The translations under genes and the position numbers were made by a program. 32,000 bases of DNA from Propionibacteriaceae bacterium (lineage in GTDB: Bacteria; Actinomycetota; Actinomycetes; Propionibacteriales; Propionibacteriaceae), in contig JAIRQE010000021.1 in NCBI GenBank assembly GCA_031256725.1, positions 30,001 through 62,000 on the forward strand, given 5' to 3'. Shown here one piece after another: positions 1 to 32,000 of this stretch. The notes beneath the pieces are model-generated. The model ran no database searches, was not told the origin of the DNA, and was given only the letters and a program-made list of their open reading frames with translations. Every line of letters starts with the position of its first letter. Position 1 is the first letter of the stretch.

Positions 1-307
1 GGAGTGTAGCAATCACTGTGACGATGATGACTGTGAAGGCGGCAGGGAGGAGGCGCCGTACTCTTCTTCCCCAGAAAACGACGAGGTCGTGAGCGCGTCG
101 CGGAGGTTTGGTGAGGAGGTGTGTGGTGATCAGGAAGCCCGAGATGACGAAGAAGATGTCGACACCGACGAAGCCACCTTTCACGTTGGTGGGCCAGAAG
201 TGGTACACAAGAACAAGGGTCACCGCGAGTGCTCGCATCCACTGGATGTCGATCCGTGCGGTGTGAGTGTCAGTGGGCTTTACGCCTTCATTAGTTCTTG
301 AGACCAT
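1..307 (-). CDS. Acyltransferase family 3 (OafA/YrhL-like O-acyltransferase), N-terminal part; the 3' end lies beyond the window edge
   Basis: Absent from the ORF track because it runs off the edge. Minus-strand translation from ATG (complement 305-307) gives MVSRTNEGVKPTDTHTARIDIQWMRALAVTLVLVYHFWPTNVKGGFVGVDIFFVISGFLITTHLL...FWGRRVRRLLPA. This carries the typical acyltransferase_3 N-terminal motifs (RALAV..V..H; GG..GVD.FFV.SGFLIT; F..RR..RL.PA). The start overlaps the stop of the upstream gene by 17 nt. Confidence 0.8.
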   Translation of the reverse strand, partial: MVSRTNEGVKPTDTHTARIDIQWMRALAVTLVLVYHFWPTNVKGGFVGVDIFFVISGFLITTHLLTKPPRRAHDLVVFWGRRVRRLLPAAFTVIIVTVIATL

Positions 308-1457
308 AGCAGTGGTTCTCAATAATACCGGCTAGGCGGACAGTGTTCCCCGTTCTGTGAACCACCTCCAGATTCGTGAAATCATGGATGGCTTTCAGGT
401 CGAAATCCTCGTTGTCGATGGCGGTGAACAGAGCGTGAGCATCAGTGTACTGCTGGGCTGGGAAATCAGATGGTGAGGTGAAGAAGCCCCGGATTTCATC
501 ATATCCGTCAGCATCCAAATGATAGAAGAAGACGGGTTTGCCAAGTACCAACATCTCGTAAGTGATGGCGGAATAGTCGGTGATGAGGTAATCGGAGACG
601 GTCAGCACTTCCAGTGTGGAGTACCCGTTGATCTGGATGGCCCGGGGATCTTCGATAGTGAGTTTCGTGAGGGGATGTACTTTGATGATGAGGTTGTACC
701 TCTCGAAATCCACAGCTTCAATAAGGTGATCGATCTCTTCATGAACGGTTTCACCACGACGAAAAGTCGGGGCGAAAGTAATGGTCTTCTTGTCGCCAAG
801 TTCCGGATGTTCTGTCCGTATTTTCCCTTGTATTTCAGAGTTTTTCTCCGAATCGCTGAGGAGGTCCACGCGGGGTAGTGAAATCACTGAAACCGTGGAA
901 GGATCACAGTTGAAGGCCTGAGCAAAGTTGTGAACACTGCGTTCGCCACTGGCAATAACGAGGTCGTAGTTTTCGTGCATATGCATGAGCTGGGCCAACT
1001 CAAAGCTGGTGAGTCCTCGTCCTCCTGAACGAGCCTCCGCCTTATCGAGTATGGCGTACCCAAATTTCTTGAAGGACCCGAGCGCGTGCCAGATCTGGAT
1101 TACTTGGAGTGTTTTCTTGTGTGTGAAGATGCAGACGGGAATGCAGTAGGTATCAAGGACAACAGTCTTGCTGGTTGCGATATGGTACGCCTGGGTGAGC
1201 AGATGGAAGAGGTACCCAACGATTGCGGGTCCTTTGGGTACTGGCCGACACAGTAGCTTCACCTCCAAGTCAGGCTGATCACAGTGAAGCTGGTCGATCA
1301 GGAGAGTGAAATCCAGGGGTACATCCCAGCCTTGACGGCTGATAAAGATTACCTTGTTGCGGGTCGGGAAGAGCTTGATCGCAGCGTACAAAGCTCGTGC
1401 AGAACCTATGGCCACCTTGATGCCTAGGATCATGATTCCGCGCTGGAGCTTTTTCAC
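291..1457 (-). CDS. CDP-glycerol/alditol-phosphate glycerophosphotransferase, TagB/TagF family (388 aa)
   Basis: Motifs IQIWHALGSFKKFG, FAPTFRRG, KVHPL and LITDYSAITYEMLVLGKPVFFY are typical of the TagB/TagF (Glyphos_transf) family. GTG start preceded by AGGAG. Size is similar to TagB-type enzymes. Confidence 0.85.
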   Translation of the reverse strand: MKKLQRGIMILGIKVAIGSARALYAAIKLFPTRNKVIFISRQGWDVPLDFTLLIDQLHCDQPDLEVKLLCRPVPKGPAIVGYLFHLLTQAYHIATSKTVVLDTYCIPVCIFTHKKTLQVIQIWHALGSFKKFGYAILDKAEARSGGRGLTSFELAQLMHMHENYDLVIASGERSVHNFAQAFNCDPSTVSVISLPRVDLLSDSEKNSEIQGKIRTEHPELGDKKTITFAPTFRRGETVHEEIDHLIEAVDFERYNLIIKVHPLTKLTIEDPRAIQINGYSTLEVLTVSDYLITDYSAITYEMLVLGKPVFFYHLDADGYDEIRGFFTSPSDFPAQQYTDAHALFTAIDNEDFDLKAIHDFTNLEVVHRTGNTVRLAGIIENHCYGLKN

Positions 1458-1526
1458 GGTTCTCCTTTCATTTAGGAACTAGCCTACTCAAGAACACCCT
1501 CGTCACCGACTATTCCGTCATCACTC

Positions 1527-1655
1527 AAGATCAGTAGACGACTGTGGAGGGGTGTCAGACATCTGTTCTGGATCGTATCCCGAACGGAGGAGTTGCTTCC
1601 GAATGGAAGTAACTGCGTGAGTGTATCCAGAATAGATGCCTAGCACCCTCTCCAC
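1527..1655. repeat. Copy A of a ~128-bp internally palindromic, MITE/Correia-like intergenic repeat
   Basis: Its reverse complement aligns to 2900-3026. Over the 113-bp core I counted 7 mismatches and 1 indel by hand; the outer ~15 bp match more loosely. Internally it has ~23-28-bp terminal inverted arms (GGTGTCAGACATCTGTTCTGGAT ... ATCCAGAATAGATGCCTAGCACC) and a central hairpin (AGTTGCTTCC-GAAT-GGAAGTAACT). It sits between divergent genes. Confidence 0.8.
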
Positions 1656-1694
1656 AGCACAAGAGATCCTGGGTCAAGGTTATAGACTCAGTTC

Positions 1695-2804
1695 GTGGCT
1701 GCTACGCGAAAAGGTTCATCAGGGTCCGGCTCATCTCCCAAGGTGAGTGTCATTGTTCCGATGTTTAATGTGGCTGAGTACATCGCCCACGCGGTAGACA
1801 GCCTAAAGCAACAAACATTGGTCGATTCTGAGTTCATTCTCATTGATGATGGTTCTACCGATGGTACAGCTGAGGTCGCTATTACTGCGATAGGGGATGA
1901 CGACCGTTTTTGTCTCATAGGTCGTGAGAATCATGGGGCTGCAGCCACCCGAAACTTTGGGCTCTCAGTCGCCACGGGTGACTATCTGTGTTTTCTTGAC
2001 TCTGATGATTGTCTGTCTTCAGATGGGTTGGAAGTCATGTACAACGCAGCCGTGGATCAGGGGGCCCAGATTGTGACAGGGGACACACTACGGTTTACGT
2101 CCACACGGCAGTGGCGCCAGAGTTCATTAGTGAGATCTGGGGTCAACACCCCCGGGTTGAAAACCCTTCACACCCATCCGGAACTGTTATATGCAGTAGG
2201 CCCCTGGGCGAAGCTTTTCGAACGACGCCTCATTGATGGAGTCTTCTTCCCTGAACATATTCACTTGGGTGAAGACCAGCCTTTTGTACTCCAGGCTCTC
2301 ATGTCGGCCGCCAAGATCTTTACTGTCGACTCAACGGTGTACCACTATCGACAGCGGGAGGGTGGTAGCGAATCCTTAACGCAACATGCCTTGTCTAGGC
2401 CAGATGAAGTACTGGCGGACCTCTATGAAATGGTGAGATTGGGCCGAGGTATCCTCAGTGATGATCTCTTCGACTTCTATCTGAGGCGGGTGATCTACTC
2501 CGATATTTGGGCCAGGGTGGATGCTGCCCTTGCCGCTAAAGACCCAAGGATTCAGATGGCCGCTCTCACCTCGGTAAAGACTTGGTTGGAGGATCTTGAC
2601 TCTGACACTTTCAACAGGGTTGCAGATCTGCATACAGTTCCCCTTGTGGGAATCCTTTTCCGTCTGTCCTGCCTTCGAGCGCAAGGGATCTCGGCAGCTA
2701 GAAAACTTATGGGCATGATCCTGTCAAAGATGAGATTCAGAAGCTATGTACGCCTGCCTGTGGCTGTGGTACGCCTTCTTATCAAGAGAGTACAGCGGTC
2801 CTGA
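1695..2804 (+). CDS. Glycosyltransferase family 2 (GT-A), paralogue 1 of 3; the only plus-strand gene in the glycopolymer locus
   Basis: N-terminus VSVIVPMFNVAEYI...FILIDDGSTDGT, DxD-type LDSDD, and GPWAKLFERRLI..FFPEHIHLGEDQPFVL. About 50% identical by eye to the ORFs at 6147-7232 and 7329-8438. GTG start. Confidence 0.85.
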   Translation: MAATRKGSSGSGSSPKVSVIVPMFNVAEYIAHAVDSLKQQTLVDSEFILIDDGSTDGTAEVAITAIGDDDRFCLIGRENHGAAATRNFGLSVATGDYLCFLDSDDCLSSDGLEVMYNAAVDQGAQIVTGDTLRFTSTRQWRQSSLVRSGVNTPGLKTLHTHPELLYAVGPWAKLFERRLIDGVFFPEHIHLGEDQPFVLQALMSAAKIFTVDSTVYHYRQREGGSESLTQHALSRPDEVLADLYEMVRLGRGILSDDLFDFYLRRVIYSDIWARVDAALAAKDPRIQMAALTSVKTWLEDLDSDTFNRVADLHTVPLVGILFRLSCLRAQGISAARKLMGMILSKMRFRSYVRLPVAVVRLLIKRVQRS

Positions 2805-2899
2805 ATGCTCATGACCTCGTGTGAACTGGATTGAGATCATCCCTGCAAGGTACTGGGAGTGGTTTTAGCTCTTAGGTGATCTAGCTTTATGGCTGGAGT

Positions 2900-3026
2900 G
2901 TGGAGGTGCCAGACATCTATTCTGGATGCACTCACGCAGTTGCTTCCATTCGGAAGCAACTCCTTCGTTCGGGATAGGATCCAGAACAGATGTCTGGCAC
3001 CCCCTCCATAGTCGGCTACTGATCTT
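2900..3026. repeat. Copy B of the ~128-bp palindromic MITE/Correia-like repeat, inverted relative to copy A
   Basis: GGTGCCAGACATCTATTCTGGAT ... ATCCAGAACAGATGTCTGGCACC forms a 22/23 complementary outer stem. The central hairpin AGTTGCTTCC-ATTC-GGAAGCAACT is perfect. It lies between convergent genes, where it could also act as a bidirectional terminator. Confidence 0.8.
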
Positions 3027-3168
3027 TACGTTTTATTTACCATCCGTCATGTTGCGCGTAGTCGCAGGATCCAGACACTGCATTAGCTCTATTGGTCTCG
3101 ACGTTTATGGGGGATGGGCCGTTGTATACCGATGCCTTCACGGGTACCTCTGGCAAGGGTTGTGAGTG

Positions 3169-4326
3169 TTACGAGTTCCGCAGCCGACTTACGAAGATGG
3201 TATCCACTAGGCGCTGTGTTGCATTACCGCCGCATCGGTTGAGGAATCTTTCGTGGAATTCGCTCCATTGCTGCTCGTCAATGGTCGTGGTACCAAGCTG
3301 TGTCAGTAGGCTCTCAAGGTCGGTGACTACTGGGCCATAGGTGTAAGCCTCAAAGGGGTAGTAGAACCCACGCCAGTCGTCGTACTGCTCGAAATCGGGG
3401 GTATAGAAGACAACCGGTTTTCTCAGAAGGGCGTTGTCGAAGATTGCTGAGGAATAGTCGGTGATGAGCAGGTCGGAAACCAGGAGAAGATTATTGAACT
3501 CAGGGTAATCCGATAGATCCACAATCTGGTCGCGGAGGTTCTGGGGGATCTCCCATCTTTGTCGAACAAAGGGATGCATCTTGATGACGAAGAGATCCTT
3601 GTCCCCCAAGGCGGTAGCGACAAGGTCGAGGTTGAGGTACTCCTGTGGATAGTGAACCCCTCGGTCTCCACCACTGCGAAAAGTCGGCGCGAACAGAATA
3701 ACGCGACGATCCTTCAGTACGGGGAACTCCGCAAAGAGGTCCGCCCTTACGCGGGCTTTAGTTGCTTCGTCGAAGAAAAGATCTGAACGGGGTACACCAG
3801 TGGGGTGAACCGTCTCAAGGTCAACCCCGTATGCTTCAGCATAAAGGGGCCTGATCTCATCCGAACTAACAATGGTATCCGTATAGTTGCGATGGGTTAA
3901 TGTTGTGGGGGTTGTACCGCCTGGTTTACCGAGGCAACTGAATCCCATTCGTTTCATCGCTCCCAACGCGTGCCACACCTGAATGAGTCGAGCACCACGG
4001 CGAATCGGAAACACATAGATCATGGGGAAGACGTCATCAATGAGGGTGTACTCGGTATGAGCAATCTCAGCGGCAAGCCTCAAACGGTTCATGAAACCCC
4101 GGAATCCGCGAGCCTGAGTGAAAAACTCCTTAGTCGAATAGATTTCAGTATTCAGAGCATCACGAATATAGCGAAGGTTGTCATGAAGAACCAAGCCCCT
4201 GGTACAAATGAAAATCACAGTGTTGGGTTTCACTGGGTGAAATAGACAGACCGCGCCGTAAACCAGCAGGTAGGGCAGTCGAGCAAGCCGTTGAAGCCAC
4301 GGGTACAGGAAATCAGGAATCTTCAC
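3169..4326 (-). CDS. CDP-glycerol/alditol-phosphate glycerophosphotransferase, TagB/TagF family (385 aa), paralogue of 291-1457
   Basis: Motifs IQVWHALGAMKRMG, FAPTFRSGG, KMHPF and LITDYSSAIFDNALLRKPVVFY. The start overlaps the stop of the upstream SDR gene by 4 nt. Confidence 0.85.
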   Translation of the reverse strand: MKIPDFLYPWLQRLARLPYLLVYGAVCLFHPVKPNTVIFICTRGLVLHDNLRYIRDALNTEIYSTKEFFTQARGFRGFMNRLRLAAEIAHTEYTLIDDVFPMIYVFPIRRGARLIQVWHALGAMKRMGFSCLGKPGGTTPTTLTHRNYTDTIVSSDEIRPLYAEAYGVDLETVHPTGVPRSDLFFDEATKARVRADLFAEFPVLKDRRVILFAPTFRSGGDRGVHYPQEYLNLDLVATALGDKDLFVIKMHPFVRQRWEIPQNLRDQIVDLSDYPEFNNLLLVSDLLITDYSSAIFDNALLRKPVVFYTPDFEQYDDWRGFYYPFEAYTYGPVVTDLESLLTQLGTTTIDEQQWSEFHERFLNRCGGNATQRLVDTIFVSRLRNS

Positions 4327-5384
4327 GACGTGATCTCTCGTAGGATAGCGATAGTACGTTCGATGCCTTCGTCAAGGTCGAAGAGGGGTTTCCACCCCAG
4401 GTCGGCCATCTTGCCCCCATCCATTACTGCCCGACTCGCGACCGAGTATCCTGCACGTTCTGCTTCAGAGGGAAGCTCGAAAACGACCTCAAGACCAGCC
4501 TTACCAGCAACCTTCGCCGCCAGGTCCTTGAGGTGAATATCACCTGATGGGTGTGCAAGGTTGTACGCCTGACGACACCCTCCCAAAAACAAGCAGGTTA
4601 GGATCCCTGAGACAACATCCCCGACATGGAGATAGGAAAAGTACTGGTTCCCCTCAGATTTGAGTACGATGTTTTCCCCAGCGACTGCCTTGAGAAGGAA
4701 CTGTGACAGGGCCTTGGAGTCATTCAGCTTCATCGTCGGGCCGAAGACCCGCGGCAACCGGGGAATCACCACGTCGCGGCTGTGGTGTACCGAGAAAGCC
4801 TGGCACAGTGCCTCGCCTGTCCTCTTGGATTCGGGGTACCCAGCTCGCAAAGTATTGCAGTCGATGTACCCCATGTCCGTTTCTGTGAACCTTTCGATCC
4901 CAGAGCGGTTATCTCCATAGATTTCCACTGTTGAGAGGAAGAGGGTACGACTGGCCTCAGTACGTGCCGCAAGATCCAACATGGAGAAGGTACCGTGAAC
5001 ATTGGTCGTGATCGTACCAATGGGATCCTGGGAATAGGTCAGAGGGTGGGTGTTGCTTGCTGCATGGATCACCCAATCTCCTTGGTCGAAATCCAGAGGG
5101 TTGCCATTGAGGTCAACGGAGGTCATTTTTAGATTGGGATGACCCTCATAAGGCGCGAAACGGGCAGTCATCCCGGCAAGATCCCGAGCAAGGGCGTGAA
5201 TCGTACAGTTCAACCCGTTGGTATTGTGGGCCATGAGGACGTCGACGAGGAAGCTTCCGATCATCCCTGAGGCGCCTGAGAGAACCAGCGTCGTGTTGGC
5301 TAAGGCCCGCCATGGCAGATCAAGTTCAGCAACCCTACGAATATCATCGCGGTAGATGCGACTGTTGAGAATATGGATACTCAT
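4323..5384 (-). CDS. NAD(P)-dependent extended SDR (epimerase/dehydratase family); candidate reductase of the CDP-alditol pathway
   Basis: Gly-rich Rossmann motif VLSGASGMIGSFL near the N-terminus and catalytic YxxxK (YPESK). 4-nt overlaps with both neighbours suggest translational coupling with the cytidylyltransferase. Confidence 0.8.
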   Translation of the reverse strand: MSIHILNSRIYRDDIRRVAELDLPWRALANTTLVLSGASGMIGSFLVDVLMAHNTNGLNCTIHALARDLAGMTARFAPYEGHPNLKMTSVDLNGNPLDFDQGDWVIHAASNTHPLTYSQDPIGTITTNVHGTFSMLDLAARTEASRTLFLSTVEIYGDNRSGIERFTETDMGYIDCNTLRAGYPESKRTGEALCQAFSVHHSRDVVIPRLPRVFGPTMKLNDSKALSQFLLKAVAGENIVLKSEGNQYFSYLHVGDVVSGILTCLFLGGCRQAYNLAHPSGDIHLKDLAAKVAGKAGLEVVFELPSEAERAGYSVASRAVMDGGKMADLGWKPLFDLDEGIERTIAILREITS

Positions 5385-6121
5385 TGAGAGTGGCCCTCAG
5401 GTATCGGGTCCACACGAGTCAACCCGGTCACGTAGGCATGGAAGAGTGCCAGATCATCAGGGGTTGTCAGCTTGATGTTCTTGTCTGATCCAGCCGCAAA
5501 GTGGAGACGTATACCTAGGTCAACCATCATGGTGTTTGTGTACGAGGTCGGCCCGATCCCGATGCCCTTCTCGAAGGCTTCGACGTAGCTGGAATGCAGG
5601 ACGTCATATCGATAGGCCTGGGGGGTGGAGACTCGACGCAGGGTCTCGCGTGGGATGTACTCCAGGGTTGTTGTGGGGTCTTTAGGATCGATACGGAAGA
5701 TTTGCTCGTTATAGGGCAGCGAGGTCACAGCATTCCCGTGGCGACTGCACACAGCTAGGACATCAGAGACCACCCCCGGGTCGACGAGTGGACGGATACC
5801 GTCATGGATGATGATGGTCTCATCGTCGCGGCAACGGTTCCTCAGTTGGAGTACCCCCTTGAAGATCGACTCTTGGGCTGAGGCTCCGCCAGAGATAATC
5901 CAATCCAACTTCGTGATCCCGAACTGGGTGACATAATCCGAGAGGATTTCGTGCCATCCATCAATGCATACGACTCCAATCGAATCGACACAGGGATGAT
6001 CTTGAAAGGCCTCAAGGGTATAGATGATGATCGGTTTGTCTTCAACCAAAGTAAACTGCTTGGGTACCTCAAGGCCCATTCGAGACCCAGAGCCGCCAGC
6101 AATGATGATAGCTGTTGTCAT
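5381..6121 (-). CDS. IspD/TarI-family sugar/alditol-phosphate cytidylyltransferase
   Basis: MTTAIIIAGGSGSRMG..VPKQF is the IspD/TarI signature. Also IIHDGIRP, STPQ and KLTTPDDL. I moved the start to ATG at complement 6119-6121 (AGGAG 10 nt upstream). The longer track ORF (to 6187) would overlap the preceding gene and adds non-homologous residues. Confidence 0.85.
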   Translation of the reverse strand: MTTAIIIAGGSGSRMGLEVPKQFTLVEDKPIIIYTLEAFQDHPCVDSIGVVCIDGWHEILSDYVTQFGITKLDWIISGGASAQESIFKGVLQLRNRCRDDETIIIHDGIRPLVDPGVVSDVLAVCSRHGNAVTSLPYNEQIFRIDPKDPTTTLEYIPRETLRRVSTPQAYRYDVLHSSYVEAFEKGIGIGPTSYTNTMMVDLGIRLHFAAGSDKNIKLTTPDDLALFHAYVTGLTRVDPIPEGHSQ

Positions 6122-6146
6122 CGGCCTCACGCTCCTAGAGTCAATC

Positions 6147-7232
6147 CTAGGACCTCCCAAGACGCTTGGCGACCCGTACGACATCAATGGGTAGGCGCAG
6201 GATGTTTAGCACCGTCAGGTTCCTCAGAATCATAGCGCAGAGTTCACCTGCTGCACCTACTGCTCCTTCGCGAAGTTTAGGTAGACGGAAAAATGCTCCG
6301 ACAAGGGGAATCGTATGGAGGTCGCGCACACGATTAAAGGTTTCCTTATCGTAATCTTCGAGCCAGTTTCGTACTGCCTTCAAGGCGGGAACCTGTATAT
6401 CTGGATCCCTGGTGCGTAGAGCCGCATCCACGCGGGCCCAAATATCGCGGTGCATCGCTCGGGCAAGATAACGGTCGAAGAGGGAGTCATCGGCGAGGAT
6501 TGTGCGCGCCATGCGTACCATCTCGAAAAGATCACTGAGGACGACACCAGGTGGCGCTATCACACGGCTTGTGAGGGAAGCCCGCTTATCATCCTGGCAA
6601 CGATAGTGGTAGACATCCTGGTCGACGGTGTGGATCTTCTTAGCGTGAGAGTAGGCGCGCAATACGAAAGGCTGATCCTCTCCCAGACGAATGTGCTCAG
6701 GGAAGAAGGTGGCTTCGATGAGGTCTCTGCGATAGAGCTTCGCCCAGGGGCCAAGGGATTGCATGAGTTCAGGATGGGTGGCCAGGGTTTTGTTTCCAGG
6801 TTCAGTAAGATCGTTGGCAGCGTGGCTGATGGGCCAGACTCCAGTCGAGTTGAAACGTTGAGAATTCCCAGTGATGAGGTCAGCATCATTATCCTTGGCT
6901 GCGGTGTACATCACCTCAAGGGCATCAGGCAGAAGGATGTCATCAGCATCAACAAAACAGATATAGTCACCATCGGCAGATCGGATGCCGTGATTACGAG
7001 CAGCGGACGGACCCTGGTTGTGTTGCCCGACTAACCTGAATCGGGGGTCATCAATCCCAGCACAGATCTCGGCAGTGTTATCGGTGGATCCATCATCAAC
7101 CAAGATGAACTCAATGTTGTTGAGGGTCTGAGCTTGTAAGCCCGCGACAGTTCCACCTATGTACTTTGCAACGTTGTACATCGGCACAATGACACTGACG
7201 ACCGGTTTCGGTGGACTTGCTGCGGCTGTGAT
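6147..7232 (-). CDS. Glycosyltransferase family 2, paralogue 2 of 3; probable non-canonical ATC start (or N-terminally damaged)
   Basis: The track ORF starts at GTG 7187 (MPMYNV...). That would delete the conserved VSVIVP beta-strand present in both paralogues. The frame stays open upstream to TAA at 7257-7259 and encodes ...ITAAASPPKPVVSVIVPMYN, but contains no ATG, GTG or TTG. AGGGAGGGAG lies 5 nt upstream of ATC (complement 7230-7232). Confidence 0.7.
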   Translation of the reverse strand: MTAAASPPKPVVSVIVPMYNVAKYIGGTVAGLQAQTLNNIEFILVDDGSTDNTAEICAGIDDPRFRLVGQHNQGPSAARNHGIRSADGDYICFVDADDILLPDALEVMYTAAKDNDADLITGNSQRFNSTGVWPISHAANDLTEPGNKTLATHPELMQSLGPWAKLYRRDLIEATFFPEHIRLGEDQPFVLRAYSHAKKIHTVDQDVYHYRCQDDKRASLTSRVIAPPGVVLSDLFEMVRMARTILADDSLFDRYLARAMHRDIWARVDAALRTRDPDIQVPALKAVRNWLEDYDKETFNRVRDLHTIPLVGAFFRLPKLREGAVGAAGELCAMILRNLTVLNILRLPIDVVRVAKRLGRS

Positions 7233-7253
7233 AGGTACTCCCTCCCTAGTTTG

Positions 7254-7282
7254 ATGTTAAAACAAGCCTAACTGATTAGCAA
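7254..7282 (-). promoter_or_regulatory. Candidate sigma-70-type promoter for the GT2 gene at 6147-7232
   Basis: The minus strand reads TTGCTA, a 17-nt spacer, then TAACAT, about 10 nt upstream of the strong SD. Hexamer match by eye only. Confidence 0.3.
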
Positions 7283-7286
7283 CTTC

Positions 7287-7309
7287 AATACTGAACTTTA
7301 ATACTGAAC
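7287..7309. repeat. 10-bp direct repeat AATACTGAAC x2 (13-bp period) just upstream of the candidate -35
   Basis: Exact copies at 7287-7296 and 7300-7309 in an AT-rich 96-bp spacer between two GT2 genes. Confidence 0.6.
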
Positions 7310-7328
7310 ATGTCCGAATAGATTTCGA

Positions 7329-8438
7329 TTAACCCCTTTTTCTCTTGAGCATCTTCATTGGTACGCTCACCACAAGGCGACCAACAAAGCTCATAAAAGT
7401 GGTGAGGTTCATCTTGGATAGGAGACTACGAAGAATCCGATAGTAGACTCCGCGTGCCTCATGATGGATCCTGTGAACCTGGGAGAGCAAGCAAGCCAGA
7501 GGATAGGAGTATAAAGCAGGCACCCTGTTGAATTGATCATCATCGAAATGGGTCAGCCAGGTTCCCAAAGAGTTCAGGGCTGTGATCTGAATTCTTGGGT
7601 CCCCAGTTTTCAAAGCGCTCTTGGCTCGCGGCCATACATCGGCGTAAAGCACCCTCGTAAGATAGGCATCCATGAGATCAGGATCCTCAAGAACCTGGGC
7701 GGACAGACGTACCATCTCATAGAGATCCTCAAGAGCCTGGATGGGATTCGTCATAGCAGTCTGTGTGAGGGATTGCGCGCCCTGATTTCGTACCCGATAG
7801 TGGTAGACCACTGCATCCACAGTTACGATAGTTGCCGAGTGAGCTAGAGCAAAGAGTACAAGAGGCTGATCCTCACCCAGGCGAATAGTCTCCGGGAAGA
7901 AGACTCCATCAAGGAGGGAACGGCGGAAGAGCTTGGCGCAGGGGCCAAGGGCATGGATGAGTTCAGGATGGGTTGCGAGGGTTTTGATCCCAGGAGTCGA
8001 AACTTTGTGGCGTGCATAGCTGGGCAGTGGCCAACTGCGATCCCTATCGAAACGCCGAGTATCACCTGTGACCATGTCAGCGCCATGGTCGTGAGCAGCT
8101 TTGTACATCACCTCCAAGGCTGAGGGGTCGAGGCGGTCATCCCCATCAACAAAGCAGATGTACTCACCCTGAGCCAGCTTCAATCCATGGTTACGTGCGG
8201 CAGACGGACCCCGATTTTCCTGGGTGACAAGCCGAAATCGAGGATCCTGGTCGATGGTGGTTTCCACGATCGGCACTGTGTTATCCGTGGAGCCATCGTC
8301 AATCAGGAGGTACTCAACCCCCTCCAGTTTCTGGGCTTTGAGGGAGTCCAGGGTCTCAGCTATGTACAGGGAAAGGTTGTACATAGGTACGATTACGCTC
8401 ACTGAAGGGGCGATGCGAGGATTCACCATATCGCTCAT
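7329..8438 (-). CDS. Glycosyltransferase family 2, paralogue 3 of 3
   Basis: VSVIVPMYNLSLYI...LLIDDGSTDNT, VDGDD and GPCAKLFRRSLLDGVFFPETIRLGEDQPLVL. Basic C-terminal tail. Confidence 0.85.
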   Translation of the reverse strand: MSDMVNPRIAPSVSVIVPMYNLSLYIAETLDSLKAQKLEGVEYLLIDDGSTDNTVPIVETTIDQDPRFRLVTQENRGPSAARNHGLKLAQGEYICFVDGDDRLDPSALEVMYKAAHDHGADMVTGDTRRFDRDRSWPLPSYARHKVSTPGIKTLATHPELIHALGPCAKLFRRSLLDGVFFPETIRLGEDQPLVLFALAHSATIVTVDAVVYHYRVRNQGAQSLTQTAMTNPIQALEDLYEMVRLSAQVLEDPDLMDAYLTRVLYADVWPRAKSALKTGDPRIQITALNSLGTWLTHFDDDQFNRVPALYSYPLACLLSQVHRIHHEARGVYYRILRSLLSKMNLTTFMSFVGRLVVSVPMKMLKRKRG

Positions 8439-8456
8439 TCGTAGTTTATGTACGAC

Positions 8457-9662
8457 TCAGGGTAAGGGCAGCTCCAAGGGAGCGTCGGGGCGCAGGTGTG
8501 GATGCCACTGTGACAGGAATTCCAAAACCGCGTAGAGCTCCTTCCAATCCTTGGCACTGTAGTGCTGAATTCCGGCTTCCTCCCATACATCAAGTGCATG
8601 GTCGCGGATGAAGTGTGGAACATAGGGAAGGAACTGAGGGTTCAGTTTCTCCATGAAATCCAGGGAAACACTGTCAGCCATAGCCACGTAAGATTCAGGG
8701 ATTCCTCTGTTGAGAATCTGAGCAGCCTCCATCCCAACATATTTCACGAAGTAGAGGGAGAATAGGTCGATGAGATGAGTCTCCCCGAAGTTGAATGGCG
8801 TAATGGGGGGCGTGAGTCCATCCATAGTGAAGTCGATGCCCTTGTATTTCATGTCGAAGACCTTCAAGAACAACTGCTTCTGATAGAGCTTGGAGTCACC
8901 GACATTAGCAAGGGACTTCAGTGACTTCTCGAGCAGTTCTGGGTAGGTACGATAGGTCAACAATGCCATGGTCGTACCCAGCATTCCGAAACTCAGCATG
9001 TTCAAATTCCTAATCCCCGCATAGATAAACGGCGTTGGATAACAGAAATTGCGCTGGGAAAAAAACCAATTCTTTTGGCTCCACAGATCCTCAAGCGGAG
9101 TTCCAAATGCGTGGTAGTCAGTTCCTAACAACTCTTTGTAGAGCAATGAGGCGATGCCCATGAAAACCCCAGTGTTGGCGTTGAGCTTCAGGTCTACCAG
9201 ATTCGTAGTAACAATATAGGGTGAGAATTCTTCAAAGAAAACGCGCTCTCGAGCAAAGAGTCCGCCATAGTCAAGAGAAACTAAAGAGATGTCGTCTGGT
9301 AGAAGGGCTTTCACTGACAGAGAGTCAAGTCCACCAGAGAAGTTAAGTGTCACCTTATTTGGTGTGGTGGGAAAGGTTGGTGCTGTTGAAGTTATTGACT
9401 TTACGGAAGGCCGAATCCCTGTAAAGGAGTGAATCTTGGACAGTGTATGTTCACTGACAGGCAGGTCGATATGCACGTCGTCATAAGCCTTGCCAAAGAG
9501 GGTAGATAGAGCCAATGCAATGATGTCATCATGAGGCCGGTGAGCGTGGCTGAGTTTGAAGTACAACGGTGACTCCGTTTTGCGAAGTTTCCCACGCTTC
9601 ACGAAAACGCAGGAAATCTCATTTTCTGTGATAGTGAAATCATTAAATCTAACTCGTGTCAT
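8457..9662 (-). CDS. Uncharacterised PP-loop (SGGxDS) ATP-pyrophosphatase-superfamily protein with a QueC/ExsB-like core
   Basis: KVTLNFSGGLDSLSVKALL is a beta-strand, SGGLDS, helix arrangement. About 15 residues later comes VSLDYGG, which parallels QueC SGGQDS...FDYGQ. Then NTGVFMGIASLLY...GTPLED parallels QueC NTFVPGRN...ETD. The ~95-aa N-terminal and ~170-aa C-terminal regions match nothing I recognise. Confidence 0.55.
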   Translation of the reverse strand: MTRVRFNDFTITENEISCVFVKRGKLRKTESPLYFKLSHAHRPHDDIIALALSTLFGKAYDDVHIDLPVSEHTLSKIHSFTGIRPSVKSITSTAPTFPTTPNKVTLNFSGGLDSLSVKALLPDDISLVSLDYGGLFARERVFFEEFSPYIVTTNLVDLKLNANTGVFMGIASLLYKELLGTDYHAFGTPLEDLWSQKNWFFSQRNFCYPTPFIYAGIRNLNMLSFGMLGTTMALLTYRTYPELLEKSLKSLANVGDSKLYQKQLFLKVFDMKYKGIDFTMDGLTPPITPFNFGETHLIDLFSLYFVKYVGMEAAQILNRGIPESYVAMADSVSLDFMEKLNPQFLPYVPHFIRDHALDVWEEAGIQHYSAKDWKELYAVLEFLSQWHPHLRPDAPLELPLP

Positions 9663-9746
9663 ATCATTCCTCTTTCGACGGGATACTAATGGGAATCATA
9701 GTACATAATCAAGAAAAAACTAGAAAACAGGCGGAGTTTCGCCATG

Positions 9747-11849
9747 TCAAACGGTGGTTGGAGGTACTAGCGACAGAATAAACTGCAACCCACATGATAT
9801 ATGAGCAGCATCACCAGCATGTGAGGTCAAGTCTAGAGGACGCTGACTCAATGGTGATCCAGGCTCAATAATGCCCCAAATCTTAACCCCCAAACTGGAA
9901 TAGTCAGCATACTTTGATGGAAGGTAGGGGTTCGTGCCATGGATATCGCTGACTTGAGCATCCGGCACAATTAACCAGTCCATGGATCGAGCGATAGACA
10001 CGAACTTTACATAGTTGACATAGCGATTGACCTCCACGCAGGACTGCAATCCATAGTGATGGACATTGGAACGAACACTGGACAATTGGCGAGATGGGAC
10101 ATACAAATGCACCATAACCCTGATGCGTACATCATCAGGTAACTCGCGAAGACTGGTCAACACATCGTCAACGCCACGCTTGGGGTAGACCCACCCGAAG
10201 TACCCAAGATGAATGCGCCCATCCTGGTTGCGAGGAACTGGTGGTGCAGCCTCAAGGATGTGATCTGGTACCCCAGGATGAGGGATCACCACGCAGTGTT
10301 CCCGCGCTCGCTGACGTAAAGCCATGTCAGGTACCAATGACAACATCAAATCACGTTGATTTTCATTAGTGAAAATGATCTGATCAGCAAGGGCATAGGT
10401 GATCCACTCGATCCACTCGTGGATTGTGCGAGCCGCTGATAGATCGAAACCAGCGAGGCGAACCTGATCGTCAATCTCGTGGCGTTCCAGAAAATCCCCC
10501 AAGGGACCATCTTTGAGTGTTCCATTGATATTGATCGACACCGGATCAGAGAACTCCGCAATCCATCTAATCTCGGGACGGCGTACCTTGATCAGCGCAG
10601 CGAGACCATGTGAGAAGGGCCAATGCACCCGAGAATAGAGTTTCTTGTAAGGACGTGTACGATCCTTCTCCAGCCCAGCCCATTGTCGAGCACCCTCACT
10701 ACAGAATCTGGCTAACCCTTCCCAGGTAGATGAACGTGGAGCCCCATCAATGCGGACAAACTTCCCACGAAGATGGGAGTCGATCCGATGTGTCGAGGTG
10801 TCAATATCGCGAATTCCTGTCATTGAATGGGTGATGATGTCGAAGGGTTCATCCCAGTTGGCTAGGCGTTTTGCGGCAGTGATGGCAGATGCATCGTTGT
10901 AGGGAGTATAGGTGTAGCATGCCGCAAGTGTTGGGGCAGCCCTGTGATTGAAAATCTCTGTTTGCGCAGGGGTCTGGAATTTGAGAATACGCCCACGTAG
11001 TTCCTCGAAGCGATCAGGATGGTCATAGGCAGCATCCCCCAACAAGCCAATTTGGCCACGGATAGAGCGGTGAACCAAGGATCGCAGACGCCATGGCACC
11101 TTCTTCAGTCCCAGAAGGATGTCGATGACACGGAAACGACCAGTGATGAAGTTCTCATCGATTCGTCGAGAGAGTGACCCTGTTCGTACTAGTCGATAGT
11201 AGAAAGCCTTCTCACTAATGCGGGGGATGTAGACCTTCAAGCGATTGCGAGTGACCACTTGAAGCCAGAAGACCACATCCAAGCCGGAATCAATCGTCTC
11301 GTCGTAGCCCACCTCGCGGGCCAACAGTGTCGACACTGCCTTACCAGAATTCGCTGACTCCACCCAGACCTTGCGTGCTGAGATTAGCTTGCCCGCAAAG
11401 GGTGTCATGCGTCGACACAGATAGTTATTGAATCTCCGACTTGGTTCGCTGGGGTTCTCGGCCACATCACAGATATAGGTCATGACAACCCTCTTTGGTG
11501 CGCAATGGGTCAACAGAGTCTCCAGATAGCTAGGCGACACCCAGTCATCGTCGTCGATGTTGGTGAAATACTCTTTCGTGGCTGCCGCCAATCCTATGTT
11601 TGTACTGAGAGAAATCCCTGGTTTCTCGCTGTGAAGCACCCGAATAATGAGATCGGGGTGTTGTTCTTGGAAGGAGGCGATCAGAGCAGTGGTACCGTCG
11701 TCCCCACCGTTAACACAACACAGGATTTCGAATAGGGAGCGATCGAGGGTTTGGGCAGCCAGGCTAGTAAGAGCCTTCGAGATACGGTTCACGCCCTTGA
11801 ATGTGGGCATGACAACGGTGATTCCTCGCTCCAACTGTTCGCTACCCAT
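9747..11849 (-). CDS. Two-domain glycosyltransferase: N-terminal GT2 (GT-A) fused to a C-terminal GT-B/GT4-like domain (700 aa), copy 1
   Basis: N-terminal domain: ITVVMPTFKG...LCCVNGGDDGT and NIDDDDW (DxD). C-terminal domain: HLGYFGWVYPKRG and NPYLPSKYADYSSLGVKIWG, which resemble the GT4 (WbuB-like) PSK-x-x-E/D-Y-x-x-x-G motif. About 55-60% identical by eye to 12277-14355. Confidence 0.75.
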   Translation of the reverse strand: MGSEQLERGITVVMPTFKGVNRISKALTSLAAQTLDRSLFEILCCVNGGDDGTTALIASFQEQHPDLIIRVLHSEKPGISLSTNIGLAAATKEYFTNIDDDDWVSPSYLETLLTHCAPKRVVMTYICDVAENPSEPSRRFNNYLCRRMTPFAGKLISARKVWVESANSGKAVSTLLAREVGYDETIDSGLDVVFWLQVVTRNRLKVYIPRISEKAFYYRLVRTGSLSRRIDENFITGRFRVIDILLGLKKVPWRLRSLVHRSIRGQIGLLGDAAYDHPDRFEELRGRILKFQTPAQTEIFNHRAAPTLAACYTYTPYNDASAITAAKRLANWDEPFDIITHSMTGIRDIDTSTHRIDSHLRGKFVRIDGAPRSSTWEGLARFCSEGARQWAGLEKDRTRPYKKLYSRVHWPFSHGLAALIKVRRPEIRWIAEFSDPVSININGTLKDGPLGDFLERHEIDDQVRLAGFDLSAARTIHEWIEWITYALADQIIFTNENQRDLMLSLVPDMALRQRAREHCVVIPHPGVPDHILEAAPPVPRNQDGRIHLGYFGWVYPKRGVDDVLTSLRELPDDVRIRVMVHLYVPSRQLSSVRSNVHHYGLQSCVEVNRYVNYVKFVSIARSMDWLIVPDAQVSDIHGTNPYLPSKYADYSSLGVKIWGIIEPGSPLSQRPLDLTSHAGDAAHISCGLQFILSLVPPTTV

Positions 11850-11854
11850 AGTGC

Positions 11855-12193
11855 TTATCTCTTGGTACTGAGCGACTGTACCTGGAGGTTCAGGTCGGCA
11901 ACTTCTAGTGTTAAATTGCTGATTGTTTCCACTAGTATGCCCGTGTCGGCGGTGATCCCTGCTTTACGCTTTTCATCCCAGGCATGCTTCTCCACGATCC
12001 ACCAGATGCGTACTGTGAAAAGCCCAGCAAGACCAGCCAGAAATGCGAGCCAGAGGTTGGATGTTGCCAGATAGGCCAAGACCCCAGCTGCGAGCATTCC
12101 TAGCCCGACTATACCGAGAGGTACCAGAGTACTACCAGTGGGATTCTTGAGTAGTTTTCGGATCAGATTCTTGCCATTGCTCACCACTGACAT
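11855..12193 (-). CDS. Small membrane protein: 2 TM helices plus a cytoplasmic heptad-like C-terminal tail (112 aa), copy 1
   Basis: TM hairpin LVPLGIVGLGMLAAGVLAYLA / LWLAFLAGLAGLFTVRIWWIV, then EKHAWDEKRK and ...ISNLTLEVADLNLQVQSLSTKR. AGGAGG lies 6 nt before the ATG. The stop is 5 nt before the GT fusion start. Paralogue at 14362-14685. Confidence 0.7.
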   Translation of the reverse strand: MSVVSNGKNLIRKLLKNPTGSTLVPLGIVGLGMLAAGVLAYLATSNLWLAFLAGLAGLFTVRIWWIVEKHAWDEKRKAGITADTGILVETISNLTLEVADLNLQVQSLSTKR

Positions 12194-12244
12194 CTGCCAC
12201 CTCCTGAGTTGTCGGTGTCACAGGCGAGTTCACCGATTCGCTGA

Positions 12245-12253
12245 ATTCTAGCA
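12245..12253 (-). promoter_or_regulatory. Candidate extended -10 element (TGCTAGAAT) upstream of module copy 1
   Basis: The minus strand reads TGCTAGAAT (TGn + TAnnnT) about 50 nt upstream of the ATG at 12193, inside the 83-bp spacer between the two modules. No convincing -35. Confidence 0.25.
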
Positions 12254-12276
12254 GTTGGGGTGGGGGTTCCCGGGTC

Positions 12277-14355
12277 TCATTCGGCGATGATCTGCCGTAG
12301 GGCGGCCAGGGCTTCAGTACAGTCGCCAGCTTCAGTACTCAAATCGAGATGACTGTGACTCAATGGGCTTCCTGGTTCTATAAGACCCCAGATTTTGATC
12401 CCTAATGAGCTATAGTCAGCGTATTTGGAAGGTAGATAAGGGTTACTACCCAGATCGGCTGTGACTAGGGAGTCTGCAACCAGAAGCCAGTCCATTGTCC
12501 TCGCGATGCGAACAAATTCCATGTAGTTAACGTACTGGTGAACCTTGACACTGGTATCAAGGTGTTGATGGTGGATTAGGTGGCGTACCTCATTGAGTTG
12601 GTGGTGGGGAATGAACATGTGAACGCAGACCTTTCTACGCTCAGATTTGGGCATCGCTGTCAAAGCATCAAGAATCTCACCGACCCCACGTTTGGCATAG
12701 AACCATCCAAAATACCCAATGTGCTTGCGGCCATCATTGATTGCAGGTAGATCTTCCACAGCATCTAGGATCTGCTGTGGTACCCCAGGATGAGGGATGG
12801 CCACAGAGATCTTTCGAACACGATCAGCCAATTCCGAATGTGGAATGCGTGAGATCATATACGACATCTGATTATCGTTGGTGAAGATAATCTGATCAGC
12901 CAAGGCATAAGCCACCCATTCCAGCCATTCGTTGGCCGTACGCGCGCCTGCGAGGTCGAAGCCCTGCTTGGCCACGCGTTTTTCGATCTTCTTCCGCTCG
13001 GGGAAATCACCAAGTACTCCGGGACGCAACTCTCCCTTGATGTCGACTGATAGGGGATCGGAGAACTCTGCGATCCAATAGATGCTGGGTTGCTTGACTT
13101 TGATAAAGGCTGCTAACGCGTGAGAGAAAGGCCATTGAACCCTGCTGTAGAGTTTCTTGTACGGTGGGCGGTCGCTTTGCAGGTTCTTCCATGCGGCAGC
13201 ACCCTCATGACAGAAGTGTGCCATTCCTGCAGCACTATTGGTGGAGGGAGTTCCCTCAACAGTGATGCATTGCCCACGAAGGTGTGCATCAATGAGATTT
13301 GTTGATCGATCAAATTGACGAAGTTTGCCAAAAGAATGCGTAATGATATCGAATGGCTCCCCCATCTCAGCGAGGCGCTTTGCTGCTGTGATCGCAGAGG
13401 CATCGTTGTAAGGAGTGTAGACATAGCATATAGCAAGGGTTGTTGCTGCTTTGTGGTTAAAGATTGCAGTACGTTCAGGGATTGCGATCTGTTGCACGTG
13501 GTCAGCCAGTTCCTGGTACCTGTCGGGCCACTCAAACCCCACCGCACCAAGGTGGCCAATCTGACCGCCAATAGAATTGGATATCAATGTAGAGTACCGA
13601 GGATAGAGTTTTTCGAGACGCTGAAGTCTCTCAATGACGACAAAGCGATTAGTGAGAAACTCTTCATCAATCGAACGTGACATTGATTCTGGGCGAACAT
13701 GACGGTAGTAAATTGCGTGGTCAATAATAGAAAGAACATGGACACGTAAGGAGTTACGAGTCACCAGTTCTGTCCAGAAGACCACATCAAGACCTGAAGT
13801 GATCTCCACGTCATAGAGGACCTCTAGAGCCAGGCGAGTCGAAGCAGCTTTAGCACCATCAGCCGAACCCACGGGGACATCATTGGCGGTCACAGTCTGC
13901 CCTGCGAAAGGAAAGGTTGCGATATTGAGGTAGTTATCAAACCTGCCTGTGGGCTGGTCGACCTCCTCTGGAATATTGCATACATAGGTCATTACCACGG
14001 TATTTTCGCGGCAATGGGCCAGCAGTGATTCGAGGTAGCGGGGCGAGATCCAGTCGTCGTCGTCCACATTGGTGAAGTAGGAAAATTGTGCCTGGTGGAA
14101 TCCAAGATTTCGGGCTCGCCCAAGGCCTGGAACCTCGCTATGAAGGATGCGTATCCCCAGATTTGGATGGCGATCCATAAAGGCAGTGATCAGAGCTTCA
14201 GTGCCATCTTCTGGCCCATTGAGGCAGCACAACACCTCAAACTGGGATCTATCGAGGGTTTGTGTCGTCAGACACTCGAGTAGTCGCCCGATTCTGTCAG
14301 CACCCATATAGGTGGCTACGATAACGCTGATCCCCCAGCGCAGATCCTTCGACAC
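12277..14355 (-). CDS. Two-domain glycosyltransferase: GT2 (GT-A) fused to a GT-B/GT4-like domain (692 aa), copy 2
   Basis: ISVIVATYMG...LCCLNGPEDGT, NVDDDDW, HIGYFGWFYAKRG and NPYLPSKYADYSSLGIKIWG. Collinear with 9747-11849 over its full length. Confidence 0.75.
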   Translation of the reverse strand: MSKDLRWGISVIVATYMGADRIGRLLECLTTQTLDRSQFEVLCCLNGPEDGTEALITAFMDRHPNLGIRILHSEVPGLGRARNLGFHQAQFSYFTNVDDDDWISPRYLESLLAHCRENTVVMTYVCNIPEEVDQPTGRFDNYLNIATFPFAGQTVTANDVPVGSADGAKAASTRLALEVLYDVEITSGLDVVFWTELVTRNSLRVHVLSIIDHAIYYRHVRPESMSRSIDEEFLTNRFVVIERLQRLEKLYPRYSTLISNSIGGQIGHLGAVGFEWPDRYQELADHVQQIAIPERTAIFNHKAATTLAICYVYTPYNDASAITAAKRLAEMGEPFDIITHSFGKLRQFDRSTNLIDAHLRGQCITVEGTPSTNSAAGMAHFCHEGAAAWKNLQSDRPPYKKLYSRVQWPFSHALAAFIKVKQPSIYWIAEFSDPLSVDIKGELRPGVLGDFPERKKIEKRVAKQGFDLAGARTANEWLEWVAYALADQIIFTNDNQMSYMISRIPHSELADRVRKISVAIPHPGVPQQILDAVEDLPAINDGRKHIGYFGWFYAKRGVGEILDALTAMPKSERRKVCVHMFIPHHQLNEVRHLIHHQHLDTSVKVHQYVNYMEFVRIARTMDWLLVADSLVTADLGSNPYLPSKYADYSSLGIKIWGLIEPGSPLSHSHLDLSTEAGDCTEALAALRQIIAE

Positions 14356-14361
14356 GATAAC

Positions 14362-14685
14362 CTAAGTGGTCTTGTTCGACAGCGCCTGTACCTGGATGTT
14401 CAGGTCTGCAATTTCGAGTGAGAGAACGTTGATTGTTGATACGAGCTGTCCTGCGGAATTCACGATGTTTCCTATCCTCTTCTCGGCTCTGTAGCGACGC
14501 TCAGTAATCCACCAGATTCTCATGAGAATCACAGTGACTATTACTCCTAAGATAGTCAGGAATATGTTGGACGTACCAAGGAAAACGAGTACTCCAGCCA
14601 TGACAACCGTGCTCGCAACAATGGCGATCCACATCTTCGGTGATCGACGCAGCTTCGCCAGGGCATCAAATCCAGGTGCGGACAA
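14362..14685 (-). CDS. Small membrane protein: 2 TM helices plus a heptad-like C-terminal tail, copy 2
   Basis: Shares with copy 1 the N-terminal basic segment (LAKLRRSP vs LIRKLLKNP), GTSN between the TMs, RIWWI(T/V)E after TM2, and L(S/T)LE(I/V)ADLN(I/L)QVQ(A/S)LS. I prefer the TTG start at complement 14683-14685, because GGAGG lies 8 nt upstream within the last codons of wecC. The track start (14700) would overlap wecC. Confidence 0.65.
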   Translation of the reverse strand: MSAPGFDALAKLRRSPKMWIAIVASTVVMAGVLVFLGTSNIFLTILGVIVTVILMRIWWITERRYRAEKRIGNIVNSAGQLVSTINVLSLEIADLNIQVQALSNKTT

Positions 14686-14690
14686 TTGTG

Positions 14691-15926
14691 TTACCTCCAA
14701 GTTCCTCGAGTATCAATGATCGCAACATCCTCACGCAACTTTGGCTCTTCAAGGAACTCCTGATGGTCGACTAGGAGTACCACGATGTCGGCTTGGTTGA
14801 GAGCGGTCTCGTAGTCCACCAACTCCACATTGGGCATCTGAGAAAGCGCAGGTGGTAGTTGTGTGATATTGGGTTCGACCGTGAGAATTCTACCAGCAGG
14901 GAATTGGGCAGAGAGACTTTCAACTACTTCCCTTGCTGGGGAACCACGCAGATCGTCGATATTCGGTTTGAAGGCGAGACCAAGAGCAGCAATGGTTGGG
15001 CTTTCATGACCTCCAAGGCTTGCCTTGACCTTGGCGAGTACCCAACCAGGCTTGGAATCGTTGACTTCACGGGAGACTCTGATGAGGCGGGAGTTTTCGG
15101 GGTCAGCGGCCACAATGAACCACGGATCAACCGCAATGCAGTGTCCGCCCACTCCAGGGCCAGGGCTCAAGATATTCACTCGCGGATGATGGTTGGCGAG
15201 TTCGATGACCTCCCAAACATCCATCCCAAGGTTGTCGCAGATCAGGGAGAGTTCGTTGGCGAAAGCGATGTTGACATCCCTGAAAGAGTTCTCAACACAC
15301 TTGGCCATCTCGGCGGTTGTGGCATCGGTCTCATGGATCTCACCTTTGCAAATGATCCCATAGAGTTCCTTGGCGCGCGTCGTGGCTGAAGGGGTTAACC
15401 CTCCAACAATTCGGTCATTGGAAACGAGTTCTTCGAGAACATGTCCTGGGAGTACACGTTCTGGGCAGTGCGCCACATCAACGAGGAGAGTCCCTTGATC
15501 ATCAAGCAAATCTGGTCGAGCTTCTGAGATCCATACACCGACCAGTTCGCTTGTACCAGGAGGCGAAGTCGATTCAAGTATGACCAATGCCCCAGGGAAC
15601 AAGTGGGGGGCTAAGCCCTGTACTGCTGAATGGATGTAACTCAAATCCGCAGTCTTGTCGGGATTAAAGGGGGTCGGAACGGCGATGATTGTTGCATCAG
15701 CCTTCTCAGGAGTCAATGCTGCTGTGAGATGACCATCGGCGACTACGGCTGAAAGGTGTTCGGCGAGCCCAGCCTCGACGAAAGGCGCTTCACCTTTGTT
15801 AATGGAGTCCACGAACTCGGGTTTGATGTCAACACCGAAAACCCGTAAACCGTGTTCAGCGAAGACAATGGCCGTGGGCAAACCGGTATAACCAAGGCCC
15901 ATGACACATAACGTACTCATCGTCAT
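14691..15926 (-). CDS. wecC: UDP-N-acetyl-D-mannosamine dehydrogenase
   Basis: N-terminal LCVMGLGYTGLPTAIVFAEHG (NAD fold), INKGE, and GGHCIAVDPWFI, which matches the WecC/Cap5O signature. The start is chosen at the ATG with GAAGGG 8 nt upstream; the track start GTG 15935 is also possible. Confidence 0.85.
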   Translation of the reverse strand: MTMSTLCVMGLGYTGLPTAIVFAEHGLRVFGVDIKPEFVDSINKGEAPFVEAGLAEHLSAVVADGHLTAALTPEKADATIIAVPTPFNPDKTADLSYIHSAVQGLAPHLFPGALVILESTSPPGTSELVGVWISEARPDLLDDQGTLLVDVAHCPERVLPGHVLEELVSNDRIVGGLTPSATTRAKELYGIICKGEIHETDATTAEMAKCVENSFRDVNIAFANELSLICDNLGMDVWEVIELANHHPRVNILSPGPGVGGHCIAVDPWFIVAADPENSRLIRVSREVNDSKPGWVLAKVKASLGGHESPTIAALGLAFKPNIDDLRGSPAREVVESLSAQFPAGRILTVEPNITQLPPALSQMPNVELVDYETALNQADIVVLLVDHQEFLEEPKLREDVAIIDTRGTWR

Positions 15927-16014
15927 CAGATGCACCCTTCATTGTTTGGCACCACGTCTCCCAAATGAGGAGTTAGGTTACTGATCGCGCCAGTCTATCA
16001 GTACGGGGTTATCT

Positions 16015-17163
16015 CTAGACTGGTGTCCCTACCGCAAGCCATTGGCGAATCGCATCAAGAGTCTGATGGGCGGCCGTACCATCTCCATAGGGATTCTCGG
16101 CATGAGCCATCCGTGCATACTCGCCTGCATCGTGGAGGAGTGCGGTCGCCCTTGTCACAATCAGATCCTCATTGTGACCCACGAGTTCCGCCGTACCCGC
16201 AGCAACCCCTTCTGGTCTTTCGGTGTCTTCACGGAGTACCAACACAGGCTTTCCAAGAGCTGGTCCTTCTTCCTGGAGGCCACCAGAATCGGTGAGAAGG
16301 ATCTTCACACGAGCCATGAGTTTGGCCATTTCGAAGTACCCCAGTGGCTCAGTCAGAATCACATTGGGGAGGTCCTCTAGTACTGGAACGAAAAATTCCC
16401 GGACTGCGGGGTTCGCGTGCATGGGGAAGACGAAATATGTCTCGGGTTCCTGGATGGCGAGGCGGCGAAGAGCCTTGGCAATCTCCCGCATAGGATCACC
16501 CCAGGATTCGCGGCGATGGGAGGTAACCAAAACCAGGGGACGATCCCCTGTGATGAGGGAAGCAATGGTGGGATCGCTTACCTCAATCGGCATATCCACC
16601 GCCAGGCGTAGAGCATCAATGACTGGGTTTCCAGTGATGATGATCTTCTCAGAGGGGATTCCACAAGCCAGGAGGTTGTCCCGATTACCTTCGGTAGCCG
16701 CCAAGTGCAGGGTCGCAATCTGGGAGAGTAGACGCCTGTTGCCTTCCTCGGGGAAGGGGGAGGTGATGGATTCTGTACGAAGACCAGCCTCGACGTGTAC
16801 CACAGGTACCTTCTCGTAGAAGGCTGCCAGGCCAGCCGCCATTGCTGAGGTTGTGTCCCCCTGTACGAATACTGCCGCAGGAGGGTTCTTGTGAAGAAGG
16901 GGGGCCAAGCGGGTCATAGTCTTGCCAGCGATCTCGCTGAGGCTCTGCCCATGGGCAAAGATGTCGAGGTTGGCATCTTCATGGATACCGAAACCAGCGT
17001 TGATGGGGGCAACCATATCTGGGTGTTGTCCGGTGAGAACAACGGAACAGTTCATGTCCTCAGCTTCACGGAAAGCACGGATCAGGGGAGCACATTTGAT
17101 GGCTTCCGGACGCGTACCATAGACAACCATCATGGTTGGGTGGTTGTTGTGTGTCGTAGTCAT
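16015..17163 (-). CDS. wecB: UDP-N-acetylglucosamine 2-epimerase (non-hydrolysing)
   Basis: MMVVYGTRPEAIKCAPLI, HVEAGLRT, PFPEEGNRRL and LTDSGGLQEEGPALGKPVLVLREDTERPEG are canonical WecB/MnaA motifs. Confidence 0.9.
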   Translation of the reverse strand: MTTTHNNHPTMMVVYGTRPEAIKCAPLIRAFREAEDMNCSVVLTGQHPDMVAPINAGFGIHEDANLDIFAHGQSLSEIAGKTMTRLAPLLHKNPPAAVFVQGDTTSAMAAGLAAFYEKVPVVHVEAGLRTESITSPFPEEGNRRLLSQIATLHLAATEGNRDNLLACGIPSEKIIITGNPVIDALRLAVDMPIEVSDPTIASLITGDRPLVLVTSHRRESWGDPMREIAKALRRLAIQEPETYFVFPMHANPAVREFFVPVLEDLPNVILTEPLGYFEMAKLMARVKILLTDSGGLQEEGPALGKPVLVLREDTERPEGVAAGTAELVGHNEDLIVTRATALLHDAGEYARMAHAENPYGDGTAAHQTLDAIRQWLAVGTPV

Positions 17164-17169
17164 AGTGGC

Positions 17170-17940
17170 TCAACTAGAAGAGTCTTTAGAGTAATATTCG
17201 ATACCCTCATCAATGGGTCCATCGAATAGGAGTCTACCGTGGTCAATCACAATGGCACGCTTGCAGAACTTGGCTGCCTGATCAAGAGAGTGGGTCACGA
17301 AAAGCATGGTCACATTGTCGCCATTGATGATGTCCTGCATACGAGCCAGACTCTTGGCTGAGAAGCGACGGTCACCCACTGCGAGAACCTCATCAAGGAT
17401 CAGGATGTCAGGCTTGAGCGAAGAGGCGAACGCGAAACCTAGACGGGTACGCATCCCCGTGGAGTAGGTACGCATAGGCTGATCGATGTACTGCCCAACC
17501 TCAGCAAAATCCAGGATCTCGGGCATGATCTCATTGATCTCTGAGGTTGAAAGCCCCCAGAGGTGGCCCCTCAGAATAAGGTTCTCACGACCCGTGAGGA
17601 GTTGGTCGAAGCCGACGGAGAGATCCAGCAACGCGGAGATCCTGCCGTGTACCTCAACTGTTCCAGAGTTGGGGGTACATACCCCTGTGGTGATCTTGAG
17701 GGCCGTACTCTTTCCTGCTCCATTGGAACCCAGGAATGCGACCGATTCCCCACGTTTGATCGTGAAGCTCAAGTCGTTGTTGGCCTCAACTTTTTCGTAC
17801 TTGGTCTTTGGCCACACCGCAGAGAGCAGACGCTGACGATCCGACTTGTAGAGGCGGTAGGTCTTGGTGACATGGGCGAATCTGACCGCAATCGGATTCG
17901 TGGAGTCATTGGTCTGGATGATGGTTGCCTTAGAGGACAT
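17170..17940 (-). CDS. Polysaccharide/teichoic-acid export ABC transporter, ATP-binding protein (TagH/TarH/Wzt-like, short form)
   Basis: Walker A GSNGAGKST, signature YSTGM, Walker B ILILDEVLAVGD and an H-loop (THS). 11-nt overlap with the permease gene. Confidence 0.85.
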   Translation of the reverse strand: MSSKATIIQTNDSTNPIAVRFAHVTKTYRLYKSDRQRLLSAVWPKTKYEKVEANNDLSFTIKRGESVAFLGSNGAGKSTALKITTGVCTPNSGTVEVHGRISALLDLSVGFDQLLTGRENLILRGHLWGLSTSEINEIMPEILDFAEVGQYIDQPMRTYSTGMRTRLGFAFASSLKPDILILDEVLAVGDRRFSAKSLARMQDIINGDNVTMLFVTHSLDQAAKFCKRAIVIDHGRLLFDGPIDEGIEYYSKDSSS

Positions 17941-18739
17941 CGGGTACCTCCGGACCTAGACGATGTTGAACACTGACAGCGAGGATGAACATGACCAGGA
18001 ACACACCTAGGAAGGGGAGCAGAAGTTGGGGTTTGTCCCAGACCCAGTAGGTGTCACACAGGGATGCTCGGAAGCTGGTTACAAAGAATGTGATCGGGTT
18101 GAAAGCCATGACGACTTGAAGCCATGTGATTTCAATATTTCCGACATCGAAAATAATACCCGAGAGCCAGAAGAGTGGGGTGGCTAGGGCTTTGATCAGG
18201 TTGTGGAAGTCTCGACTGATGGCGGACAGGGGCGATGTCAGCATCGACCAGACCACCCAAAAGAAGTACATCAGTATTGCCAAAACCGGAAGTTGTAGAG
18301 CATAAATCGTGAAAGGAACCTTACTGAGAATGATCACAATAAAAACCACGATCTGCGAGATCAGGAAGATAAGGAACTCGGCTACCCCGAAGAAGCTGGA
18401 GATCACTGGAATGGGGAAGCGCATCCGGTTCACGAGGAAGCTGTAGCGAGTGTATACATTCGAGCCTGTGGTCAACATACTCGACATGAAGAACCATGGA
18501 ACAAGGCCCACCGTCAGCCATACGATAAAAGGTATCTCGTCAGCCGAGCTTGCCTCTTTTAGTCCAAGCTTGAGAGCGAACCAAAAGACGAAAACATAGA
18601 CAGAAGGGGTGACAATCAACCAGATCCATCCGAGCGCGGCCCCACGGATCTGCTTCTGGAGTTCGGTCACCGCAAGTCGCAAGATTTGCGAACGCCAAAC
18701 CCAGTTATCACGGAAGATTCCCCGAAATGTTTGAATCAT
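17930..18739 (-). CDS. ABC-2 type polysaccharide/teichoic-acid export permease (TagG-like)
   Basis: 269 aa with about six hydrophobic helices. The N-terminus (WRSQILRLAVTELQKQIRGAALGWIWLIVTP) is typical of ABC-2/TagG permeases. It is the first gene of the long minus-strand locus. Confidence 0.8.
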   Translation of the reverse strand: MIQTFRGIFRDNWVWRSQILRLAVTELQKQIRGAALGWIWLIVTPSVYVFVFWFALKLGLKEASSADEIPFIVWLTVGLVPWFFMSSMLTTGSNVYTRYSFLVNRMRFPIPVISSFFGVAEFLIFLISQIVVFIVIILSKVPFTIYALQLPVLAILMYFFWVVWSMLTSPLSAISRDFHNLIKALATPLFWLSGIIFDVGNIEITWLQVVMAFNPITFFVTSFRASLCDTYWVWDKPQLLLPFLGVFLVMFILAVSVQHRLGPEVPDVL

Positions 18740-19077
18740 TCACAACCTGATTTCTGGTCCCAGCCCAATGTGTGTATGTGTGCTCACAGCACCACCGGAG
18801 TTTACCATGCCCAGGAATGGGATGATCAAGTGGCATTCGTAACCGTACACAACTCAAACATGAAAACGATGCTCGTCGCGGCGCTCTCATGGTATGGGCT
18901 TGGGGGTGTAGGGACGTACGTCTCAGGTAGCTGATCGTCTCAGATCGGCCAAATTGGGCCAAATTCAGCCTAGAGCCTGTGGATACCGCGCGCTTTTCCG
19001 GAAAATCCAGATGACATAGGATAGAATAGACAGGTTGGCTAGGGAGCGAAATCCTTCCCCGAACCCCAAGGAGACAG

Positions 19078-21135
19078 ATGGCTACCGATTCTGAGCCCAT
19101 TGACCCGGAGGACACCCCACAGGAGTCACCTGAGGACATTCTCGACTCAATCCAGCTGAGTACAGACCAAATCACGACCAAGGTTGACCAGGGCGTCTAC
19201 GACGCTGATGCGATCACCGTGCTTGAAGGTCTTGAGGCGGTACGAGTCCGCCCAGCTATGTACATTGGATCCACAGGGGAACGCGGACTCCACCACTTGG
19301 TCTACGAGATCGTTGATAATGCTGTGGATGAGGCACTGGCTGGGTACTGCGACACCATTGATGTAAGGATCCTCCCCAAGGGTGGTATCCGTGTCACCGA
19401 TAATGGTCGAGGAATCCCAGTCTCCGAGCATCCCACTGAGCATGTCTCAGCCCTGACGGTGGCGCTGACCAAACTCCATGCTGGCGGTAAGTTCTCAGGT
19501 TCAGGCTATAAGGTCTCCGGTGGTCTTCATGGCGTGGGTGTCTCCGTCGTGAACGCCCTTTCATCGACGATGATCGCCACAGTACGACGTGACGGGTACA
19601 CCTGGCGTCAGACCTTCACCCTCGGTGACCCTGATGCGCCCTTGGAGCGTCTCGAACCCACCGACGACGAGGGTACGACCATCGAGTTCTACGCCTCTCC
19701 CGAGATTTTCGAAACCACAACCTATTCCTTTGAGACACTGGCGACCCGTTTCCGTGAGATGGCCTTCCTCAACAAGGGTCTCACCATCTCCATCACTGAT
19801 GAACGCCAGGACCACCTCGACGAGAATGGTACCCAGGTAGCCACGATTTTCAAGTACGACAGAGGCCTGATCGACTATGTGAAATACCTCATCGGCTCCA
19901 AGGATCTGATTCACCCAACGATCATCGACATGGAAGCCCAAAACGTCGAGTCGAATATGAGTCTCGAAATGGCGATGCAGTGGACGACGGGTTACGCCGA
20001 ATCGGTCCACACTTTCGCTAATACGATCAACACCCATGAGGGTGGTACCCATGAAGAGGGTTTCCGCGCTGCCCTGACGAACACAGTCAACAAGTGGGGT
20101 GAAACCTGGGGGTTGATCAAGAAGCGTGAGGATCGAGTCTCTGGTGATGACATCCGTGAGGGCTTGACCGCGATCCTGTCGATCAAGATCTCCCAACCCC
20201 AGTTCGAGGGCCAGACCAAAGCCAAGTTGGGGAATACCGAGGCGCGATCCTTTGTACAAAAGGTCGTTAATGATCGACTCAGCGACTGGTTTGAGCAGAA
20301 CCCCAATGAGGGACGCGATATAGTACGCAAGGCTCAGGCTGCTGCCTCAGCGCGACTGGCTGCCCGCAAGGCCCGTGACCTTGCTCGTTCACGCAAGGGG
20401 CTGCTTGGCGGTGGATCCCTTCCAGGAAAGCTCGCGGATTGTCAGTCGAATCGCCCTGAAGAATGTGAGGTTTTCATCGTCGAGGGTGATTCCGCTGGTG
20501 GCTCGGCTAAGAGTGGGCGTGATCCGAAGATCCAGGCCATCTTGCCCCTGCGTGGAAAGATCCTCAATATCGAGAAGGCGACCATGGAGAAGATCCTCCA
20601 AAATCGCGAGGTTGAGGCCATCATCAACGCTCTTGGTACTGGTGTTCACCAGGAGTTTGATCCTGAACGGTTGAGGTACCACAAGATCGTACTCATGGCT
20701 GACGCTGACGTGGATGGCGCCCATATTCGTACATTGATTCTTACCCTGTTGTTCCGGTTCATGAAGCCACTGATTGATGCTGGGCATGTGTACCTAGCGC
20801 AACCACCGTTGTACCGAATTCGTTGGACGAACTCTCCCCATGAGCTCGCCTACACCGATGAAGAGCGCGACAAGATCCGGGATCGTGGACTCAGCAACGG
20901 TAAGAAACTACCGCAGATCAACCCCATCCAGCGTTACAAGGGCTTGGGTGAAATGGATGCTTCCGATCTGTGGGAGACCACCATGGATCCTGAGAGGCGT
21001 ACCCTGCTTCAGATCACATTGGATGACGCGGCTGCGGCCTCCGATATGTTCTCAATCCTCATGGGTGAAGACGTTGATCAGCGTCGAGCATTCATTCAGC
21101 GTAATGCTAAAGACGTACGATTCCTCGACATCTGA
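19078..21135 (+). CDS. gyrB: DNA gyrase subunit B
   Basis: [32 protein letters not shown], the GHKL ATPase fold, Toprim [15 protein letters not shown], and [18 protein letters not shown] lies 5 nt upstream of the ATG. Confidence 0.97.
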
Positions 21136-21180
21136 TACTGCATCTGATACCCGATACCTGCCTAGAAAGAAGTATGAACC

Positions 21181-23862
21181 ATGGCTGATGATCCTATGGA
21201 TCTTGAGAACACAGAGGTGGAACCCGAGGTTGAAGACCAAGGGCTGTCTGCAAGTGGCCTGACGGGAAAGACGGAGGCCATCGATCTCAACACTGAGATC
21301 CAGAGATCTTACCTCGACTATGCGATGTCGGTGATTGTGGGTCGCGCTCTTCCAGATATACGCGATGGACTTAAGCCTGTACACCGCCGCGTGATCTATG
21401 CCATGTACGACGGTGGCTACCGTCCCGATCGTGGATGGCACAAGTGCTCTCGTGTCGTTGGTGAGGTCATGGGTAGCTACCACCCCCACGGCGACTCTGC
21501 AATCTATGACACCTTGGTACGTTTGGCTCAGCCTTGGGCTTTGCGGTACCCACTGGTTGCTGGTCAGGGTAACTTCGGTTCCCCAGGTAACGACCGCGCG
21601 GCTGCGATGAGGTACACCGAATGCAAGATGGCTCCACTCGCAATGGAGATGGTTCGCGATATTACAGAGGACACGGTCGACTTCCAACCGAACTACGACA
21701 ACCGTGAAACTGAGCCCACGGTACTTCCATCACGGTTCCCGAATCTGCTTGTCAACGGTAGTACGGGCATCGCTGTGGGTATGGCCACCAACATTCCTAC
21801 CCATAATCTGCGTGAAGTCAACGATGCTGTTCAGTGGTACCTCCAAAACCCTGATGCCTCCACTGAGGAACTTCTTGAGGCGGCCATGGCTCGGATCAAG
21901 GGTCCAGACTTCCCTGGCGCAGGTCTGATTGTGGGCCGCAAGGGCATCGAAGACGCATATCGTACGGGCCGAGGCCTGGTCACCATGCGTGCAGTCATGG
22001 AGATCGAGGAGGAGCGTGGCCACACGAACCTCGTCATCACTGAGTTGCCGTACATGTGCAACCCCGACAACCTGGCTGTCAAGGTCGCTGAACTAGTGAA
22101 CTCTGGGAAACTCACGGGTATCGCCGATATTCGCGACGACACTTCTGCGCGTACAGGACAGCGTCTCGTTATCCAACTCAAGCGTGATGCACAGCCTCGC
22201 GTGGTGATGAACAACCTCTATAAGCACACTCCCCTCCAAGATACCTTCGGCTGCAATATGCTCGCCCTGGTTGATGCTGTGCCGCGTACTCTTCGTCTAG
22301 ATCAGTTCATCTCCTATTGGGTGAAGCATCAAATCGACGTGATCCAGCGTCGTACCCGTTTCCGTATCGCCCAGGCCGAACGCAATGCCCACTTGTGGCG
22401 CGGATATGTCGCAGCCCTCGACCAACTGGATGCTGTCATTGCACTCATCCGTGGATCCCGTGACGCTGAGATCGCCAAGCAGGGGCTTATGGATCTTCTC
22501 ACCTACGAGGATCCCTCAACGGGTAAGGAACGCCACATTGATGAAGATCAGGCGACTGCCATCCTCGATCTGCAATGGCGTCGACTTGCAGCCATGGAAC
22601 GCCAGCGGATCGTTGATCGTCTCGCCGAATTGGAGCGTGTGATCGCAGACCTTCGCGAGATCCTGGCATCCCCTGAGCGTCAACGTCAGATCATTAGTAC
22701 AGAGCTCCAAGAGATCGTCGACAAGTACGGCGATGAGCGACGTACCAGGATCATTTCTGCAGACGGTGACCTCTCTGATGAGGATCTCATTGCCCGTGAA
22801 GATGTTGTGGTGACCATCACCCATGGTGGGTATGCCAAGCGTACGAAAGCCGATATGTACAGGCTCCAAAAGCGCGGAGGCAAGGGTGTGAAGGGTGCAA
22901 CCCTGCGCGCTGATGACGAGGTTGCACACCTGTTCGCCACGAATTCCCATGAATGGTTGCTCTTCTTCACCACCAAGGGTCGGGTGTACCGTACTCGTGT
23001 ATGGCAACTGCCTGAAGGTGGACGCGAGGCCAAGGGTGGTCACGTAGCGGGGCTGTTGAGCTTCGCTCCCGATGAGAAGATCGCCCAAGTCTTGACTCTG
23101 GGAGCCTACACTGATGCACAATACCTCTTGCTTGCCACTCGTAAGGGTTTGGTGAAGAAGACAGATCTGGGCCAGTACGACTCCTCCCGACAGACGGGGT
23201 TGATCGCAGTCAACTTCCGCGACGAGGATGATGAACTTATTGGAGCGGCTCTTTGTAATGCGGTCGATGATGTCCTGTTGATCTCGGTCAAGGGCCAGGC
23301 GATTCGATTCAAGGCCAGTGATGAACAACTGCGACCTATGGGTCGAGCCACCTCGGGTGTGACTGGTATGCGTTTCCGTGGGGACGATGCACTGCTTTCA
23401 ATGGCGGTCATCCCCTGTGGTACAGGTGAGGAGGATCGATTCGTGTTCACTGTCACCGATGGTGGATTTGCCAAACGTACCACTGTGTCGGAGTACCGCG
23501 AACAGGGTCGAGGAGGTCTAGGAATCAAGGCTATGAAACTCAATGAGGATCGCGGCCAACTCGTCGGTGGACTCATCGTTGGGGAGAATGACGAGGTTAT
23601 CGCCATCAAGACCTCAGGCCAGATCATCCGTTCATCCGTGGCTGATGTCGCCGTCAAAGGCCGGGATACCATGGGTGTGAAATTCGTGGGGCTCCGTGGG
23701 GAAGACCAGGTTGCTGCCATCGCGCTCTATCCCGAATCGGGGGAGGAAACCGAGGATAATGGGATCGAGAATCCCAGCCAAGAGGACCAAGAATCCCCTG
23801 AGGAAACTCCCAGTGAAGGAACTGAAAGAGACGACATAGGGGTTAATCGGGTAGAGTCATGA
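21181..23862 (+). CDS. gyrA: DNA gyrase subunit A
   Basis: DGLKPVHRR, the [29 protein letters not shown] (active-site Tyr), and the GyrA-box [10 protein letters not shown], which distinguishes gyrase from topoisomerase IV. Acidic C-terminal tail. Confidence 0.97.
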
Positions 23863-23865
23863 TGA

Positions 23866-23905
23866 GCGGATCAATGAACGCAAGTTCTGTCTTGCATTGA
23901 TTCGC
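23866..23905 (+). other. Imperfect 15-16-bp hairpin immediately after the gyrA stop (possible terminator, attenuator or mRNA-stabilising stem-loop)
   Basis: GCGGATCAATG-AAC-GCAAG / TTCTGT loop / CTTGC-ATTGATTCGC. There is one 3-nt bulge and one G-U pair. No clean U-tract follows, so terminator function is uncertain. Confidence 0.3.
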
Positions 23906-23964
23906 GCAGAGTTTCTCTGAAAACGACCGATTGTGCAACTGTCAATTCAGAAATAGGAGTAGTG

Positions 23965-24681
23965 ATGACTGAAAGTGAGCAGACGGGTTTGGCGGGTTCG
24001 TCCCCTGAACCAACGTCTGAATCCGGGGGGGTCGGCCAGTCGATCACGCAGAGTTTTGTCAACCGCGCAAACAGGCTGAGTAGCGATCCTGAACTCCCGC
24101 TTGACTTGGGGCTGTCCTCGCCTGGATCTGCATCCAACCCACATTCACCTTTAACAAACCCTGACCCCAATCCAGAGAGGATACCTGACATGGCCCCCCC
24201 TACCCTGACGCCCCAGCCGAATCCAACGGCAAAGGTAGCCAAGGGTGAGGTGCATAAGGCATCCCGTCTGCCCAAAGCAAAGACACCACCGCGTCCCAAG
24301 TCTGCTCGTCAAACACGACGTGCGCGCTTGCGGGTATCCCGTGTCGATCCTTGGTCAGTGATGAAAACAGCTCTGCTTTTCGGTGTCGCTGGTTGGATCA
24401 TCTTCATTGTTGCCACCTGGATCGTGTTCACGGTACTCGACATGACCGGTCTTTATGGTGCAATCAACGACACTGTCGCTCAGGTGTTTGCATCCCCAGA
24501 CACTGTTGATCAGTTCCAGGTTGAGACCTACATCAACACCACAAGGGCTACAGCACTCGCTGCCCTCGTTGGTGCCGTAAACGTCGTCATCATCACCGCC
24601 CTGACCACCATCTTTGCCTTCGTGTACAACCTGACTGCAGTAGTCATGGGTGGCATCGAAGTCACCATGGCCGAGGACTAA
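23965..24681 (+). CDS. DUF3566-type conserved actinobacterial membrane protein (Rv0007-like) with a Pro-rich disordered N-terminus
   Basis: C-terminal RLRVSRVDPWSVMKTALLFGVAGWIIFIVATW...GGIEVTMAE matches the DUF3566 pattern. The position directly after gyrA is the conserved actinobacterial synteny. ATG 23965 is preferred (GGAG 5 nt upstream) over GTG 23962. Confidence 0.8.
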   Translation: MTESEQTGLAGSSPEPTSESGGVGQSITQSFVNRANRLSSDPELPLDLGLSSPGSASNPHSPLTNPDPNPERIPDMAPPTLTPQPNPTAKVAKGEVHKASRLPKAKTPPRPKSARQTRRARLRVSRVDPWSVMKTALLFGVAGWIIFIVATWIVFTVLDMTGLYGAINDTVAQVFASPDTVDQFQVETYINTTRATALAALVGAVNVVIITALTTIFAFVYNLTAVVMGGIEVTMAED

Positions 24682-24753
24682 TCCCCGAATCTTGTAGGAG
24701 CTTGTCGGGTGACATACGAAGCAGGGTAGTTCATTCCTGAATGGGATATAGTA

Positions 24754-26691
24754 GTGCCCATGCGGAAAGACGTGATCCTGGCTCTCGTCGGGTCGGTGTG
24801 TGCAGTACTAGCTTTGGCTATCGAACCTGCAACTGACGACGGGATTATCTCCGCACTCAAGAATGCTGAAGGAAACAATGTTAGTTGGGTCGTGGTCTTT
24901 CTTGCCCTGGCCTTCTTTGGGCGTCATGTACTGAGGCAAATCCGGGTGGAGCCGTCAGCACGTAAGGCTGCAATTCTCGTGGGTGTTCTTCTTGGAGTTG
25001 CCTGGACTATAGGTCAGTCGATTTCGGTTGCAGATAGTCTCGAACCATTGTGGGGTTCCGGGGTCTCAACTATTGTGAAGACGCTCGTAGTCTTGGCTGG
25101 TTTTTCGTGGCTTGTCTTTTTGCCCTGCGGATGGCTTTTCGCCTGGAATTGCCGCCAAAAACTACGAGATCACTCTGTCATGCTGCGCGAGGAATCCAGA
25201 ATATCCAGTCTTCATGAATCCCAGGTTGGAAGCACATCCATGTTCGCTGGTCTGTACAAGCAGCTTTCTCGTAGTGACCAGTGGATCAACAAGCATCCAC
25301 GCTGGACATTCGGATTGGTTTTCTCATCCATCTTGGTGGTACGTCTGGTCTGGTTATGGGTCCTATATCCCGGTGTGGTGACAAATGATTCCTCAAACCA
25401 ACTCATGCAGGCGTTGGGACTTTATGAGTACTCCACCCACCATCCGCTTGTGCATACCTTAGTTATTTCCATCTTCGCACGCGCTGGCGAAGCTTTAGGA
25501 AACTTAGCTCTAGGTGTGTGCCTCTTCGGTTTATTTCAGTGCATTGCGACCTCGGCAGTGGTCGCCTATGTTCTGTGGCGGATGAGATCCTGGGGAGTGT
25601 CGATTGGGGCACTGACTGCGGTCTATGCAGTTTTCTTGCTCTACCCCATCCATGGAGTTTTCGCAGTGACTTTATGGAAGGATATCCCCTTTGGATATGC
25701 CGTCTTAGTTCTCATGACAGTCATTATTGATGCGATAAGAAAACCCCTTCAAGGCAGGTACTATTGGCGTCTCGCTACGATGCTTCTCCTAGCAGGGGCA
25801 AGTGTCTACATATTTAGAAACAATGGTCCCTTTGTGCTTATAGCTGGCATGGTGGCTCTTATGATCATCCTTCGGCATCAGTGGAAACGCATCGTACCCA
25901 TTGCTCTGGCTCCCATAGTGTTGGGCGCGGGTATCATCTTTGTCTCCAATGCAGTGCTCGACCCTATCCTTGGGGCGAAGCGCGAAGCCCTATCCATCCC
26001 CTTGCAGCAGATCGCGCGTACCTGCCATTCAAGCGAGCTCTCGTCGGTACAAGAACAGTTTGTCTTCCAGTTATTCTCAGGGGCAACCTGTGACGAAGTA
26101 GGGAAGAGGTACGTATCCTGGATCTCCGATCCTGTGAAAAACATCGCAGACGACGAGTTCATCACTTCTGATATGGGTCGATTCCTTGAAGGGTGGGCAT
26201 CTATTGGTGCGGATCATCCAGGAGAGTATGTCACCTCTTTCTTAGCTGGAGGATACGGGTACTGGTACCCAACGAACAATCATTGGGTTGCTCTTACGGA
26301 GATCATCAACACTGATAGTGATAATGAGATTCTTACGATGCGCGAATCCGGCTTCGGTCGAATCACCTCTAAGAATCATCCAGAATTGGTTTCAACACTA
26401 GACTTCCTTCTCCTTAAGCCAAATGGAATCCCAGTGATGTCGATGGGTTGGTCGGTCGGCTTCTTAGTATGGCTGGCCACAATAGGAGTGGCTGCTGGTA
26501 TCGTCAGAGATCGAGCCAAATACATTCTCTCAATAGCTGTACCACTAGGAGTTTTGTGGCTGACATGTATTGCGAGTCCGGTTTATGCTGAATATAGGTA
26601 CACGTATGGTCTCGTCACCAGTCTCCCACTTCTTCTTGTGATTAGTTTTGCCCGATGGCGCGAACTCCACTCCGTGAGTGCGAGTGAATAA
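24754..26691 (+). CDS. Large polytopic membrane protein, GT-C-like candidate extracytoplasmic glycosyltransferase (645 aa)
   Basis: More than 10 predicted hydrophobic helices with a C-terminal loop region. An Asp pair (EPATDD) lies in the first loop after TM1, as in GT-C enzymes. Polyprenyl-phosphate GT2 and GtrA genes follow immediately. The family assignment is inferred from context. Confidence 0.55.
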   Translation: MPMRKDVILALVGSVCAVLALAIEPATDDGIISALKNAEGNNVSWVVVFLALAFFGRHVLRQIRVEPSARKAAILVGVLLGVAWTIGQSISVADSLEPLWGSGVSTIVKTLVVLAGFSWLVFLPCGWLFAWNCRQKLRDHSVMLREESRISSLHESQVGSTSMFAGLYKQLSRSDQWINKHPRWTFGLVFSSILVVRLVWLWVLYPGVVTNDSSNQLMQALGLYEYSTHHPLVHTLVISIFARAGEALGNLALGVCLFGLFQCIATSAVVAYVLWRMRSWGVSIGALTAVYAVFLLYPIHGVFAVTLWKDIPFGYAVLVLMTVIIDAIRKPLQGRYYWRLATMLLLAGASVYIFRNNGPFVLIAGMVALMIILRHQWKRIVPIALAPIVLGAGIIFVSNAVLDPILGAKREALSIPLQQIARTCHSSELSSVQEQFVFQLFSGATCDEVGKRYVSWISDPVKNIADDEFITSDMGRFLEGWASIGADHPGEYVTSFLAGGYGYWYPTNNHWVALTEIINTDSDNEILTMRESGFGRITSKNHPELVSTLDFLLLKPNGIPVMSMGWSVGFLVWLATIGVAAGIVRDRAKYILSIAVPLGVLWLTCIASPVYAEYRYTYGLVTSLPLLLVISFARWRELHSVSASE

Positions 26692-26732
26692 TTCGTTAAA
26701 CTGAAGCTCTGTTACCAGATCTATGATGAGGT

Positions 26733-27689
26733 TTGCGAATGACTGAACCAACGATTGTCGCAATTGTTCCCTGCTTCAATGAGGAAGCTGCAATAGGGAA
26801 GGTTGTCACTGATCTTAAAGCCGCTGTCCCCGAGATGCTTGTCTATGTCTACGACAATAATTCCAAAGACCGTACAGCCGAGGTAGCGGCCGAAGCTGGA
26901 GCTATCGTGCGTACAGAAAAACGACCAGGCAAAGGTAATGTCGTACGCCGCGCCTTCGCGGATCTTGACGCTGATATCTATGTCATGATTGATGGCGATG
27001 ACACCTATGAGGCCTCTCATCTTCCTGAGATGATCGCAGCACTCAGAAATGGACCTCTTGATCACGTCTTGGGCTGTCGCAAACCCGAGTCGAAGGATAA
27101 GTCGGCCTATAGGCCAGGACATGAGCAGGGTAATAAGGCATTCAACAAACTGGTTGGATGGCTCTTTGGGGAACCAGTAACCGACATGTTGTCAGGGTAT
27201 CGGGTCTTCTCCCGTCGATTCGTGAAGTCATTCCCGGCTCTGTCTCGGGAGTTTGAGATTGAGACTGAACTCACTGTTCACTCCATGAACCTTCGTGTTC
27301 CCCAAAAAGAAGTCATGGTTGGTTTCCGGGATCGACCTGATGGATCAGAATCCAAACTCAGGACCTATCATGACGGGTTTCGTATCCTTCGCCTCATCGC
27401 CCAGCTACTTCAGACTGAACGCCCTCTACCCTTCTACGGGTTCTTCGCTGCGCTTTTCGCTGTGACTGGCCTAATCCTTGGGATCCCAGTCATCGCGAGT
27501 TTCGTCAAAACTGGCCTAGTTGAGCGTTTCCCCACTGCAATCCTGGCGGCCTCAACAATGATCCTGGCCTTCCTTTGTTTCATCGTGGGTCTAATTCTGT
27601 CGGGTGTTTTGCGCGCACGCCAGGAAGCCGCTCGCCTGGCCTATCTCAGATGGTCAGCACCTGAATGGATCAGCGATTCAAGTGAGTAA
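26733..27689 (+). CDS. Polyprenyl-phosphate glycosyltransferase, GT2 (GtrB/CsbB/DPM1-like)
   Basis: IVAIVPCFNEEAAIGKVV, YDNNSKDRT and MIDGDDTY (DxD), plus two C-terminal TM helices (LPFYGFFAALFAVTGLILGIPVI; ILAASTMILAFLCFIVGLILSGV), as in GtrB-type enzymes. Confidence 0.85.
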   Translation: MRMTEPTIVAIVPCFNEEAAIGKVVTDLKAAVPEMLVYVYDNNSKDRTAEVAAEAGAIVRTEKRPGKGNVVRRAFADLDADIYVMIDGDDTYEASHLPEMIAALRNGPLDHVLGCRKPESKDKSAYRPGHEQGNKAFNKLVGWLFGEPVTDMLSGYRVFSRRFVKSFPALSREFEIETELTVHSMNLRVPQKEVMVGFRDRPDGSESKLRTYHDGFRILRLIAQLLQTERPLPFYGFFAALFAVTGLILGIPVIASFVKTGLVERFPTAILAASTMILAFLCFIVGLILSGVLRARQEAARLAYLRWSAPEWISDSSE

Positions 27690-28182
27690 TTCAGTCGAAT
27701 CGGGCCAGGAGCCCCAAGGGTTCCTTGCTCGTCTGGGGGGGAAGTTTAGAGACCTCTCCTTCTTGCGCTATCTCTTAGTGGGCGCCTTCAACACTGGCCT
27801 AGATCTGGCTCTGTTCACTCTTGGTGTTGCAGTTTTCCATTTGGTACCACTGGTGGCCAATGCCATATCGACAACCATCACCATGTGTGTGAGCTATCTT
27901 CTCAACCGGACTTTTGTTTTCCGCTCTGAGCAGAAACATGCCAAAGCGCTCATCCCTTTCTTCACTGTGACCCTCACATCGGGATTGCTTATTCAGGGGG
28001 CAGTAATCACCATAATTCTGGCCTTGACAAAGTCAGTGACTTTAGTGCCTTACGAAGTCTTGGCTGCTGGAGCGAAGATCTGTGCTATTGGTGTGGGTCT
28101 CATCGCGAACTACCTGGGGTACCGTTTCATCTTTACCCAATGGAATAAGCCTATTTCTGATACGGAAGAAAGTTCACACTGA
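27682..28182 (+). CDS. GtrA-family membrane protein (putative lipid-linked sugar flippase)
   Basis: RYLLVGAFNTGLDLALFTL...NRTFVFRS...ANYLGYRFIFT with four TM helices is the GtrA pattern. I prefer GTG 27682, which overlaps the upstream stop (GTGAGTAA), giving 166 aa. The track ATG 27604 would add 26 residues that overlap the upstream gene. Confidence 0.8.
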   Translation: MSNSVESGQEPQGFLARLGGKFRDLSFLRYLLVGAFNTGLDLALFTLGVAVFHLVPLVANAISTTITMCVSYLLNRTFVFRSEQKHAKALIPFFTVTLTSGLLIQGAVITIILALTKSVTLVPYEVLAAGAKICAIGVGLIANYLGYRFIFTQWNKPISDTEESSH

Positions 28183-28191
28183 GATCAAGGA

Positions 28192-29316
28192 TCACTTCGC
28201 GACCCGGGGGAAGGTGAGGGCGAAGGTTGTACCACTGCTGGAGGTGGACTCAACTCGAATATCCCCGCCGAATCTTTGAGCGACCTCTGAGGCTAATGCC
28301 AAACCCAAGCCGAAGCTGCGTTTGCGACCGGACTCGGAGCCATGTGCGAACCTCTCGAAGATGCGTTCGGGGTCTACGCCTGTGATACCTGGGCCCTGGT
28401 CTTGTACGCGGATGATCACCTTGTCTTCAAAGGGGGTGGCTGAGACTTGGATCACGGAATTGGCGGGGGAATGCTGGATGGCATTGTCAACGATGGCGAC
28501 TACAGCACGGGTGAGTGAGGTAGCTGGTACCCTTACAAACATCTCGGGGGTGTCGGCAAGGGTAATGGTGATGCTCAACTGTTCCGCAAGGGCATCGAGG
28601 GAGGTCACAGCATTGTCCAGGATGGTTTTCACTGAACTCTTTGTACCAGGCCCCAGGTTTTGACCCTCAACAGTGAGGAGCATGTCATCAAGTACGTTTG
28701 CCATATTGGCTGTGTCCTGGTGGAGTTGGTTGACGACCTCATCAACGGGTTTCCCAGAGTCCAGGCGACGCTTGAGGATTTGTACCCGCGAAGACAGGGC
28801 TGTTAGTGGGGTACGAAGCTCATGGCTGGCATCAGCAACGAAGCGACGCTGAAGTGTGAGGGCCCGTGACAGGGGTTGTACTGCTTGACGCGCGACAAAC
28901 CAGGCAATGAGTGGGGTAACAATCAGGGAAACCAAAGCCAACATCGCCAGGGTCCAGATGACATCATTGGCGCTGAGGTAGCCATACCGGGGTGGGTGAA
29001 AACCGGGACGGGGATCATAGACGTCTACTGGGAGGGGGATCGCGTTGTTGGCTGCGATCGTGATCAGGGCGATGCAGGCCAGCAGTACGATTACCCCGGT
29101 TGCCCCGGCAACAGCCATACCGACAGCGAGAGCGGCGGCGCGTACCTTTTCGTCGTCGGTGGCGATCTGTTTCTTGGGGCGCAATAATGCTTGACCTATG
29201 AGTCCTAGCTTGTCAGCACGCTCATCGTGGGCCTGGATCTGGGCCTCGACCTGTGTCTGAGCGAGGGCTTGAGCTTTCGCGGCCCTCTTCGTTGTCCGGG
29301 TCTTGGTTGTACTCAT
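28192..29316 (-). CDS. Sensor histidine kinase (HisKA + HATPase_c) with 2 TM helices and a short extracytoplasmic loop
   Basis: H-box FVADASHELRTPLTAL, N-box VDNAIQHS, G1 DQGPGI and G2 GLGLAL. 4-nt ATGA overlap with the response regulator gene. Confidence 0.9.
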   Translation of the reverse strand: MSTTKTRTTKRAAKAQALAQTQVEAQIQAHDERADKLGLIGQALLRPKKQIATDDEKVRAAALAVGMAVAGATGVIVLLACIALITIAANNAIPLPVDVYDPRPGFHPPRYGYLSANDVIWTLAMLALVSLIVTPLIAWFVARQAVQPLSRALTLQRRFVADASHELRTPLTALSSRVQILKRRLDSGKPVDEVVNQLHQDTANMANVLDDMLLTVEGQNLGPGTKSSVKTILDNAVTSLDALAEQLSITITLADTPEMFVRVPATSLTRAVVAIVDNAIQHSPANSVIQVSATPFEDKVIIRVQDQGPGITGVDPERIFERFAHGSESGRKRSFGLGLALASEVAQRFGGDIRVESTSSSGTTFALTFPRVAK

Positions 29317-29972
29317 GAGCCAAGCCCCAAACGATAGCCCTGAGAACGTACAGTTTCGATGATTCCGTGCTCAGTCTTGCGTCGGATGTAGTGAACATAG
29401 GTGTCCACTGTTCCCGGGGTGTCATCGGCTGAGAAGATGGCCGACAGGATCTCTGTGCGGGAAAAGATATGCTCGGGAGATTCGGCGAGCAGGGCGAGCA
29501 GGGCCGTTTCTGTTCCGGTGAGGGACACACGATCTCCATAGGGGTTGTAGAGGGATTGGGTTTCGGGTACGAGCAGCCACTCACCGATGTACGTCTTCCC
29601 AGTCTCGGCGGCAAACCCCCGTCGAAGTGCCCTGAGTCGCGCCAGAAGCTCATCGAATTCGAAGGGCTTGGTCAGATAATCATTGGCCCCACCATCAAGC
29701 CCCGACACCCGATCATCTATAGACCCGAGTGCTGTCAGCATGAGTACCGGAGTAGTAATCCCTGCACGACGTACCCCCTGGATCACGGCCACACCATCCA
29801 TACCTGGCAGACGTCTATCCATGACCATGAGGTCATAGTGGGTGTTGAGCGCCAACTCCAGACCATCCTCCCCTGTGGAAGCATAATCAACGTCGTAATG
29901 CTCCTGAAGTACCTCAACCACCATCTCAGCGATCGACGGATCATCCTCTATAAAGAGCAGTCGTGAGTCCAT
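29313..29972 (-). CDS. OmpR/PhoB-family response regulator
   Basis: Receiver domain LLFIEDDP, DLMVMDRRLPGMDG, LTALG and KPF. C-terminal winged-helix VDTYVHYIRRK...RSQGYRL. Confidence 0.9.
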   Translation of the reverse strand: MDSRLLFIEDDPSIAEMVVEVLQEHYDVDYASTGEDGLELALNTHYDLMVMDRRLPGMDGVAVIQGVRRAGITTPVLMLTALGSIDDRVSGLDGGANDYLTKPFEFDELLARLRALRRGFAAETGKTYIGEWLLVPETQSLYNPYGDRVSLTGTETALLALLAESPEHIFSRTEILSAIFSADDTPGTVDTYVHYIRRKTEHGIIETVRSQGYRLGLGS

Positions 29973-30360
29973 ACTCCCATTGTCGCGGAAATCTCCTCAG
30001 ATTTCACTAAGGAGGGATGTCCTCGGTGTCATCCTGCGCGAAGTTGCAGAATCCAGGATGGGTTTCATGTTTTACTCTCCATTCGGGGCTCGATTATTGC
30101 TCGCGGCCTATGTTTGCACCTGGGTTGGGCCCTGAATTTGGCACCTAAACACTGCCGCCAGTCTTTATCTCTAGGAGTACCCGAAGCATTGGTGGATTAT
30201 CGACGATTGACTGCAGTACTACTGGAGGAAGGGTTGTTCTCATTGTGGACATCACTCTCATATATAATGTCATGAAATTATGAGAAAACTCGCGTTAGTG
30301 ATAATCGAACTCGTGTTGACTGGATGCGTATCTCAAAGAGCTCGGAGATGGATCACAGAG

Positions 30361-31026
30361 TCAGTCTTCCGCTGCGATGCAGTAGTCGTAGAAAGGCATC
30401 AAAAACGTGTATCCAGCCACGAGGTGATCAGCAAGCTCAGGTTTGAATAACTCTTCGCTGATGTCTCCGTAATGAATCAGTGAGAAGGACTTCATGTTGT
30501 ACCATTCCTGAGTCTTGGGTGTGGGGGCCTGCTTTTGTCGGGCGTACGGTGGACCTTCAAGGATGAACTCATCTTGGCTGGCGAGAAGGTCTATCAGCGA
30601 TTCGAGTGCTGCTGGATTCTCATCTATTTGTGTGCGCAGTTTCGCCATTGTTGCCGCCTTGGCAGCGTAGTACCCAAGACCATAGCTCCAACCCTCGGGG
30701 TTGAGGTCGAACCAATATGTCAGGATGCCTGCGCTTTCCGTGCCCTCGGCGGAGGGTCTTTCCACTGAGAACCAAAGGCTGTCCCTGTACGGATGTCCGT
30801 CGTGGACGCGCCTGGCGTCTTTATAGATGCGTGAGAGTTTGTGGATGAATCCGTAGTGCTCGTATTCGACGACCATTCGGGTGAAAACCTCGTGTCCCAG
30901 CTCTTTCATGGGAGTTTGAAAGTCCTGCTTGAAAATATCCTTGTGGGCTTCAAACCATGCCTTGTTGTTATTCATGCGGATATTCCACATGAAGTCGATG
31001 GTCCTTTGGGTAAAACCTGTGAACAT
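30361..31026 (-). CDS. DUF2461 (TIGR02453) family protein
   Basis: MFTGFTQRTIDFMWNIRMNNNKAWFEAHKDIFKQDF... is the characteristic N-terminus of this family. ATG 31026 is preferred; the track TTG 31062 adds 12 residues. Confidence 0.75.
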   Translation of the reverse strand: MFTGFTQRTIDFMWNIRMNNNKAWFEAHKDIFKQDFQTPMKELGHEVFTRMVVEYEHYGFIHKLSRIYKDARRVHDGHPYRDSLWFSVERPSAEGTESAGILTYWFDLNPEGWSYGLGYYAAKAATMAKLRTQIDENPAALESLIDLLASQDEFILEGPPYARQKQAPTPKTQEWYNMKSFSLIHYGDISEELFKPELADHLVAGYTFLMPFYDYCIAAED

Positions 31027-31063
31027 ATCTGTTACCTTACTTCCTCGTTGGTGCTGTGACAAT

Positions 31064-31097
31064 GATCTAGGTCATGATTTGATCTCGGTCATGATTT
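31064..31097. repeat. Tandem 17-bp direct repeat GATCTnGGTCATGATTT x2
   Basis: 31064-31080 and 31081-97 are identical at 16 of 17 positions. The repeat lies directly upstream of the DUF2461 gene, in the divergent intergenic region shared with the PFOR gene. Confidence 0.8.
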
Positions 31098-31388
31098 CCT
31101 CGTCCTGGTTCAGGCAGTGTCGGGGGACGTATCTCCTGACATACGTATCGTCCGACTCTCTAAGCCGTGAGTTTCAATACTGCCGTCCTCTGACACTGGC
31201 ACTTTTAGACACTCCCTGACACGGGTTTCCCCATGAATGGGGGGGTACCTCACTCTCATGGGGGATTTCGTACCCAAAAACCACCCCAAAATCTGGCCCG
31301 AAAAGGGAAGAACTGCGCGGAGGTGGTAACATCACATAGCGTCACCAACTGCACAAATTCAACCTGCCGATAAGGGAAGGTGTTGCGA

Positions 31389-32000
31389 TGAACGAGAGCC
31401 CCAGGTACCCCGGGATCCCTAATGTCATTAATGGTAATGGAGCCGTGGCTTATGTCATGGGACACGTATGTGGGGGGGTGATTGGATACCCTATTACTCC
31501 GTCGACGGAAATCTCGGAAATCTTTGAGGCTGCGCGCGCGGATGGGCAACTCAACGTATGGGGAAAGCACCCGTTCTTCGTTGAATCTGAGGGTGAACAC
31601 TCAGCCCAATCGGGAGCCCTCGGAGCAGCACTCACAGGTGGCAACTACATCTCGAATGCGAGTTCTGCCCAGGGGATCCTCTACGCCTTGGAGTCACACT
31701 ATGTGACTGCGGGGAAGAAGATTGGTGGGTTCGTACTCCACGTGGCTGCACGTGTGGTGACTCGCCACTCCTTGAACGTCATGGCGGGCCATGATGACAT
31801 CTATTCGCTTATCCCAACGGGGTATACGATCCTCTTCGGGTCCGATCCCCAGGAGGCGGCTGACCTCGCGGCCATCGCCTATAGGACGAGTTCCCTGTCA
31901 CTGATTCCGGTCGCCAATGCCATGGACGGGTTCGCAACCTCTCATGTCATGAGCGAGGTACTTCTCCCCGAGTCGGATCTTCTTCACATCTATCTTGGTG
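31389..32000 (+). CDS. Pyruvate:ferredoxin/flavodoxin oxidoreductase family (PFOR/NifJ-type 2-oxoacid oxidoreductase), N-terminal 204 codons; continues beyond the window
   Basis: Absent from the ORF track because no stop codon falls in the window. The frame is open from ATG 31389 (AGGGAAGG 7 nt upstream) to 32000. The translation ...INGNGAVAYVMGHVCGGVIGYPITPSTEISE...NVWG...ESEGEHSAQSGALGAAL...SSAQGILYALES...HVAARVV..HSLNVMAGHDDIYS...DGFATSH follows PFOR domain I motifs (YPITPSS, N.WG, SE.GA, SQGL, HV.AR, IFGDH.D, DGFRTSHE). Confidence 0.8.

Follow-up and report, generated by a model that had tools for sequence, protein, structure and literature searches.

An unnamed PP-loop protein family of wall-glycopolymer loci and its possible role in uronic-acid amidation

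Cation binding, the control of autolysins, phage adsorption and resistance to cationic antimicrobials all depend on the charge of wall and capsule polymers. Known forms of charge editing include the D-alanylation of teichoic acids and the amidation of peptidoglycan. Amidated and amino-acid-substituted uronic acids are well documented in polysaccharides, and the enzymes are known in a few cases, of the AsnB and ATP-grasp types. The capsule of Haemophilus influenzae type d, for instance, reportedly contains ManNAcA to which Ala, Ser or Thr is joined by an amide bond. ATP-grasp uronic-acid amide ligases, such as the glucuronamide ligase of the Campylobacter jejuni capsule, use acyl-phosphate chemistry and release ADP. 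PP-loop enzymes also occur in polysaccharide loci, where the N-acetyl sugar amidotransferases WbpG, WbuX and PseA and the AsnB-type WbpS introduce amidino or amide groups on sugars. QueC and the nitrile synthetases are PP-loop enzymes that amidate carboxylates with free ammonia and without a glutaminase.

In this work, we combine sequence searches, structure prediction and genomic context to analyse a PP-loop gene in a 32,000-nucleotide stretch of a Propionibacteriaceae genome (the window). The gene belongs to an unnamed and uncharacterised family with a three-domain architecture within the PP-loop ATP pyrophosphatase superfamily. Our preferred reading, to which we assign a probability of roughly 0.4, is that its product is an accessory enzyme that adenylates a carboxylate, probably that of ManNAcA, and forms an amide. 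That the family enzyme modifies ManNAcA chemically is probable.

The 401-aa open reading frame proposed in the initial annotation is real, and the gene, its spacer and the parts of its product map as follows.

8457–9662, minus strand: PP-loop family gene, an open reading frame with an ATG start encoding 401 aa in three domains
9663–9746, minus strand: 84-bp intergenic spacer with the Shine-Dalgarno sequence AAGAGGA, between the PP-loop gene and the stop codon that ends the 700-aa GT2 gene upstream
9378–9662, minus strand: N-terminal domain, aa 1–95, beta-beta-beta-alpha-beta-alpha-beta by DSSP of the model, without known relative
9063–9365, minus strand: predicted PP-loop Rossmann-like core, aa ~100–200, from DSSP, cropped-model Foldseek and hhalign
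9321–9338, minus strand: SGGLDS pyrophosphate-binding loop, aa 109–114, where strand 1 meets helix 1 in the AlphaFold model, with S, G, G, D and S invariant
9246–9248, minus strand: invariant E139, in an F-x-R-E motif after strand 2 (alignments A1 and A2)
8889–8891, minus strand: invariant K258, in an S-L-A-x-P-G-E-E-K-x-Y-R-K motif (alignments A1 and A2)
8508–9050, minus strand: predicted C-terminal all-helical domain, aa ~205–385, by DSSP, distantly DUF6395-like

The spacer is AT-rich with a T-rich run, as had been described (GC 39%, with UGUUUUCUAGUUUUUUCUUG present). We rejected it as a terminator or promoter, as none of either kind rose above shuffle expectation and its fold is unremarkable (z = -0.76). 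The gene is indeed AT-richer than its neighbours, and at 47.9% its GC is below that of every other gene in the window (50–57%). This dip lies in codon positions 1 and 2, where it reflects amino-acid composition and not foreign codon usage; GC3 (56.5%) falls inside the neighbours' range of 51–64%. The AT-richness is thus no pointer to a foreign origin, and horizontal transfer read from low GC was rejected on the normal GC3.

The AlphaFold (AF2) model of the full-length protein is confident (pLDDT 92.2, pTM 0.90), and DSSP gives the core the order E104–107, H112–120, E126–131, H134–146, E149–153, H165–179, E183–185. Full-length Foldseek searches returned nothing at E ≤ 0.001 (top TilS at E = 0.05, then RNase H and UvrC noise), and a clear result needed cropping of the model to the core (pLDDT 79.5). 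The cropped core has Bacillus subtilis QueC (3bl5) as its nearest solved structure (probability 1.00, TM 0.48/0.49 over 206 columns), followed by TilS with ATP (0.99), the ArtA nitrile synthetase (0.99), TtuA (0.98) and ArgG (0.84); TilS with ATP and lysine is also among the matches. The leading matches of the core are all adenylating PP-loop enzymes, which supports a PP-loop fold, though the best of them is moderate in its scores (E = 2.5e-3, TM below 0.5). At the sequence level, hhalign placed SGGLDS...LDYGG on SGGQDS...FDYGQ of Escherichia coli QueC over 39 columns and aligned 22 columns around the motif of TilS, and it found nothing in E. coli AsnB. Similarity to QueC and TilS ends after about 40 residues, and a profile search of PDB sequences gave no match at E ≤ 10. 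Both ends of the protein had been described as matching nothing. This holds for the ~95 N-terminal residues, for which Foldseek found only weak RNase H/UvrC-like matches (E about 0.15), and not for the C-terminal helical domain, which is weakly DUF6395-like in relatives.

The loop lies within VTLNFSGGLDSLSVKALL (aa 104–121) and is followed by DYGG at 131, NTGVF at 163 and GTPLED at 187. Residues S109, G110, G111, D113 and S114 are invariant in 38 relatives (alignment A1) and again in 111 relatives (alignment A2) whose mean column identity is 25%. Because of this invariance, the SGGxDS motif is more than a chance match and merits the label of a textbook PP-loop that it had been given; the protein would accordingly be expected to use ATP. 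The parallel with QueC spacing that had been drawn alongside is partial: motif order and the first spacing agree (22 residues from SGG to DYG compared to 25 in E. coli QueC), whereas the distances to the later motifs are 54 and 78 residues compared to 84 and ~116 in QueC.

The gene is not the orphan it was taken for. A first search found 58 homologues and a deep search 624 cluster representatives, which puts the family at about 600 representatives. Scans of the window protein against Pfam and NCBIfam (E ≤ 10) returned nothing real, and the weak Pfam matches among the 111 relatives included QueC (12 members), ATP_bind_3 (three) and Asn_synthase (one); judged from such scans, the family is captured by no Pfam or NCBIfam model. 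A profile of the 111 sequences run against a named protein database added nothing beyond 'hypothetical protein' and a single automatic label, 'cyanophycin synthetase', and a plasmid tblastn gave no match. Family members are fused to GT2 domains in six relatives and to ATP-grasp ligase domains in three. At least eight relatives have in common a C-terminal extension of ~150 aa which has no Pfam or PDB match, and relatives of 490–650 aa revealed neither a glutaminase nor another informative domain.

In the window, the gene is embedded in a wall-polymer locus whose annotated genes are of glycan, teichoic-acid and ABC-export types, with no que gene and no HisH/HisF-like partner among them.

7329–8438, minus strand: downstream GT2 of 369 aa (Pfam GT2), 18 bp past the PP-loop gene
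9747–11849, minus strand: 700-aa GT2 fusion (GT2-700 family), with Pfam GT2 at aa 11–118 only
12277–14355, minus strand: 692-aa tandem paralogue of the GT2 fusion, 55% identical over 691 aa
14691–15935, minus strand: WecC, UDP-ManNAc dehydrogenase (NCBIfam NF008286, 530.5 bits, cut-off 459)
16015–17163, minus strand: WecB/MnaA, UDP-GlcNAc 2-epimerase (TIGR00236, 405.9 bits, cut-off 210)
17170–18739, minus strand: TagH/TagG-like ABC-2 exporter, with the ATPase at 17170–17940 and the permease at 17930–18739 (Pfam ABC_tran, ABC2_membrane)

The dehydrogenase scores above the WecC equivalog cut-off, which confirms wecC as a neighbour; the TagH-like NCBIfam matches of the exporter fall below theirs.

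This setting recurs. In Actinobacteria, Firmicutes, Proteobacteria and an archaeal MAG, homologues lie next to the ~700-aa GT2 fusion, WecC, MnaA and exporters of the ABC or Kps type. Of 67 loci, 29 have an ABC ATPase within 10 kb of the PP-loop gene, 28 have GT2-700, 27 a UDP-sugar dehydrogenase and 25 MnaA, and 44 of the 62 non-redundant loci have recurrent glycan-type neighbours. GT2-700 is the most frequent conserved partner and sits immediately upstream in several phyla. The set of GT2-700, WecC, MnaA and exporter turns up in Corynebacterium aquatimens, in a capsule locus of the Kps type and in contigs from metagenomes, and one locus (L062) has two PP-loop copies, each directly followed by a WecC homologue. 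Five loci carry a more distant UDP-sugar dehydrogenase (27–34% identical), four of them without MnaA, which fits a link to uronic acids. The initial annotation had named three findings that would speak against it, namely the lack of a PP-loop fold, a variable motif and homologues unlinked to glycan loci; what we see is a predicted Rossmann-like core, an invariant motif and repeated linkage, to WecC, MnaA and large GT2 fusions in particular.

The linkage is not obligatory. The PP-loop gene is carried by five of 17 well-flanked GT2-700 loci (~29%) compared to 11–12 of 17 for WecC and MnaA, and in the closest syntenic locus (L076) it is missing at exactly the window position, with the homologue of the 369-aa GT2 directly after GT2-700. 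Within glycopolymer loci the gene is an optional accessory, a pattern expected of a decorating enzyme.

From this context we infer a substrate, a nucleophile and a product. WecB/MnaA, WecC, the ~700-aa GT2-fusion polymerase and the ABC-2 or Kps exporter of the host loci would make and export a ManNAcA glycopolymer. The SGGxDS loop would bind ATP, and the enzyme would adenylate a carboxylate with release of PPi. The likeliest target is C-6 of ManNAcA, either in the growing polymer or in UDP-ManNAcA. Displacement of AMP by ammonia, an amine or an amino acid would yield a uronamide and neutralise negative charge on the polymer. Neither a glutaminase nor a HisH/HisF partner recurs among the annotated neighbour clusters, which fits a QueC-type enzyme using free ammonia; since QueC and the nitrile synthetases need no glutaminase, this favours amide formation. 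Against amidation counts the ManNAcA-Glc teichuronic acid of Micrococcus luteus, which is reportedly unamidated, as a homologue is present in a Micrococcus MAG. Seven loci with MnaA and no dehydrogenase within 10 kb, as well as ~18 loci without a recurrent glycan neighbour, notably in Paracoccus and Sulfitobacter, also count against the model.

Other readings draw on parts of the same evidence. The enzyme might act with or like an amino-acid ligase, either joining an amino acid to the uronic-acid carboxylate or amidating an amino acid, attached to the polymer beforehand by an ATP-grasp enzyme, at its free carboxylate. TilS (with ATP and lysine) and ArgG, both matched by the core structure, are PP-loop precedents for an amino-acid nucleophile; MurT/GatD peptidoglycan amidation is a functional analogy only. 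The ATP-grasp domains fused to three relatives are D-Ala-D-Ala-ligase-like, an ATP-grasp gene directly follows one homologue (L074) and an ATPgrasp_TupA gene lies in two further loci (L004/L005). Such partners are rare, however, with three fusions in ~150 listed relatives, few neighbours and none among the annotated genes of the window, and we regard a ligase-like role as unlikely. Less probable still is an analogue of the WbpG/WbuX/PseA enzymes that would adenylate the acetamido carbonyl of ManNAc(A) to give an acetamidino group. Enzymes of this kind are, to our knowledge, the known PP-loop members of glycan loci, and the seven loci with MnaA and no nearby dehydrogenase would suit them, but neither the window protein nor any of the 111 members matches their NCBIfam model (presumably TIGR03573) at E ≤ 10, an ammonia-supplying HisH/HisF-type partner does not recur in the neighbourhoods and the nearest structures are the carboxylate-activating QueC and ArtA. 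We give equally little weight to a factor for chain-end capping, chain length or export coupling, comparable to WbdD in ABC-transporter-dependent O-antigen synthesis, which would not decorate repeat units. In Corynebacterium-type loci the PP-loop gene starts 1 bp past the ABC ATPase gene, a frequent site for terminators, one relative (P0066) is fused to a methyltransferase and GT2, and the ~150-aa extension might bind glycan. Gene order nevertheless varies among loci, the short window ATPase (256 aa) lacks an additional C-terminal domain with which a cap might be recognised and we know of no PP-loop enzyme that caps glycans.

The remaining alternatives concern the window copy itself and the linkage as such. 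The family might be glycan-linked while this member has lost the ancestral reaction, through decay or neofunctionalisation. The window copy has G165, G229 and Q261 where the family has W (84%), E (90%) and R (93%), a combination (W165G, E229G and R261Q) found in it only among the 111 sequences, and the conserved ALSTLCG motif of the N-terminal domain reads ALSTLFG (C56F). Because of the three atypical residues at conserved positions, its activity may be altered or reduced; its best identity to any relative is ~40%, and the syntenic locus L076 does without the gene. A copy that has lost its function is still improbable, as the open reading frame is uninterrupted, of full length and preceded by a good Shine-Dalgarno sequence, all seven residues invariant in the 111-sequence alignment are kept, the model is confident and GC3 matches the host operon. 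The initial annotation had also considered an unrelated hitch-hiking gene. This, or a sulfur-transferase of the TtuA/LarE type without a glycan role, could draw on the non-glycan contexts of Rhodobacteraceae homologues and on TtuA among the fold matches. Optional though the gene is, we rejected the hitch-hiker because the linkage is kept across phyla and GT2 fusions exist; the sole conserved cysteine of the family (column 56, N-terminal domain, 65%) is missing in the window copy, and either version is highly improbable.

If the amidation reading is true, the family would provide optional charge-tuning for teichuronic-acid-like polymers and capsules, in a role comparable to the D-alanylation of teichoic acids. 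A PP-loop family travelling with WecC, MnaA and polymerase genes is a concrete, testable candidate for uronic-acid modification, which gives pathway context to roughly 600 'hypothetical proteins', and loci that naturally have or lack the gene, such as the window and L076, can readily be compared. It is possible, if doubtful, that this is the first QueC-like, glutaminase-independent PP-loop family to edit a cell-envelope glycopolymer, turning the carboxylates of ManNAcA or other uronic acids into amides or amino-acid amides, possibly at the polymer level alongside the polymerase.

Among described proteins, QueC (PF06508, TIGR00364; 7-cyano-7-deazaguanine synthase) is like the window protein in SGGxDS and in the next strand motif, x-D-Y-G, which align, and neither has a glutaminase domain or partner. 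We nevertheless rejected QueC identity: the family HMMs give no match to the window protein at E ≤ 10 and stay below threshold in the 12 of 111 relatives with weak matches (best E = 0.0076), the C-x2-C-x2-C zinc site (residue 197 in E. coli QueC) is missing from the family and no que genes are present. The later motif spacings are off by 30–40 residues, the window protein adds the ~95-aa N-terminal domain and a helical C-terminal domain of ~180 aa, and the recurrent neighbours are glycan genes and not those of the queuosine/7-deazaguanine pathway. TilS, ArtA, TtuA and ArgG have the PP-loop fold and motif in common with it (core Foldseek probability 0.84–0.99), whereas similarity to TilS and other adenylating PP-loop enzymes is limited to the motif region, tRNA-binding domains are absent and the pathway context is another. 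The C-terminal helical domain resembles Pfam DUF6395 (PF19932) through weak matches in 39 of 111 members (best E = 2.5e-5), although those seen individually reach 12.6–15.1 bits against a gathering cut-off of 25 and the window protein has no match at E ≤ 10; a literature search found no paper mentioning this domain.

The nearest functional precedents are WbpG/WbuX/PseA and WbpS, to which the family has no detectable sequence relationship and from which it differs in having neither an Ntn-glutaminase domain nor a recurrent HisH/HisF partner. Unlike AsnB-type amidotransferases, its ~95-aa N-terminal domain gives no glutaminase match, and Asn_synthase is matched weakly by one of 111 relatives. 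The ATP-grasp uronamide ligases would likewise yield a uronamide on a capsule polymer, and some family members have an ATP-grasp domain fused to them or an ATP-grasp gene next to them; the fold of these ligases is another, and they proceed through an acyl-phosphate and ADP, whereas the PP-loop family would proceed through an acyl-adenylate, with AMP and PPi released.

Within the span first marked, 8457-9746, the minus-strand ORF of the PP-loop gene reaches only to 9662, the remainder being spacer:

8457-9662, minus strand: PP-loop gene, ATG start, 401 aa
84 bp ending at 9746: spacer between the PP-loop gene and the stop codon of the 700-aa GT2 gene

AAGAGGA precedes the start, and homologue alignments begin at residue 1. 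The motifs originally picked out in the protein were all recovered (VTLNFSGGLDSLSVKALL at residues 104-121, DYGG at 131, NTGVF at 163 and GTPLED at 187). The spacer is AT-rich with a T-run as described (39% GC, T-rich on the coding strand); scanning it for a terminator consensus found none, its promoter-like sites do not exceed shuffle expectation and its predicted fold is unremarkable (z = -0.76). The gene, taken to be AT-richer than its neighbours, indeed has the lowest GC content in the window (47.9%, compared to 50-57% in other genes), but its GC3 of 56.5% lies within the 51-64% of the neighbours. The deficit falls on the first two codon positions, so its source is the amino-acid make-up of the protein, not foreign codon usage.

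Of the first 15 genes in the window, which extend to 18739, fourteen are minus-strand genes and one, a GT2 gene (1695-2804), is on the plus strand. The minus-strand genes are transcribed in this order:

1st: ABC-2 permease and TagH-like ATPase
2nd: WecB/MnaA, UDP-GlcNAc 2-epimerase (TIGR00236, 405.9 bits against a cut-off of 210)
3rd: WecC, UDP-ManNAc dehydrogenase (NF008286, 530.5 bits against a cut-off of 459)
4th: two tandem ~700-aa GT2 fusions, 55% identical
5th: PP-loop gene
6th: two GT2 genes
7th: TarI-like cytidylyltransferase
8th: SDR-family enzyme
9th: TarL/TagF-like polymerase
10th: second TagF-like gene, 291-1457

Because WecB/MnaA and WecC are assigned in it, both above cut-off, the operon is predicted to make UDP-ManNAcA, in agreement with the premise of the initial annotation. 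The two GT2 fusions (9747-11849 and 12277-14355, minus strand; hereafter GT2-700) align over 691 aa; no Pfam model matches their C-terminal ~450 aa, where invariant residues are numerous (AEFSDP and NPxLPSK among them). In the otherwise tight operon there are long gaps at 11850-12276 (427 bp), which holds a 112-aa minus-strand ORF (11855-12193), and at 14356-14690 (335 bp). The called GTG start of the GT2 ORF at 6147-7328 (minus strand) falls inside the GT2 fold (MPMYN...), while the frame stays open for 24 further upstream codons that encode the expected first strand (VVSVIVPMYN) and contain no ATG, GTG or TTG; this reading of the frame suggests a non-canonical or lost start codon. Directly adjoining the wall-polymer locus are gyrB, gyrA and a DUF3566 membrane protein gene (19078-24681, plus strand), an origin-proximal actinobacterial arrangement. 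In a collection of 15 billion proteins clustered at 90% identity, both GyrB and GyrA remain singletons, so that it holds no close sequenced relative of the organism.

The window protein has no match in Pfam or NCBIfam, even at E ≤ 10, and was initially called an orphan. It is not: a word-indexed search found 58 relatives, all at most 39% identical, and when 1.84 billion cluster representatives were searched exhaustively with a profile, 624 passed E ≤ 1e-3 and 284 passed E ≤ 1e-30, none of the relatives with an informative name. Across 38 sequences F108, S109, G110, G111, D113, S114, E139, S250, K258, K262, G293 and D299 are invariant, and S109, G110, G111, D113, S114, E139 and K258 remain so in 111 sequences with a mean column identity of 25%, so that the lack of conservation in SGGLDS that would have spoken against the initial annotation is not seen.

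An AlphaFold2 model of the window protein, built from the 38-sequence alignment (pLDDT 92.2, pTM 0.90), has three domains, with SGGLDS where strand 1 meets helix 1:

aa 1-95: N-terminal alpha/beta domain
strands 104-107, 126-131, 149-153 and 183-185: beta-alpha-beta core
aa ~205-385: all-helical C-terminal domain

Foldseek with the whole model returned nothing significant (best, TilS with AMPPNP, E = 0.05). For the core re-predicted from an alignment cropped to residues 97-300 (pLDDT 79.5), every top match in the PDB is a PP-loop adenylating enzyme: Bacillus subtilis QueC (3bl5; E = 2.5e-3, probability 1.00, TM 0.48/0.49, 206 columns), TilS with ATP and lysine (0.99), nitrile synthetase ArtA (0.99), TtuA (0.98) and argininosuccinate synthase (0.84); the others are generic Rossmann-fold proteins at 0.2-0.5. 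The predicted structure thereby supports the PP-loop fold proposed at the outset, with QueC as the nearest solved structure.

Scanning one genome per GTDB species, we found 62 loci with a homologue, in Micrococcales, Corynebacterium, Micromonospora, Propionibacteriales, Bacillales, Clostridia, Aeromonas, Stenotrophomonas, Wohlfahrtiimonas, Rhodobacteraceae and a Methanobacterium MAG. Within 10 kb, in 67 loci including a few duplicates, homologues of window genes comprised an ABC ATPase in 29, a GT2-700 fusion in 28, a UDP-sugar dehydrogenase in 27 (mostly 45-61% identical to the window WecC) and MnaA in 25. When all neighbouring ORFs were clustered de novo, the ranking was unchanged and further neighbours emerged: a dual-GT2 protein with an unknown 215-aa partner, a CgeB-like transferase, a GT4, a rhamnosyl transferase and heparinase II/III-like proteins. 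The expected linkage to glycan loci was borne out, with at least one recurrent glycan-type neighbour in 44 of 62 non-redundant loci; several loci classed as orphan are glycan contexts all the same, and the Rhodobacteraceae loci are not. In C. aquatimens and related contigs the 700-aa GT2, permease and ATPase genes are followed after 1 bp by the PP-loop gene, with MnaA and UDP-sugar dehydrogenase close by. Locus L072 runs dehydrogenase, 717-aa GT2 and a PP-loop gene overlapping the GT2 stop, and L073, a Gram-negative Kps-type capsule locus, runs Poly_export, Capsule_synth, epimerase, dehydrogenase, 1067-aa GT2 and PP-loop gene.

The gene is duplicated within four loci (L013, L023, L062 and L065), in tandem in Epulopiscium and alphaproteobacterial MAGs; in L062 (Corynebacterium dentalis) a WecC homologue directly follows each copy. 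Jeotgalicoccus and Kocuria loci with the family also encode a ~600-aa protein (L035:3428-5251, homologues in L028 and L066) that has no Pfam match and the PP-loop-like variant motif LTLTGGYDSRVS, and which may be a second, unrelated PP-loop-type enzyme of these glycan loci.

Among 20 longer relatives scanned for fusions, GT2 domains occur in six, one with an additional methyltransferase, and D-Ala-D-Ala-ligase-like ATP-grasp domains in three; the gene directly 3' of the homologue in L074 is also of ATP-grasp type. At least eight relatives share a C-terminal extension of ~150 aa (the last ~130-170 aa of P0106, P0117, P0207, P0144, P0154, P0176, P0031 and P0039) with the motif YPNVPGKTxGC and no Pfam or PDB match, which might be a glycan-binding module. 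In Corynebacterium loci and in Paeniglutamicibacter (L056), a 327-aa alpha/beta-hydrolase-like gene (L049:11047-12030, minus strand; homologues in L041, L044 and L056), with weak Asp2 and pectin-acetylesterase matches, is oriented convergently with the PP-loop gene. Since its homologue is fused to the PP-loop domain as the C-terminal extension of P0152 (aa 376-777), it is a possible functional partner.

Independent sampling through GT2-700 gave 80 metagenome loci, and presence was counted in the 17 with at least 8 kb on either side: a PP-loop homologue occurs in five, a WecC-like dehydrogenase in 11, MnaA in 12 and an ABC ATPase in nine. The closest syntenic locus, L076, has MnaA and WecC (each 71% identical to the window), permease and ATPase (64-67%), a single GT2-700 (52-54%), a homologue of the downstream GT2 at 7329-8438 (53%) and a TagF-like gene. 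It lacks the PP-loop gene, at whose exact position the downstream GT2 homologue stands, ~57 bp after GT2-700. Given this absence and the five in 17, the PP-loop gene shows presence/absence polymorphism, the rest of the operon being conserved. Synthesis of the polymer backbone evidently does not depend on it, and this indicates a role in decoration or tuning, outside core biosynthesis.

PP-loop enzymes activate a carboxylate or carbonyl oxygen by adenylation, with release of PPi; in QueC and nitrile synthetases the adenylated group is a carboxylate, and free ammonia is used, with no glutaminase. In this family an intact, invariant nucleotide-binding motif lies in a predicted PP-loop fold, linkage to UDP-ManNAcA supply and to large polymerases is family-wide, GT2 and ATP-grasp domains occur as physical fusions, and presence is optional; the unrelated hitch-hiker that the initial annotation allowed for is essentially excluded. 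Our leading reading, with a probability of about 0.4, is that the enzyme would adenylate ManNAcA, either within the polymer or as the nucleotide sugar, at its C-6 carboxylate, and that ammonia or an amine would resolve the adenylated intermediate to an amide.

An amino acid could instead be the nucleophile, or the enzyme could act after an ATP-grasp ligase, which we consider unlikely. Acetamidino formation is improbable, as the family is unrelated to WbuX (no WbuX-type match among the 111 members in NCBIfam at E ≤ 10) and has no HisH/HisF partner, no glutaminase or HisH/HisF-like gene recurring beside its loci. Chain-end capping or export coupling would be a surprise. Decay or neofunctionalisation of this genome's copy would fit the combination of G165, G229 and Q261, unique among the 111 (W in 84%, E in 90% and R in 93% of the family), and F56, where 65% have Cys; to this we give little credence.

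The superfamily and its general chemistry are already known. What appears undescribed so far is the family itself, along with its architecture of three domains and its setting among glycopolymer genes, because there is no Pfam or NCBIfam model, names are uninformative and no paper was found on DUF6395, the sole weakly related Pfam entry, in a narrow literature coverage that makes earlier work possible. Points of comparison for the proposed chemistry are WbpG/WbuX/PseA, WbpS and ATP-grasp uronamide ligases, together with polymer structures from the literature. Weak Pfam matches among the 111 members (E ≤ 10) are to DUF6395 (39, on the C-terminal helical domain), QueC (12, the one mapped lying on aa ~101-145), ATP_bind_3 (three) and Asn_synthase (one), and those in NCBIfam are only scattered ArgG-related, TilS, QueC and AsnB ones. 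By hhalign, the family profile does not align with AsnB, aligns over 22 columns with TilS and over 39 with Escherichia coli QueC (probability 37%, pairwise E = 3.6e-4), SGGLDS...LVSLDYGG of the family pairing with SGGQDS...CVTFDYGQ. Membership of QueC was rejected on sub-threshold HMM scores, the lack of que gene context and the absence of the C-x2-C-x2-C zinc site that QueC has. Of the motif spacings initially likened to QueC, the first alone matches and the later ones differ.

Follow-up and report, generated by a model that had tools for sequence, protein, structure and literature searches.

Immediately downstream of wecB and wecC in a Propionibacteriaceae genome, a small membrane protein and a large two-domain glycosyltransferase are encoded twice in succession, which raises the question of what polymer these pairs would make and why each large protein has a small partner. 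In the 32,000-nucleotide stretch analyzed here (the window), ORF analysis placed two collinear modules on the minus strand, at 14700-12277 and 12193-9747. Each contains the gene of a 112-aa protein with two transmembrane (TM) segments (small1, 14362-14700; small2, 11855-12193), followed after 6 nt (small1-big1) or 5 nt (small2-big2) by that of a 692- or 700-aa protein (big1, 12277-14355; big2, 9747-11849). BLASTP aligned big1 and big2 at 55% identity over 691 aa with one gap (E = 0) and the small proteins at 47% over 86 aa (E = 2e-24), while DNA identity between the units was 56% in comparison with 40-43% in shuffled controls. Both large copies carry NPYLPSKYADYSSLG and a DDDD motif (residues 99-102 of big2; NVDDDDW in big1). 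The two ~2.4-kb units of the preliminary description, with their coordinates, ORFs and 5-6-nt gaps, were thus reproduced, as were its estimate of ~55-60% identity between diverged but collinear copies and their position relative to wecB/wecC and the ABC-2 exporter. Judged by their sequences, the modules are old tandem copies within a cell-wall polymer gene cluster.

Directly upstream, also on the minus strand, the operon begins with a TagG/Wzm-like ABC-2 exporter permease (17930-18739; PF01061, E = 1.3e-11), followed by a 256-aa TagH/Wzt-like ATPase without a C-terminal carbohydrate-binding extension (17170-17940; PF00005, E = 3.9e-20), the UDP-GlcNAc 2-epimerase WecB/MnaA (16015-17163; PF02350, E = 1.4e-104) and the UDP-ManNAc dehydrogenase-type enzyme WecC (14691-15935; three UDPG_MGDP_dh domains, E = 2e-46, 4e-28 and 3e-16).

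The large proteins themselves lack TM segments. Their N-terminal halves, each a GT2/GT-A domain with a helical linker (residues 1 to ~303 of big1, 13447-14355; residues 1-304 of big2, 10938-11849; collinear, minus strand), matched PF00535 at 71 and 67 bits, respectively, against a cut-off of 23.3 bits. The full-length AF2 model of big2 reached a pLDDT of 95.5, and Foldseek paired its N-domain with TarS, TarP, RmlT and CgT (E about 1e-12), the DxD motif (D99-D102) aligning with DSDD of 5hea. D99 and D102 are conserved, as is the nearly invariant D191. By sequence and predicted fold, the N-terminal half is a true and intact TarS-like GT2/GT-A domain, in agreement with the GT2 assignment made earlier.

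No GT-B family exceeded the threshold in a Pfam scan of the window fusions, and PF00534 gave weak matches in 8 of 56 relatives. The AF2 model of the big2 C-domain (residues 305-700; 9747-10937 with the stop codon, minus strand; pLDDT 96.2) was nevertheless matched by Foldseek to the GT-B enzymes SPS, GlgM, MshA, PglA and BshA (E = 2e-10 to 1e-8; TM 0.55-0.61 for the first four). With hhalign, the domain profile aligned to a GT4 alignment at 97.7% probability (E = 1.6e-12), PSK-YADY pairing with the GT4 donor-site helix P-x-K-x-x-E-Y. About 20 residues are invariant across 52-56 sequences that include both window copies, among them S406, R407, K421, E432, D435, D489, N495, Q498, G552, D624, D630, N640, P641, K646 and S665 of big2; the collinear C-domain of big1 (12277-13446 with the stop codon, minus strand) keeps every family-invariant residue. 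The canonical GT4 E-x7-E is replaced by N640...K646-x-x-D649, and therefore the GT4 mechanism and stereochemistry cannot be assumed. The model and the profile comparison indicate that the C-terminal half is a highly divergent GT-B fold of GT4 type, bearing out the GT-B/GT4-like reading. Given the conservation of D99, D102 and D191 and the invariant C-domain residues, both predicted active sites look active.

The fusion family is encoded by about 390 species genomes. Of 81 sources, 62 carry wecC and 57 carry wecB no more than 10 kb from the fusion, whereas tagF-like genes are nearby in just 11 and ispD in just 6, so that the link to ManNAcA proposed for this one locus holds family-wide. ABC exporter genes adjoin the fusion in the window and in 33 of the 81 sources, and KpsC adjoins that of a Methylococcaceae member. 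Some wecC-like neighbors score only E about 1e-55, and these may serve another uronic acid, such as one of the 2,3-diNAc type.

Two-site fusions with conserved WecB and WecC partners lead us to infer that the fusions would use UDP-ManNAcA and a second UDP-sugar. We hold, with slightly better than even confidence, that big1 and big2 act in an ABC-transporter-dependent pathway, synthesizing a teichuronic-type glycan that contains ManNAcA while the hairpin proteins tether them to the membrane. Each large protein would be soluble and would hold two glycosyltransferase sites, one GT2/GT-A with DxD and one GT-B of GT4 type, processively extending the glycan at the cytoplasmic face of the membrane, and the adjacent TagGH-like transporter would export the finished chain. 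Most likely, each module adds its own disaccharide block or linkage, and the two could make up one longer repeat unit or separate glycans. The glycan may stand alone as a wall polysaccharide or may be attached to the polyol-phosphate teichoic acid encoded by the rest of the cluster. No WecG/TagA (GT26)-type ManNAc(A) transferase was found among the Pfam-annotated ORFs of the window; the cluster encodes five other GT2 proteins besides the fusions, and any of these could be an alternative ManNAcA transferase.

The closest precedent by described architecture is BcbC of Pasteurella multocida type B, in which a TarS-like GT-A/GT2 domain is followed by a WbuB-like GT4 (GT-B) domain in one polypeptide, its gene neighbors including those of an ABC exporter and of BcbA/BcbB, which are homologues of WecB/WecC. 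BcbC, these homologues and the transporter are needed for a GlcNAc-ManNAcA repeat-polymer capsule, and BcbC is its proposed synthase (PMC13552107). It differs from the window fusions in having about 310 extra N-terminal residues, in its Gram-negative background and Kdo-lipid primer and in that no small hairpin partner has been described for it. Its product has beta configuration at both linkages. Since an enzyme of the same architecture, with WecB/WecC neighbors, is proposed for an all-beta polymer, the alternating beta/alpha glycan that the preliminary description derived from inverting GT2 and retaining GT4 chemistry is not inferable.

That the closest structures of the N-domain, TarS, TarP and RmlT, are non-processive teichoic-acid decorators counts against the synthase reading. 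The fusions might instead combine a TarS-like and a TarM-like decorator in one chain, adding mono- or disaccharide branches to a TagF-made poly(polyol-phosphate) with no glycan polymerization. The N-domain profile finds a further match in the N-terminal domain of S. epidermidis TagF, and the rest of the cluster supplies the matching backbone genes. These are a TagF/TarL-type polyol-phosphate transferase (3169-4326; PF04464, E = 1.1e-71; TarL model, E = 6e-85, under the equivalog cut-off), a second TagF-type transferase 29% identical to it (291-1457; PF04464, E = 3.6e-44), an IspD/TarI-type cytidylyltransferase for CDP-polyol synthesis (5381-6187; TIGR00453, E = 2.7e-45; ribitol-5-P cytidylyltransferase subfamily, E = 2e-31) and its likely partner, an SDR-type reductase/epimerase (4323-5384; NCBIfam SDR families, PF01370), all on the minus strand. 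The same strand encodes two stand-alone GT2 proteins that are 48% identical, of 369 aa (7329-8438; PF00535, E = 1.6e-39) and 346 aa (6147-7187; PF00535, E = 9e-35), and a further GT2 lies at the cluster edge on the plus strand (1695-2804; PF00535, E = 1.9e-31). A 401-aa protein with a PP-loop-like SGGLDS motif (8457-9662, minus strand), with homologues in four other sources and no Pfam, NCBIfam or PDB match, might modify the uronic acid at its carboxyl group.

A decorating role also has a parallel in the actinobacterial utr cluster of Streptomyces, which combines uronic-acid nucleotide-sugar and CDP-ribitol genes with a TarS-like GT2 and a TarM/GT4-like enzyme; its TarS-like UtrC puts the first uronic sugar onto ribitol phosphate, and the product is a beta-ManNAc-type uronic acid alternating with alpha-hexosamine on ribitol-phosphate WTA (bioRxiv 10.1101/2025.04.24.650519). 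Its glycosyltransferases, however, are described as the separate proteins UtrC, UtrF and UtrG, and its uronic acid is of the 2,3-diacetamido type, the extra enzymes for which are absent in the window. The 80 best family loci included no Streptomyces. Against pure decoration, the family neighbors are wecB and wecC, not tagF or ispD, and the family extends to Gram-negative capsule-type loci that contain KpsC. Many members, moreover, are paired with coiled-coil partners organized like the chain-terminating, polymerase-recruiting WbdD, and BcbC, too, resembles TarS yet is proposed as a capsule synthase. We consider the decorator explanation unlikely, if still credible.

The synthase reading gives the small proteins the part of a tether. 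Both show the same order of two hydrophobic segments, RIWWI and a heptad-like C-terminal helix (LSLEIADLNIQVQ in small1, LTLEVADLNLQVQ in small2) only about three heptads long. For small2, an AGGAGG Shine-Dalgarno sequence lies 6 nt ahead of the ATG; for small1 the start is uncertain, as the TTG at 14700 gives a 10-nt overlap with wecC and the proteins predicted by public gene callers have 107 or 90 aa. Topology, pairing with the fusion and analogy suggest that the partner would sit in the membrane as a two-TM hairpin, its conserved cytoplasmic C-terminal helix docking the synthase. Such a protein would do the job of the WbdD-type coiled-coil tether, found at the same gene position elsewhere, in minimal form and without an enzyme domain. 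About 24 more distant family genes have, directly upstream of the fusion, a gene for a coiled-coil protein with a basic-aromatic, membrane-binding tail (S[RK][LF]G..TL[KR].W). A methyltransferase domain was present in 5/5 Bacillaceae partners scanned, in one only below the Pfam cut-off, and absent in 5/5 actinobacterial ones. This organization matches E. coli O9a, where, in an ABC-transporter-dependent pathway, the separately encoded coiled-coil protein WbdD brings the soluble polymerase WbdA to the membrane (PMC3482155). Unlike WbdD, the window partner has only 112 aa and no catalytic domain, and its anchor is an N-terminal two-TM hairpin in place of a C-terminal region; any control of chain length by it is speculative.

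The small ORFs could also be unrelated membrane peptides, such as an export or flipping accessory or another regulator, kept beside the fusion by operon inheritance in one lineage. The family is tiny, with only 7 clusters among 5.8 billion proteins, and restricted to one Propionibacteriaceae-like clade of closely related metagenome-assembled genomes, whose fusions are at least 39% identical to big2; it is absent at about 75 more distant fusion genes. That most family members manage without it counts against the tether as well. On the other hand, in each of its 11 occurrences the small gene immediately precedes a fusion gene (gap 2-17 nt), even where the surrounding genes differ, it was co-duplicated with its fusion in the window, the C-terminal helix (LxLEVADLNxQV) is the best-conserved part while the spacer varies in length, and other lineages have the coiled-coil membrane-binding partner at this position. 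We therefore regard unrelated peptides as distinctly improbable; the pairing noted earlier is strict wherever the small protein occurs but does not extend to the family in general.

A TagF-like or Stealth-like phosphotransferase as the C-terminal domain, forming sugar- or polyol-phosphate linkages of a poly(glycosyl-phosphate) teichoic acid, is very unlikely: the GT2-like N-domain plus ~400-aa C-domain does parallel S. epidermidis TagF, the canonical E-x7-E is missing and the TagF-like capsule multienzyme 8qoy appears at rank 25 of the fold matches, but every better-ranked fold is a sugar transferase of GT4, GT5 or GT20, profile-profile comparison pairs the domain with GT4 and brings the donor-site helices into register, the fusions give no PF04464 signal and the C-domain has no invariant His, whereas TagF catalysis reportedly needs conserved His residues.

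The preferred reading, ManNAcA-glycan synthases with a tether, makes the modules most likely a variation on a known theme and not a new kind of system; the earlier remark that the arrangement is undescribed was right only in part, with BcbC and the Streptomyces utr cluster as described precedents. The kind of product proposed is that of the teichuronic acid synthetase of Micrococcus luteus, which is reportedly made up of individual glycosyltransferases (about 52-54 kDa) not assigned to genes and differs in this from the fusions of roughly 700 aa. This membrane-located complex makes [4-beta-ManNAcA-(1->6)-alpha-Glc-1]n (PMC3005890). Within the Propionibacteriaceae, the wall polysaccharide repeat of Cutibacterium acnes contains two beta-ManNAc3NAcA and two different alpha-hexoses (PMC6598116). 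The fusion family is widespread and uncharacterized, with WecB and WecC as its conserved genomic partners, and two bifunctional enzymes such as those of the window would fit a C. acnes-like repeat.

The operon carrying the duplicated modules is a single run of genes on the reverse strand, extending from position 18739 down to approximately 3169. It begins with an ABC-2 permease, an ABC ATPase, WecB and WecC, continues with the small hairpin protein and the fusion of the first module (small1, 14362–14700; big1, 12277–14355) and then of the second (small2, 11855–12193; big2, 9747–11849), and ends with a protein of 401 aa that belongs to no recognised family, a pair of GT2 paralogues, an IspD/TarI-type cytidylyltransferase, an SDR reductase and a TagF/TarL-type transferase. 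A second TagF-like gene (291–1457) and a forward-strand GT2 gene (1695–2804) are found beyond the operon end. We located both modules exactly at the positions given in the preliminary description, confirming what it had observed in the sequence. The two fusions are 55% identical over 691 residues with one gap, the two small proteins 47% identical over 86 residues, and the DNA of the two units is 56% identical, compared with 40–43% in shuffled controls. The small and large genes are separated by 5 and 6 nt, and small2 has an AGGAGG Shine–Dalgarno sequence. A scan across the operon gave no excess of promoter- or terminator-like sites over shuffled sequence, and nothing points to the two modules being separate transcription units. 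The mutual identity of big1 and big2 (54%) barely exceeds the 52–53% to the nearest orthologue from another genome, and the small proteins show the same pattern, being only marginally closer to each other than to their nearest orthologues elsewhere. The divergence of the small and large copies is consistent with an old duplication of the whole two-gene unit.

The same region holds several further features. The longest open reading frame of small1 begins with a TTG and shares 10 nt (14691–14700) with the end of wecC; public gene callers give shorter proteins, of 107 and 90 aa. The operon contains a second tandem duplication, that of the stand-alone GT2 genes at 7329–8438 and 6147–7187 (both on the minus strand), whose products are 48% identical over 333 residues and have a helical C-terminal region in common. 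The 401-aa protein (8457–9662, minus strand) has no match in Pfam, NCBIfam or PDB sequences; its SGGLDS motif at approximately residues 99–104 is reminiscent of the PP-loop found in ATP pyrophosphatases and in amidotransferases, and homologues are found near the fusion in four other sources (loci L004, L025, L046 and L060). As pure speculation, it could modify the uronic-acid carboxyl, comparable to the glycine addition attributed to BcbH in Pasteurella multocida. The genes gyrB, gyrA and a DUF3566 gene are followed downstream by one for a DUF6020 membrane protein of 645 aa (24754–26691, plus strand) and then one for a 318-aa GT2 (26733–27689, plus strand); these last two may form a separate surface glycosylation pair dependent on polyprenyl-phosphate sugars.

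The N-terminal half of each fusion is a GT2 domain, with a GT-A fold in the structure model. The Pfam GT2 model PF00535 matches residues 10–120 with 67.3 and 71.0 bits in the two copies, against a cut-off of 23.3. Both copies contain the DxD motif D99–D102 (DDDD; numbering of big2), which aligns with the DSDD of 5hea; across the family alignment D99 and D102 are conserved at 90% or more, as is D191 (SGLDVVFW), a candidate counterpart of the catalytic-base Asp of TarS, which falls in the stretch aligned, at the level of the region, to TarS residues 4–209. In a full-length AlphaFold2 model built from 52 homologues (pLDDT 95.5), the N-terminal 300 residues superpose on TarS, TarP and RmlT, with CgT also matched (Foldseek, E ~1e-12). 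A profile built from the family hits TarS, CgT and chondroitin polymerase as well as the N-terminal domain of Staphylococcus epidermidis TagF.

The C-terminal half is more divergent. Residues 300–700 of both proteins lack any match in Pfam, NCBIfam or PDB sequences, and PF00534 gives weak, sub-threshold matches in just 8 of 56 relatives. As Foldseek searches with the full-length model returned matches to the N-terminal domain only, we modelled the C-terminal domain alone. The model (pLDDT 96.2) shows a GT-B fold of two Rossmann domains, and its best fold matches (E = 2e-10 to 1e-8, TM 0.55–0.61) are sucrose-phosphate synthase, GlgM, MshA, HepE, glycogen synthase, PglA and BshA, all of them sugar transferases of GT4, GT5 or GT20 type. 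We then compared the domain profile with an alignment of ordinary GT4 genes from the family loci, excluding all family members, and obtained 97.7% probability over 214 columns (hhalign, E = 1.6e-12), the P-S-K-x-x-D-Y helix of the family lining up with the P-x-K-x-x-E-Y donor-site helix of GT4. The canonical GT4 E-x7-E motif is absent: in N640-P-Y-L-P-S-K646-x-x-D649-Y only the second acidic residue is kept and the first Glu is not conserved. The early assignment as a GT2–GT4 fusion was thus right about the folds, with the qualification that the GT4 similarity is below curated thresholds and the first Glu of the motif is lost. Approximately 20 residues of the domain are invariant in 52–56 sequences, both window copies included, and, judged by these and by D99, D102 and D191 in the GT-A half, both halves look catalytically intact. 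Neither fusion has a TM segment. We rejected a TagF-like phosphotransferase (PF04464) as the identity of the C-terminal domain, as it has no PF04464 match and no invariant His, and a TagF-like structure appeared only at rank 25.

The fusions belong to a widespread family. A pattern scan of one genome per species identified 392 family loci in Actinobacteria, Bacillaceae and a few Proteobacteria, and an exhaustive HMMER search with the C-terminal domain found 750 representative clusters among 1.84 billion proteins, 374 of them at E <= 1e-30. Almost all of these proteins are ~700 aa long and carry the domain at ~300–690, and some members reach 950–1090 aa with the domain at ~640–1010. Of 81 sources, consisting of the compared family loci and the window, 62 encode a WecC homologue and 57 a WecB homologue no more than ~10 kb away from the fusion, compared with 33 for an ABC ATPase, 11 for a TagF-like enzyme and 6 for an IspD-like enzyme. 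The frequency of wecC and wecB and the rarity of tagF and ispD indicate that the conserved association is with the synthesis of UDP-ManNAcA, or a related uronic acid, and not with polyol-phosphate. This linkage supports the connection to ManNAcA drawn earlier and is the main argument for the family transferring this sugar. Among the window's open reading frames annotated with Pfam, none matched a WecG/TagA-type transferase.

Some family loci have a composition of their own. Loci L013, L019, L040 and L067, and also L003, L012, L024 and L032, contain two or three family genes, or a fusion and a GT-B-only protein, so multiplication of the module is common in the family. In L050, a Methylococcaceae MAG (7197–11678 and 13766–15784, plus strand), a 1493-aa fusion with an N-terminal methyltransferase domain adjoins wecB, wecC and a KpsC-type (PF05159) gene, a context resembling Gram-negative group 2 capsules. 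In L081 and L082 (~14.6–20.2 kb) and L086 (1225–2130), the module occurs with LicD-family genes and a phosphonate-type set of PEP mutase, TPP decarboxylase, Fe-ADH and nucleotidyltransferase, which suggests phosphocholine- or aminoethylphosphonate-type decoration of wall polymers in those relatives.

The small proteins consist of a basic N terminus, two hydrophobic segments with a conserved YLGTxN turn between them, the invariant motif R-x-W-W-x-x-E directly after the second segment, and a C-terminal helix of approximately three heptads with 3-4-3-4 hydrophobic spacing and a conserved L-x-L-E-(V/I)-A-D-L-N-x-Q end. By the positive-inside rule, both ends are expected to be cytoplasmic. The proteins are 112 aa long with no domain above threshold, and so have no methyltransferase or kinase domain of the chain-terminating kind. 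We found a small homologue 2–17 nt upstream of the fusion in every relative that is at least 39% identical to big2 and has a readable upstream region (locus L002 and sequences P0004, P0006, P0008, P0009, P0011 and P0012), mostly with wecC as the gene just before the small one. In a collection of 5.8 billion proteins, a single-sequence search with small2 retrieved only itself and a profile search just seven clusters; two of these were new, and they too sit directly upstream of fusions, which share 43% and 49% identity with big2. Spacers of different lengths separate the hairpin from the terminal motif (loci L087 and L088). The small protein is paired with a fusion in 11 of 11 occurrences, but neither phmmer nor a subsequent HMM of the small proteins detected a homologue beside ~75 more distant fusions, and we dropped the idea of it being the universal partner of the family. 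As a separate observation, L083 (4268–4813) and L084 (2968–3513), in each case on the minus strand, encode a protein of 163 aa by public gene call (181 aa as the longest open reading frame) directly upstream of a GT4 of 906 aa. It resembles the small proteins in its two-TM hairpin, YAGTNNVYLSILTG, has a more extended coiled coil and gives a weak match to the small-protein HMM (E = 0.0024), a hint that other large glycosyltransferases may also be served by hairpin adaptors.

Approximately 24 more distantly related family genes are immediately preceded by a gene for a coiled-coil protein of 240–700 aa ending in a basic-aromatic tail, S[RK][LF]G..[TQ][LI][KR].W. These come from Arthrobacter, Pseudarthrobacter, Boudabousia, Cellulomonas, Metabacillus, Neobacillus, Rossellomorea and Fictibacillus (loci L030, L031, L034, L035, L037, L039–L042, L045, L046, L051, L052, L056, L060, L063, L064, L069, L072, L073, L076 and L079); the gene ends ~0–10 nt before the fusion and in several loci again follows wecC. 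An N-terminal SAM methyltransferase domain is present in all five Bacillaceae partners scanned, in one of them only below the Pfam cut-off, and had no match in the five actinobacterial partners scanned. Gottfriedia has a coiled-coil partner of 112 aa, with a comparable tail and encoded 8 nt ahead of the fusion, and in the Methylococcaceae member the synthase and the methyltransferase form one polypeptide. The basic-aromatic tail seems to be a recurrent C-terminal signature.

With their coiled coil and tail, and in Bacillaceae the methyltransferase, the upstream proteins of the distant fusions resemble WbdD, which terminates chains and, via its C-terminal region, recruits the polymerase WbdA to the membrane (PMC3482155). 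The small protein of the window has no homology to these WbdD-like partners; it shares their gene position and differs from WbdD in combining a two-TM hairpin with a helix of ~3 heptads. On the basis of gene position, topology and strict pairing, we read the hairpin as a minimal, enzyme-less counterpart of WbdD, that is, a predicted membrane anchor with a docking helix corresponding to a WbdD-type tether.

The nearest described enzyme to big1 and big2, judged by architecture and neighbors as described, is BcbC of P. multocida. In BcbC, a GT-A domain resembling TarS precedes a GT4 domain resembling WbuB; homologues of WecB/WecC and an ABC exporter are encoded alongside, and a GlcNAc–ManNAcA capsule depends on the protein (PMC13552107). 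The window proteins likewise join a TarS-like GT-A and a GT4-like GT-B in one chain beside WecB/WecC and an ABC exporter, and the 950–1090-aa family members match BcbC in size and layout, although the names they carry, none of them BcbC, are uninformative. The type B polymer, the proposed product of BcbC, contains two beta linkages (PMC13552107), and retention by the GT4-like domain can therefore not be assumed. The alternation of beta and alpha linkages, originally proposed from an inverting GT2 and a retaining GT4, is only partly supported, this all-beta product undercutting the rule behind it. The view of the arrangement as an undescribed system likewise holds only in part, as dual-domain synthases like BcbC are known. 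A literature search found no described Gram-positive bifunctional teichuronic-acid synthase. We take the large proteins to be new and so far uncharacterised representatives of an established type, the dual-domain synthases that make ABC-transporter-dependent glycans, and the strictly paired hairpin to be a variant, restricted to one lineage, of the way in which such enzymes are tethered.

Transfer from UDP-ManNAcA is inverting in most known polymers, making the GT2 domain the natural candidate for adding ManNAcA. In the proposed pathway, WecB and WecC would produce UDP-ManNAcA, the hairpin partner would hold each fusion at the membrane, and each fusion would add ManNAcA and a second sugar in turn on a lipid-linked or teichoic-acid-linked acceptor, the product being exported by the TagGH-like transporter. 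The two diverged modules suggest two disaccharide blocks. A precedent comes from Cutibacterium acnes, of the same bacterial family, in which the wall polysaccharide repeat contains two beta-ManNAc3NAcA and two different alpha-hexoses (PMC6598116). The remaining operon provides two TagF-type enzymes, CDP-polyol synthesis and further GT2s.

A more far-reaching reading, which we consider improbable as a whole, takes the hairpin and fusion as an obligate two-subunit synthase of an undescribed type. A minimal membrane-embedded adaptor would dock a soluble bifunctional enzyme via its conserved C-terminal helix, and its variable spacer would set the distance of the active sites from the membrane and perhaps thereby the chain length; the two modules would alternate to give a four-sugar repeat (beta-ManNAcA-X-beta-ManNAcA-Y), and this teichuronic acid would be built on the polyol-phosphate teichoic acid of the same operon, the two being exported together. 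If all this were true, the teichuronic-acid polymerase long sought in Actinobacteria and many Bacillaceae would have been found in this family.

These results do not overturn current models. Teichuronic acids are major anionic wall polymers in Actinobacteria and Bacillota. The genetics of their synthesis are known for Bacillus subtilis only, according to a 2025 preprint (bioRxiv 10.1101/2025.04.24.650519). With either a hairpin or a WbdD-like protein in one gene position, the family lends itself naturally to comparing the tethering, and possibly the length control, of soluble polymerases in Gram-positive ABC-transporter-dependent pathways. The fusion family is well defined and tightly linked to wecB/wecC, with a C-terminal domain that escapes every Pfam model, and provides testable candidates for the synthases of ManNAcA glycans, both in some Gram-negative capsule loci and in the cultivable genera Arthrobacter, Nocardioides, Metabacillus and Neobacillus. 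Its main value is as a concrete candidate family for the synthesis of teichuronic-type polymers in Gram-positive bacteria.
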